Part shown: positions 1 to 64,000 of the stretch, piece by piece
Numbering within the stretch: position 1 is the stretch's first letter
How the letters are laid out: every line of letters starts with the position of its first letter
Source: Podarcis cretensis
Taxonomy: Eukaryota
NCBI GenBank assembly: GCA_951804945.1
Contig: OX638150.1
Location: forward strand, 58,776,001 to 58,840,000
Direction of reading: 5' to 3'
DNA: 64,000 nt
Translations under genes and position numbers: made by a program
Notes under the pieces: model-generated
Database searches by the model: none
Told to the model about the DNA's origin: nothing
What the model saw: only the letters and a program-made list of their open reading frames with translations

Positions 1-756
1 GCAATTCATTATCAGAACACTTCAAAAGTAGAAAAATGTGTATTTAATGGGAAACTGTTGATCCTCTTGCCATGGGACTAATATGAGCATGCCAAACCAC
101 CACACCTCTACCACATAACATCATTATGAAGACATGGTTGATGAGAGTCCAAAGAAAGAGAATTCTCAATGGGATGATTGGAGCCTCACCCTTGCCTGAT
201 GCTAATCTCAGCGGAGAGATTGCATTGGCAATGCAAAGTGGGATCCTTTTTTAATAGTGTTTTGTAGTACTGCCCTGGGGGTAGAAATACTGAAGGACAG
301 GATATATAAATATAATTATAAACCAACCAACCAAATAAATAAATAAACGGAGAAGTTCTATTTGTAAGTTTTGAATTTATGACTACTTATTTTAGACTGT
401 TTTGACACATTTCATTGCCTTTTGCTGTCTATGAAAAACACCACAGTTGACAACCTTCTTGCTGGCATTGTTCCTGTACCTGTATTTTTGCCCTAAAGCA
501 GGACTGGCAGAAATTAAGCATTTGACACTTTCCTCCGAACATAGATCTGATGGGAAGCATCACCTGTTCTATTTCTACCTGTTATACAGTTTTTAGGTGC
601 AGCAGTCCTTCCTCTTAAAAAAGTTGGCAATTAGTAAACATCCATCAAGCAGTATTTATATCCATCATAAATCATTTCGCATAAGGAGGGCTATAAATAG
701 ATAGCTTCCATTCCATAGTGGTTGAACCACGGCTTTCCCAGGCCTGTTTTTATGTA

Positions 757-1176
757 GCAGGTCCCCGCTATCAGAATGCTCATTATCCAAAATCTCAGTT
801 ATCCAAACACAAAGAATTATACCCAAACCTCGCTACACAAATGGCTGATTCAGATATCTGAACAGCCGAGAGTTTGCCCACTTTCTTACTTGTTTGTGTT
901 TTGCTGGTTGGCGGCAGCCATTTTAAGCAGAAAGCATGGAGGGAGGACGAGAGATCGGACAAATTGGAGAGCTGGAGAGATCAGACACAGCCTCCCCCCC
1001 TTGTTTGACTTCTTCTGATTGGTTACAGCAGTTTCAGTCAGAAAGCAGGGAGGGAGGAAGAACCAACAAATCACCAATTAGATATGTCCCCATAGGAAAT
1101 AATGAAAGCCATCAACTTGTTATGCAAACACTCGCTTAACGAACAATTTCCTGGGATATTGAAAAGCAGGACCTGC
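757..1176. mobile_element. Old Tigger/pogo-like DNA transposon remnant
   Basis: Degenerate inverted ends gcaggtccccgct / agcaggacctgc and an internal direct repeat (cagaaagca..ggagggagga). Confidence 0.35.
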
Positions 1177-2132
1177 GTGTGCTTTTGAATTCGTTGTGTT
1201 AGTCTAATTACATAGTCCCTTAGCACTGTGTCTGGGATTGCTATAGTGATTCCAGCTCTCTTTCAAGGGGCTGCTTGCATATTACATTTCCCCTGCTGCT
1301 CTAGAGTGAAAAGCACTGAACTGTCTAGAAATGATGCTGGCTCTGCATTTTCTCTTTCTTTTATGCCTGTGACATAAGTGAAGAACAAGATACTTGATGG
1401 CCAAGAGTCAAAAGCCAGTAGTTCCACTCAGTAGTTTTTGGGTTTTTTTAAAAGAAAACTTTATGAATAGCAATAACTTTATATGATGCTGAGGAAGATA
1501 AATGGAGCATAAATGGAAAAAGAACTTTACCCTCAGGCCTCGTCGTTTAGCGATTCATAAGCCATTAATCGCCTCATACCCATCAAGTACATTTGTCACT
1601 TGAATAGGCTCCGGGGTACTTGTGAGTGGAGCTTGGCAAACTAATTACAGTGCTAATGTAATTACACATAAATGGAATGCAAGTGTATGTGTGTAAGAGA
1701 CAAGAGAAGGAGATTGGCCGTATAACCAACGAGCATTCCCGTTCATGCAGGCATCACATATAATTCTTCCTTACTGTTTAAAAGCCCCAGTGGAGCTCCA
1801 GTCTTCTGCTCACCTTCAGAACTAAGCGAAGCCAGCCAGGAGATGGAAGAGGTTTTTCAGCAACTCTGTCCCATTTCTTGTGGGTTCAGCTGGCGGTATC
1901 ACTAACAATGAAAAATTTACAGTCTTCACTGGCCAGAGGGAAAAGGCTGTAACAGAAGGCGTAGGGTAAGGATACAGTTGCAGGCATAAGAAGTTTGTTT
2001 CCACTTTGAATTAAATAGGCACTCTCTCAGTGCTTTTGTCAACTCTGGCTTGGTGTTACATTACTTTTGAAAACCCTCTCTGTACCTTCTTCACCTTTGT
2101 CCTGCTTTATGAAAGAAGAACACTTCGGACCC

Positions 2133-3449
2133 AATGCTAAGCCATAGTTTGTTTAAACCACGGTTTGTGAAGAAGTAGGGTTCCACTCACAGACAAACAA
2201 AGGAACAGTGGTTTATTTCATTTGAGGTTGGTTTCTTGTCCCCCTGCCTCTTTTTAGCATTTCAGGCCTGGCTTCTGTTACGAGTTTTTATTGGGAGTAG
2301 TGACTTTCTTATTTCTTTTTATACAAGTGTTCATCTTCCTGTTTAACTGGTGAGCTGAACGATGCAACCTCTGTAGGCCTACTTCTTCAGAGAGGTGGCT
2401 AAATACTACTAGATTATAGTACATTCTCTGGAATTCCATTTGCACCTCCTGTCTATTCCACAGGTTGACAAAGATCCTTACCTCTTCCTTGTTCCAGTCT
2501 TTGACTGCATGCATGTGGGGTGCCAATTGCTGTGAAATCCTTGTATCCTTAGCAGCAGCAGAGGGAGTCTATGAGAGAAAGTCTTGTCTGCCGTAGCTGT
2601 GGCAGTGACCTCTCTGTGTGTTTTAGGTCCCAAGAATACCAATTTAGATTACATATATTAAGAAGTTTATTCACCTTCCAAGGAAACATGAAGAAGTACC
2701 AGGTGTGTGTGTATGGGTTTTTTATTGTCCTTTACTGGACAGTACCTGTCACATGCTCTTCATAGCCTTGATACGTAGGTCCAGCATGACTGCCTCAAGG
2801 GAGCATGCATGCTTGGGTCCATGGAAATGGCTTTCTGGAGTCACTCTTCGGTCAACAATGTACTAAGTACAGAGGATTCACAAATGTGGCTTTCCCAGAA
2901 GCAGAGCTGCAAAAAGCACTTGAGTGTGGAGGAGCAAAGGTTGGCGTTGTCTGCTTCCTTCGTGTAGGTTTTTGCATTGGTTTTTAAAATTGGATAAGTT
3001 GCTAAGAGCAAAATTATGCTTTTATTATGCGTTCCTGGATAGATGTTAGGAAAATGGCCCAACGTTTTTCTCAGGTTTTTTCTTCCCACAAGCGTGCTGC
3101 AGAGCTAGGCTGGAGAGAGAGGGCTAGTCAGCAAGGAGGTTTGTGGAGGAAGAAGCCTGCTGTCAGGTAGAGTGAGGACAAGGTGCAGAAAACGTTGCCC
3201 TGTACCTCTGTAACCATGCAAAGTGAATGGCTGGGATGGAGATTTGGGGGGAAAACTAGGATGAAGTCAAGATAGTCTGATCAGATATGACACCACACCA
3301 TGGTTAATGCAAGTCAGGATTGCCATGGTTTCAGATTATGGTTTGTTGGCTCCTAATAAACCATACAAACCATAGCTAATTCGTTGGGAAGTGAGTTGAG
3401 ATGTGGAAATAAAACCACAGTTAAGCTAAACAAACCATGGCTTAGCATT
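2133..3449 (-). mobile_element. Decayed PIF/Harbinger-like DNA transposon
   Basis: 23-bp inverted repeat (22/23 identical): aatgctaagccatagtttgttta at 2133-2155 and taaacaaaccatggcttagcatt at 3427-3449. It encloses a Myb/SANT-like ORF. Confidence 0.55.
2278..2526 (-). pseudogene. Myb/SANT-like (trihelix, Myb_DNA-bind_4-type) DNA-binding domain remnant
   Basis: WNKEEVRIFVNLW...VQMEFQ...NLVVFSHLSEEV...HRSAHQLNRKM..IKRNKKV fits the WxxEExxxLxxLW..N..VF..IS..RSxxQxxxK pattern. No ATG start, and the frame stops right after the domain. Confidence 0.65.
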
Positions 3450-6307
3450 AACTTGAAACATAGATTCATAGCAAAGGCACTGCCATAATTGCTGTTCTAT
3501 ACTGGCTCTACCTCAGATTTAATGTATGGGCATTAAGAAAAATGTGGTCACTTACGGTAGACTATTTGTTGTCCTCCACCTTAGTTTACCTGTTAGACTG
3601 CATAAAAGAAAAAAGAAAAGAAAAGGCAGGAATCATGCAAACTAGGGCTTCCAAATATTGAAACTTGTTTGGTTGACTGGCTTTGAATTACTTAACAGTT
3701 GGTTGACATAGAAATAATTGGTTTACACTGAAATAAATACAAGTTTTTTCTCAGCACAGGTGTCATTTAGGTTATTTGTAGAATGGAAGTGCTGATTTCT
3801 CATTTAATAGCACAGCAGAATAATTTGTTTAGACAGACCTTGCTTCAACTTGAATGGATTGTTCAGTTAATGTTTTCAGTCCTATGAAATAATACTTCCA
3901 ATAATATATAAACAAAGAATCCTCAAGCTAGCTAGCTTTGTCACATCTGGACTGCAATACACACTTCAGGTTCTGTAGCAGTGAACAACAAGTAGAAAGG
4001 CACTTGTTTCCCAAAACATAACTGGATCCTGAAATGGTTGATGAACTGACTTGTTCTCCTCCAGCTCATGGAAAGCATTCCAGTAGCTTCAGGGCTAGGG
4101 TCCTCCTCCCCCCATTTTCCAGAGGCACGGCCCTTCAACTTTTGTTGATCCAGAAGGGGATAGATCTCCCTCCGTGTTCCCATGTCAGAGCTGCCTAATG
4201 TCAGAAATATAGTCTTGCCAGAGCTCCAGAGAAATTTGACAGTCCTCCCCAAAAGGATAGCTTTGATCTTTTACCTAGCCTGTCATGAATTAGGCAGGGC
4301 AAGTGCAAGTGAAATGGAACATTAGTCCATTCGGTACCTCTTTGCTCCCTCTCACAACTGGGTGGTGGGAGTGCACAACAGTGTCTGCAGGTTCTGTGGG
4401 TGGAATGAGCATCTGGGGGCAGAAAGGTAAGGATAGGAAAGGGATTGCAGCCTACACACCAGAGGTATTTTGGTGCAGAACACTCCGTTTTCTCTTCTCA
4501 CTGCCATCCCCCCACATCACTGCTCAGCAATGGCATGATATAAGCTCTGCTCCTTTGGTGGGGGGGGAGCAGCCTGATCAAAGGGGCCTTCCCCAGCCAT
4601 TCCTTACCCTGGTCTTCACTCAAACAAGAAGGGAGAAGGGAATAGAAGCAGCTCCCCAGGAAGAGGCAGCGAGAGAGAGGCACCACAAGAGCTACAACAG
4701 GTTTTCTAGCATTGTGATCCTACTCAGTCCTCAGAGAAAAGGCATGTGTCATGGTCAGAAACCTTCCAGGATTTGATTATCTAAATGCACATAGCCTCTC
4801 CTTCCTTGACTCAGGATCTCGATTAGTGAAAAGGCTTACCATTTTAAAGGGTGCTGATATGCATACTCAAGCTCTCGCTGGACAATGCTTCTTTATACTG
4901 CCATCTTCAGTATAAGCCAGTAGCTATAAAACCCCTCTCAAAAAGTTGTCTGTGTGTACTGTGCCATGAAGCAGTATATACTAAGGCTGTGTACCAGCCA
5001 CAAGATTCAACCTGTACCTGTAGCTTTGGGAAGCAACCCATCTGTTTTAGCAACTTTTATGTCTTTTCAGCTCAACACATTATTTGAGACCAGATAGATC
5101 TGTTAGAAAAACGAATCTGTTGCTTTCTTTCCATTCACTACAATGGGGAATATAAACAGGGATATAACTTTTTTAGTTTTACAGAGGTGCATGAAGATTG
5201 CAGACATAAGAGCCTCTCCAGAATGGATTAAGCCAGCAAAATTGTAGGCAACTGATTATTATTATTTATTTTTTTAATGGGGTTTCTGTTCCCCATAACA
5301 TATTTTTGCAGATACAGAAAGAGAGAGCTTTCTATCAACTATGCTTCACTTTTCCTTTTTTCTTTTTTTTAAAAGGCCACCCAGGTCTACCTGGGACTTT
5401 AGGAAGTTCCTGATCCATTACTTTGTTAATGGCACAATCCAACTCCAAACTATGAAAATCTCACCCAAATCACCCCTATTTGCCTTATAATTTGGGAAGT
5501 ACACAGAGTCAATGTGTGCTTCCTATTATATATCAAATTTAGATTCTGAAAGCATCCTTTAGTCATCCATGAGGTTTGCCAACAGCAAAACTGGTACTGT
5601 TAGGTTTCTCTGCATGTTCTAGCGTAACTATTCTAGCATTTGAAAGCCCTAGTAGGGAATTGTGTTGTCTGGCTGGCTGAATCCCAGACTGACATAGACA
5701 TGCAAGATGCCAATCCAGATCCGTGCCTAAACTTGTCAGGCCAAGGAAAACAGCATGAAAATGGATGGCTCTTTGAGACGCTCTTTATGTTGCCCAGGTG
5801 TCCAAGCACATTGCAGATCTGCATGTTTTCTGAGCCAATTACTCCCTGCCAAAATCCAGATAGTGGTATCTGAATAAATTGTTCAAATCGCATACACCTT
5901 ATTCTCTCTACAATGTTTAACTGTCCCTTCTCCCTCTCTCTTTTAATATTGTGCCTATCCTTGGTCTTCTGCACAGCTGTTAACACAAAACTGCTCAGAT
6001 TTCTGCATTATTTTTCATAATTTATTCTGTGTACAACCTTAAGTTTTTCAAAGAATTTAGTGTGCTTGACAAGAGGTGGGGAAACAGAAATGAGTAAAGA
6101 GAGAGAAAGGACTGGATACTGAGACCTAAACGCTTGTGAAGGGGTGTGTACTGGGAATAGCTACAGGGCAAAGAGAAAAGAGAACCAAAGTCCCAGCTCT
6201 CAATCACTGGCAGTGCTTCACCCAATGCTACAAAAAAAAAACAGCTTCTTTCTACTTAATAGCTTTAACTAGGAAGTAACTACTTGTACCATAATCATAC
6301 CCTAGAT

Positions 6308-6534
6308 CAGTAGCTCCCAACCTTTTTTGGCCATGCCCCACCTAAGCATCTCTAAAATCCTGAAGCCCTCCCTCTGTGAGATATAATTCTTATTATTTAA
6401 AAATGAAGTCCTATTCACGTGGAAGAAGCCTAAAATGAGTTATTAACTATTAATAACTCATTCTCGAATTCCCACCCCCTTAAAAATCAAATTGCCCCCC
6501 CTGTGGGGCGTGTACCCCACATTGAGAACCATGG
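6308..6534. mobile_element. hAT (Charlie-like) non-autonomous element, degenerate
   Basis: Ends cagtagctcccaac / attgagaaccatgg; 8-bp TSD-like flanks ccctagat / tcctagac. Confidence 0.6.
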
Positions 6535-6666
6535 TCCTAGACCCAAGCCCGGGAGGGGGTGACATTTCAGGGTCAGGACATCCTGGACTGCAGGCCCATT
6601 ACCATGAAGAAGAATAAAAGAGGCTAAATTGCCAGACTTAATTATCTGTAACTATATGGGGTATCT

Positions 6667-6992
6667 GGACACGGGGCTTGCCGATCAGAAGGTCAGCAGT
6701 TCGAATCCCTGCGACGGGGTGAGCTCCCGTTGCTCGGTCCCAGCTCCTGCCAACCTAGCAATTCGAAAGCACATCAAAGTGCAAGTAAATAAATAGGTAC
6801 CTCTCAGGCGGGAAGGTAAACGGCGTTTTCGTGCGCTGCTTTGGTTTCTCCAGAAGCGGCTTAGTCATGCTGGCCACATGACCTGGAAGCTGTACGCCGG
6901 CTCCCTCGGCCAGTTAAGCGAGATGAGCGCCGCAACCCCAGAGACATTCGCGAGTGGACCTAACAGTCAGGGGTCCCTTTACCTTTACCTTT
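6667..6992 (+). mobile_element. Sauria SINE with internal deletion in the tRNA-derived head
   Basis: Body matches the other copies; (ACCTTT)n tail; 14-bp TSD tatatggggtatct (6653-6666 / 6993-7006). Confidence 0.9.
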
Positions 6993-7812
6993 TATATGGG
7001 GTATCTACTAAAGGTGCACCATATATATCCATTACCCCCTGCACACTTTTACAGGGCCATGCATACCCTGAAAAAAAATTGGGGTGGGTGGGGATATTTG
7101 GAGACCTGGGGAGGAAATGGCAAAATTCTTACACCTTTTTAGGCTCTCTTTTAGGTTGCTGGCTCTGTAGAGCAAACACACAAACAAACAAACAAACAAA
7201 ACATGCTTATAGATGAAATTCTAGAATTTGTGGTTTGAGACACAAGAGAGTCCCGTGCCACTCTGTGTGACATGCTGTCTCAAGAGCGACAAGCCCCAAA
7301 GAGTTCCTGCTGGCATTTCCTAGTCTGAGGCACCAACAGGGTCTGGCAGCAGGAGGGTGGAACAAGCACTGCAATAATCAAGGGCATTAACATCATAGGG
7401 AAAGTGGGAGTCCATGTTGCCAATAGGATTTATGAGCCCCAGGACATATGTGGCTTCCAAATCCTGGCTTGCTTGGAAGCCGTTGACCTTAGTTTCAGAG
7501 ACATACATAGGGTCCCTTGCATCAAACTGATACAGCACCCACCCACCCACCGAAAAATATCACTTTACTGCACACTTTTGTGCCATGGTGCAGGAAGGAG
7601 TGGAAGCTTCTCCTGCATTTAAATTCACTGTGACAGGGGTGGCATGCCGCCACACACACACACACACACATTGTACACTCCATTATCTGAGAGGTGATTT
7701 ATTCCCCCTGCCTAGGCCTGTGCCCCCCAGCGGGGGCCAGTTTCACAAACCCCCGGGTACATCTCTGCTTAGTTTCCAGTTCACATATGGCAGTATGGCT
7801 ATGGTAAACTTC

Positions 7813-8165
7813 GGGACGCGGGTGGCGCTGTGGGTTAAACCACAGAGCCTAGAACTTGCCAATCAGAAGGTCGGCGCTTCAAATCCCCGTGACGGGGTGA
7901 GCTCCCGTTGCTCGGTCCCTGCTCCTGCCAACCTAGCACTTCGAAAGCACGTCAAAGTGCAAGTAGATAAATAGGTACCACTCCAGTGGGAAGGTAAACG
8001 GTGTTTCCGTGCGCTGCTCTGGTTCGCTCGAAGCGGCTTAGTCATTCTGGCCACATGACCTGGAAGCTGTCTGCGGACAAACGCCGGCTCCCTCGGCCAA
8101 TAAAGCAACCCCAGAGTTGGTCACGACTGGACCTAATGGTCAGGGGTCCCTTTACCCTTTACCTT
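7813..8165 (+). mobile_element. Sauria SINE, full-length
   Basis: GGGACGCGGGTGGCGCTGTGGG head with A/B-box-like motifs; ACCTTT tail; 13-bp TSD tatggtaaacttc (7800-7812 / 8166-8178). Confidence 0.92.
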
Positions 8166-8965
8166 TATGGTAAACTTCACTTCCTACTTTGTTTTGCCCA
8201 CTCACATGAAGGAAGGAGTGAAGCAGCAGCAAGGGGGTTCTGTGTACTTTCATGAAGTTCATGCACATCTGGGTTTATTAAGGCAGGATTTCCATTCATT
8301 CATTCAAAACATGTACCTCCTGCTCTGCAACTGGAAAAGCTCCCAATTAAACAACTAGCAAACCAGGCTTTCAATACATGACGAAAAGAAAAGGGGATGG
8401 GAAGCGAAGAGGAACAGAAGCTCAACCTATTATTCTGTAGCTACCCCTTTTGCAGTCTGGATCCAACCTTTACACTATCTTGCAGTTGTTACTTTTCTGC
8501 CTGTATTAAGAGAAACCTTTTATTCCTCCCCTCTTTTGATCCTCACATTCAGTTCATCACATCATTGTCCCAGGGGTCATGGCCAGAGGCCAGAGATCAA
8601 CAGGAAGCTCCTTGGATAGGAGCACCTGCAGAAGAGCCTTTGAAGATAGCTTACATTGATTGGTCAGATGTAACCAGTGTATTTGGTCTCAAGGGGAGTG
8701 CATAGAAGAATGGATCTGAGTGATGGGGAGCAATGTCTAAAGGGCATTTGTTATTTGCGTAAAATTAATATGTATGCTTTTCATATTCTCATGTCTGGCA
8801 GTCGTGCAGCCAGAAACATAAGAAACTTAAACAAAGGGACCTAAAAAGCCCAAAGGACACCAATCAATGCTCTAATATTTCAAAATAGGAAAAAGGGAAA
8901 CAGATCTGTGTTACAACTTTGTATTGGGTGCAGAGGAAAAATTATTGGGCCCTGAATATGCGCTA

Positions 8966-9343
8966 AGGTAAAGGTAAAGGTACCCCTGCCCGTACGGGCC
9001 AGTCTTGACAGACTCTGGGGTTGTGCGCCCATCTCACTTAAGAGGCCAGGGGCCAGCGCTGTCCGGAGACACTTCCGGGTCACGTGGCCAGCGTGACATC
9101 GCTGCTCTGGCGAGCCAGAGCCGCACACGGAAACGCCGTTTACCTTCCCGCTGGTAAACGGTCCCTATTTATCTACTTGCACCCGGAGGTGCTTTCGAAC
9201 TGCTAGGTTGGCAGGCGCTGGGACCGAGCAGCGGGAGTGCACCCGCCGCAGGGATTCGAACCGCCGACCTTTCGATCGGCAAGTCCTAGGCGCTGAGGCT
9301 TTAACCCACAGCGCCACCTGCGTCCCTGCGCCACCTGCGTCCC
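8966..9343 (-). mobile_element. Sauria SINE, second subfamily, full-length
   Basis: (AAAGGT)n tail on +, head ...gcgccacctgcgtccc; TSD tgcgcta (8959-8965 / 9344-9350); CpG-rich, so probably young. Confidence 0.92.
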
Positions 9344-11183
9344 TGCGCTACAGGAGTGTAAATTGTGATTAGCCAATTGTGTTTACACTACTGATTTTGC
9401 ACTGAATGCAATGTGTGCATATGGCAGATAAATCACAGCATCATTCTGTACCATGAACATATGGTGTGAACCATAACTGAAAATCACTTTTATGATCCTG
9501 CTTATGAATAAGATAATCTGTATCACTCTACAAATGTAGTTAGGTGGTGGTAATTGTGTACTTTTGATTTAATTGTGGTCATCTAACCTGTTTTCTTTTA
9601 CATATTCATCATTTATTTATTGATTTAGATTTCAGTTGGGGAAATATGATGCAAATACCCTTAGCAAAATAAAATGTGTAGCAGCAAGAGTGTCTTGCAA
9701 ATATAGCACTTCTCAAAGTACCCCTCTGAGACACCCTGCTTATTCAGTGTTTTTAAAGGTAAGAGCTATGGTGCTCTAGTTAGCCTCATTGTACATGCTC
9801 AATGCCAGACTGTTCCATTGAACAGTGGGGCTGCATTCCTATTGGCTTTGGGAAAGTGTTGGAATGAAGAAAAAAAAACCTCAAAGAAGAAGTTGGGTGA
9901 GAATGAAGGCTTGGTGAAATTTTAACATTTTAGATTTTCCTGCTTTAGTTGCTAGTTTTTATTTATTTATTTGTATCTTTTTAAAAACTGTATGTCATTT
10001 CTCTCCCATTATCAATATCTTAGCTAATTAACAAAATATCAATAAAATGTCCAAAGAACGATTATTAAAAAACAAATCATCATGTGACTAAGGTAGCAGC
10101 CAGAAATTACTTTTGCTAACAAGACATGTTTGGTATAATTTCAAAGTAAAGATTCCTGCTGTGGATCAGCCACTGACAGGATCACATTACTAGCTATTGT
10201 TACTGAGAAATCTGGTATAATGAGAATAAAAAGCAAAGTAAGACATACAAAAAGTAAGCAGACCACCCCATTTTAGCATATCAGCTGACTAGGGAAAACA
10301 AAGAACCACTACCGCAAAAGGGGTAGATTTTAAGAGTGCAAGAAAAAATATATTTATAAAATACAGTTAACATAAATACAAAAAAATACAAAACAAATTA
10401 ATTTTTCACTTTTTGTAGAGTTTGTGAATGCCCCCTCCCCTTTAAATTTTGTGCAGGGTGTGTAAAGCAAACTAATAAACACATTGTGAGCAGTTGCCAT
10501 TACTGTTAAAGTGGATCAGTTTTCACAAGCTTATTTGCATCAAAGCATTCTTTTTAAAAGTTCAAACAACAGAGAACATCCTTGCAAGACATAAATGTTG
10601 ATACTGCCAAAGCAAATTATTGGCACTGGTTTGGCTGATCTCATCCCTCTTTACTACCCACTGTTTGCCACTTTAATGGACACATCCTTTTGTTACTAAC
10701 TGTGACACATAAACTCAGCCATCAGAACCAAAAGCAGCTTTCTGAACAAGACCTTGTTTTACCAATCCATTTGTCTATTCAACACTATAAAGTGTTTCTT
10801 TTATGTACAATGGCCTTGTGAAAATACCCTTTATAGGTAGTTACTTATGTAGCTCAGGTACAATGGCAGGTACTCCAGGGAGTTGCTTCCAGGGCTTAAA
10901 AGCAAGACTGGTTAACAGAACAGTCATAGTCCACAAAGGGAGCAGGATTGTTGTTTCTTTAAGTAGGCACCAATTATAGTCAAGGGAGGCAAGCATTCTT
11001 TTCTATGCCCAGCTTTGGCACATACTTCAATTGGGCTAAGGTGATGAGGCTCTGTCAACAATGTGCTCCTTTTGCGTCGGTTGTGCTGCAGTTAAACATA
11101 ACACCCACCCTTTCTCACTGCGACAAAGTTTGAGAACCCTTGACATTAAAGTAATTTGAGCGTTGTTGTTTTTGGTCTTTTAG

Positions 11184-11395
11184 AAAAGCCAGAAATGGAC
11201 GAATTCACCTTGGAAAGAGTACTGGAGGAGCTGGAGACGCTGTGCTATGAGAACATGAACGTTGCCATCGAGACAGAAGAAGGTCTCGGCATAGAGTACG
11301 ATGAGGATGTTGTGTGTGACGTGTGCCGCTCACCAGAAGGAGAGGATGGCAACGAGATGGTTTTCTGTGACAAATGCAACGTCTGTGTTCACCAG
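11184..11395 (+). CDS. JADE2: JADE2 internal coding exon (end of EPC-N-like region and start of PHD1)
   Basis: ttttag|AA acceptor and CAG|gtgag donor; 212 nt, phase 1 to 0. Encodes (E)[70 protein letters not shown], matching my recollection of JADE2. Confidence 0.96.
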
Positions 11396-14300
11396 GTGAG
11401 TAGCATTTCTCACTTTGCTGAGGCAGTACAGCCCCCTCCCCCAGAGGACTTAGTTGCCTGACACACACCAGAACCAAGAATGACAGCCATCCTCCAGCCA
11501 TTACTGCTGTGGCTTGTCACGTCCTCTCATGACATGGGAAAGTTTGGGCTTTTCTTCACAGTTAGCATGTGCATTGAGACAACAGTCTTGCCTCAGAGGT
11601 AAGAGAGAGGAATCACCGTGCTAGGGAATAGAGGATGCCTCCAAACTTGTCCTGCTTATAATCTCCTGCCTGCCTTTTGCATTTCTTATTCTTCGGTATT
11701 TATGTTCTTCATATGTTATTTCTACCTGTATTTTGTTTTGTATTGTATTGTGTTCACATTATTGCTTACCATAATATTGGAGGAAAAAGAGTCTTCCTTC
11801 AGGCCCACCTGAACATAGGCGTAAGTAAATTCACACATGCCTGTGTTGACCAATAGCTTATGCTGGTATAAAAACAGTAATATAACGGGTGTAAGGCATG
11901 GGGCTAAGTTCTTAAGTTTCGTCCCATGATTTCCTGTCTAGCCAAGTTTCCCGACTGTCCTTTAGAAGGAAAGAAAATCCATTGAAGTCAGGCCATCAAT
12001 AGTGTGAACCTGACTCTGGGATGTTCTGTGTAATCATAGGTAGCTTCCTTTAAGCAGAGAGAACAGGCTTCCCCCTCTTTCTCTTTTGGCGGAGTTTCAG
12101 TGCTGTCACTTGCTAGCAGGATTTGCACCAGAGCATTTTGGGATTTAGAAAAAGAGTTGTTGAGGAGGACACAGGGCACAGCTTCCATCACTGGTATCCA
12201 TTTCCTAGTGGATCACAGTTATGCAAGTCTTTGATACGTTAAAAGTAAAACATTATCATATCTTCCAGAGATTACTTTTAGGATGTTACAAGACTAGCAT
12301 TACAAAGAGGAGTCGACTCTAGTACAAAAGGTGCATGTCCTTAAATAGAGTATGGAAATGAAATGTGTATTTCTACAGAAGTAGCCTCATGTATATGGAA
12401 AAAGTAGTCAGCATCATAGTGCTAGGAAGGCTATGGGCTTCTAACTTTTCCTTTCCAGTGAGTCTTCTTTTGTTTTTTGTTCCCTGCCCTTTTCATGTCT
12501 ATAACAACTCCTCACTTATATAACCAGCCTCTTGTCACTTTTTTCTGCTTCCGTGTGTTGTGACACAGTATAAGATGCTTTAATCACCCCCCCATGAGTT
12601 CTAATGCCAAGGAGGCCCAGGAATCATAAAGATTTCTTACACAGCAGAACATGGTGTGGGCAGGTTATATCCCTGGGATGATCCAATATAATGGAAGAAA
12701 AGGGTTTCGATAACTAAGTGTTGTGTACATGAAAAAAATTCAGAACATGCTTCCCCCCCCCCCCGATCAACTATATACAACAAGCTGCACCTGTCAGACA
12801 GCTGCAGAAGTTCACTTCTCCTTTGTATCTGTTTACCCTCATCCAGACAAATTCTTCCCTGGTTTATGTGCTTGAGCAATAAATTTATGCAAAAAGACAC
12901 AGAAATGGTCCCTTGTGAGGTTTTTTATTTGTTTGTTGATTTTGTCTAATTGCCTCATTTGTTGATTTCACAATTTCCCCCAATACATTCAACAGCTACA
13001 ATTTTAAAGAGACGTCCAGCAGGCACAGCTGTATTTCCATGGTAGAAAAAGTTTCTGGTGTTGAACGTTTGTTTGTCTTACATGGGACAGAGCCTTTGTC
13101 AGAAAAAAGGTGGTGCTTAATGCACCTCATTGGAGAGTTTCACGCTGTGTTAAGAAGCAAGCATTTCTTCTCTCCCTCAAGGCTTGGGCACATGATTGAA
13201 TTCCTCCAGGAAGGCAGGAATTGCTATGTCCGACTGGCTGCGTCTTGAGCAGTGGCAACAGCAACCCCGGTCCCTTCCGTAGCCTCTTTAAGACATTGCA
13301 GTAAACTGAAATATGGCTTACCAAAACCATGCAACTGAGCTGGCTTTCAGAAAGAAGCTTCCACCCGCTTTGCTCCTCCTCAGTCCTTTTAGCAGTGCTA
13401 CACGTCATGGTTAGCAAGGTGAGGCCTTAACTAGGATCCTGGGTTCAGACGTTCTGCTCAGCCAAGCCTTGACTTAGCTGCCCCACCACACTGTGCTAAA
13501 AGGACCAGGGAAAAGCAAAGCAGGTGCAAGCTCATAGTTTGCCTTATCATGACATGCAAACCACATGCAGACGAAGAAGGCATGCCTTGCAATTGCCCAC
13601 AAAGTTGTGTCACCAGCAGTTTCTGCGCACGCTAAAATTTTACGACCTTATTTTGGCCCTCTACCAAAAAGCGGGTGAGAAAACTTTGCCTTTAAAAAAC
13701 AACAACAGTCATATGAATTTCAAAATTGGAAACAGGTAGGGGTGCTGAGAGCTAGTCTTTGAAGGAAATACATTTTCATTTGGTTCATTAGTACCCTTTG
13801 CTACTTCTTTGGGTGCAGCTTGTGTGTGCCCCTCCTTTCCAAACAAGCATGCTGTTGATCTCAGTGTAGGGATGGAAATGACAGGTGAATTTGAAGGCAG
13901 TTGATTATAGATTCCTCTTTGCTCCTAAGGATTTCTTCTTCCTCCATTCTCTCTGGCACAGTTAAATCAAAGCTGTTTAAACACTGTGCTTCCAAGACAC
14001 ATGAGCTCAGAATGAAGAAAATGATATTGGATTTTCTTTAAAAGTCCATAATGTGATTCACACACTAACCTACAAGTGAATTAACCTGGAAGGAAGAACA
14101 CAACAATCTGGGACACATTGTGAATTTTAAGGAGCTTATAGTTAAAGATTGCAAACAGCTGCAGGAAAGAGCACAAATTCTACCTTTTCCAAGAGGAACT
14201 TTAAATCGTGCATCAACTGCCGCCTTGCCACACACGTCAGATCAATTAAATGAATAAGTCAGTAGCTGGTTTTGGATTACCTTTAGGCTTTAAAATTTAC

Positions 14301-14479
14301 CACCTACAGAGGGACCTGCTAATGAGGCAATGAGCTTTTAAGGTCTAATGTATTCATTCCAGTATTGGTAGCCCACACTGATGGGCTTGAGCATTGCTGT
14401 AGCTTGTGTGGAAATGAACCTGAGGTGTTACTCTTTCTCCAAGAGTGCCTTAGTGACTTTCAGGGTGGCTTGAATTGAA

Positions 14480-14812
14480 CATGAACATAAGGAATTGCTC
14501 TTTACGGAGTCAAAATGGTCCATTTACGCTGGGGGAGGGAGAACCTGTGACTCTCCAGATATTATTGGACTCCGGCTTCCATCAGCCCCAGCCTGCATGA
14601 TCAATAGTCTGGGACAATGAGAGTTGTAGCCCAGCAAGATTGGGGTGGGGAATCTTAACCCAAGACTGTATGCTCTGACTGGAAGCATCGTTCTCCAAGG
14701 CTTCAAGCAGGTCTCAGGCTTCTTTAATCTTGCTAACTTGAAATGCAAACATACTCCCTCCCCCATTTTTTAAACCAGGAGGTGCCAGGGATTGAACCTG
14801 GGACCTGCTGTA
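14480..14812 (-). mobile_element. Old tRNA-derived SINE with CR1-like tail, interrupted by a degenerate hairpin MITE (~14527-14650)
   Basis: B-box-like gggattgaacctggg (~14788-14802), tail-like aacatgaacataagg, and an inserted ccagat..ggact..tagcccagc hairpin-family segment. Confidence 0.45.
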
Positions 14813-14854
14813 CGTGACAAAAACTATCCTCTAGAAATCCATGACTCTTTAGTA

Positions 14855-15102
14855 CAGGCATGTCCAACGTCCGTTTCGGGGGCCTAATCTGGCCCGCCGT
14901 TTGATTTAATCCAGCCCCTGTAGCAGTATATGTCCTGGGGTAAAATCCTTAAAAAAGCCCAACAGCTGCAATCCTAAAAACAGCTCAACAACCTTGGGGT
15001 CAACTTCAATCCTAAAAAGAAAGTTCAACAACTTTGGTCGGCCCTCACGCATGTTCACTTCATCAAATCTGGCCCTCTTTGAAAAAAGTTTGGGCACCCC
15101 TG
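14855..15102. mobile_element. hAT-type MITE
   Basis: TIR-like caggcatgtccaac / gtttgggcacccctg; 8-bp TSD ctttagta / ctttagga; three internal aatcct(t)aaaaa..caaca repeats. Confidence 0.75.
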
Positions 15103-15521
15103 CTTTAGGATGTTAAACTGCCTAAACTGCCACAAAAAAATGAGAGCCCAGTACCTGTGTTCATTCCTCCCATGTTTACTCCTCTCCCAGTTGTTCATTA
15201 GTAGCAAAGATATCAAGCTCTGGGATTGTCAAAACACCAGAGAGAGGAAGAGCTCTCTAATGAGATCATCATTCAGCCCCCATCGTGGGTGAGGGCCAGT
15301 TTAAGCTTAGGGATGTCCACAGTATTTAATTTTTATTTCCACTTATTAATTGCTTCCTTTCAAATATCTCAAAGCAATCTTAACAACAGTGATGTACCGT
15401 TTAAACATCATACATAATATGTGGGTGTATAATGAACCAAATCTGGAAGTTAATGCCACTTTTGGTATATTAATCATTTAAACTTTGCTGTGGAATCCTG
15501 AAAGGCGTGTTTGGAGCATGC

Positions 15522-15523
<2 letters not shown>

Positions 15524-15567
<44 letters not shown>
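15524..15567. repeat. (CA)n microsatellite
   Basis: Direct read, about 22 units. Confidence 0.97.
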
Positions 15568-15572
<5 letters not shown>

Positions 15573-15839
15573 TAACTTCTGGAATACTTAAGATTTGGAC
15601 ACTTGTGACTTGAACTCCAGTGCTTTGTAAATAATCATACTGATGGATTCTCAAAGACTAAGAAACTAAGACTGAATAATGTAAGAAGTGCAATATGTCT
15701 ACCAACAGGTTTAGCACATGGAATTAAATGCATCAGAGATAGCCACATTTAATTTGTCTGTCTTGGTTGTAGTGTATTTTACAGTGTTGTTTTCCATCCC
15801 TCATAAAAGCAACTTACTTTTTGCAATATGTTTACTTAG

Positions 15840-16007
15840 GCTTGCTATGGAATCCTGAAAGTTCCCATCGGAAATTGGCTTTGCCGAACCTGTGCCCTTG
15901 GAGTCCAGCCAAAGTGTTTACTCTGCCCAAAGAGAGGGGGAGCTCTGAAACCCACCCGGAGTGGGACAAAATGGGTCCACGTTAGCTGTGCCTTATGGAT
16001 ACCTGAA
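15840..16007 (+). CDS. JADE2: JADE2 coding exon (PHD1 end and Zn knuckle); not in ORF track
   Basis: ttacttag|GCT acceptor and GAA|gtaaga donor; 168 nt. Encodes [56 protein letters not shown]. Confidence 0.97.
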
Positions 16008-16468
16008 GTAAGATACTAAATGACTTTCTAAGTGGTAGGTAGATGTGATGTAGATGAGATATATTTGGATTTCACCATGCCAGGTACTGTCCAGAATCAT
16101 CACCTGTCATTCATGCCAAGGATTATGTTGAGCACACAGGACTTAAGGATGCCTGAAATTAAAAGCTTATTGTTGTTAAGCACTGTGATCTCTAAACAGT
16201 CCATTCAGACATTCAGAACCTTCTCCATGCAATGTGCTATAATTATGCCCAGGGCTATTCACACTACAGTTGTAACATGTATTGCAGGCATTCCATGGAT
16301 ACACCTGCAGTTTCCTGGTAGCAGTTTTCACAGTTTAATTCTGTTTCACACATTACATGGTTGATGTGTCGAATTTAGTTTGTATCAGAGCCACCCTTAG
16401 AGTTCTGTTCTTATCCTTTGAGAAGATACATGATAGCCAATAATTGGTGTGTTCTGTGTTTTGCTCAG

Positions 16469-16585
16469 GTTAGCATTGGATGCCCTGAAAAAATGGAACC
16501 CATTACGAAGATATCACATATCCCAGCAAGCAGATGGGCTTTGTCATGCAGTCTTTGCAAGGAGTGCACTGGAACATGTATTCAG
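16469..16585 (+). CDS. JADE2: JADE2 coding exon (PHD2 start)
   Basis: ttgctcag|GTT acceptor and CAG|gtaag donor; 117 nt. Encodes [39 protein letters not shown]. Confidence 0.97.
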
Positions 16586-16749
16586 GTAAGCAGTTATGTG
16601 TAGTCAAACTGTGCACCACCCATATCAGAAAGATAAAGAAATTGTTTTAATGAAATGCGTGTTGAGAATCACTGGCAAATAATATACACAAGCGACCAAA
16701 AGGCGCAACCCGTTAGGCCTTGCTGGGTGTTTATAACTTTTGTTATAAC

Positions 16750-17450
16750 TTTTGTTTATTTATTTATTTCATTTCTATACCACCTTTTTCTTCCAAGGAG
16801 CTCAAGATGGTGTACATGGGGGTGTGTCCCTGTCAGAATGCTGGGTGGTAGTTGCTCGTGAGTAACCAGGCAGGACTCTGACCTGTCTTTTACAGGTTTT
16901 ATTGTGCAGACTATATACAGTGAAGATACACAAGGTTCATGTCCGTCTTAGTCACTTAGGCAGAATCTGGGAGTTGCACCTTCCAGCTTCTCCCCCAATA
17001 TAAGAACTTAGACACCCCAGATCTCCACCTCCCCTCCTTGTGTTTCACCCCTCTGCGCAAGCGTGGCGACAGAAGTGGCGTGTGTGCCTCCTGGCCAGCC
17101 GGGCTAGGTGAGGCGCTTGGGCTCTCAACAGCATCTTCGAGCCCTCTCCTCACTTGGCTGGCCTCTTCCCTCTCTTCTCCACTGGAGGTGTGGCTTTTCC
17201 CCTTGCTGGAAGAGGAACTGCTCCTTAGAAGCATTGGAGGCTCCCTGTATCCCGATAGTGTCTCTGCCTCTCTCCCCTGTTCCAATGGCAGTCACCTGAC
17301 ACCCCCCAAAAAAATTTCATCCTCACAACAGCCCTGTGAGGTAGGTTAGGCTAAGAGATGGTGACTGGCCCAAGGTTACCCAGTGCCCTTCTAGACTGAG
17401 TGGGCGAACTCTGGTCTCCCAGGTCATAGTCCAACCTGCTAACCATTATG
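16750..17450 (-). mobile_element. Squamate tRNA-derived SINE with L2-type tail (Squam3/CORE-like), split by an LTR insertion
   Basis: Tail tttatttat..ccaaggagctcaagatgg on the left and core cctcacaacagccctgtgaggtagg..ggcccaaggttaccc on the right. The same family is on + at ~61000-61137. Confidence 0.65.
16831..17301 (-). mobile_element. Probable solo LTR (Gypsy/ERV-type), 471 bp
   Basis: TG...CA ends with perfect 6-bp inverted termini TGTCAG / CTGACA; minus-strand AATAAA about 70 nt from the end; cleanly interrupts a SINE. TSD ambiguous (C-run). Confidence 0.65.
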
Positions 17451-18866
17451 TTACTTTACATTGACCTCACTGGCTTTTATCTCATGTGCAGCTTTTAGTT
17501 GGAAGGGAAAGGAGAGGGACTCCTCCTCCTCTCCTCTCCCAGTGTCTCCATGGAGTCAAGGGGGTTTGTGTGTAAATTATTTCCCTTCCTGTCAGGTTTT
17601 GCAGGAGGTAGCAGCAGAATGTTGGTCTTTTTTATCTTTAGTTCCCAGGTAACAAGAAATGCCACTGAATACAGTCAAGTGTTCTTTTCCACTTCTTTTA
17701 TCACAGTGTTTTATCTTATCCAAGCTCACTTTGATCTCTAGGAAGATTACCGAAGTGTTGATCTCTGGGTCCAAAGGGAGGATCTGTCAAAGATTGTTTG
17801 TATGTTGAGGCTGCAACTGTCGTGAGACAGCTATCTGGTGGAAGGAAAGTCATGTGCTATATGAACAGAAAGTGTGAAGCCACCACCATAACGTTTGGGG
17901 CATTGTAAGGGAGAAATTTTAAAGCAATCTCTTTTAGCCTGAAGTGAAAGCTCTCACACACGTTTCATTAAATCTTTCCAACATTTGATTCAATTCCATT
18001 TGCGATGGCTCTGGGTGGATCTGCTTATTCACCCTGCCAGATGGAGATATTCTGTCATAATGGCAACTGCTTTTGAAGAACGGAAGGGCAGGGAAACGAG
18101 ACGGCTACACTTGGCAGCGTTGGGTGGGGGGGTAGGAAGAAAAGGAAGAATTCAGTTTTCTCTGAGACTTCATCCTCTTAGCTCTGGCTCGCGTGTTAGT
18201 TTTGAAATGCTCTGAGCTGAGTGGATTTGCATGAAAGGTCACCTGAAATGGAAAACAGGGTTTTATTGTCTCCTTTGCTGACATCCCACATTTCATAAGT
18301 CTTCATAAGACTGACAGTTGAGCTTTTGTTGGCGCTGGCCTCGTAAGAGGGAGAACATTTTCACCAAAAGAAGGAATGAAAGAAATATGTAGATGATTCA
18401 TTTGTTTAAACGTTTAAGCAATGACTAAGCATCAAACTGAAACATAGGGGAGGGGGAATTAGAATTCAGATCTGCCCCCACTTTCATCACATTAGGATTG
18501 CAAATCTCATTATTTGTGTTGATGTAGCATCGCCATCTGGGTTTGCTTATGCAGGTGAAATTTAGCATAGAAGACTCCACAATAGCTTTATAAAATAGCT
18601 TTTGGCCAAGGGCGGGGGGTAACTTTCCTGAAACCTTCCAGGCAAAGGGATCAAAATTCATGCAGCTCAGTGAAAGTGACAATAGCCAGGGACTTAGTGG
18701 AGAAAAGTAATGGAGTAGGTAATGGAGTAATGGGGTTGCTAGGAATTGTGTTACTTATTTTTATAATCGTATACAAATCCTTCCTCCTTTACTTGTATGA
18801 TTATATTACTATAACCCACCCTGGAACCTTATGGTGAAGGGCAGATAAGAACTATTATAAATACAT

Positions 18867-19190
18867 TTGTTGTTGTTATTAAATTTATTACCCACCCTTC
18901 GCCAACAGGTCTTGGGGCAAGTTTCAACAATCTAAAATTAAGAATTAAAAACAGTTAAAACAGTTTTCAGCCATAGGAGTATGTTGGGCACACAGGCAAA
19001 GCTGCATCTTGAGCATTCTCTGAACACACTATAATGAAGCCACATGCACCTCTGTAAGAGGGAATTTAGGGGCAGACACAGAGAATGCCCTCTCCAGGGA
19101 GGTGGTGTTACCAAGAAGGCCGCCTCTGCTGATTTTAACATCTGAGAAGTGCTGTAGGGAAGGAGGTGGTCTGGGAGATAGTACCTTTAG
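18867..19190 (-). mobile_element. L2-like LINE 3' fragment
   Basis: (TTG)n/ttattaaatttatta tail and the gg..gttaccaagaaggcc motif, shared with the fragment at 32008-32230. Confidence 0.45.
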
Positions 19191-19213
19191 GCAATGCAAC
19201 ATCAGTGCAACTA

Positions 19214-19439
19214 CAGTGGTACCTCGGGTTAAGTACTTAATTCGTTCCAGAGGTCCGTTCTTAACCTGAAGCTGTTCTTAACCTGAAGCACCACTTTAGC
19301 TAATGAGGCCTCCTGCTGCCGCTGTGCCGCCGGAGCACGATTTCTGTTCTCATCCTGAAGCAAAGTTCTTAACCTGAGGTAATATTTCTGGGTTAGCGGA
19401 GTCTGTAACCTGAAGCGCATGTAACCCGAGGTACCACTG
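19214..19439. mobile_element. Tc1/mariner (Tigger/pogo-like) MITE
   Basis: Perfect 18-bp TIR cagtggtacctcgggtta / taacccgaggtaccactg; TA TSD; internal ttaacctgaag repeats. Confidence 0.9.
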
Positions 19440-22400
19440 TACGCTGGTTTAGAGGTTCAACAGTGATACAGAGGATCATTCACAATAACCACGTTGACGC
19501 TTATATGACTTTGGTTTTCCAAGGGGCAGGGATGTGCAAGAGTACAGTACTAAACAATTCCCTTTTTGAAAAGACTAAGTCTACAACCCTATACAGTGGT
19601 ACATTAACACAATTCCCAACTCTTTCTACCTTTCAGTATATTCTTCTCCCCACTCTGCTGTATGGTTTTATTCTGCTAGCTGGGCTGGAGGAGGGGAATA
19701 ATGCATCAATAACGTCTTCATTATCACTTTAATGCAAGGTTCTTTGGTAGCTACTGCTGAGCAGGTACTTTTCGTTGTTGACCTGTCAGCTCAGCTTGCT
19801 AATTATTTCCTATTTGCATTTCGGGCAGAGTCCCTGACAACTGCTACTTGCCATCTGTCAGAGGAAACCCAGGATGGGTGGCATTCTGTTTGTTTTATCT
19901 GTAAGGTAGCGCGGATAATCTTTCCTTCATAAAAGGGCACTGTGTAGGCTGTTGTTCTAGCAAAAGTCATAAACAATTTAATAATGATATTAATACTGTT
20001 TGTGACGCAAATAGGGAGGGGAGGGGAGAAACCGAGATGCATTTATTTCAGTAGCTTAGCTAAGCCGGAGAGGTCCTTGCCCAGCTTTCATCTCAGCACT
20101 GCAGCTAGTTGTGTGCACAACAGCACAAAGGATCTTTCCAATCACTCATTTTAAAGTACCCCCAGATGTTACTCCAATATAAACACAATTGGCTCCATCA
20201 GTAGCTATCTAGCTATGTATGCAGTAAAATTACAGCTTTGGCTACTGGACAAGAAAACTCAATCAAAGCTGTTTACTGCTGGCAAAAGCCTGTAACCTCA
20301 AAATGCAATAACACTTAGGAAAGTGACTCCGCTGCATCTTTTCAACATAGTCTCCCATCCCCAGCCCAGGTATTTATATCAGGCAGGCCTATGATAAAAA
20401 CCGCATGATAGCAGAACAGCATTGCTTTACAAATCTGGGCACTGATACTGTGCATCCAGCAAAATGAATGAAAACTCAATACTCCGATTCTTAGGTCATG
20501 TCTGCGTCAGTGCATCCCACCACACCTTATCCCTGCATGGAATGCAGTTTAAAATATTTGATTAGATCTGCTGTTTAGGGGCTATCAGATCACCACCCTG
20601 GACAGATTTCTGTTAGTAGCTCCACAAGTGGCAAGAGTGTTCCATAGCACTGTTATGACTCTTTTGCCCTCCTTAAGATCCTGCAAATATGAGGACCAAA
20701 CCTGACATCTCAGTATCAGACCTCTTTGTTTAACCCTAGGTCTGCCCCAGTCACAGGGATACGGGTCTGCCTTTTTAGAGGAAAGGGAGATGCTCAGGTG
20801 AGGGGGAAGTGAACTCTCTTTGCCCCAACCTCTTACATTCCCTTAGCATCCTCTCACCAGATGTTTTTCCTGGAGCTCAGCAGAGGAGAAAAGCACCTTA
20901 AGGGACCAGTGGGGCAGAGATAAAGCTGCACAGAGTGTGCTTTTAAAACTGAACATAAAATTGTTTTTCCTCTTCCCTGAAATGCCCTCACACTCAATTG
21001 AGTACGTGTAGTATCCCGAAACGCTTCTCAAATCCTTCAGGAAGTGTCCCCTTGCGTTAATGCGATCATTCAAGCTGGAGCAACCATGGTTCTTAACAAA
21101 TATATTGAACTATGTAAACTGCTCAGTGTGGTGTCTTCAGCAATAAGGTCTTCAGAACAGCTCCTTATTGCTGTTTAACTGGCCATTAGCAGCTGGAATA
21201 GACTGATTTCTTATGGGTTATGGCTTAAATAATTACCTGACACTCAGAGCTATTAAAAAACAGTTAATGAATAGTGGGTGGATCCATGAGGAGACAGCAG
21301 AGTTACATACAGCTAGCTGGGGAATGTGTTATATTGGGTAGGAAATGGCACTTCAGATGTTGCTGCCTGGGGGAGGAGGGGGACAGAACAAATTAGATAG
21401 GGAGGGCTTTAATAAAATTGTTTGATTTTTTTTTCTTTAAAAGAACTGTTGACAGCTATTTAGCGACTGCACTGAGCGTTAATCAGTTAATTTTTATGTT
21501 ACTAGCTTGCCAAAAGCTTGAGGCTCACTTTTTTGTTCTCTTTCTTTTTAATATATAATTAGAGGACATATATCAAAGGGGAAGATACTGTTAAAGGTCC
21601 AGTCTTTCCAGGGGCATTGCAAGCCCCCAAGAGTGTAGATTTATTCATGAACTTGTGACCCAGTCTGCGACCCAAAAATCACATTAGCTAAGGTAGTTCA
21701 AAAAGAACAGAACAATGTGGTAGAAACTCTGGTCTAACCACCACCCTCATAAACACACAATAATATAATATGAGTGTTTCAGAAGGGCAAATGTATGCTT
21801 CGGCACCATTAGTACTTTTGTTGCTCTGTTTTATAGGCAAAGGCAAAATCTCAACCAGAATTATTTGGGGAGTGGGGGAGAGTCTCTAAAGTCCATTTTC
21901 TTTCTACCGCTACTGCATTTTAGTACAAAACAAAAAGCAACCCACTCATTTATCAGAACTTCTCCATACCTTTCTCCTTTTATATTAGGGTTGCACAGCC
22001 TGTGACTCTCATCATCACTCACCATTAGCCTTGCTGACTGGGGTGGATGTTTGTTGTGGCCTCAGAACATATTATGGAGGGTCACAGGTTCCTTTTCCCT
22101 GTTTTGGCACATGGACTCAGCTCTACTCAAAGGGTTAAACATATTACTTAGTTTAACAGGAGATTACTTTCTATGTCAGCGATGTTTGTGTTATATATAA
22201 ATACCTTGGGTATTTACCTCCAGGAAACCAGTAGAACTATGTTTACCACTTTGAGCTCCTTGGAGGAAAGCTGGTGTATAAATGTAATAAAGTATCCTCA
22301 ATTTTTTTCGCAGTGGCAAAAAAAAAAAAAAAAGTCCTATTCGCCATTCAGACATTACAAGTAAAATGATTTTCCCCCAACACCTTTTTACTGAATTCCG

Positions 22401-23057
22401 TTTTCCTTGCCCTTCCCTGTGTCACAGTGAAAAAAGGATTCTTCAGTGTTGGAAACTGGTACATGTGGGATAGGTTTAAATGGGTAGGAGAGGATATATT
22501 GATTGCAGTTTATCCCACCAGGCCCCCATGCGTGTGGGTTAACAGAGTTTGAAAATCCCATCTTTGGCACCCCAATTAAAAGAATAGGAATTAGTCTGCA
22601 GGGCCTCCTTTGGAGAAAGTTCAACTAAAAAGTAAGCTGGCTTCCCCCTTCTTACCTCACTTAACAAAGAATCAGGCAACAACTTGTAATGTAAGTTTAC
22701 AAATAAGATTTACCTACTTTATAATCATGCTTTGCTTCACAGCAACAGTAGCAGCAAAAGCCCCATACCTAGAGCGGCAGCAAGCAGGGCCATGACTGCA
22801 TCCAGCACTAATCAAAGGAAGAGAGAAGAGAGAGGAACAGGAAGTACTATATGCTGCTTCCTCTCCAGGAGAGGAGGGGAAATGATGTAACTCACAGCTC
22901 TCTCTACCAGTTGTATTTCTATGGTCTGAGTAGACACTCAGCAATTGCCTGTCAGCAGTACAGCTCTATGGTATTAGCCCCTTCTCATGCTAACTAGCAA
23001 GGAATATGCATTAGTTACGTTTGGCTGCTAATCTCCCACAGTTCCATAGTTCATGTT

Positions 23058-23172
23058 TGTTGTTGTTGTTGTTGTTTAGTCGTTTAGTCGTGTCCGACTT
23101 CGTGACCCCATGGACCAGAGCACGCCAGGCACGCCTGTCTTCCACTGCCTCCTGCAGTTTGGTCAGACTCAT
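23058..23172 (-). mobile_element. RTE/BovB LINE 3' end, 5'-truncated
   Basis: (GTT)n tail followed by agtcgtgtccgacttcgtgaccccatggac, typical of the BovB 3' terminus; 12-bp TSD atagttcatgtt / atagtttatgtt. Confidence 0.8.
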
Positions 23173-23475
23173 ATAGTTTATGTTACCCCATGCTAATTAG
23201 TATTATATCATAGCTAGCTGACCTTTTGACCAGCACACCGGCTTCAAGTATCAATAACTTTCAAAATGTAGTAAGCAGGGCAAAGGCATGGCCCTTGTGT
23301 GCTCTGAATAATTGGTCACCAGGGGGAAATATGGAGAGGAGAAATAAAAATCCTGCATCCTTCTTTTCTAATTTGATACTTATCAGGATGTTAATGTTTG
23401 TGACATCCTACAGAAATTGCATTAGCCACCTTGGAATCCTTTTGGATGAAAGGCAGTGTAAAAATAAACAAGCCA

Positions 23476-23476
<1 letters not shown>

Positions 23477-23528
<52 letters not shown>
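23477..23528. repeat. (TAGA)13 microsatellite
   Basis: Direct read. Confidence 0.97.
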
Positions 23529-24227
23529 ATGACCTGTACTTCCTCTGGGATGCAGCTTGTTAATGTGAAATCAGTGCACTCTTCCTACCCTTCCCACCCA
23601 GAGGAGAGGCCACCTGGACAAGTTTTAAGAAGAGCAAAGAAAACAGCAGATCTCATCTTCACCCCATTCCACATAGCACCTCTTCCTGGAAGGGCTTTCC
23701 TTCTATTTTTGCTAGAACAAGGCTTCTGAGTGTAATAGTGGAAATATAATAAAAAAACTGGGAAAACTTGGCCTGGCCATGCAAAATACCTGACCATCAC
23801 ACTGAGCCAATTTGGTGGGACACAGGATCAGCTGTGCTGTATAATTAAATATCTCCTCAGCAAAATCAAGTAGACAGATCCCATGAGGAATGTTTACATG
23901 AAGGAAAAACAGCAAGAACATAAACCTAGTGTGTAAGCAAGCTGTAGTGTAGTGGATAGAAATGTACTGTAGAAGATGAATAGTGAGAGAGGGCATTATG
24001 GAGGGGTATTTTTCCATCTCCTCAAGAAAAGTGAGGGGTCTGAACAGAGAGTAATGGGGATGTGGTACTTTCCACCATCACCCCCCATTAATTTTACTGC
24101 TAGTATTAATTACGGCAGGAATTTTTTTGCTGCTGGTACTCTTGTAAAAGTGATCCTAGTTAACCATGAAATGGTTTTACAAGAATACTCAGGTCTTCAC
24201 TCTGCTTTCTCCCCCTATCTGTTGCAG

Positions 24228-24689
24228 TGTTCCATGCCTTCCTGCATCACAGCCTTCCACGTAACATGCGCCTTTGAACGGAATCTGGACATGCGGACAC
24301 TTTTAGCAGAGAACGATGAGGTGAAGTTCAAGTCCTTCTGTCTTGAGCACAGCAGTGGTGCCACTAAGCCACCAGACGAAGCACGGACGGATGCAGATCA
24401 AGGCAAGCTGGATATGGAAAAAGTAACGCTGAGGAAACAGAAGCTCCAACAGTTGGAGGAAGACTTCTATGATCTTGTGAAGCCCTCTGAAGTGGCTGAG
24501 AACCTTGACTTGACTGAGGGGCTAGTTGATTTTGTCTATCAGTACTGGAAATTAAAGAGGAAAGCCAATTACAACAAGCCTCTAATGATGCCCAAAACAG
24601 ATGAGGTGGACAACTTGGCTCAGCAAGAGCAAGATGTGCTGTACCGACGCTTGAAGCTCTTCACACACCTCAGGCAAGATCTTGAAAGG
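24228..24689 (+). CDS. JADE2: JADE2 coding exon (PHD2 end and downstream helical region)
   Basis: gttgcag|TGT acceptor and AGG|gtgagt donor; 462 nt. Encodes [16 protein letters not shown]...[18 protein letters not shown]...[11 protein letters not shown]. Confidence 0.97.
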
Positions 24690-25355
24690 GTGAGTAGAAT
24701 TACAGGTTTTATGAAATGTTCTGCTGCTCTACCGTTTCTAGTAATTCTTTAACTCCAGTGGCCTGATTATCCTAACAATCACTGAAACTTCACAGCGCCC
24801 AGGCATAGCTTCTGTTCTGATCGCTATCTGTATATTCATTTTCGTTACGATTTTTACTCAAGGAGTTCCATATTTTTCATTTGCCTGTCTAGATCATCCT
24901 TTTGTAAAGATAACGAGAAAGGCCCCAGCCTTCCTCTTTACCTTGGAGCTAGGGAGAAGGCAGAATTTGTCCCCACAGCTGAGTGAGCTTCCGAGGGTTC
25001 AGTACAGCAGTGGAGAAAATCCCCATCCTCTCTCCAACTCAGAGAGGAAGGTTTGGCTGGCACATGGATCCTCTTGGTCACATGGGACCAAAATGAGCAC
25101 CAAACTTTTCCTCCTGTTCCTTGGGTAGCTTGTGTGACAGAGTGAAGGACTCAAAGCACTTTTGTCGGTCGGCACCAAAACAAGTCCCTGCTTCTCTTCC
25201 CAGGTGACAAATGAGGGCTGCAGTCCTATGCATATTTACCAGGGTTAGGCCGTAATGAACACAATCAAACTTTACTTCCATGTAAACCAAAAGTTGTGGC
25301 TCCATTCTTACTCCAAGCAAGCACAAAAATCAAATGGAAAAATGGGGGTAGGAAT

Positions 25356-25376
25356 TGTGTGTGTGTGTGTGTGTGT

Positions 25377-25423
<47 letters not shown>

Positions 25424-25469
25424 TGAGAGTGAAAGTGAAAGTGAGAGTGAAAGTGAAAGTGAGAGTGAG
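25356..25469. repeat. Compound microsatellite (GT)n-(GA)n-(A[A/G]AGTG)n
   Basis: Direct read. Confidence 0.95.
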
Positions 25470-28400
25470 CAGAACAATACTATCTGTTGTAGGTCCATGA
25501 CATGGGGTGTCTTTCAGCACAGACCCATTGGCTTGGTTAGAACTAGCTCTTGAAAAGCTCAGTAGGGAAGTCAAATGCCCATAAATCCTGCAGTCCCTTC
25601 CACCCACCACACATTTTGGCCCTCCTCAGCAAATTAAAAGCACACTGCTAGGATAGCATAGACAGAAGGGTATCTTTTCTCATTAAATTTATTCTTTCCT
25701 TTGTGATTAATTTTTATAGTAGGAATCAGTTTCTAGATAAGGCCAGGGAATGCTTTGTTAATAATCTTTTCAAAGGAATGGTCAATGTTTGTGAAATTGC
25801 TCAGTGTAACAATTTATGATGACAGACCTTCATCTACTCTTCTTTTGCCCTACTCTTCCCCTGCTGTGTCTAGTGCAGGCTGTGCTGCCGCATGCAAGAC
25901 AGTAAAAGGAAATTTATTAGAGTCCTGCTTTGTGAAGTTCCACGTTGCCAGAACTCATGGACTCTTGTAAATTTCTCTTTTATTAGCTATGCATACAAAA
26001 ACAAACAGTGGCGGAACCAACTGTGATGCTACAGAAAGTAGAGGAGATGGGGGCAGAGTTGGCACTGCATAAACAACTGAGGAGATGGAAGACACAAAAC
26101 AAATTGCCTAGTGAACATCTCTTGAGAAAGGAAAACACAGAAAGGAAAAGCTAGGAATGGGAAGCAAAGAGGATTTAATAGTGCATGGGAATAAATGTAC
26201 AAGGGGTAAGCGCTGACAGAGGGTATTGCAGGCATCATCCTTGTGACTGACTGCCCTAGTTGTGCCAGGTTCAGAGGTGAAACTGGAGGTTCAAATAAGC
26301 CATGAAAATACAAGATCTGTCCTGATCAGAGAGAGAATCAAAGCATTTTGTAAAACACTGTATTCACACTTAATTTTGATTCTTTCTCCTATGATTATAT
26401 GTGTGCTTACGTTAAAATGTATCGCTTGCCTTTCTACCATAAACAGTACTAAGCAGCACTCTTTTCAATGTATATGGTGCTTCAGAAGGTTCACATGAAA
26501 TGCAATTCATGATCTCTACCATGTGAAGCTGGGGGACTTTCTGCGTTTTGTGTATAAATGCCACTGGGCCTTAGGAAGTGTTCTGTATGTAAGAGATGAA
26601 GTGACCCAAAGAAATTGCTCTTCATGAAGGAATTTAATGCTTCACTTTAAAAAAAGGCACCTTTTTACCCCCTCAAAAATTAAAAAAAACCCAGCTAGTG
26701 TTAAGTTTCTTCCAACTCATTATTATTTCTGCACCAGCTGCTGCTACAGTCTTAAAAACAGGTTTGAAACCAGCATCATGCCCCCAAAATGCTACCCAGA
26801 TCTCTTCTTATGATGAGGATGGGGCACATGGGGCCATCCAGATTTTGTTAGACTCAACCAGTCCAACAACATCTGGAGGGCCATAAGCTCCTCATTCCTG
26901 TTTTATGATGTAATTCATGGTCAGAAACCTGTTTTACAATATTTTACAAATATTTTAATTGATATTAAAAACTATATAAGAACCCAAATTAACTTTATCC
27001 ATAAGATACAATTGCATCTAGGACAAAATTGTTCATAAAAACCACTATTGACACCATTTCAACTCACAAGAACAGGGCCAAGAAGAGGAATATCACAACA
27101 CCTGAGTTGAGGCTAATAGTGCAAGTTCTTTAATAAAGTACTAGTTTTTGTGGAGTGAGTAAAGGGGCAGGATCCTGCATTAAACAGGAACAGTAAGTGA
27201 CAGATCACAGGATGAGGCGTGGATTGAAAAGGGGGAAAAACTTGTGCCAATCTGAAATATCTTTAAAATTGGACTAAAAGATTTTAAAAGTGGAATAGAG
27301 ATTTCCTGAACCAGATATAACCTTTATCCTAGATGACATGATTATGCATTAAGAAACTGTGTTGGACTTTCAAGATTGCTCTTCAGCCACGTACATTCCC
27401 TTCACCCTTTATTTTCTTCCTGTAACATAGGAGAATGATTCTCTTGCTTACATTTCTGATCTCTGTAATTTTAGGTTGTTGAAGCTATGTTTTTAGCAAC
27501 AAAGACAAACACAGCAAAACAATCTTCCACTGAGAGCCACTGTCCTAAGTTCCCCCGAGACTCAGTGAATTCAAAACAATGCAGCTGTAAAAATTAATTT
27601 ATCTTAATCAACTTCAGCAAAGCTTCATAATCTTTCAGTTACTTGATAGAGAAGTGCAGCTTGTTTATGGTGTGTGGTGTAGTTTTAGCAATGCTGGTGA
27701 AAGTAGTTACATGGCCAATAAAAAGCATTTTTCTCTTAGACATATAAATTAAGAAACTGAAAGACATTCTAACACATATCTTGCCAGAGGCAGCTGTTTC
27801 CCTTGTAAAGAGATTTCAGTCTGATGTTCACTTCAAACCATAATAAATCGAAAGGTGTGTGTTAAAATATAGATCACGTAAAATATATAGTGCATAAATC
27901 ACATTTCTGTACTTGAGTCTTGGATATTTATTCTTACCATTTTTTTCTAAAAACTTTTCCACCTCTAAAACGGGAGCTTCCAAAATTTCTTGAGATAATA
28001 CTAACATTTTGTATGGGTTTGCAGTCCAAACCATGTAGGTCTGACAGGAAAGCGCATCACTGTTAGAGCAGTCATGATACGTTTATGCAGATAAGACGGT
28101 ATTGTCTCGCACCAACTTCCTTCTCTGTCATCCACTTTCTTATTGCTTCCTCCACCAGTTTTATAGTGGGACTAGGAGCTGTCTCAGTATATTTCAATGT
28201 GTGTATTATAAGACCAAGCAAGCAATGTATAGAGAACTTCACCTAGGGATCATCAAAAAGAGCATACAGGATATATTGACAGTGTGAAGACTGCTTTCTA
28301 GGGTGTTTACAGATAAGACAAACATTTTACTGTTTAAACCTTCTTCCCTAACACCTGCTATTCCCATTACAGTGCTGCCCAATTTTTAGACCCATCCGGG

Positions 28401-29027
28401 GGTTTTTAATGCCACAAACCTCCCATCATCCTCTGTTGGTTCACCTCAATGGTCCCACCTTTCACAACCAGCTGTCCGCATTTCTTTTAACCCGTTTTTA
28501 TACCACACCATTCCCAGTCTCTGTAGTCCATTTTCACCACCAGGTTTTGATTCTAAGCAGTCCATAGTATTTAGTTTAGAGACTATATTTGCTTTATTGC
28601 CCTGGGTTACAGCCTGAAAGTTCATGTAGAGGCCCCTTGTTGGCTGTCTTCAGTTACAGATATTGCAGCTGGGGGAAGTGTCAAAGGAGTTGCAAAGTGT
28701 AATCATGGCTTGAGTTGGTATAAATTTCCAGATTTGAACCTATTGCAGAAGTGGACTATGTGAAAGGGAAGTTCACAGAGCAAAGTGGACTATCCACCCA
28801 AACCTAAAGTTAAGGAGGGCAGAATATCTGGCACAATTCCTACCAATAGGCAGCTATTTAAGCAATGATCGGTCTCCTCACAAAAAAACCAACAAAAGAA
28901 ACATCACTGATAGGTTTAAAATAAGCATTCTTTGATCACTGAGTACCCACAGGAGTTAGAAAATACTGAAAGCCTCATCTATTAGCTGGAGGTGTCATAC
29001 CTTATAGTATTTAAGGCTTGTTCCCGT

Positions 29028-29186
29028 CAGTGGCGTAGCGTGGGGGGTGCAGGGGGGGCCGGCCGCACCGGGCGCAACATCTGGGGGTTAGCGTTAGGGA
29101 TAGGGTTAGGGGGCGCAAATCCACGGGTTAGGGGGCGCAAATTACTTGCCTTGCCCCGGGTTCTGACAACCCACGCTACGCCACTG
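29028..29186. mobile_element. hAT-superfamily MITE with telomere-like internal repeats
   Basis: Perfect 17-bp TIR cagtggcgtagcgtggg / cccacgctacgccactg; perfect 8-bp TSD gttcccgt (29020-29027 / 29187-29194). Confidence 0.9.
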
Positions 29187-29981
29187 GTTCCCGTGAGCAG
29201 ATTGATTCTTGTGTTATTATTCAGGATTAGCTGTCCATGTAGGAACTACTTAATCCTGTGAGTGCTTAACCAAACTTTTAGCCTGATCCTACCTATGTTT
29301 ATTCACAACTCAGTCCCACTGAGTTCGGTAGGCTTTCCTCCCAAAGAAGTATGCATATGATTATATCCCTAAAAAGTAATTGTGCAGTAGGAGCCAAATC
29401 CAGGAGCTGTGTATTATTGAAGCATTGTATTGAATCCAGGATTCGGGCTACTGCACTCATGCAGGACCTTTGTTGCTTTGGCAATGGGAGAGCACAGTCA
29501 GAGCTGCTGTGAATAAAATTATAAATAAAACTTGCAATTATATCCTCATAAGATGATTGTTTTTAGATTTGGTGCACAATATGCATTTTACCACTCTACT
29601 CAAACCCTTTTAAAACCTTAATGAGCATGTATCAGTAAAGTCAAGTCCTCTGCTTTTCCATATTTAGTTCCCTTTGAACTGTTACAGCACACATTCATTT
29701 CAGGAGGGTGTTCTTTTTTTCTGGCTAATTAGGACTTATTGAGGAATTAGTCATATTTTCAATTCACTTTTGATTGCTTTTACTTCCAAACTGACATCAT
29801 ATTTTGTATTCATGTTACTCCAGGAAGCCTTTATTTAAAAAAAAAAAAAACAAGAAAGAAAGAAAGAAAAAACCAAAACCACCCATTCACAGATGTGACA
29901 GTTAAAGTATTCCACTGCCCTGTTTCTTTGATTCTTTTGCCCCTCACATTATTGACCTTGATAAACCAAAATTAAGAAACT

Positions 29982-30330
29982 GACGCGGGTGGTGCTGTGG
30001 GTTAAACCACAGAGCCTAGGACTTGCCCATCAGAAGGTTGGCGGTTCGAATCCCCGCGATGGGGTGAGCTCCCGTTGCTCGGTCCCTGCTTCTGCCAACC
30101 TAGCAGTTTGAAAGCACGTCAAAGTGCAAGTAGATAAATAGGTACTGCTCCGGTGGGAAGGTAAACGGTGTTTCCGTGCGCTGCTCTGGTTCGCCAGAAG
30201 CGGCTTAGTCATGCTGGCCACATGACCTGGAAGCTATACGCTGGCTCCCTCAGCCATAAAGCGAGATGAGCGCTGCAACCCCAGAGTCAGTCACGACTGG
30301 ACCTAATGGTCAGGGGTCCCTTTACCTTTT
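29982..30330 (+). mobile_element. Sauria SINE, near full-length
   Basis: Closely similar to 7813-8165; no clear TSD. Confidence 0.9.
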
Positions 30331-31445
30331 TTATCCGCTACCCCAGTCTAGATTCCATTGTGTCTTAGGGTGGTAAAAAGCCCCCATGCAAAGCCATGTG
30401 TGTTTTGTCAGAAAAAGGGCACCTGCATGCTTCACTGGGTCAGTTTTTGCTTGCAAAACTGCATGCGCATTTTTTTACCTGGATATGTTAATATAGATAA
30501 AGCACCTCAGTGGCATAAAATCAATAGATTTCAGGGGTATTTTTTTCCCCACCAAACACCTTTCAGAAGCAGAAACAACCATAAATTGTAATACCTTAAA
30601 TTTTGGGACATCAGTTACTATTGTGCAGGTGACAGTCTCCTAGAAGGTCTACTCTGACATGAACACTGCAGTGAAAATGCACCCAGTCTGGATGCAATTT
30701 TCTTAACTGCACCCAGAGAAAAGAATAATTGTTTGAGTGCAGGGTTTGTCCTTAATTACATAAGGAACAGGTCCTTGTTTTTATTTGTCTTGCTGGTTAT
30801 TTACAATTAAGATCCAGGAAGCTCACTGCCCAAAGTCTCACTCACATTAATTCATCAGTGAAGACAGAAGAAACCCAGATAATTGGGCAAGTGTAAATTC
30901 ATGGTGTTTCTGTCACCATATAGCTTTTTAAAAAAAGCCTCTGACAAGCAAACAATTCTGTTTACTATTTTGGTTCCAGCTAGCAGAGATTAATGGTGAG
31001 GGGCAGATCAAATGTGATGTTAGAGATACACAGGCTCCTAAATACTTGCACTGTTTTGTAAAAGCTTACCAAAGGGATGCATAGTCATGGATATCCAAGG
31101 CTTACTAAAGAGATGGATATTCATCCCCCCCCCAAAAAAGCGAGGGGGAAGAATGAAAAATGTTATATGAATATCATTCTTTGTCTGTATAAATTACTGG
31201 AAATATTGTTGAGGACATGGTACATGAAGCACTCCAGTGAGAATTTACTTTTCCTCCCTACTTTCATGCCATCCCACAGTTTTACTTCAGAAATGCAATG
31301 CTGTTATGAGGGGGATTTGTTTATTTATACACACATAGCCTAATCCAGTCAATTGGCCTACAAACATGGAATCAAGCTTCCACATGCACAGTCCCTAGTT
31401 GTAAGAAGATTCATAAACACAAGTAGATGTAAACAACAACAACTA

Positions 31446-32005
31446 CCGTATTTTTCGCCCTATAGGACACACTTTTTCCCCTCCAAAAATGAAGGGGAAA
31501 TGTGTGTGCGTCCTATGGGGTGAATGCAGGCTTCAGGAAGCTATCCGCAAGGCTTGCAGGCAGCAGCCCGAAGCCCGGGGCGTGCTGCACAGCACGCCCC
31601 GGGCTTCGGATCCCCGACCTGGTTTGGAGGCTGGCGGCGGGGAGAAATGCACTTCCCGCTGTCCCGTGATCTGGTCTGAAGGCTGGTGGCAGGGAGAAGC
31701 GCGTTTCTCCCCGCCGCCAGCTCCACAAGTTCGGGGGACAGCAGAGAGGCGGAGTGCCGCCATCCCGCTGTTCCCCGACCTGGTTTGGGCTTCATGCAGA
31801 TATCCGCAAGCGTGGGAGCCCGGCGGGAAGTCGCGCCGGTCTCCCAAGGCTTGCGGAGAGCTGCCTGTTCTGGGGTCGGGTGAAGCTCGGGCGTCCTCCA
31901 CCCCAGCCCCGCGCCTGGGGGGGGAATAATTTTTTTTCTTTATCCTCCCCCAAAAAATTAGGTGCATCCTATGGGCTGGTGCGTCCTATGGGGCGAAAAA
32001 TACGG
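31446..32005. mobile_element. Tc1/mariner superfamily (Tc2/pogo-like) MITE with GC/CpG-rich interior
   Basis: TIR ccgtatttttcgccctataggac / gtcctatggggcgaaaaatacgg; TA TSD. Confidence 0.85.
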
Positions 32006-32007
32006 TA

Positions 32008-32230
32008 TATTTATACCCTGGCCATCTGGCTGGGTTTCCTCAGCCACTCTGGGCAGCTCCCAACAGAATACTATATTAAAAACCTTGATAAAACATTAAA
32101 AACCTCCCTAATCAGGGCTGTCTACAGATGTCTTCTAAAAGTCAGATAGTTGTTTATTTCCTTGACATCTGATGGGACGACATTCCACAGGATGGGTGCC
32201 ACTACCGAAAAGGCCCTCTGCCTGGTTATA
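32008..32230 (-). mobile_element. L2-like LINE 3' fragment whose (AAC)n tail lies left of the MITE (~31431-31443)
   Basis: atttataccc..ccatctggctgggtttcc..agccactctgggc and gggtgccactaccgaaaaggccctctgcc motifs typical of squamate L2 3' ends. Confidence 0.65.
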
Positions 32231-35186
32231 TGCATTTGTGATCCATCTATTAGGGCTGCACACGCATAGCTATTGGGAACTCTCTTTTTTCTGGAGTGGG
32301 TGGGGAGGAGCTGAATTTAGTCATTTTTCCTACCTTGGACACTGTTCCTCTTGTGCAGATACTTCTCTGAATTCAACACCCACCCACCCCTTTTCTTTAC
32401 TTGCTTGGAGATTGCTTCAGGACTTTTTAATGTAAACCTCTATACAAATTTAATGAGCTAAACATCAAGCAAGACACAGAATTTGTGCTTAAATTGGTTC
32501 AGAACTTCTTTTTGGTTTTGCTTATTTTGGGTCCCCGTCCCCCCAAGTGCCTGTTATACACAGTTGTGGGTAAGGTCCTGATGAAATAGCACAGTTTCTT
32601 AAAAGTTTGATGCAGGTAGGAGTTGGCAGGGATTCTGAAGGAGGGGTCTCCAGAGAGATTTTTTGTTATGTGAATAAAGCTTTATTTTCATACCAGCTGC
32701 TGTTATTGTTCATGGGCATGAGTGTAACAGCATTGCACAGGGCGGTAATGAATCAGAATTTGGCCCAGTTAGTATATGAATGAACCAGGGCAGACTTAGG
32801 TCAGAAGAGGATGGGTATATTTAGATGCCTGTAAAGTCTATATTTACTTCACACTGTGCCTCTGACAGTGTGTGACAGGGTGGCTTAAATCATCAATGAA
32901 GTCCTGTTAGAGATTAGCAACAGGCTTTTCATGCCCCTGTACTGATTTGGAAAAGCAAATGTTAAAAATCAGGAGCTCTTCTGCTTGAAGACTGATCTTG
33001 AACTTCAGGGGTCAGGGGTTGAGGTCTCGGACCCCTGCAGTTGCCTCAGCATGATAATGTGTCAGGAAGTAATTTGACACTTGAACAGCTCTTTTTGGTC
33101 TCCTTGATCTGTGTCTGGGCTTTGCTCTCTCCTGAACAGCTATGCTGTCGAAACAGGATAGCCAACTGGTACAAGGTTTTCTTTTACCACTGACATTCCC
33201 TCTGCATACAGTATTTATGCTGAATGGAGCTTTTCTCTGAGGGGGATTTCTTGCAACTGGGTCATCAGTCACTGGTGAAATGACAGCATCTCTCCTGAAG
33301 GAAGCAAGACAGAAGTGACCTTTGGGTGACTGGGTTTGTTTTAGAAGCACTGTCATTTGCTGTACACCTGCCAGAGAGAAAGGTGTTATTGTTTTGTGTG
33401 GGGGTTTTTTATTTTTATTTTTTAAAAAGAAGCATTTGGAAAATTCTGTGGCAGATTGTTGTCCGTGGGGACAAACAAAGCCAGTAGTATTAAACCACAA
33501 CCCCTGTCATAGCACTATCAGGAGTTGTGGTTTTTCCACACCTTGTAAACCACAATCTGTAGCCAAAGTTTGTTAGTGTACCGATCATGGTTTGTTGGAG
33601 TGAAACAAACCATAATTCCTGGTTCGGATATAACACTAAGCCAGAGTTTCCTCTGCGTGCTAGCAGGGAGCCGACAAATAGTCCAGAAAGATGCACTCAT
33701 GGTGAACCATTAACTGTGGTTTACCATGCCATGCAAAGTGGGCCACTGTATCTTTTTGACATTTGTAGATCAATCCTGCTCCTCAAGGCTCCAGCAGTGT
33801 CTGCAAACTGAGTCTTTGCTGTATAATTCTCTTCTACTATACAAAGCTATTACTAGCAACACAGGACTTTTAAACGTAATGACAGAAAAACTTGCTGCAG
33901 TTCTACTGCAGAATTCCATAGAAGTACTATTTTATATAGACACATCCTGAACCAAGCTGTATAATTAAAACAGTAGGTTTTAATTATATTAAACGTATCC
34001 TACAGATGTTGTGATTTTAAAGTTCATTCCCATTACCAGAGCCATGCGCAAACAAAGTAATGCATTGTACCAATAGCTCAATCTTTGTTGGAAGGAAGGA
34101 AAGCTGGGCTGCCTCTGGTCACTGAAGGCACAGTAGTTGCCTGCTTGAGAGCGGTTGTACCATAGTGGCTGGATTTTGAGCTTGGACGTGGATGCAGAAG
34201 ACCCAAAGTCCAATCCTTTCTTATCTTTGACATTCATTTAGTGGCCTTGGCCAAGTCATTATGTCTCAGCCCTGCCTGGCTGACATTGTCATATGAGAAG
34301 AATATGAGTTGTTGTATGAGAAGGATAAAATGAGACAATTTCATCTCTTCCAGCCTAGAACTTTGTTGTGCCCTGCAAGTGTAGGGTAAACAATTTTCTT
34401 TAGAAGAAGCAGAGATTTATTTGTCAATAATTATTAAAAGATTCAAGACACAACAGAGGTTTTCTTACCCCAGTCTGTGACTCATTAATATTTGCTAGTT
34501 TCACCTTCCCTCATTCTTTCACCATAGTTCTTGCTCTCATAACCAGAAGAACCCACACTTCGTGGCATGTGCAGTCCTCTCTCCTGCCCTCCACAGATCA
34601 ACTCCATTCCCACATTAAGACTGGACAAAATATTTGTGGCATCTTCTCTTTGCAAACAATTGCTGCTTGAAAAGGTAGATAAGCTATCCTCCCAAGCCTA
34701 TTACATGAATTAGATGCCAGACGGCCTCTGCTGATGGTCAAAGGCAGCTTATAGTAGCCTTTGCCTTAAGCCCAGGTATAGAAAACCTGCCACTCTCTAG
34801 ATATGGCTGGACCCCAACTTTGGCCAATGGTTGGGGATAGTGGGTATTTCACCAACATTTCAACCACAGGTTACCCATTCCTGCTTTAGGTTATTGTCAG
34901 TTATTCATAGGTATCGGGCTGATAACTGATCCAAGAGGGAGATGTTTCTTTTATTGGTGGTTTCTTGCCCGCAGTATTTGCATTATTCGAACTGCCTCCA
35001 GAGTATACAGGAATGCAGGCATGAAAGATGGAGAAACAAAGTGTGCCATGGAAAGATTTGATCACGATAAACAAGAGGGCAAGGATAAGCAGAGAAATGG
35101 TGTGGCATTTTAAGTAGCTGAGATGCCAGTGGATTTTTGTCAGAATTCACCACTAAAGTAGAAACCGGGCTTATTCTGTTTTGCAG

Positions 35187-35304
35187 GTTAGGAATCTCTG
35201 TTACATGGTGACAAGGCGAGAGAAAATGAAGCACTCCATTTGCAAACTCCAGGAACAGATCTTCCACCTACAGATGAAACTTATTGAGAAGGACCTTTAC
35301 CCAG
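35187..35304 (+). CDS. JADE2: JADE2 coding exon; not in ORF track
   Basis: ttttgcag|GTT acceptor and CAG|gtatat donor; 118 nt, phase 0 to 1. Encodes [39 protein letters not shown]. Confidence 0.96.
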
Positions 35305-38300
35305 GTATATGTTCCTTCTGGGGCCCAAAAAGGCTACTGTCAACATAATGATTATTGCTGATGTGTTTGCTGACATTTTAACACGCTATGTTTATTTATT
35401 TTTGGTAATAGGTATGTATGTGTTCCTGTAAAGATGCATTAATTCAAGAGCTTAATTTCTAAATATAAGCTGCAGGGGCTCAACTTTGTTGGATGTTATA
35501 CTCACTCCCTCTTACACTCCCTCAAGCCAGTTTAAATAAGGAACGGTCAGGGATATTTTTTTAAAAAAAACACACTTCATGTCACTATGTTAAGTCATAA
35601 CATGACTTATAAAAACATACTTTTTTGTTATAATAGGAAACTACCACCTAACCATTCCAGATAATTAATTATTATTCATTTGTAATGCCAAGCCATGAAA
35701 ATCTGAAACGGTACTACAGTTAATTAGTTTGCCATTAGCTACCCAGGGCCTAGCTTACTTATACAGTAGAAGCTGTAGCTGTTTAAAAGGTAACCCAGTG
35801 TGTCATCACCCAGCTATTAATGGGGATAAGCAACAAGGTTCCTTCTGAACACGTATGAAATCATCTTAACATAGTTAGCAAGACATCAGGGCAAATCCTT
35901 TAATTTCCTGATTTGCAGAAGAGCCTGATATCGCAGCTCCTGCTGACCCTGTGCAAACAAGCCATATGTCACATCTAAGGTAGAAATTAGCCAGAAATCC
36001 TAACTGCATTAGTTAATTTCTGTTTAATCAACCTGACCTGTTATGAAATCCTATTGCAGAAGCATGCTGTTTGCTTCCCACCTTCTTTGGATTATTATTG
36101 CTCATCTTGGCCCCCAAGGCTCTAGACTTTAGTGTTTTTAGTGGCAGCATCTGGTTCACTAGCATGGTTTGCCAGCAGTTACACTGGCTTCCTGGCAACT
36201 GCCTCTGACTCTATTAAGGATCAAAGGTTGAACTGCTGGCAGCTGATCTTTTGCTCCTCTTTGCTCTTAGCTTTATCTGCAAATTAAGTTGTGGCTATCT
36301 GTTAATAAGGAGAGCCTTAAGATGCATGCAACCATCGGAAGATTTTAAAAATAAGCTCCTTTGAAAAGGCACACACCCAGCCAAAAAGCACATAGTTGTT
36401 GAGTCCATATCTTGTAAATTAAATTTTTTTTTTAAATCCCCTTTTGCAACAAGAACACAGAACCCAAAACTCAAAGCTATGTAACATTTTCTCCAGAAGG
36501 AGCATCTGGCTGTCTGGCAGAGTTTCCAGTCAGTTGTTGTGTTTGTGGCTTTGGAGCCTCCTCAGAAGCCATCACGTGGTTAGGGTTTCTTTAGGACTGT
36601 CTGGACCACATTCTCTTTTGCTGAAAGCTTTTTTCTCGAGTTCAATTTTGAGGGTCTGAGGAATGTGTTACCTGAGAAATGTGTGGTTCCACGTTTGTTT
36701 GACCATGATGCAAACTTTCTTTGTGCGCAGAAGATCCCATAACTACATTTATGGCAACCCAATCATAGGCAGACAAAAGCTTCAGAAAACTCACCACATC
36801 AGGGACACACCAGTGCAGGGCCCTCCAAATCCTATTTTACAAGTCCCATCAGTCCCTGTTAACTTGACCAGTGGTCAGGGATGATGGGAGTTGTAGTTAA
36901 ACAACATCTGTTAGAATAGACTCCTGTTGTGAATGGATCGCTCTGTTTTTACCTTGTATACATTTGGGATCTTCATAGAAATGTCACAAATCTCCTGCTG
37001 TATACTTGTGTTTTGAGGCATGGTGTTTACAGTTTTTGCAGTATTCATACATCGCTTGCTGCCAACTGGGGATCAATGTTTATGCATCTAGTGGGCTCTG
37101 GTCCAGAAATGTTTATGCCAAAAGTAATATGTTAAACTGCAGTTCTTACCCTGGCTGCTGCCTGGCAGGACTTAACAGAGCAGTGGGGCCACAGTAGGAT
37201 ATGCAGCCCTCTAGGTGGGTGGAGACACCCAAATGACTGATGCTGTGATCATGCCCAGATCGGCATCCAGTAAGTCTGGGCTGGCTCAGCCCTGGAACAC
37301 AGGCAGAAGGGGAAACTTCCTGCTGCCGGAGGCCAGCAGGGCTGGCACAGGGACATCCAGGACAGCACAAAGGGGGTTTGGATCACAGTATTTGGTCAGC
37401 TGCTGTGTAGTGCTCTTTTCTCTATAAAAAGAGAGCATTAACAAAGGAAAGAAGTCTAAACTCAGCCATATTTTCTTCATTATCTTTTCTTACTGAAAGG
37501 AAACAACCACGATATAACAAAGTGTTAGGGAAGTTCCAGAATTTCCAGTGGGTTTAAGGTCACCTAATTCTGTGCCGGATTCTGGACGATGTGTTTTCCC
37601 TTTTTTTAATGGCATGACTCATCCTATTGCTGCAACAGTCTGTGGGGGTCACACATTTCATAGACTTAATTTGCTAGGGTTACTTCCTCATTGGCTAATA
37701 TTTCACTTCAACGTGTTTGTGCAGATTTGCAGATTGGGAGTCAGGTGTCAAAACAGGAGCCTGCATAGCAGAAAAGGGGAGTTATATTTATGCTTAATTA
37801 TTGCCAGATTGAGGGGGGTTGCAATAATTGGGGCACATTACTTAACAGCAGCTTTTCACTCAATTAATGGAAATAAACGGGAAAATAGAGATAGCAGTGG
37901 AATTAGGACCACTTTGGAAATTCTGTGCCCAAACAATGTTGCCATTAGCAGAACTATTAAGAGGGGCGGGGAGAACAGAAGGTGAAGGTGGTCGGGATGT
38001 CATGAAAACCTTCAGTGCATCAAGAATTGATGCTTATCCCCAGCAGCAAGTTACACAGTGACTAAGGGAACAAAATTCATTTCAGGCTGAATAATTTAAA
38101 GTCCTTCTTTGTGAACATTCTATGGAGCGTATATGTTCAAAATAGTGCTTTGTCCTTCTTTCTTGCTTGCTTGCTTTTTTACAGACCTTGAATTTTCCGT
38201 AACTGTAGTAGCAAAGCAGCCAGCATTCTAGAAAACATGAGAATTTGCAACAATAATTTATTTATTTTAGTAGTTCTGTTTGAATACACTAATAAACTCT

Positions 38301-38390
38301 TGTGAAGATAGCAGTTATCATGGCACAACTAAACAATATAACCTACCTACAAGAATATTCAAATATTATCTTGGAATTTCAATTCCTATA

Positions 38391-38615
38391 CAGCGGTACC
38401 TCGGGTTAAGTACTTAATTCGTTCTGGAGGTCCGTTCTTAACCTGAAGCACCACTTTAGCTAATGGGGCCTTCTGCTGCCGCTGCGCTCCCAGAGCACGA
38501 TTTCTGTTCTCATCCTGAAGCAAAGTTCTTAACCTGAGGTACTATTTCTGGGTTAGGGGAGTCTGTAACCTGAACCGTATGTAACCTGCAGCGTATGTAA
38601 CCCGAGGTACCACTG
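38391..38615. mobile_element. Tc1/mariner (Tigger/pogo-like) MITE, second copy of the 19214 family
   Basis: TIR cagcggtacctcgggtta / taacccgaggtaccactg; TA TSD; body nearly identical to 19214-19439. Confidence 0.9.
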
Positions 38616-41600
38616 TATTACATGCAAAATGCCATAATAAATACAAATGATGACTGGTATCCAGAGTGAGTCATGGGTACTTCTGCACAAGCATGGGTGG
38701 GTTTTTTCTTTCTTTCAGCCTCTTTCCACCTTTGGGCTTAGCTGACAACTTTTCCCTTTTCTTGCGAGGAATCCTATTCGGAATAAGGGAATTTTCCTTT
38801 AAAAAAGGGAAACGTTGACAGCTATGCCTTTCCACCAGAAACAGTGAGATAAAAATACCATGTGGATGCATAGAACTTGTGCAATGCATTTATAGTTGTG
38901 AACCACTTAAAAGCCATTTTGGCATATAAGCAGTATTAAAACTAATAAACAATTGGAGGGATCCAACATAGCACTGAGCAGGTCACTCCATCAGCATACG
39001 TATTTCTCAAGTTTCACTCTCACAAGTTGTGGCGATAGCCATTTACTTGAGTTTCAAAAAGGATTGACAAACTGATTTAAGAATTGGTCTATCAATGGTT
39101 AATGATAGCTGAAAGGAGCCTTGTGGACCTCCAGCTGTTGTTGGACAACAGAGACTCCTTATCCTGTCTGTGACTCCTTCCCTACTCACCCCTGTGAGTA
39201 GGGAACCCCTGTCTTTGCTGCAGAATTTGGATCGGAGCTTTTTGTTTGTGTTCCTTACACAGAGTATATATAGGCCTGCATGTAATCAGGCTTCAGATAA
39301 GGGAACTGTTGTTTATATAGGGTGATAATGGTAACCTTGAGAATTCAGTTGAACTATATTATCCATGAGCCACATTTGGATTAGAAGTGTGTTAATATTG
39401 CATGTATGCTTGGGAAAGACTGTCCCCACCTGCTAATCTAGCGGTTGTTTCTGCCAAATTAAGCTGTCAAGGAGAATATTGCAGCTACCATTTGATTCAC
39501 ATGGCAGCTTCCATGCCGGTTTTGTAATTAGCCAGGATGTTTTGGTGCAGGTGTTTTGTTTCAGTCGCCTACTCCAAATGGTTCACATTTGCCAGCTTAG
39601 ATTTTTGATTTTGTTTAAAACAGGAGCTGAACTGATTGGAGCTGAGTTGTCTTTTCTGTTTCAGTTGTAGTGGAGATTTGACTGCTAGCCTCAGGTGATG
39701 CAGACTTCCACAAAAGAGCTAGTGAGATTGAGAGAGACTTGAGACTGAAGAAGCTCTTTCCGGCTTCCTGTTAAGTGAAGTGGAGCTTTGCCAGTGACAA
39801 ATGCGGAAATGGGATCAAGCCACAAATATCAGTTCTGTGATTTAAGGAGAAATTGCAGCTTCACTAGAAAAAGCAATCTCGGCCATGAACACAATCATAA
39901 GGCAGCATCTTTGTTTACTGCTCTCTATGATTGTAAGGCAGAGCCTCTCCCCCACCTCCAGCTGGGTAGATCACCTAATTATTTTACCTCTTTTAAAAAT
40001 AGTTATAACAAGAATACATGGGCCTCATGCTTATCAACAAATCAAACCTCTATTTAAGTGAAATAGGAATAGATTTTTGTTTTTCTGAGACTGATATGCA
40101 GATCATTCACATACATGCCACTCTGCTTTGGCAGTCACTAGCTAGACCTGCGATAATCATTTTCACACATACTTTCTACTTACAATGTGTTTGGATAAAT
40201 AATCACTCTTGCCCTGGGAGTTTAATTTTAGCACATCATTCTGTAATCCCAGTGGTCACAGAGGCTATTTAGTAACCCCAAGAAATGCATGAGAGTTGCA
40301 TTTCACTCTTTTGATCTGTAGCCCAGAAGCCTTTACTTCCAAAACAAATCTGTTTTCTTGGAAATGTGCTTAAAGTGTCCTTTTGTGCTGTCACTTGTGG
40401 TCACTTTGGAAGCTTGGCTTGTGAAAGATGAAGTTATGGAAATTCTTGTAGCTTGTCCTATATATCACAGTGTAGGTTGTATATTCATGTGATACTCCAA
40501 TAGGCAACTATATAAGGACTATTAATGACGCAGCTTACGGCCCATGATAATCGGGTTTGCGGTTGCCACTAGCCAGGCCACCCTGCCAGCCCATCCTCCA
40601 CTTTGCAAGCAGGAAAAAAATGCATTATCTGTAGCTGCTGAAGGAGTAGTTAAATAGATGCAACTTTTCAAGGTTTCTGACTAATGTATTTCCTCTTAGC
40701 ACCCCTAAGAACAGCCAGGCAAGTTTCATGGAAGGAATAACATGTTACCTGGTCTCTCTCTATCTTTTAGCAAGTAGAAACCATAGCTGGGGTGAGGGGA
40801 GGGGAGAGATAACCATCTGGGCCAGGAGCATGCTGCTGAGAGTAGGGGGAAGATAGCCCCCCCCCCCCCCCGGTGTCATTTCTCTTGAAGCTGCTTATTT
40901 GTACGGTAAAGGAGGATGTGTATTTATGCAGCCTGTAAATGTACCCCCCCCATTGGGCAAATACTAGTTTGCAGAAAGAGATTGGGAAAATAGATCATGG
41001 GGCAATGGGAGACTTTTCTCCGTTCCCCAGCCCAACAGTCTCAGTCTGTATCACACCTCCCTCCCCAGATTGTGCAACTTCCTTGTCTCATCTAGGTTTG
41101 CCCCCAGGTACACAAAAATACCAAATTGCCACTCTAAGGAGCATGAGCACAAAGTTTTGGTATTGACTTCTTCAGAGCTTTGGTCCAGGAACTGGCACTT
41201 GCAGGTTTTTCTTTCACCCACTTCTGGTTTCCAGAGCAGGAAATGGTTGAGATGAGCAATAGACTGCCAGCAGCTTCTATGAAGTGGACGCCCTGGTAGG
41301 AGGCAGTGGGCTGGAAGATGAAGTGCTATAGGCCATATGTTGCTCACTGTACTTCACATAATATATTTATGTCTGTACCAATTCCTGGGTGCAAGGGATA
41401 GAGGAGGTTTGCTTTTTTATGATTATGGGTCAATTAGACAAAAGATGAAATCACTTCCTCAGCAAGTAGTTACTCTGTGAGTTATAGCCCTGCCAAATTG
41501 GCATTGTTTGGAATCGAAAGCCTGCATGGAGCTGGTAGCCCTTGGAAATTGGCTGAATCTCCTCAACTCCTTTTTGTGGATAATTCGTCACTAGTGTTAC

Positions 41601-42659
41601 TATCCTTGCACGGAATGACATGCTTTCCGAACAAAATGCATTGTTGAGATTGACCCAAGATGTCTTTGTCCTCTGTTGTCTTTTCTTTCTGGAGGGAGAA
41701 AATTCTTCCTCATCCATCATTAGCCCAGTGCAAGTTATTAATTAATGTATGCCACAGAGGTTAATGAGCAACATCTTGGTGAAGCACATTTGGCACACTT
41801 CACTTTTGGAGACGGCCCTCGTAAAGTTAAGCTTGCTTTTTTATTTTGCCATCGATGAATAATTATTTAGGCATTGCCTCTTGAAGTGGAAAGGGGCTGC
41901 CCGTTTAAAAGTGGGAGTTTTCTATTTATCTCCTGTGAACTGAAAAGCAAATCCCCCCTAGCTGTCAGACTTTGAAATGCAGCTGTTGTTCCTTTTGACA
42001 GACTTCCTTTTCAGAAAGGCTAACATTCATATTGCTGTTTGGAAGGATTGCAGCATCTAAACAAAAGCCAGATACTTTTATTTGTTAAGTCAAGTGAAAA
42101 ATGGGTCTGCCCTTCTCCAGTTAGCTGGCAGGAATTGAGCAAACATCAATGTTGCTTTTCTTCCTTCCTGGAAGTCAGTTCAGTACTTTTGATGGCTGGG
42201 TGGGGGGAGGGAAGTATTTGACTGGCATGCCTGGAAACATAAATTCTCCACATCAGTGGGTTTATTAAGTGACTACCAAGGACAGCCTAATTAGTTTAAG
42301 CCAGCAGTTCTTGAACACCACCACCATTTGTATTCTTCCTCTTAACAGCAGACCGTTCTGCATGCTTGGAAATAGGTTCATAATACAGTAGTACGGCCTA
42401 TTGATGTGTACCATGGTAGCTGCTGTGTTTACCTCTCAACCACCAGCCAGCATGTAGAAGCAATTCTCTTGCATTAAGCAAGTAATCTAACCATGAGCTG
42501 TCTATTTATCTCACATAACATCAAAACGGGTAGAAGCCTACTAAAACGCAGGGTGTTAGCATTCCCACAACACTATTGCAACAAGCTGTCCACCACAAGC
42601 AGAATCAAGTGTGCAAATTCATTTTTCATGTGGCATCGTAATACGGTCCTAGGTGTAAG

Positions 42660-42800
42660 CATAAGAAGAGCCTGCTGGATCAGACCAGTGGTCCATCAAG
42701 TCCAGCGATCTGTTCTCACAGTGGCCAACTAGATTCCTATGGAAAGCCGTAATCAGGACCTGAGCACACAAGAGCTCTTCTCTCTTCTGCAGCCTCCAGC
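42660..42800 (-). mobile_element. CR1-like LINE 3' end fragment
   Basis: cataagaagagcctgctggatcagaccagtggtccatcaagtccagc..ctgttctcacagtggcc, the characteristic squamate CR1 terminus in reverse orientation. Confidence 0.7.
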
Positions 42801-43742
42801 AGAAGGAGCTCTAGGCAGGACCTCACTGAGAATGCTCAGCATCCCAAGGAATAAGTAAAAAGCTTGGAGAAGTTCCTTTGCTGGAAAAAAGTAATATTTT
42901 AACAAAAGTCCCTTGTTATTTTAGTATGAATCAGCCAAGGGAAATAAATCCTGGGGATCATTCAGATTGTTTTGTATAAATTGAATGTTGGAGCAGGATT
43001 CAATTTAGTTTGTTGTATTTGTGGAATGAGGTCAACTCACACAATGGGACATTTTCCCACCACTATCTCGGCAGCCCCTAAATCTGCTCTGTAGGGAGGG
43101 AACCCAGAACAAGTTTAGGTGGTACACAGGGGAAGGGGCAAGGCCCATTACACAAATGGAACTTGTTGCATTTGCATACAGCCGTTGGGCTGTTTTGAAT
43201 GGAATTAAAGATAAGCAATGTGTCGTAAAAGATAAAGAACCAGTTGATTATGTCCTCCAATAGCTGGAATGCTCTGCTGACCCAAACTTTCTAGAGATGT
43301 GCAAAACTAGTACCATAAAAGTGGATTGTGAATCACAGCCTAATAGTCTGATTCACAAAGAGAGGTACTTGACTTTAAAAGATACTGGTTTTAATCCAAG
43401 GAGTCTTATTTATTTCAGTGGTTCACATTGAGTTAAATCTTATATATTCAAATAAATCCGTGTGCCAGTGACCCCATTCGTGTGTCTCAAAACAAAAAAA
43501 GTCTTAGACTATGTGACATAGAATTGCAGCCTGTGATGCTTTGCTCATGAGCCACAAGGCAAGTCTGCAATGTCCACTTTCCTAAAATGGTGGTAAATGA
43601 ATTTTCCATATAACTTCACGCTCTACTAGCAGCCGTTGTAATACTTTGTTACATTTTGTTTCTTCTTAGTTTCCTCTGTATTTCCTAAGTGTCTGCTGGT
43701 TGTGTTTAGTATTAATGATTTCTGTTTTTTAAACCCAAACAG

Positions 43743-43871
43743 AGCAAACTGGAAAGAAAACAAAGGGAAGAAGAAGTGACCCAAAAAGAAAAGGAAGAGA
43801 TGATAGGAAAAGCAGCCCAGAGAAGAAAGAAAAGAGGAAATCGGGGAATGAGTTGGTGCTGGGGCAGCTGG
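43743..43871 (+). CDS. JADE2: JADE2 Lys/Arg-rich cassette exon (probably alternatively spliced); not in ORF track
   Basis: aaacag|AG acceptor and G|gtaagt donor; 129 nt, phase 1-1. Encodes (E)QTGKKTKGRRSDPKRKGRDDRKSSPEKKEKRKSGNELVLGQL, resembling from memory the optional basic exon of mammalian JADE2 (ending ...VLGQL). Confidence 0.85.
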
Positions 43872-45346
43872 GTAAGTTTGGCTTCAAAAAAGCTGCTTTA
43901 GCTTTTAAATGCTTTAAAAATGTTGCCCATGGAGCTTATGGGTGGGAAGTTTAACGATTGCCCCATTCAGAAGCTTTTATTCACATGTTAAGTGATCATG
44001 TGAACAGGACTGCACTGAATAGCTATGCCCCAGGCATGTGGGCACTGGCCAGCAAGGACTCAGAGTATCACATGTGCAGCATGCCCAATGGCAGAGACTG
44101 GCAGATGGAGTCTTGAGTCCACACAACCTGGAACTCTTGATTGTTATTGGTATTGTAGAACAATTCATACATTAAAGAAAGAAGGTTCTACTGTTAGTGA
44201 AGTAATCTTCAATATGACTCCTTTAACAGGGCTGTTTGTCAGCCAGTGACGCTGAGGCCCTTAGGTGTTACCGCCTGCTGATCCTGAGATAAATTCTGGT
44301 CTCAGTTTACTAGTTAACTATACCAAACTGATTCTTTATGAGGATGAGGAAGTACGAATGTATTTGTGAACCCCATGTGTTGGCTATTTAGATCATAAAG
44401 AATCCACTCACTCACTCACTCACTCCATGGGAGTTCATCCAAGTCTAGGAGTTTCCATCTGTGTAGAGGAGGGATCCCTGACCTTTTTGGACTAGGCACT
44501 TCTGGAAATCTAAGAAACAGTTGTGGGCACCACAGTATACCCATTTCACAGAAGAAAAGCAAGCTGTTCTCAGGTACTCCCCCTCAAACAACAAACAAAA
44601 CAGCCGCCCACACTCCAAAACAAATAAAACAGAAACAGCCAAAAAAGAGAGTGGGGGGAAAAACCCAGACAAGGAAAAGGACCCCCAACAAACTGACAAA
44701 GCACCACCATGTGGGGCCGAGAGGAAATCTGGAGAAAGCAAGGATGCCTTGTATCCTGCCCAGTGCCACCCATGGTTAAAAGGGGGGGGGGAGTAAACAT
44801 GTCAAATTGAAAATACTAAGAAATTGGAAGGGTGCCATTATGTATGCAGGTGCCGTGTTGGAGACCCTAGGTTGTAAAGCTAATGATTCTCCTCTTGTTC
44901 ACTCCTAGCTATAGAGTTTCATGTTACTATATCAGGGCTTTGTATCCAGCCATGATAAAATATTTGATGCAAATAGGTGGCCGTGTGATTCACATTCAGG
45001 CTTCCCCCGACTGAACAATCTACTTAAGTGTTGTATTTCAGAAAGATGACACAATGATATGTAATGTCACATTTTGCCTTGGTCTTTCTGAAACTTCTGT
45101 CTGCCTAATTACTGACCCAAATTTATTTGTTTGTTTGTTTGTTTGTTTCCGTAGCCACCCTGTACCGTAAAGCCCCATGCTGAGTTACAACAATGTAATA
45201 TACAATTATAAAAATTAGATTAAAATGTTACAATTATAAACAAATAAAACTGTTCTAATTGGAATAGAATTTACCTTTGTGACGGCGGTTAAATGTTTAT
45301 TGAATCCTAAGGCGTCCTGTTCTTTTTCTACTCCTTTTTGGTTTAG

Positions 45347-46239
45347 GTTTGTCCACTTCCTTTCCCATTGATGGGACCTTCTTCAACAGCTGGCTGGCTC
45401 AATCTGTACAGATCACCACTGAGAACATGGCAATGAGCGAGTGGTCCTTGAACAATGACCACCATGAAGACACCACCCCAGGCCTTTCTGAGGAACTTCT
45501 GCAAGACGAAGAGACCTTGCTGAGTTTCATGATGGATCATTCCCTGAAGTCCCCGTTGAAGCACAGTGACACCGCAAAGAAAGCTAGGAGCAAAGTGCGA
45601 ACGCACACAAAGAAGAAAGTGGCAAGGAACGGCTTGAGTACCATCTTTAAGAGACAAGAGGACTCACATCACTGGACTAACGTGAGCTCTTTGCCAGATA
45701 GCACCACCAAGTCCTCACTCCATGATTTAAGAAACAGCAAAGCAGAGAAAGGTGGGGACAAACTTCAGCCAGAGCGCAAGGTGATGTGCGAAGTGAAAAA
45801 GTCGGCTAAGAAGGGCTCTTCACACCCCACAACTCTTCCAAAAGCAAATGATTCACATGCCTCCCAGAGCCTGATAAGTAACCTGAGCAATGAGAAGGAG
45901 GAACCACTGAAATATACTCTATCTTCTGATCCCAAACCCCTGGTTAAAGTGCCTGATTCAGTAGGTAGTCCGAAAACAGTAGTGAGGTTCAGATTACCAA
46001 AAGAAGGCAGAGGGACTCGGAGATCCCAAAGCGAGAAGCCTGCTGAGCTGGTTAATGGACCTTCAGGAAGTGAGAGGTCGAAAGTTATCTTACACCCTTT
46101 TGACAATGAGACTGATGGCTACTTCTCAGATGCAGAAATGAGTGACTCTGACACAGAATCTGGTAGTGGCAGAGGGCACCATAGCCAATTAGATTCAGGA
46201 AATGAGGATAATTTCAGAATGAGCATTTTGGCATCCTAA
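45347..46239 (+). CDS. JADE2: JADE2 terminal coding exon to stop codon
   Basis: gtttag|GT acceptor. Encodes (G)LSTSFPIDGTFFNSWLAQSVQITTENMAMSEW...DNETDGYFSDAEMSDSD...RMSILAS then TAA. Both ends are diagnostic of JADE2 rather than JADE1/3. Confidence 0.96.
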
Positions 46240-46745
46240 TATGCCAGATAGACCAATTGTGACAGCTCTGTGAGCCCTAAATCCAGTTACAACTGCCATG
46301 TCTAATTTCCACCTGGTATCATAACAGAGGGTTTTGTTTTTCGTTTCGTTTTTAATTTGTATATATAGTTTAAGAAAAAAGAACTGTTGTTTTTCCTCTT
46401 CTCTGTTTGACTCAAAGCTTCACTGACTTAGACTTATATACTGTAACAGTAGCTAGCCTCTCCTAGTCAAAACATGTGTATCATAGTGAAACAAAATGCA
46501 AGCATGTGCATTATTAGGGGCTAGTGCTTGCTGGTAGTGAGCAGGACATCCTAGAATTTTAACAAGGAGGCCTGAGATTGCCAGTATCTGTTGTTCATGC
46601 AGGGATGACAGTTTTATGGGCATTATTTAAACCAAGCAAATAGATTTCATGGTCTGCCTGGGATTGCCTCTGTTTAGCAGGCTGCAGAATGGGGGTACTA
46701 TTGTAGTAGCCAACTATATACACATAACTTATGGAAAAGTAAATT

Positions 46746-46815
46746 GTGTGTGTGTGTGTGTGTATGCATACATCTGCAGGATTTGTCAGTGTGTGTGTGT
46801 GTGTGTGTGTGTGTG
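46746..46815. repeat. Two (GT)n tracts within the 3' UTR
   Basis: Direct read. Confidence 0.9.
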
Positions 46816-49800
46816 CAACTATGAAGTAAAATAAGCGATATTTTTTTAAAGAAGCACAACAAGCTTATTTGAAGAAAGCACTTAATGGTTGGAGGAAAGA
46901 CAACATTGTATTTATGGTCTTTTAAATCCTTGATTTTTCTTTTTTACCTCCAGTTTGATCCAAGTCCATCCAAGAGTTCAGGAACCAAGATTTAGCCCTA
47001 TCACTCACAACTTATTAGCTGGGCAGCACCATAAACCCTCATCCAAGGGTCTAGGTAGATAAAGAATGACATATCTTTGTTAAAGCTGCTCTGCTTTTAA
47101 TCAGTATGCATCCTGAGTGACATCCGATATTATTTATTGGTAAAACCTAAACCTTTGGTTGTCTGAAGTAATTCCCGTAATTTTCTCAGGTTGATTAAAG
47201 TAGCCTCTTACCAAAACACAATGGAGATAATAGGACGGAAGATGCAACTCCACGAACCTGAGAAAAATATTACTCAAATGTGTTGGGGTTTTGTTTTGTT
47301 TTTTTAATCAAATGGCTTAAGTTCCCATAAAAGAGGTCAGTCTACATTTTCAGCATAAATACCCAAATTATGGCTCCTGTTCAGGGAGCAAAACATGTAA
47401 ACCTCTGTACAATCATTTTACTGTAGACATCGAGAGGCGATTGAACCTTTTTTCCTTTGCCATTTCTTTTCTTTCTTTGTTTGTAATGGAATTGATGGTT
47501 TTCCTACCCTTTCCTCCCTTGCATTTCATAACTGAAATCCTACTAGGAGGCCGTTGAAAGTGATAGACAGATGTCACCGTTCTAAATATTTCAATACTGT
47601 TGTGCATAAATTGTGTCTAGTACGCCTTAAGTGTCATTCATAAACTCATATTACCTATGAGTCACACAGGTTTTCCATGTTTGCACTTAATTACATCATT
47701 ACTTCAGTTTTGGCTTCAAAGGTCATGGTTAAGGTTTGCTACATACTTTCTTGGAGTGACCCCAGTGTGAGCTCAGGGAACAAAAACAAAAAGAAAAGTG
47801 AACTTCACTAAAACTTTTTGTTGTTGGTATGTTACTTTAAATGTGTGTATGTGAGCGTGTGCGTATAGATATAGATATATATATATACTGGGACACTTCC
47901 GCTTGTTAATCCATCACTTTCAAACTGGGGGAGATGAAGACGTTGCAGTTGTTCAGATGAATCAGTTAAATTATTTTATGGATGCCAAAGAATATTTTGA
48001 GAATAGCACAGCCAGAAACCGGAAATTTGTCATTTTGGGGAGGGGGGTGATGAATGAATGAAAGCTGTTTAGCTGCAAAAGGACTAAATCAGTGTTCATG
48101 ACACAGCTGAGGCATTAGGTTGCAAGCTTGCTGAAGATGATGCTTTTATCATTTGGATCACATCCCACCATTTTGATTTCTGATGCTCTTTGCTCATTGC
48201 ATTCTGAGCAATGTTGGTTTTATGTTTTCCGATGCCAGACATTGGCTGTCCTTGGTTTTTGGAGAGTCAGTCATTTTACAAGCCTTCCAAAGTCCTTAAT
48301 ATCACTCCAGTTGAGCCACAACTTGGAGAACCTTTATTCTGAAAAGAAACCAAAATCAGGAGCCAAACACACATCAGTGTTTTTGCTGATTTGAGAAGTT
48401 ATGTTTGCAAAATGATTTTTCAAAAGCACTGACTGAAATGGAACAATTTGGTATTTGCCTAACCTATATGAGTTGGCAAGTAAAATCTGCTCCTTAATTA
48501 AGGCTTGGTATGTTCAGATAATGTTAAACACAGTAAATAGGACTTAGTTTTATCTTATCAAGCTTGCTAGGCTTTAGCTACAATATCCTAGTTATGTCAT
48601 ACAAATAATCAATATGCTGCCTTTTAATGGCTCTTGCTTCCGTGTGCTTCAGTTCAACTATAGCTTAAAAAAAAAGAGAAAGAGAGAAACAGAAATCCAG
48701 AATTCTCACTGTACACAGCTTTGTTCATCAGCTACTGCATAACCTGCCTGCTCACCAGTACAGGACAGCAAAAGGAACAAACTTTAAAGAACAACCAAAC
48801 TAAAGCAGCACCTATCGTCTTGATTTGGATTATATGTAGCACTCCGAGACACTCCCATTGTTACTGTGAATAAGAATAGTGAACCAAAAACAAAAATTAA
48901 AAATATATGGGGGAAAAGAAATGCTTTCTCCCATTCTAGCACCTTCAGCCCATTAATGAGACCCTGTACACAAAGTCTCTGAATTTACACCATGGAGTTA
49001 CACACTAGGAGAAGCCCCACAAAATGGAAGAGAGCCAGGGCTGCCGTTGTTCACAAGGGAAACCAAAGCCCTGTGGAGTCTTGGATCACAGCCTTTCCAT
49101 GTAATACATCCACGTTTGCAACTAACAGGGAATAACACTGGGTGTATGTGGATTCTGGCCTTTTTGTATGGAGAAAGATGAAGAAAGAAAAAGATGCAGA
49201 CTACTTTACTGGAAGCCAGGAATATAACATTGTTCCTAACTAGTTGATGACAATGCCCTTCTGGCTTGGATACAGAAGGGGCAAACAGAAGTATGGGGTG
49301 CAGATCCCCATGCAGCCCCCCACCTCCCATGATGAAGATTGGGGGGAAGAGAGAAGTAGTATTTTAAACAATTGTGTCACACATGTGAACAGAAGAACAT
49401 TATTGGAGCCACCTGTGTGTTAGAAAATATATTCACTGTATTCAGTGTAGACAAGCATGCGGTAGAAGACGTAACTAATTTTACCTTGTTGCTTTGGCAA
49501 AATGTTAGTATTTTTGTATAACTGCTGTGGAATCCCTTGATCTGGATTCTGTGGTGTGCTTGGCCTGGCAATAATGTTCCTAGAGTAACTGCAGATGTGG
49601 CGGCGGCAGCCAGTGAGTGCCTTGGAACAAGGCATAGTCTCTGGAGTTGTAGAGGAGCCCATGTAAGCTGCCACCTTACAAGCAAAATGCAGTGCTAAGT
49701 ACACAGAGGTGCTCCGTATGGTTAGTCCAGGTTCACCTCTGGCATCAGAGTTATGGTATATATCTGGCTGGCTACGCTAAAACGTTTGTAGCCAAAAGCA

Positions 49801-51108
49801 TTGCTAATGAAAAGGGGTTTTCTGGCAGTGCAGCTCTGACTTACTTTAAATCATTTCCAGTTCTGATTATTTCATATGGTCTCCAGTAGTGACCATCTAA
49901 AGTCTTGTTGACGTTTCTGTGCAGTTGACATATCTGCATATTGCTCAAAAATATTTTTAGAAGAACTCCAATCTTCCTTCGCTGTTTTGCACTTGCCTTT
50001 TTCTCAACAACAGCAACAACAAAGATTTGCGTAAAGGAAGAAGAAATTGTCCATGGAAAATATTTTTATGAACTGTAAATGTATTTTGAGATGAACAGAG
50101 AGCATATATGGTCTATTTTATTAAGCAACGGTCTTTAAGATGATGTGTGAACAGCATTTGTATTTGCAATGTAAAGGATGAATCTCATTTCCTTTGGAAA
50201 AGCAGCGTCGTGCTTTGGCATTAACATGGTCATAACGATTCTCCTCTTTTGTTCATCAACAAGAATCAAATCTTGCTTTTAAAATATCAGTGTTCAGTCA
50301 ACGGAATTTCCTAAAGGCAATTTTGTGGCATATTTTGCATCTCTTTGAAGATTTTAACAGTTATTATTAAAAAATAAAATTAAACTATTATTTGACAGAG
50401 CTTTTCCTCAAAACACAATGGAGAATTAGCCATTTCTGCAGGAAGAAAGGAGAAGATTTCAATCCCACCTGGCTCCCCCCCCCCCATGAGCTCCTCAAAG
50501 TGAGGTTTTTGCAAGCTCTCATAAAAAGACTCCTGTTTCCTGTTGCCAGGTAGGTGTGTTAATTTGGTTGTTCTTTAAGGAAACTGTAGTATACTTTGCT
50601 CCATTCCACACAGACGCAAAACAGGCCCACTCCATATCAGTTACAGGAAACGATATGAATGTCACAGAAGGTAAAACCCTTCTGTTTTCTTTGTTTCAAA
50701 GAAAGTGATGTGCCATTTGTTAATATAAAAGAGAAATATTGAAAATATATTGAAAAGAGCAATTTTAAATTATTTTTGGCTTATGTTGCGATATTTATTT
50801 TCTTGTATTAGAAATTCCTTTGTAGAGAAAAAAATGTATTTTTCATTAATGCAAAAACCTATTTCTCCTTTTGTACATTTTCCATGTTAGTTAATCCTTA
50901 AAGCAATATAATGTATCAAAAGTTGTTCTGTGTGAAAGCTGTATTATGCATGCTGTTTGTGTTGCTTTGGAATAGGTCTGTCTGCCATAATTTTCATCAT
51001 GTTTTGATTCAGTGTATGCTTTAATACACATTGGGACCATGAACCATTTGCTTATAAAAAAAGAAAAGAAATACCTTTGCATTCTTCAATGTGTTGGCAA
51101 ATGCAGTC

Positions 51109-51114
51109 AATAAA
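51109..51114 (+). terminator. Candidate polyadenylation signal AATAAA
   Basis: AATAAA followed by ttttctgtgtacttttgtttgg (T/GT-rich downstream element). Confidence 0.6.
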
Positions 51115-51394
51115 GCCGTGTTTTCTGTGTACTTTTGTTTGGCTATTGAGTATTCAACAGGACTAACTCACCTCCATATCCAAAGGAGTCATCTTTTTCA
51201 CCTTTCCATAAAATCTCAGTAGCAGTGAGCCTTAGACTAGTTAGAAACTGATTAATATTGCATAGATACTATCAAGATTGAGGGCATAGTTCCTTTTTAA
51301 TTCCTCAGTAGTAGTACTGTTTTTGCCACAGGATTTTGAAAGTGCAAGAAAGCTGCAGAATGGTAAACACTGTAGATAAGGGATGTATCCCTTC

Positions 51395-51447
<53 letters not shown>
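51395..51447. repeat. (TAT)n microsatellite
   Basis: Direct read, about 17 units. Confidence 0.97.
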
Positions 51448-51733
51448 GAGCAGGGTCCTTCAAAGCATGCTGCCAGCGCAATCATATGCACCGGAGTTTA
51501 CTCCCAAACAAGTGCACATAGGATTGCAGCATCAGGAGTGTAAATGCCTTAGGCAATCTTAAACAGCCTTACCCGAAGGTAAATCCCATTGAACCCAAAG
51601 GTGTACACGGCAGGGACCAGGTGCTATACACCTGAAAAGTAACATTTTATAGGAGTAAGAACACAACACACTGAGCTGTGAATCAGTTGTATCTTTGAGA
51701 TGCCATTTCCTCCTAGGGATTTAAATTCTAAGG

Positions 51734-51865
51734 CAGGCATGGGCAAACTTGGCCCTCCAGATGTTTTTGGACTACAACTCCCATCATCCCTAACAGGACC
51801 AGTGGTCAGGGATGATGGGAATTGTAGTCCCAAAACATCTGGAGGGCCGAGTTTGCCTGTGCCTG
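51734..51865. mobile_element. Palindromic hAT-derived MITE (hairpin family)
   Basis: About 58-bp inverted arms (51734-51791 / 51808-51865) with few mismatches. Degenerate relatives at ~14527, ~21990, ~26810, ~34770 and ~36815. Confidence 0.8.
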
Positions 51866-54179
51866 GAACTACATCCTGCTTCCCACAGTGACCAAAGTCC
51901 ACTGGCTGGGCATGAAAGCAGTCTCTTCTACTCCCCAGCAACTGGTCATCTTGACGTGCAAAGTATACACAGGTTTATCTCACTATGTTGTATGTATTCA
52001 CCTTCCCAGCCAGCATGCAATATGTAAATATACAAAGAAATAGGGAGGGGGAAGGCAGTCGTTTCAATACATGCTTCTTATTTCTGTGGCTTCCATACAT
52101 AATGCTTTAACCCTCATTGGTTATGTGTTCCAATCTAGTAACTGAATGAGACAACCACAAAATACAATTTAAGGTAAGGGCTTGGAGCTTATGCTGTAAT
52201 CCTGCAGGAATGGTTGACTATAATAATAGCGGGAACATATCAACAGTGGAGAAAAGTACAGATAGCCCCCCAAGAGAAGGAAAGACAGACCAAATTATTA
52301 AGTATTCCTTTGTAGCTTTATCCCAACAGAGAATGATTCCACTACTCCCACTGTGTATTTCTGTTGTATCATTGCCTGATCAGCAAGTTTAAGATGACTC
52401 CTTGCCATCAAGAATATCTAGATTGTGCCACTAGACTTTGAATCCCCAGTTTTGTTTAATTGCCTTGGGAGTCACAAAACATATGGGAACACTCCAATCT
52501 ACTTAGAAGCAAGTTCACACTAGATATGGCAGGAACATACCCTTGTCATCTGTTAAACTGGAGAGACCTATACTGTCACCAAGGTAAATGGATATACACA
52601 TTTTGAAGATGCAACCTACCACATTCTTGAAGGAAACATGCATGCAATATTGCATGAAGAAAGCTCGTCAAGAGTACAGTTCTGGAGAAGATCACACACT
52701 ACAAGGCACTTATAAGACAAGACACACTACACACTTATAAAAAAAAATCAGCAAAATATCAGAAAATAACGAAAGGGCAAAGCTCTTCACATAGTGCTTA
52801 ATTTTATATCAAAAACTCTGAGGCTTAAAATCACAGTCATTTATAACAGCTGGGTTTACATGTTCTTTTCTATGTAATTTTACTTTTACATATACATCCC
52901 GTAAATGAAAAGTATGATTTTGCATCCACAAACACAATATTCACATACTGGGTCATTCAAAATAGTAGTAGGTGTATAATGTCTGTAAAGGCAGCTAAAC
53001 TGAGTATTCTGATCTTTGTTTATGCGAAGGTGGCTCTTAAATCATATGAGCGCTCAACATGAAATTTTACACCGTTATACTTCTTACAGTATTTTAACTT
53101 TCTAAATTTGAGGGAAGTGGAAGGATTTATATATATAAATAAGTTTTCAGCGCCACATTGGTTTTTGCAGTTAACTACTGGTACATGTGTCCTAGAATTT
53201 GGCATGCAAGTCAGGCCTATAATAAGCCTTAGAGCAGGAAAAAATTCCTGGGGGGAACAATCTGTCCCCTATTAGAATCCCCTCCTCTGGACAGATGCGT
53301 GGCCACAACCTGAGACCTACAGGGAAGTCATGACTGCTCTTCCCTTTTCAAGGCCCTCCTGGTTCTAATAGATAGTGGGGTGGGAGGAAGGTGGGGAATA
53401 TCCTGCATGCCTTCCTTTGCCTCCCTTGGTTCCTGCCTTGTAGGTGGTGTGACACCACATAAACCACTGGTCCCCTCTCCTGAGTCACTCCCCTGGTCTG
53501 CTGCCTCTGCCACACACTCTTCAGGGCCTTGCCAGTCCCTAGCCACCCAGTGGGTTCATAGGCAGGATTGGGAGAAAATGGAAGGATTGGGAATGGAGGA
53601 TTGGGAATAGCACTTTATTTTTCAATGTGGGGAGGGAATGAGATTTTTAAAAGCTAACATTAATCCAGTGGCCACTGATACATCTTTGGGTGACAGACAG
53701 CAAACAAAATCTAAGATCTATTTAGGAAGAGATTGGAATTGTGCTAGACAGTTTCTACCGCCTTCTGTATGTTTGAAGAAGGTAAAAGACAATTGTTCCC
53801 GCTGGCTCATAGCTAGACCACAGCACGAGTTCAACAGAGGCATCGTTTGTTCATCTTCCAAATCTCTTAATAACCAGACCAAATATAAACTTTTTAAAAG
53901 CAATACACCCCCATCTCCTTTTTCTGAAACTGCACACTAGGACAAATGGAACCAAATCTATTAAAAAGTAATGTTTTGCTAATGTAATACCCAAATGGAA
54001 AAGAAACAGCTGAAACATATAAACTGCTATCAACGTTGGTCAGAAGCCAACGAAAATAACAATAAAGTTGCACTCTCTCATATTGGAAATGAAATATTGG
54101 CTACTTTTGCTGTAAACATGAATAATGGCCATAAGACAACCGCTGGACTCATTCGGCGGAGTTTTTTAAAAGTGATAAA

Positions 54180-54197
54180 TGGCCATCTAGTGGCAGT
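54180..54197 (-). promoter_or_regulatory. Candidate CTCF binding motif
   Basis: The minus strand reads TGCCACTAGATGGCCA, which matches the core CCASYAGRKGGC exactly. Motif only. Confidence 0.45.
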
Positions 54198-55318
54198 TAT
54201 GGTTTCCATTGATAACAGAAATGCAGCTTCACCCAAACAAACGATAATCTTCCAGCCATGTGATTGTTCTCTCATTTTACTAGATGATTACCCGGGTGGG
54301 TCTGATTGTGTCAGAATATAGGAAATGTTTCCCCCCATTGTAAACCTTGGCTCCCACTAGATCAACTCCCTGCTTTTATAAGACAGTAAGTGGTCTGGGA
54401 CACATTTGTAATGTTTTTTCGTTCTGGGCCAACTGCCATGTCTATAAGGTATGCAGTAAGGTAACTTGCTTCTGAAGAGATGCTGCAGTATGATGACTGC
54501 ACCACTGCTTTGTTAACCAAAAGAGAACAATAACTTTATTATGCTGAAATCAGTAGTGCTGGAAGAGCTACGAATGCATCCCAGGGCCTAATTCAAAAAC
54601 ACTCTCACCAAACCTTCTAATGGTAGCAAATAGGCTATGACCACCCATTTTCAAGGATGCTACAAGCCATGTCTTTCCTGTATTGGGCTCTACAGCCACA
54701 GCAGGCACTCTAACTCTACACTCCTCCATTGTCCCCTGAGACAGATGGATGCCAACCAACAAGTCAAAGGCAAAAGGAAGTCAGGTTTTCGTCAAAGCAC
54801 CCTATATATTAGCAGGAAAGCAGCAGGAGACATTCCAATTGGCAGGTTGGAGGCAAAATGGCAAGCACATTCAACTTGACTCCCCCACTCCCTGAGCTCG
54901 AGCCAAATGGCTGGATTCAACCACACTGTTGTGCTAGTGGGAACCAGCACAATGAGTCGTGCTAACACAACTGGAGTTTCCATCCTTTCCTCCCCCCCGT
55001 GCCTCTCAAATTGGCTCAGGGTGGGGCGAGGGCAGGAGAATCCCCAAAACAGGCCACAGGGATAGGAGAGACCATTTCAGCATAAATGCTTGCACTGATG
55101 GAACAATCATAATAGCTTGATGCTGAATTCTTCCCAGAGATTTGTGTGGTTACTTTAAATTACTAAATGATTTTCATCTTGCCTCCCATATCCCAGATCC
55201 ATCCCAGGTCAATAATGGGTCCCAAGGGTTTCCCCAATTTTTCTTCTTGCTAAAAGTGTGCAGCCTGGTCTGTTTTTAGGTTCCGTGTAGTTATCCAACC
55301 CTTTTCTCCCCCTCCAGC

Positions 55319-55730
55319 TAGGGATGGGGGAGAAAAGGGATGGGATTCAGTTCACAGTGAAAGGCAAATCTACCTCATTTTGCACTTTCTGAAGCAATAT
55401 GTGAACCAAAATTTAGCCAACCTTCAACATTCACACTATTCTGAATTTTGCAGTTTCCCAGCCAAGTACTGTGTACAAAAATGCATATACTAGAGTCAAA
55501 TGTGCACTAAAATGCATATAATAGTGAAAATAACATATAAAATTCATTCTAGTAAGGGAATTGCTTTGCAAAAAAATATGTTTGTTAGGAGAAATTAGCA
55601 CTAAAATGTTGATGAATTTTTACGGGGACTTTTTTTGTTTCATTGCAAACTGATGTGGAAATGTGGGGAACCGAATGTAAGACTGGTAAAATGAGAAACT
55701 GAAATTGACAGATTTGCCCATCCATCCCTA
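55319..55730. mobile_element. hAT (Ac-like) non-autonomous element
   Basis: TIR tagggatgg / ccatcccta; degenerate 8-bp TSD cctccagc / cctccgcc; AT-rich interior. Confidence 0.65.
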
Positions 55731-56563
55731 CCTCCGCCTTTCCCCTCTTTCTGGGCTTTGCTTTTCAGCTGACTCTCCCTTCCTACAACCACCCCGGCTA
55801 TTTCACATCCTGCTGTCTCCACATCCTCTGTTTCCTTTCCCACATTGATTTTACTATCACCAATCCCCAGCCTCTTTGCAAGCAAATCTTGGGTCTCCAC
55901 ATTTTCCCCCAGCAGCGCTGAACCTCTTGCTCTAAGCAAAGCAATGCCATATGGCTTCATGAAGGAGAAAGCCACCAAGGTTCAGTGACACATATTTGCA
56001 TGGAATGTGTCATTAGCCCTGGAATCTGCACAGTGTGATTAGAAGCGGAATCGAATAGGATGCTCATTGATGAGCTCTTTTCCAAGCACCACCAATGGCA
56101 ATATAATACAGTTATCTCTGTTACATTGTTCTGTAGCCTCACACTCCACCATAATGTAGTGTAGTGGTGTTGGACTAAATGACTCTCAGGGTCTCCTCCG
56201 ACCCTGTGCTCTTGCTGTAACTCTGGATTCTGAAGAAAAAGAGGCTGCTGAAGAGGTCAACCCTCTTCAGAGCAAGCTTAGCCTGGCAGATTATGTTATG
56301 CTGGGAGGTTGGGCCTTTGCAACAGATGGCCAAGTACAAATGACGTGTTGCCATAGAACAAAGTAGCTGGCAACATGTCTCTCTTTCTTATGTCCCCTGG
56401 CTGGTGTTGTGTAACTCTATTGACTTTGGGGCTGCCCCAAAATACCTACAGAGGGAGCAGTTCTGTGGATGCTGTGAACTATACAACTCCGGTTGTATAG
56501 TTGCATAAATAAAACATCATATCGCAGAAACACTAAGTTCCCAGTAACCTTCATTCAAAGAAA

Positions 56564-56951
56564 GGTAAAAAAGGTAAAGGTAATGGACCTCTGGATGGTT
56601 AAATCCAGCCAAAGGCAACTATGGGGTGCGGCACTCATCTTGCTTCAGGTCAAGGGAGCTGGCATTTGTCCACAGACAGTTTTCCAGGTCACGTGGCCAG
56701 CATGACTAAACTGCTTCTGGCACAACAGAACACTGTGATGGAAAACAGAGTGCACAGAAATGCCATTTACCTTCCCACCACAGTGGTACCTATTTATTTA
56801 CTTGCACTCACATGCTTTTGAACCGATAGGTTGGCAGGAGCAGGGACTGAGCAACAGGCGCTCACTCCGTCACGAGGATTTGAACAACCAACCTTCTGAT
56901 TGGCAAGCCCGAGAGACTCAGTGGTTTAGACCACAATGCCACCCGCGTCCC
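56564..56951 (-). mobile_element. Sauria SINE, older third variant
   Basis: (AAAGGT) tail, head ..gccacccgcgtccc; TSD ttcaaagaaa (56554-56563 / 56956-56965); more diverged than the other copies. Confidence 0.88.
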
Positions 56952-57189
56952 TTTTTTCAAAGAAAACCAACTCAGGGTATATTCAGGAACCACATCTCAT
57001 CTCTCAGACGTACGTGTGTGTGTGTCTGTGTGTATGTGTGTATTACAGCCCCAAACCCAGAGCTGTTGAGTACATAGAAGTGGGGCTCTGAAGATAGTGA
57101 TGTGTGGTTCTCATTAAGGAAGCTACAATCTGGAACATAATTCAAGAAGGTGATGGCCTTTCCCCAGACTTCAGAGGGCAAGAGGGATA

Positions 57190-57499
57190 AAAGGTAAAGG
57201 TAAAGGTACCCCTGCCCATACGGGCCAGTCTTGACAGACTCTGGGGTTGTGCGCCCATCTCACTTAAGAGGCCAGGGGCCAGCGCTGTCCGGAGACACTT
57301 CCGGGTCACGTGGGCAGTGTGACATCGCTGCTCTGGTCAGAGCCAGAGCCAGAGCCAGAGCCGCACACGGAAACGCCGTTTACCTTCCCGCTGGTAAGTG
57401 GTCCCTATTTATCTACTTGCACCCGGAGGTGCTTTCGAACTGCTAGGTTGGCAGGCGCTGGGACCGAGCAGCGGGAGCGCACCCCGCCGCAGGGATTCG
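57190..57499 (-). mobile_element. Sauria SINE, second subfamily, 5'-truncated
   Basis: Nearly identical to 8966-9260; 10-bp TSD aagagggata (57180-57189 / 57500-57509). Confidence 0.92.
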
Positions 57500-57728
57500 A
57501 AGAGGGATAGAAACAGTGATTAAGCAATAGGGATAGAAACAGTGATTAAGCAATATTATCCCTAACTGTACCCCTTTACTTAATTTACAGATGAATAGCT
57601 CCTCCCGCACTCTAAGGAGGGAAATAATTATTGCAAGAGGCCCAACTACTGTCCATGGATGATCTAAACCCCATCAGCAAGGAGTGGGTGGGAGCAAAGT
57701 ATACAGAGAGGCATTGTACATGTGCCTA

Positions 57729-57880
57729 CAACTCATTGGTAGAGCTTTGCATGCCGGAGAGTTCAGAATCAGTCCCCAGCACCGGAAGGGTCTGAGAAAG
57801 GCATCAAACCTGTGGTGCTCAATAGCTAGATGAATACTGAGTTAGATGAATGAATGACCTAACTCAGTACTAAGGCACTG
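57729..57880 (+). mobile_element. Old tRNA-derived SINE remnant
   Basis: A-box-like aactcattggtagagc, degenerate B-box, and 3' tactgagttagatg..ctaactcagta motif. Confidence 0.4.
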
Positions 57881-59814
57881 TCACATGTAGCAGAATGCAA
57901 GTGATATGGCGGGGCTGTGTGACTATCCTGACCTCCATCCCACTGGGACACTGCAGCAAAGCAGGATGAGGAGAGGCGGAGCATGGTGGCAGCAAGGTCA
58001 GTGCTGTGGAAATGCAGCGGCAGAAGTGCCAGGGTTGGCTCTGCCATCATGTTTCCACCTCACACTGCCTGCTGCGGTTCATCCATACATATGTTCTCGC
58101 AATATGCAGTCCCTGCTTACGCACACATAAAACCAAACCACCTGTTGTAATGACAGGCTTTTTGATAGCAAACGTAAGACTGGATGATGGTCTTGTCACA
58201 ACAAGATATCATAAGAGGCAGCATTAACTAGCCCTCCAGACGTGATGGAAGATTATTTTCTCTCTCGTTGCATCTTTCACTACATCAACAACATTTCTAG
58301 GTTTTGGAAGGCTTCTGAAATGCAAGCACAAATGTTTGTGCTTCACAGGAAAGTTCCCCTGCTGAAAAGAAAACAAACAAAAGCCAGACAACAGCTTTGT
58401 TTACAGCTTTATATGAGCCTGGCAATGGTTGCATAGAGTAGCCTATGGGGTTGTGCACAGCATTACACTGACTAATTCAGGAGTACCCAGCAAAAATTAA
58501 ATGGAATAAAATCCAGCTTTGGTTAATGCTTCTAGAAAGGAAGTGTTTGAATAAAAGGAGTGAGTGTGGGTCCATTTCACCAATGAATATGAAAAATGCT
58601 GAACTTACAAATTTAAAAGGAGTGGCACAAGATATTTTATACCACAGCTGATTCAATACTACTGTAAAAGCAATATGTAACCTAAATGTGAAAAAGATGG
58701 TGCTGTACTTGTGCATAAAGGCATTTGATTTTGCACATATGCATTATAAGATCTAGCCTTCCCAAATTAATCCATTTAGGGCAGCCATGCTGGGTACTAA
58801 AATAGCGCATTTCTCATGGATGTCCATGTAGGGATGTAAAACGAGGTGCACCTGCTGCAATTTGCAAGCGATGATTTGAAAACAAATCTACTATTAAGTG
58901 GCAGCGAACCAAGGGAAATATCCCGTCTGGGGGAAGCAAAGACCCTGGCTCACAGACATGTGCTACAACTTAAGCTTTTGTTGGAGTCTGCCAATTCTGC
59001 CAGGAGCGACAGAAAGGAATCAGGTTTTGATTGCATGCAAATGTTCAGGGGTACCTTTCTGAATGTGACAATTTGCAAGTCTATCATCTCCTAAGGCACA
59101 AGGCTTAATGCCCTTGCTGTTTGTCAATGGGAAGCAGCATCTCAATACAGAGCCCAGGTGCGTCCTTTGGAATACTTTAATAAATGCATATAGATATCAT
59201 CAGATGGGAGAGTAACAAGGACAAATAATAATCAGCACACAGGAGTGGATTTGCTCATTCATTGCAGGTGGCGATGTTTTCTCCTCCAGCAATGGAGGGG
59301 GAGGCGTAGATGGAATGCAAGGGTTATCTGCAGCAAAAGAATGTGAGGGAAGTCAGCCAATGGCTACGTCGGGAACAGGAATAATCCTGAGATGAGAACC
59401 AACAGCTTTTGCTGTTTGTGGCTGTTTGCAGAGAATGACTCAGCAAGCAATGCTTGTGTCATTCAGGCAGATCACCTGCAGACAGAAAGGGCTCTGGAGA
59501 GAGATTAGGACTGGCACAGAGAGGCAAATAAGGGAGGAAGGGGGCTTGCAGGAAAGAACGAAAGGGAACTCGCATCCAGGAGCTCAAGACATACTATCAG
59601 GAGTTTAATTAACTTGACAGAGCTGGAAGCAGCAGCAAGGAAAACAGCACAGCCGAGATGTATGGGTGCCAAGGATCCAGATGGATCCTTGCCGGAAGAA
59701 TACATTCACTCCTTTGGCAGCTGCAGTACATGATAATCCTGCACTGAGGAGGTGGAGAAGTTGGTCATTCGGTGGCCTTGTCTCTTGATGGTCTTAGTAA
59801 GAGAATTCAGACTA

Positions 59815-59995
59815 CAGTGGTGCCCCGCAAGACGAATGCCTCGCAAGACGAAAAATCCGCTAGACGAAAGGGTTTTCCGTTTTTCGAGGCGCTTTGCAAG
59901 ACGAATTTCCCTATGGGCTTGCTTCGCAAGACGAAAAAACCGCTAGACGAAGAGAATCGCGGAACGGATTCTTTTCGTCTTGCGAGGCACCACTG
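59815..59995. mobile_element. Tc1/mariner (Tigger-like) MITE
   Basis: TIR cagtggtgccccgcaagacgaa / ttcgtcttgcgaggcaccactg; TA TSD. Confidence 0.88.
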
Positions 59996-60660
59996 TAACA
60001 GACAGGCTAGGGTGGTGTTGACCTGAATCCCCAGCTTACCTGGCAAAAATTCCCACTGGTGTAAACAGTATGTCAAATCCAAAGTTCAACAGTCAGAAAA
60101 CATGGTCCGGGGGGTCAATAAAAGTAAGCAAAGTCTGAAGTCCAGCAGTCAGGAAACACAGTCCAGAATCAAACCCCAAGTGCAGTCCTGTAGAAGTCCT
60201 GGAGCAGCCAAAATGAGGTCCCTCAACATGGGACCCTTCAGCTCTGCTTCCCTTTTATACTTTGCATGTGGATTGCAGCATCTGGGCTTGATAAGACCTG
60301 TTTCAAGCCCATTCCAGCTTTGGACTCAAACCCTGTCAGTGTTTGTAAAAAGCAAAAAAAAGAGGGAAAGGCTTCTGACCTCCCTTTGTCTCTTCAGCCT
60401 GGTCCTTGGACCCTTGTCTGCATAAAAGAGTCCACGAGAATATCCTTGCAGAGTTTTATTCTTAAAAGTCTTTGTGCAAAACACGACTGAACAACTATAC
60501 ACACCAGCACCAATCAACCAACCAACCCAAACACCAGCCTCAGCACCAAACTAACATTTCTCACTATACAGATAGGTAGCCGTGTTGGTCTGCCATAGTC
60601 AAAACAAAATAAAAAAATTCCTTCCAGTAGCACCTTAAAGACCAACTAAGTTAGTTCTTG

Positions 60661-60698
60661 GTATGAGCTTTCGTGTGCATGCACACTTCTTCAGATAC
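60661..60698 (-). ncRNA. Minimal type I hammerhead ribozyme motif (mirror copy)
   Basis: Exact reverse complement of 60711-60748. Confidence 0.7.
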
Positions 60699-60710
60699 TT
60701 CTGTTTCAGT

Positions 60711-60748
60711 GTATCTGAAGAAGTGTGCATGCACACGAAAGCTCATAC
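60711..60748 (+). ncRNA. Minimal type I hammerhead ribozyme motif
   Basis: GUAU-CUGAAGA-A-GUGUGC(AU)GCACAC-GAAA-GC-UC^AUAC: helix I GUAU/AUAC, core CUGANGA and GAAA, 6-bp helix II, palindromic AGCU in place of helix III. Confidence 0.7.
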
Positions 60749-60999
60749 CAAGAACTAACTTAGTTGGTCTTTAAGGTGCTACTGGAAGGAATTTTTTTAT
60801 TTCTCACTATATATATACAGCCTGCTGCAAGCCGCTGAGTCATGCTGACCCAGCTTTATTCGCATTAAAAAAACAGCAGCCATTTTAGCCGTGACAAACC
60901 CCTCCTCCCAGAGCCAGCGAGCCCCTCCTGGGCTGTGGGGCCTTGCCTTCCTCAGCCTGCCACTGCTCTCTATGCTTCACACAACCATGCAGCTCATCA

Positions 61000-61137
61000 G
61001 ATGACCTTGGGCCAGTTACAGTCTCTCAGGCTAACCTACCTCACAGGGTTGTAGAGAGGATAAAATGGAGGAAAGAGAGCTATGTACACCACCTTGAGCT
61101 CCTTGGAGGAAAGGTGGGATAGAAACGTAATAATAAT
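61000..61137 (+). mobile_element. Squamate SINE (Squam3/CORE-like) 3' half
   Basis: gaccttgggccagt..cctacctcacagggttgt..gagctccttggaggaaaggtggga..taataat; reverse complement of the family at 16750-17450. Confidence 0.65.
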
Positions 61138-63779
61138 GTCATGGCATAAGCTGCAACCCACAGGAGAATTGCCCTGCGCAAGTTCCCATTCTTGTCAAGG
61201 AGACTCGTGTAAGAGAACTTCCCAGAGGACTGGGCCTATAAGAATGAATTGCAAGTCAGCCCCCATCTGATAATTAATCAGGTACACAGACGTATATAAT
61301 GTGTAAATTAAGGGGCAAAAAAGGTAAAAGGTAAATACCCTAACAAATGACCTGACAAGGTTCCAGGACCTGCAGAATGTGGGTGGCAGTCGAGACCAGA
61401 AAGAAACAGGAGCAGAAGGTGCCTAAAGGAACAAGAAGTCAACCAGATTGTGCGACTCTGCCAATTCTATGGTTGGAAGCAGCATGTTAGAGTCTCTGTG
61501 GAGGAGGTGGGAAAGTTAAATGGAGAGCAGGGAGAAAATGGCCTGTAAAAGCTGCTTTGTAGCATGTAGGCTGAAAAGGGTGGCTTAGGGTAGTGGAATT
61601 GCATGACCTGAATGTAAACCCCACTTCCCGCTGCATAGGAATGTTTCCGGAGGAATGACATTTCCCTCCTTTTTTATTCTCCTCTACACACACACACCAT
61701 AAAATGCTCAGGTTCCAAGTCTACTGCTATGTAGCATATAATGGGAAGGAAAAGGTGTTCCTCTCCCTTACCTGAAACTTCCCTCTTTCCATCAAGTTCT
61801 GAAGAGGCCTACAAGGCTCCTGTTCCAGGCTGGCTGGATCTGTGAACAGAAGCACTCCTTTTAGGGGTGAGGGATGCACTGCAACATTATGTTGCAGATC
61901 CCGCATCATTTAAATGCCACTTTTGCCTTGAAATATTTATTATGTTCACAGGCCACACACTACCACCACCCTGGGCTGATAGAGAGGGTGGACATCAACG
62001 TGGAGCTAAGGGGATCATTCTGTCAACATAAACATTCCTGCTTGCCAGATTGAATGAACTCCCCTTTCCTCCCACCATGCACTGCTCTGGGAGTTTTTCT
62101 GATCCTCCAATGTGGCTTTGTTGGGGGAGGAGAGTGGGGAAAGCCCCACTGTGCTAGCAGGAGTCTTTGCACTGGCTTCCACAAATGGATCCAGGTGGCT
62201 AAATCTGACCCCAATTGTCCAAGGCTACACATTGGACTCCAGTACAAGTGAACATTCTATATCTAGTTCCTCCATCCCAACCCACACCCCAGGGGCTCTC
62301 AATTCAACTTCAGGTGGTGATGTGAATGCTAAACCAACCATGACCACAATGCTCATTTCCATTATGAATGTATTTCTGCTACAATTAGACATTAGCATAG
62401 ATGGGGCAGGAAAACCGCAGCGGTGATATGTGAGTGCCTAACTCTGTTTGCTGGACTCTGTTGGCTTCCTGATTACTATATCCAGCCCTAAGTTTCCCAG
62501 GACTATTTGTGACAGGTTTTGGGAGGACTTGCTGGAGGGCAGATGATCTAATGTTTTTCATGCAAAAAAAGAAAAGAAATACCCTATCAAGGTACATCAC
62601 GACTCTTCACATCAATAAAGTATATTTTTGTGAGTCAGATTTAGGGCAGTCTCCAAGAAGGCAATTTCAGCAAAGAACCACTAAAAAAACAAAAAAAGTA
62701 AAAAATAAAGGAGGCTTAAAAAGTGGAGAATTATTGTTGTACATTGAGTTTTAATGATGTCATAATAGCTAGCCAGCTGTGCTTCTCCTTTGAAACAATG
62801 AATTACCCTACTGCCATTATAACAGGTACTAGGGAAACAGACGTTCCAAAAAGATGGAGGCTAAAAGGGCACTCATGCAGATTGGCCATTAGCGGCTTTG
62901 CTCTTGAGGCTGAAATTGTCAGATCAATAAAGCTGAATTTTCCCTGAAAGTCAATCAAGTTAAGTAGCAAAATAACACATGCATACAATGTTGCAACTCC
63001 TGCCAAAAAGATACAGAAGATAACTGCTTTCAGAGCCTCCCTCAGCAAATCCATCTGGACATAAATGAGACGTTGATCCAAATGTACCCGAGCAATTCAT
63101 TATCCCTCATTAAGGGTTATCCAACACACAGTGCTCCCAATTGCTAGAAATTCAAATTTAGCAAAGGGGGATAAAGAGCCAGCATCCAAGGTCACGTTTG
63201 ATTCTCCTATCCGTGGGATGGATGAGCCATGTTTTCCAGGCAGTGATCTGACAGGTGTCATGAGGCAGGCATCCCTGGTCCCTGCCCCTCTTTATCAGCA
63301 CACCAGCCACTTTCATCTGCTTGGAGATGAAGGTGGCTCCGTAACTGCAAACTGTGGGAAGCTTAAGAAACCAAGGGGAGGGACCAAAGGAAGAAATGGA
63401 GATGACTTATTCCAGAGTCTGAAAATAGAACATGATCCAAGGGGGAAGCACTGCAGAGCTAGAACTGCGACCAAGTTTCCAGAGTATTCATACACCTTCT
63501 ATACTGTGTCTCCTTCTCTTCCCTTCCCCCTTTCTCTCTGCTGTTTTCTTTTGCTTTACAAGCATCTTAATTAAGGTCCAATTAGCATATGGGCTTTTCT
63601 CTCCCTCTCCACATTGACTGCCTGACTGGGTCTCCAAAGTCCAAACGACACATGTGACAACCCGCTTTCTTACCCAAATTTCTGCTCCTATATTGCACTT
63701 CTTTACATGGTCCTTGTGCATATATCTTTGCCTAGTAAGTTGCCACTGAATTTATAATTCTTCTGATGTGCTAGCAAGA

Positions 63780-64000
63780 GGTGGGGGAGAATCTTGATCC
63801 AGTTCACATCTCAGTGCAAAGCTCCCTGATTTGCACTTCCTAGAACAATATGAGATCCAAAATTCATCTATCCTTAGAAATCAAAATGCCTGTATTTGTG
63901 AACATACACAAATGCATTTTATTAAATGGCATGCAAAAAAACCCTGTATATTTGGCAAAATTGCACGCAAAAAGGTATACATATCAGGAGAAGAAATGCT
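63780..64000. mobile_element. Partial copy of the hAT-like family at 55319-55730, running off the window
   Basis: Shared ggggagaa..cagttcaca..ttgcactt..caatatg..ccaaaa and aaatgcat motifs. Confidence 0.5.

What the first reader, a model, noticed from the sequence alone, without database searches (positions are those of the whole stretch)
60661..60748. Back-to-back minimal hammerhead ribozymes in a Penelope-like insertion
Seen: 60711-60748 reads GUAU CUGAAGA A GUGUGC-AU-GCACAC GAAA GC UC AUAC. This gives a 4-bp helix I, the CUGANGA and GAAA core (with one extra A before helix II), a 6-bp helix II, and a self-complementary AGCU in place of helix III. The predicted cut is after C60744 (CUC triplet). 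An exact mirror copy lies on the minus strand at 60661-60698, so transcription either way yields one motif. Established: Penelope-like retroelements carry minimal type I hammerheads with a palindromic helix III, thought to cleave as dimers. Inference: this is a catalytic RNA relic. In a transcript spanning both arms the long hairpin would sequester it, whereas a transcript starting in the spacer would free it.
Basis: partly seen in the sequence, partly recalled or inferred. Interest (0 to 1): 0.75.

Follow-up and report, generated by a model that had tools for sequence, protein, structure and literature searches.

The report
Penelope hairpin stub with passenger hammerheads
This is a 230-base mirror-image insertion from a very abundant repeat family, likely left by a Penelope-type jumping gene; each half carries the small self-cutting RNA motif already described for such elements, which here is predicted to be an idle passenger rather than a switch.

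Summary
Two identical minimal type I hammerhead motifs sit head-to-head (60711-60748 +, 60661-60698 -); 0 of 300 shuffles give one as good. They are the inner ends of a 230-bp insertion (60569-60798): 92-nt perfect arms, a 13-bp target duplication, an empty copy of the target in another run, and a tail on one arm only. The repeat is very abundant in all five runs laid. This matches the published inverted pseudo-LTR plus one-sided tail of Penelope-like elements, and a published turtle motif is a close relative with compensatory changes. No RT/GIY-YIG gene could be tied to this family. Corrections: helix II is 5 bp plus a 4-nt loop inside a 14-nt palindrome. The spacer is native upstream sequence that pairs with the catalytic core, so a start in the spacer mostly does not free the motif. 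The mirror copy lies on the other strand and cannot be the dimer partner. Cleavage is untested. The scan noted the same kind of stub in other genomes. Verdict: new member of a known kind.

The parts
60556..60568 (.). Left copy of the 13-bp target-site duplication (ATTTCTCACTATA); its last 2 nt also match the element's tail end
   Evidence: Exact 13-nt match to 60799-60811; 0 of 3000 random window pairs at similar spacing shared 12 nt or more
60569..60698 (-). Left arm: 130-nt copy of the element's end repeat, starting exactly at the first base of helix I and carrying the tail
   Evidence: family-wide loose ends pile up at 60567 and 60698 in 4 of 4 runs
60567..60601 (-). 35-nt one-sided tail, between the two commonest 3' end points of the family
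   Evidence: Loose-end piles at 60567 and 60602 in 4 of 4 runs; length; 30-40 bp one-sided tail described in PMC8557442 and PMC11167929
60661..60698 (-). Minimal type I hammerhead motif, predicted cut after 60665
60699..60710 (+). Spacer = native upstream sequence of the right arm; pairs with the catalytic core; pyrimidine-rich and ending in CAG-T, like a splice acceptor (untested)
   Evidence: Its reverse complement leads the loose-end consensus at 60698 in 2 of 4 runs; folds
60711..60748 (+). Minimal type I hammerhead motif: helix I 60711-14/60745-48, core 60715-21, extra A 60722, helix II 60723-27/60732-36, GAAA 60737-40, palindromic AGCU 60740-43, predicted cut after C60744
60699..60798 (+). 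Right arm: 100 nt (104 with the 4-nt overlap into the duplication), without the tail
60799..60811 (.). Right copy of the target-site duplication; its first 4 nt (ATTT) also match the element
   Evidence: empty-site contig in run X15
60330..60930 (.). Unidentified middle-copy host repeat that the element interrupts (approximate ends)
   Evidence: Depth about 100-500 times the adjacent unique flank on both sides in X1; one X15 contig joins the right flank at 60810 to 30 letters matching 60536-60565 at 29 of 30 (compared by eye)

Best explanation
This is a 230-bp head-to-head insertion with a 13-bp target duplication, likely made by a Penelope-like retrotransposon, and its two hammerheads are predicted to be passengers that came with the element's end repeat. 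Shown: the arms, the duplication, the one-sided tail, the empty target, the family's abundance and its fixed end points. Inferred, origin: the element's RT/GIY-YIG protein nicked both strands of an AT-rich target 13 nt apart. Each 3' end then primed a short cDNA on element RNA, one from the end of the tail (2-nt match to the target) and one about 40 nt further in (4-nt match). Both stopped at or just above the start of helix I and were joined head-to-head. Inferred, ribozyme: in the parent element the motif would cut after C60744 only as a dimer of two same-strand copies paired through AGCU, probably with help from the element's protein. At this locus it is predicted to be inactive, because the second copy is antisense, a read-through RNA forms a 92-bp hairpin, and flanking element sequence pairs with the core.
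For: Target duplication and empty-site contig. Summed depth 4-5 orders of magnitude above the unique flank in 4 of 4 runs of four organisms, with mixed flanks beyond shared end points (depth is not a copy number). 35-nt tail on one arm only, as in PMC8557442 (passages) and PMC3846280 (passages: inverted pLTRs with 8-10 bp duplications and a 5' palindrome). The tail ends 114 nt after an ATG inside helix II, against RT starts 111-118 nt into the ORF of anole Poseidon, whose ORF begins at stem II; that protein cleaves and extends both strands and does not need its hammerhead for insertion (PMC11167929). The turtle motif in Fig. S3 of PMC4209133 has the same core and AGCU, with helix I GCAU/AUGC against GUAU/AUAC and helix II GUGGG/CCCAC against GUGUG/CACAC (compared by eye). 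Contigs L006 and L007 carry the same architecture next to an RT + GIY-YIG ORF, L007 with an inverted second copy. Folding. A simple fold-back cannot build this copy: the spacer continues the right arm, and the right arm lacks the tail that the left arm has (sequence).
Against: No Penelope ORF lies in the window (tblastn with two PLE proteins). A protein search with the arm's reading frame found 3 short proteins without RT. The turtle row is not marked as mapped to a PLE ORF in that paper. L006 and L007 are other families from other organisms. Twin priming is inferred from one locus; PMC3846280 prefers self-priming on an antisense template and PMC8557442 ascribes the tail to endonuclease resolution. 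Fold predictions are equilibrium estimates without protein or co-transcriptional folding. One other locus has an arm starting exactly after the predicted cut, so cleaved RNA may sometimes be copied.
Confidence: 0.85

Rival explanations
1. The whole hairpin is a non-autonomous element (SINE- or MITE-like, or a retrozyme-like unit) that is copied as one piece.
For: Arms are identical at five family-variable sites (product of the letter frequencies about 0.15). Depth over 60704-60710 next to the left arm is several times single-copy in 4 of 4 runs (99-1314), so a few loci may share this junction. Some head-to-tail joints of the unit exist (table 5c).
Against: That depth is more than 1000-fold below the arms. 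Listed inverted joints differ from each other (60614/60691, 60625/60699, 60632/60674, 60664/60698) and most loose ends at 60698/60711 run into mixed flanks. Arms are unequal and the duplication is 13 bp. This locus has no tandem units.
Confidence: 0.07
2. Same Penelope origin, but built by one cDNA folding back on the 5' palindrome, with one end trimmed afterwards.
For: Identical arms; a palindrome at the junction that also folds as DNA; PMC3846280 reads such junction palindromes as self-priming.
Against: The spacer belongs to the tail-less arm, so that arm's tail would have to be made and then removed. The base at the turn does not pair (A against A; read from the sequence). Both ends show short matches to the target, as priming would leave.
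Confidence: 0.25
3. The locus works as a conditional ribozyme switch: off in read-through RNA, on when transcription starts in the spacer.
For: Core intact in both arms. Short RNAs starting at 60707-60711 and ending at 60760 form helix I with probability 0.74-0.86.
Against: A 12-nt spacer with no shown promoter. Helix I is lost once the RNA reaches 60811. No partner in cis. Published monomers do not cleave and dimers cleave weakly (PMC4209133). The insertion is young and sits inside another repeat. G12-to-A, which should kill catalysis, makes up 18% of depth in X1, so many copies tolerate loss.
Confidence: 0.03
4. The hairpin matters as double-stranded RNA (microRNA precursor or source of silencing RNAs) rather than as a ribozyme.
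For: Perfect 92-bp stem; 18 Rfam microRNA models score on it.
Against: All 18 are below their gathering scores and reflect generic hairpin shape. No transcription of this locus was shown.
Confidence: 0.04

Closest known systems
Minimal type I hammerheads of metazoan Penelope-like elements (Cervera and De la Pena 2014, PMC4209133; main text parts 1-2 of 4 and supplement parts 1-2 of 3 read), nearest row Chrysemys picta in Fig. S3
   Same: CUGAAGA core, extra A before helix II, G10.1-C11.1, palindromic AGCU without helix III, 4-bp helix I, 5-bp helix II; pairs of motifs on opposite strands 100-700 bp apart are mentioned there
   Different: Cut-site base C rather than U; helix II is itself a 14-nt palindrome; the two motifs are only 12 nt apart; no lizard row seen in the figure text
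Inverted-pLTR insertions of endonuclease-bearing PLEs (PMC8557442, PMC3846280, PMC2377424; passages read)
   Same: Head-to-head 5'-truncated copies, 30-40 nt tail at one end, variable target duplication, palindrome at the junction
   Different: No ORF at all: both arms are shorter than 135 nt
Poseidon_Ac (PAc) of the green anole (Frangieh et al. 2024, PMC11167929; parts 1-2 of 4 read; GenBank supplement unreadable)
   Same: Hammerhead overlapping a start codon, tail end about 114 nt downstream, AT-rich target beginning with ATT
   Different: Sequence not compared; the frame from the ATG here meets a stop after 9 codons and is not shown to be the ORF; clade of this family not determined
Animal non-LTR retrozymes (bioRxiv 10.64898/2026.07.22.740005; part 1 of 5 and passages read)
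   Same: Non-coding, hammerhead-bearing, derived from PLE end repeats
   Different: Those are tandem same-strand units able to dimerise in cis; this locus is inverted

Membership tests
PLE minimal type I hammerhead | Catalytic core CUGANGA ... GAAA ... UH | tested here: met
   60715-60721, 60737-60740, U60743 C60744
PLE minimal type I hammerhead | Extra nucleotide between 9 and 10.1, and a G10.1-C11.1 pair | tested here: met
   A60722; G60723-C60736; features listed in PMC4209133
PLE minimal type I hammerhead | No helix III; palindromic 15.2-16.2 | tested here: met
   AGCU at 60740-60743
PLE minimal type I hammerhead | Helices I and II kept by compensatory change | tested here: met
   One double change in each helix against the turtle row (by eye). 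One search counts 5 of 9 pairs with double changes, but its 4 added rows were picked from 11 matches for having both helices, so that count is not independent
PLE minimal type I hammerhead | Self-cleavage as a dimer | not testable with these tools
   Needs in vitro assay; only contigs were available, which cannot show RNA ends
Rfam hammerhead families (canonical models) | Score at or near the family threshold | tested here: not met
   No hammerhead family at gathering score or up to E=10; the published minimal motifs were found with a descriptor instead
Endonuclease-bearing Penelope-like element insertion | Head-to-head inverted, 5'-truncated end repeats | tested here: met
Endonuclease-bearing Penelope-like element insertion | 30-40 nt tail at one end only | tested here: met
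   35 nt between end-point piles at 60567 and 60602; present on the left arm only
Endonuclease-bearing Penelope-like element insertion | Variable target duplication in an AT-rich site | tested here: met
   13 bp; empty copy of the target in X15; 70% AT against 58% for the window
Endonuclease-bearing Penelope-like element insertion | RT + GIY-YIG ORF belonging to this repeat family | tested here: inconclusive
   None in the window or among 3 protein hits; the genome is not held. Shown only for other families with the same motif architecture (L006, L007)
Endonuclease-bearing Penelope-like element insertion | Clade (Poseidon, Neptune or other) by RT phylogeny | not tested
   No ORF available
Non-LTR retrozyme | Two or more tandem same-strand units, each with a hammerhead | tested here: not met
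   One motif per strand here; a few tandem joints exist elsewhere in the family (table 5c)
MicroRNA precursor (Rfam) | Gathering score of a family | tested here: not met
   18 of 18 hits below threshold

The most novel reading that the evidence does not exclude
These stubs are a population-scale record of the unsolved Penelope insertion reaction: a protein dimer primes two cDNAs from the two ends of one staggered cut, at the two internal start sites that define the tail, on a capped RNA that begins at the first base of the hammerhead. The ribozyme would then remove the capped leader and start codon, acting as an off-switch on the element's own mRNA. Hints here: 5' ends pile up at helix I's first G in 4 of 4 DNA-type runs; 4 of 4 listed joints landing on 60711 have a non-native G just before it; one locus has an arm beginning exactly after the predicted cut.
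Probability: 0.25. Interest if true: 0.55.

Novelty: new member of a known kind. Interest (0 to 1): 0.2.

Why it matters
As a single locus it is ordinary: one young copy among a very large family, with a motif and an anatomy already in print. Its value is as a clean specimen. Intact target duplication, unequal arms and fixed end points let one test how Penelope-like elements prime and resolve their cDNA, and what their hammerhead is for; both are still open according to PMC11167929 and PMC8557442. It also warns that the palindromic helix II can mislead in vitro dimer assays.

Tried and rejected
Own-genome search: no genome held, so no copy list or full-length element. Rfam: no hammerhead hit. 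Pattern scans: 0 matches in viral contigs and 0 in prokaryote genomes. A 15-nt tail pattern gave 77 viral loci, none matching the unit beyond 23 nt, taken as chance. The metagenome scan gave 11 matches in 10 loci; 4 matches (L005, L006, L007 twice) form both helices and the other 7 were dropped; none belongs to this family. No other copy in the window. Protein search with the arm's frame: 3 of 3 hits are short ORFs running through other copies, without RT. No RNA holder listed for the locus; X15 is only guessed to be RNA, so expression is untested. An argument for purifying selection from the variant tables was dropped: one search listed only the cut-site base as variable within the motif, but one search showed G12-to-A at 18% of X1 depth, which one search missed. 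Whether this exact insertion is present in the other organisms could not be told, since no listed piece spans the locus. The bacterial promoter scan is irrelevant to a eukaryote. A motif search for a neighbouring host gene found nothing near the element; the nearest recognised coding exons (PHD-like zinc finger at 23973-24749) are far upstream. Lunse et al. 2017 is not held; I saw it only as cited in PMC6765202. Paper searches with four short sequence words gave 2 unrelated papers, the supplement of PMC8557442 gave no match to the family, and 'Penelope' + 'twin priming' listed 3 papers, none on PLE insertion by title or abstract start. Subscription journals and Repbase/Dfam were not searchable, so absence from print is not shown.

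Full report
Observation. The sequence at 60711-60748 is as reported and has an exact mirror at 60661-60698; the identity extends to 92 nt on each side of a 12-nt spacer. A minimal-hammerhead descriptor finds only these two motifs in the window; 2 of 300 dinucleotide shuffles gave any hit and 0 of 300 a hit of equal helix lengths. The predicted cut after C60744 follows standard hammerhead numbering (established knowledge). Helix II is better drawn as 5 bp with a CAUG loop; the sixth pair has probability 0 in the fold. Rfam has no model that catches the motif.

The larger object. The motifs are the inner ends of an insertion at 60569-60798. ATTTCTCACTATA occurs at 60556-60568 and 60799-60811; 0 of 3000 random window pairs at like spacing shared 12 nt or more. 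One contig of run X15 joins the right flank at 60810 to letters matching 60536-60565 at 29 of 30 positions, with no element between. It is 7 letters different over 82, so it is an empty copy of the host repeat, not necessarily the orthologous site. The left arm (minus strand) is 130 nt and carries a tail that the right arm lacks; the right arm has 12 extra nt upstream.

The family. Laying contigs of four runs from four organisms on 60200-60710 gave 10,257-24,091 laid records per run. Summed depth over the arm was 2-8 million against roughly 15-200 on unique flank. The tool warns that this is not a copy number, but the repeat is plainly very abundant. The best-supported loose ends (24 shown, 952 not) pile up at 60567, 60602 and 60623 on the 3' side and at 60698 on the 5' side in all four runs. 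The 60567-60602 interval is 35 nt. In two runs the loose-end consensus at 60698 starts with the reverse complement of the spacer, so the spacer is native upstream sequence. On the right arm, 5' loose ends in X1 pile at 60709-60711 (12 shown, 179 not). None of the shown rows lies at the cut site.

Comparison with known elements. PMC4209133 defines the minimal hammerhead by the extra base before helix II, G10.1-C11.1 and a palindrome in place of helix III. It reports motif pairs on opposite strands, no cleavage by monomers and weak cleavage by dimers. Its turtle row differs from this motif by one compensatory change in each helix (by eye), but that row is not marked as mapped to a PLE ORF. PMC8557442, PMC3846280 and PMC2377424 (passages) describe inverted 5'-truncated copies, the one-sided 30-40 bp tail and 8-10 bp duplications. 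PMC11167929 shows that anole Poseidon protein cuts and extends both strands at AT-rich sites, starts cDNA at two internal sites that define the tail, and does not need its hammerhead, which cleaves only with protein. Here an ATG inside helix II lies 114 nt from the tail end, close to the 111-118 nt reported there, but its frame meets a stop after 9 codons and is not shown to be the ORF. Independent contigs L006 and L007 carry the same motif architecture just after an ORF whose full-length relatives have RT and a GIY-YIG-like domain (RVT_1 E about 1e-10; GIY-YIG just under Pfam's cut-off); L007 also has an inverted second copy. They are other families. For this family no ORF was found and the genome is not held, so the Penelope assignment rests on motif and anatomy. 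That the host is a reptile is my inference from the turtle relative and from recalled repeat types; it comes from no call.

Mechanism of origin (inferred). Both arms point outward, with their 3' ends at the two copies of the duplication and short matches to the target (2 nt left, 4 nt right). This is what two target-primed cDNAs from a 13-nt staggered cut would leave. A simple fold-back fails because the spacer continues the tail-less arm, which could not template the other arm's tail; fold-back followed by trimming remains possible and is closer to the readings in PMC3846280 and PMC8557442. The arms agree at five family-variable sites (product of frequencies 0.15), which fits either route. 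I took up the twin-priming reading after seeing earlier scan notes and checked it only against this locus.

Ribozyme function (inferred). A read-through RNA folds at -183 kcal/mol against -121 with the hammerhead enforced. A start in the spacer mostly does not rescue it: the spacer pairs with the core, and helix I has probability at most 0.04 for + strand RNAs reaching 60811 or 60900. It reaches 0.74-0.86 only for short RNAs starting at 60707-60711 and ending at 60760. For the - strand through the tail it is 0.07-0.11 for starts 60703-60710 and 0.38-0.71 for starts 60702-60698. The mirror copy is antisense and cannot supply helix III. Two free copies are predicted to prefer a 14-bp duplex through the palindromic helix II (-30.6) over the double hammerhead (-11.1). 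Among family copies the cut-site base is U in about 6-20% of depth, which the NUH rule allows, and G12 is A in 18% of X1 depth and 2% of X15 depth, which should inactivate. The variant tables of the two calls disagree on G12, so I draw no conclusion on selection.

Hints for the novel case. All 4 listed joints that land on 60711 have a G just before it where the native base is T (table 5c; 12 rows shown, 6 not). In one search, 2 of 3 listed joints at 60698 agree, one of them the same joint. This would fit copying of a 5' cap, but the junction at this locus has A. One inverted joint, seen at single-locus depth in 4 of 4 runs, has an arm beginning at 60664, the first base after the predicted cut (1 of 4 inverted joints shown; a like joint). 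These are small counts from truncated tables.

Verdict. A real, young, Penelope-type hairpin stub whose hammerheads belong to a described class and are most likely idle here. New member of a known kind; interest 0.2. The scan has noted the same kind of element in other genomes and nothing near this place. The GenBank supplement of PMC11167929 and Lunse et al. 2017 could not be read and may contain this family's motif.

Noticed in passing
window 59813-59997: MITE-like element: 24-nt inverted ends (TACAGTGG...CCACTGTA) with internal GCAAGACGAA repeats
   Followed up: no
window 60330-60555 and 60812-60930: Unidentified middle-copy repeat that hosts the insertion; an uninterrupted copy exists in run X15
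   Followed up: partly
window 60699-60709 (+) and 60584-60611 (-): Two pyrimidine-rich stretches ending in CAG, like splice acceptors, one just before helix I and one in the tail; in D. virilis Penelope an intron ends at helix I (PMC4209133)
   Followed up: no
window 60723-60736: Helix II is a perfect 14-nt palindrome, predicted to form a strong intermolecular duplex (-25 kcal/mol)
   Followed up: partly
family joints at 60664/60698 and 60707/60745: Another locus with one arm starting at the first base after the predicted hammerhead cut
   Followed up: partly
window 6674-6996, 7813-8166, 8965-9327, 29974-30336, 56566-56957, 57185-57502: Six copies of a roughly 320-360 bp SINE-like repeat, 73-93% alike
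   Followed up: no
window 31568-31609 and 51734-51865: Two other self-complementary stretches (42 nt and 132 nt), unrelated to the hammerhead element
   Followed up: no
window 23973-24749 and 45304-46236 (+): Coding exons of a PHD-like zinc-finger gene (Pfam zf-HC5HC2H); JADE family by recall
   Followed up: partly
L007 244-1417: 5'-truncated Penelope-like copy with RT/GIY-YIG remnant and inverted hammerhead-bearing end repeats in a metagenome contig; L006 is a related 3' end
   Followed up: yes
L005 26-65 (-): Complete minimal hammerhead (4-bp helix I, 6-bp helix II) near a 104-nt imperfect inverted repeat, no PLE ORF detected
   Followed up: partly
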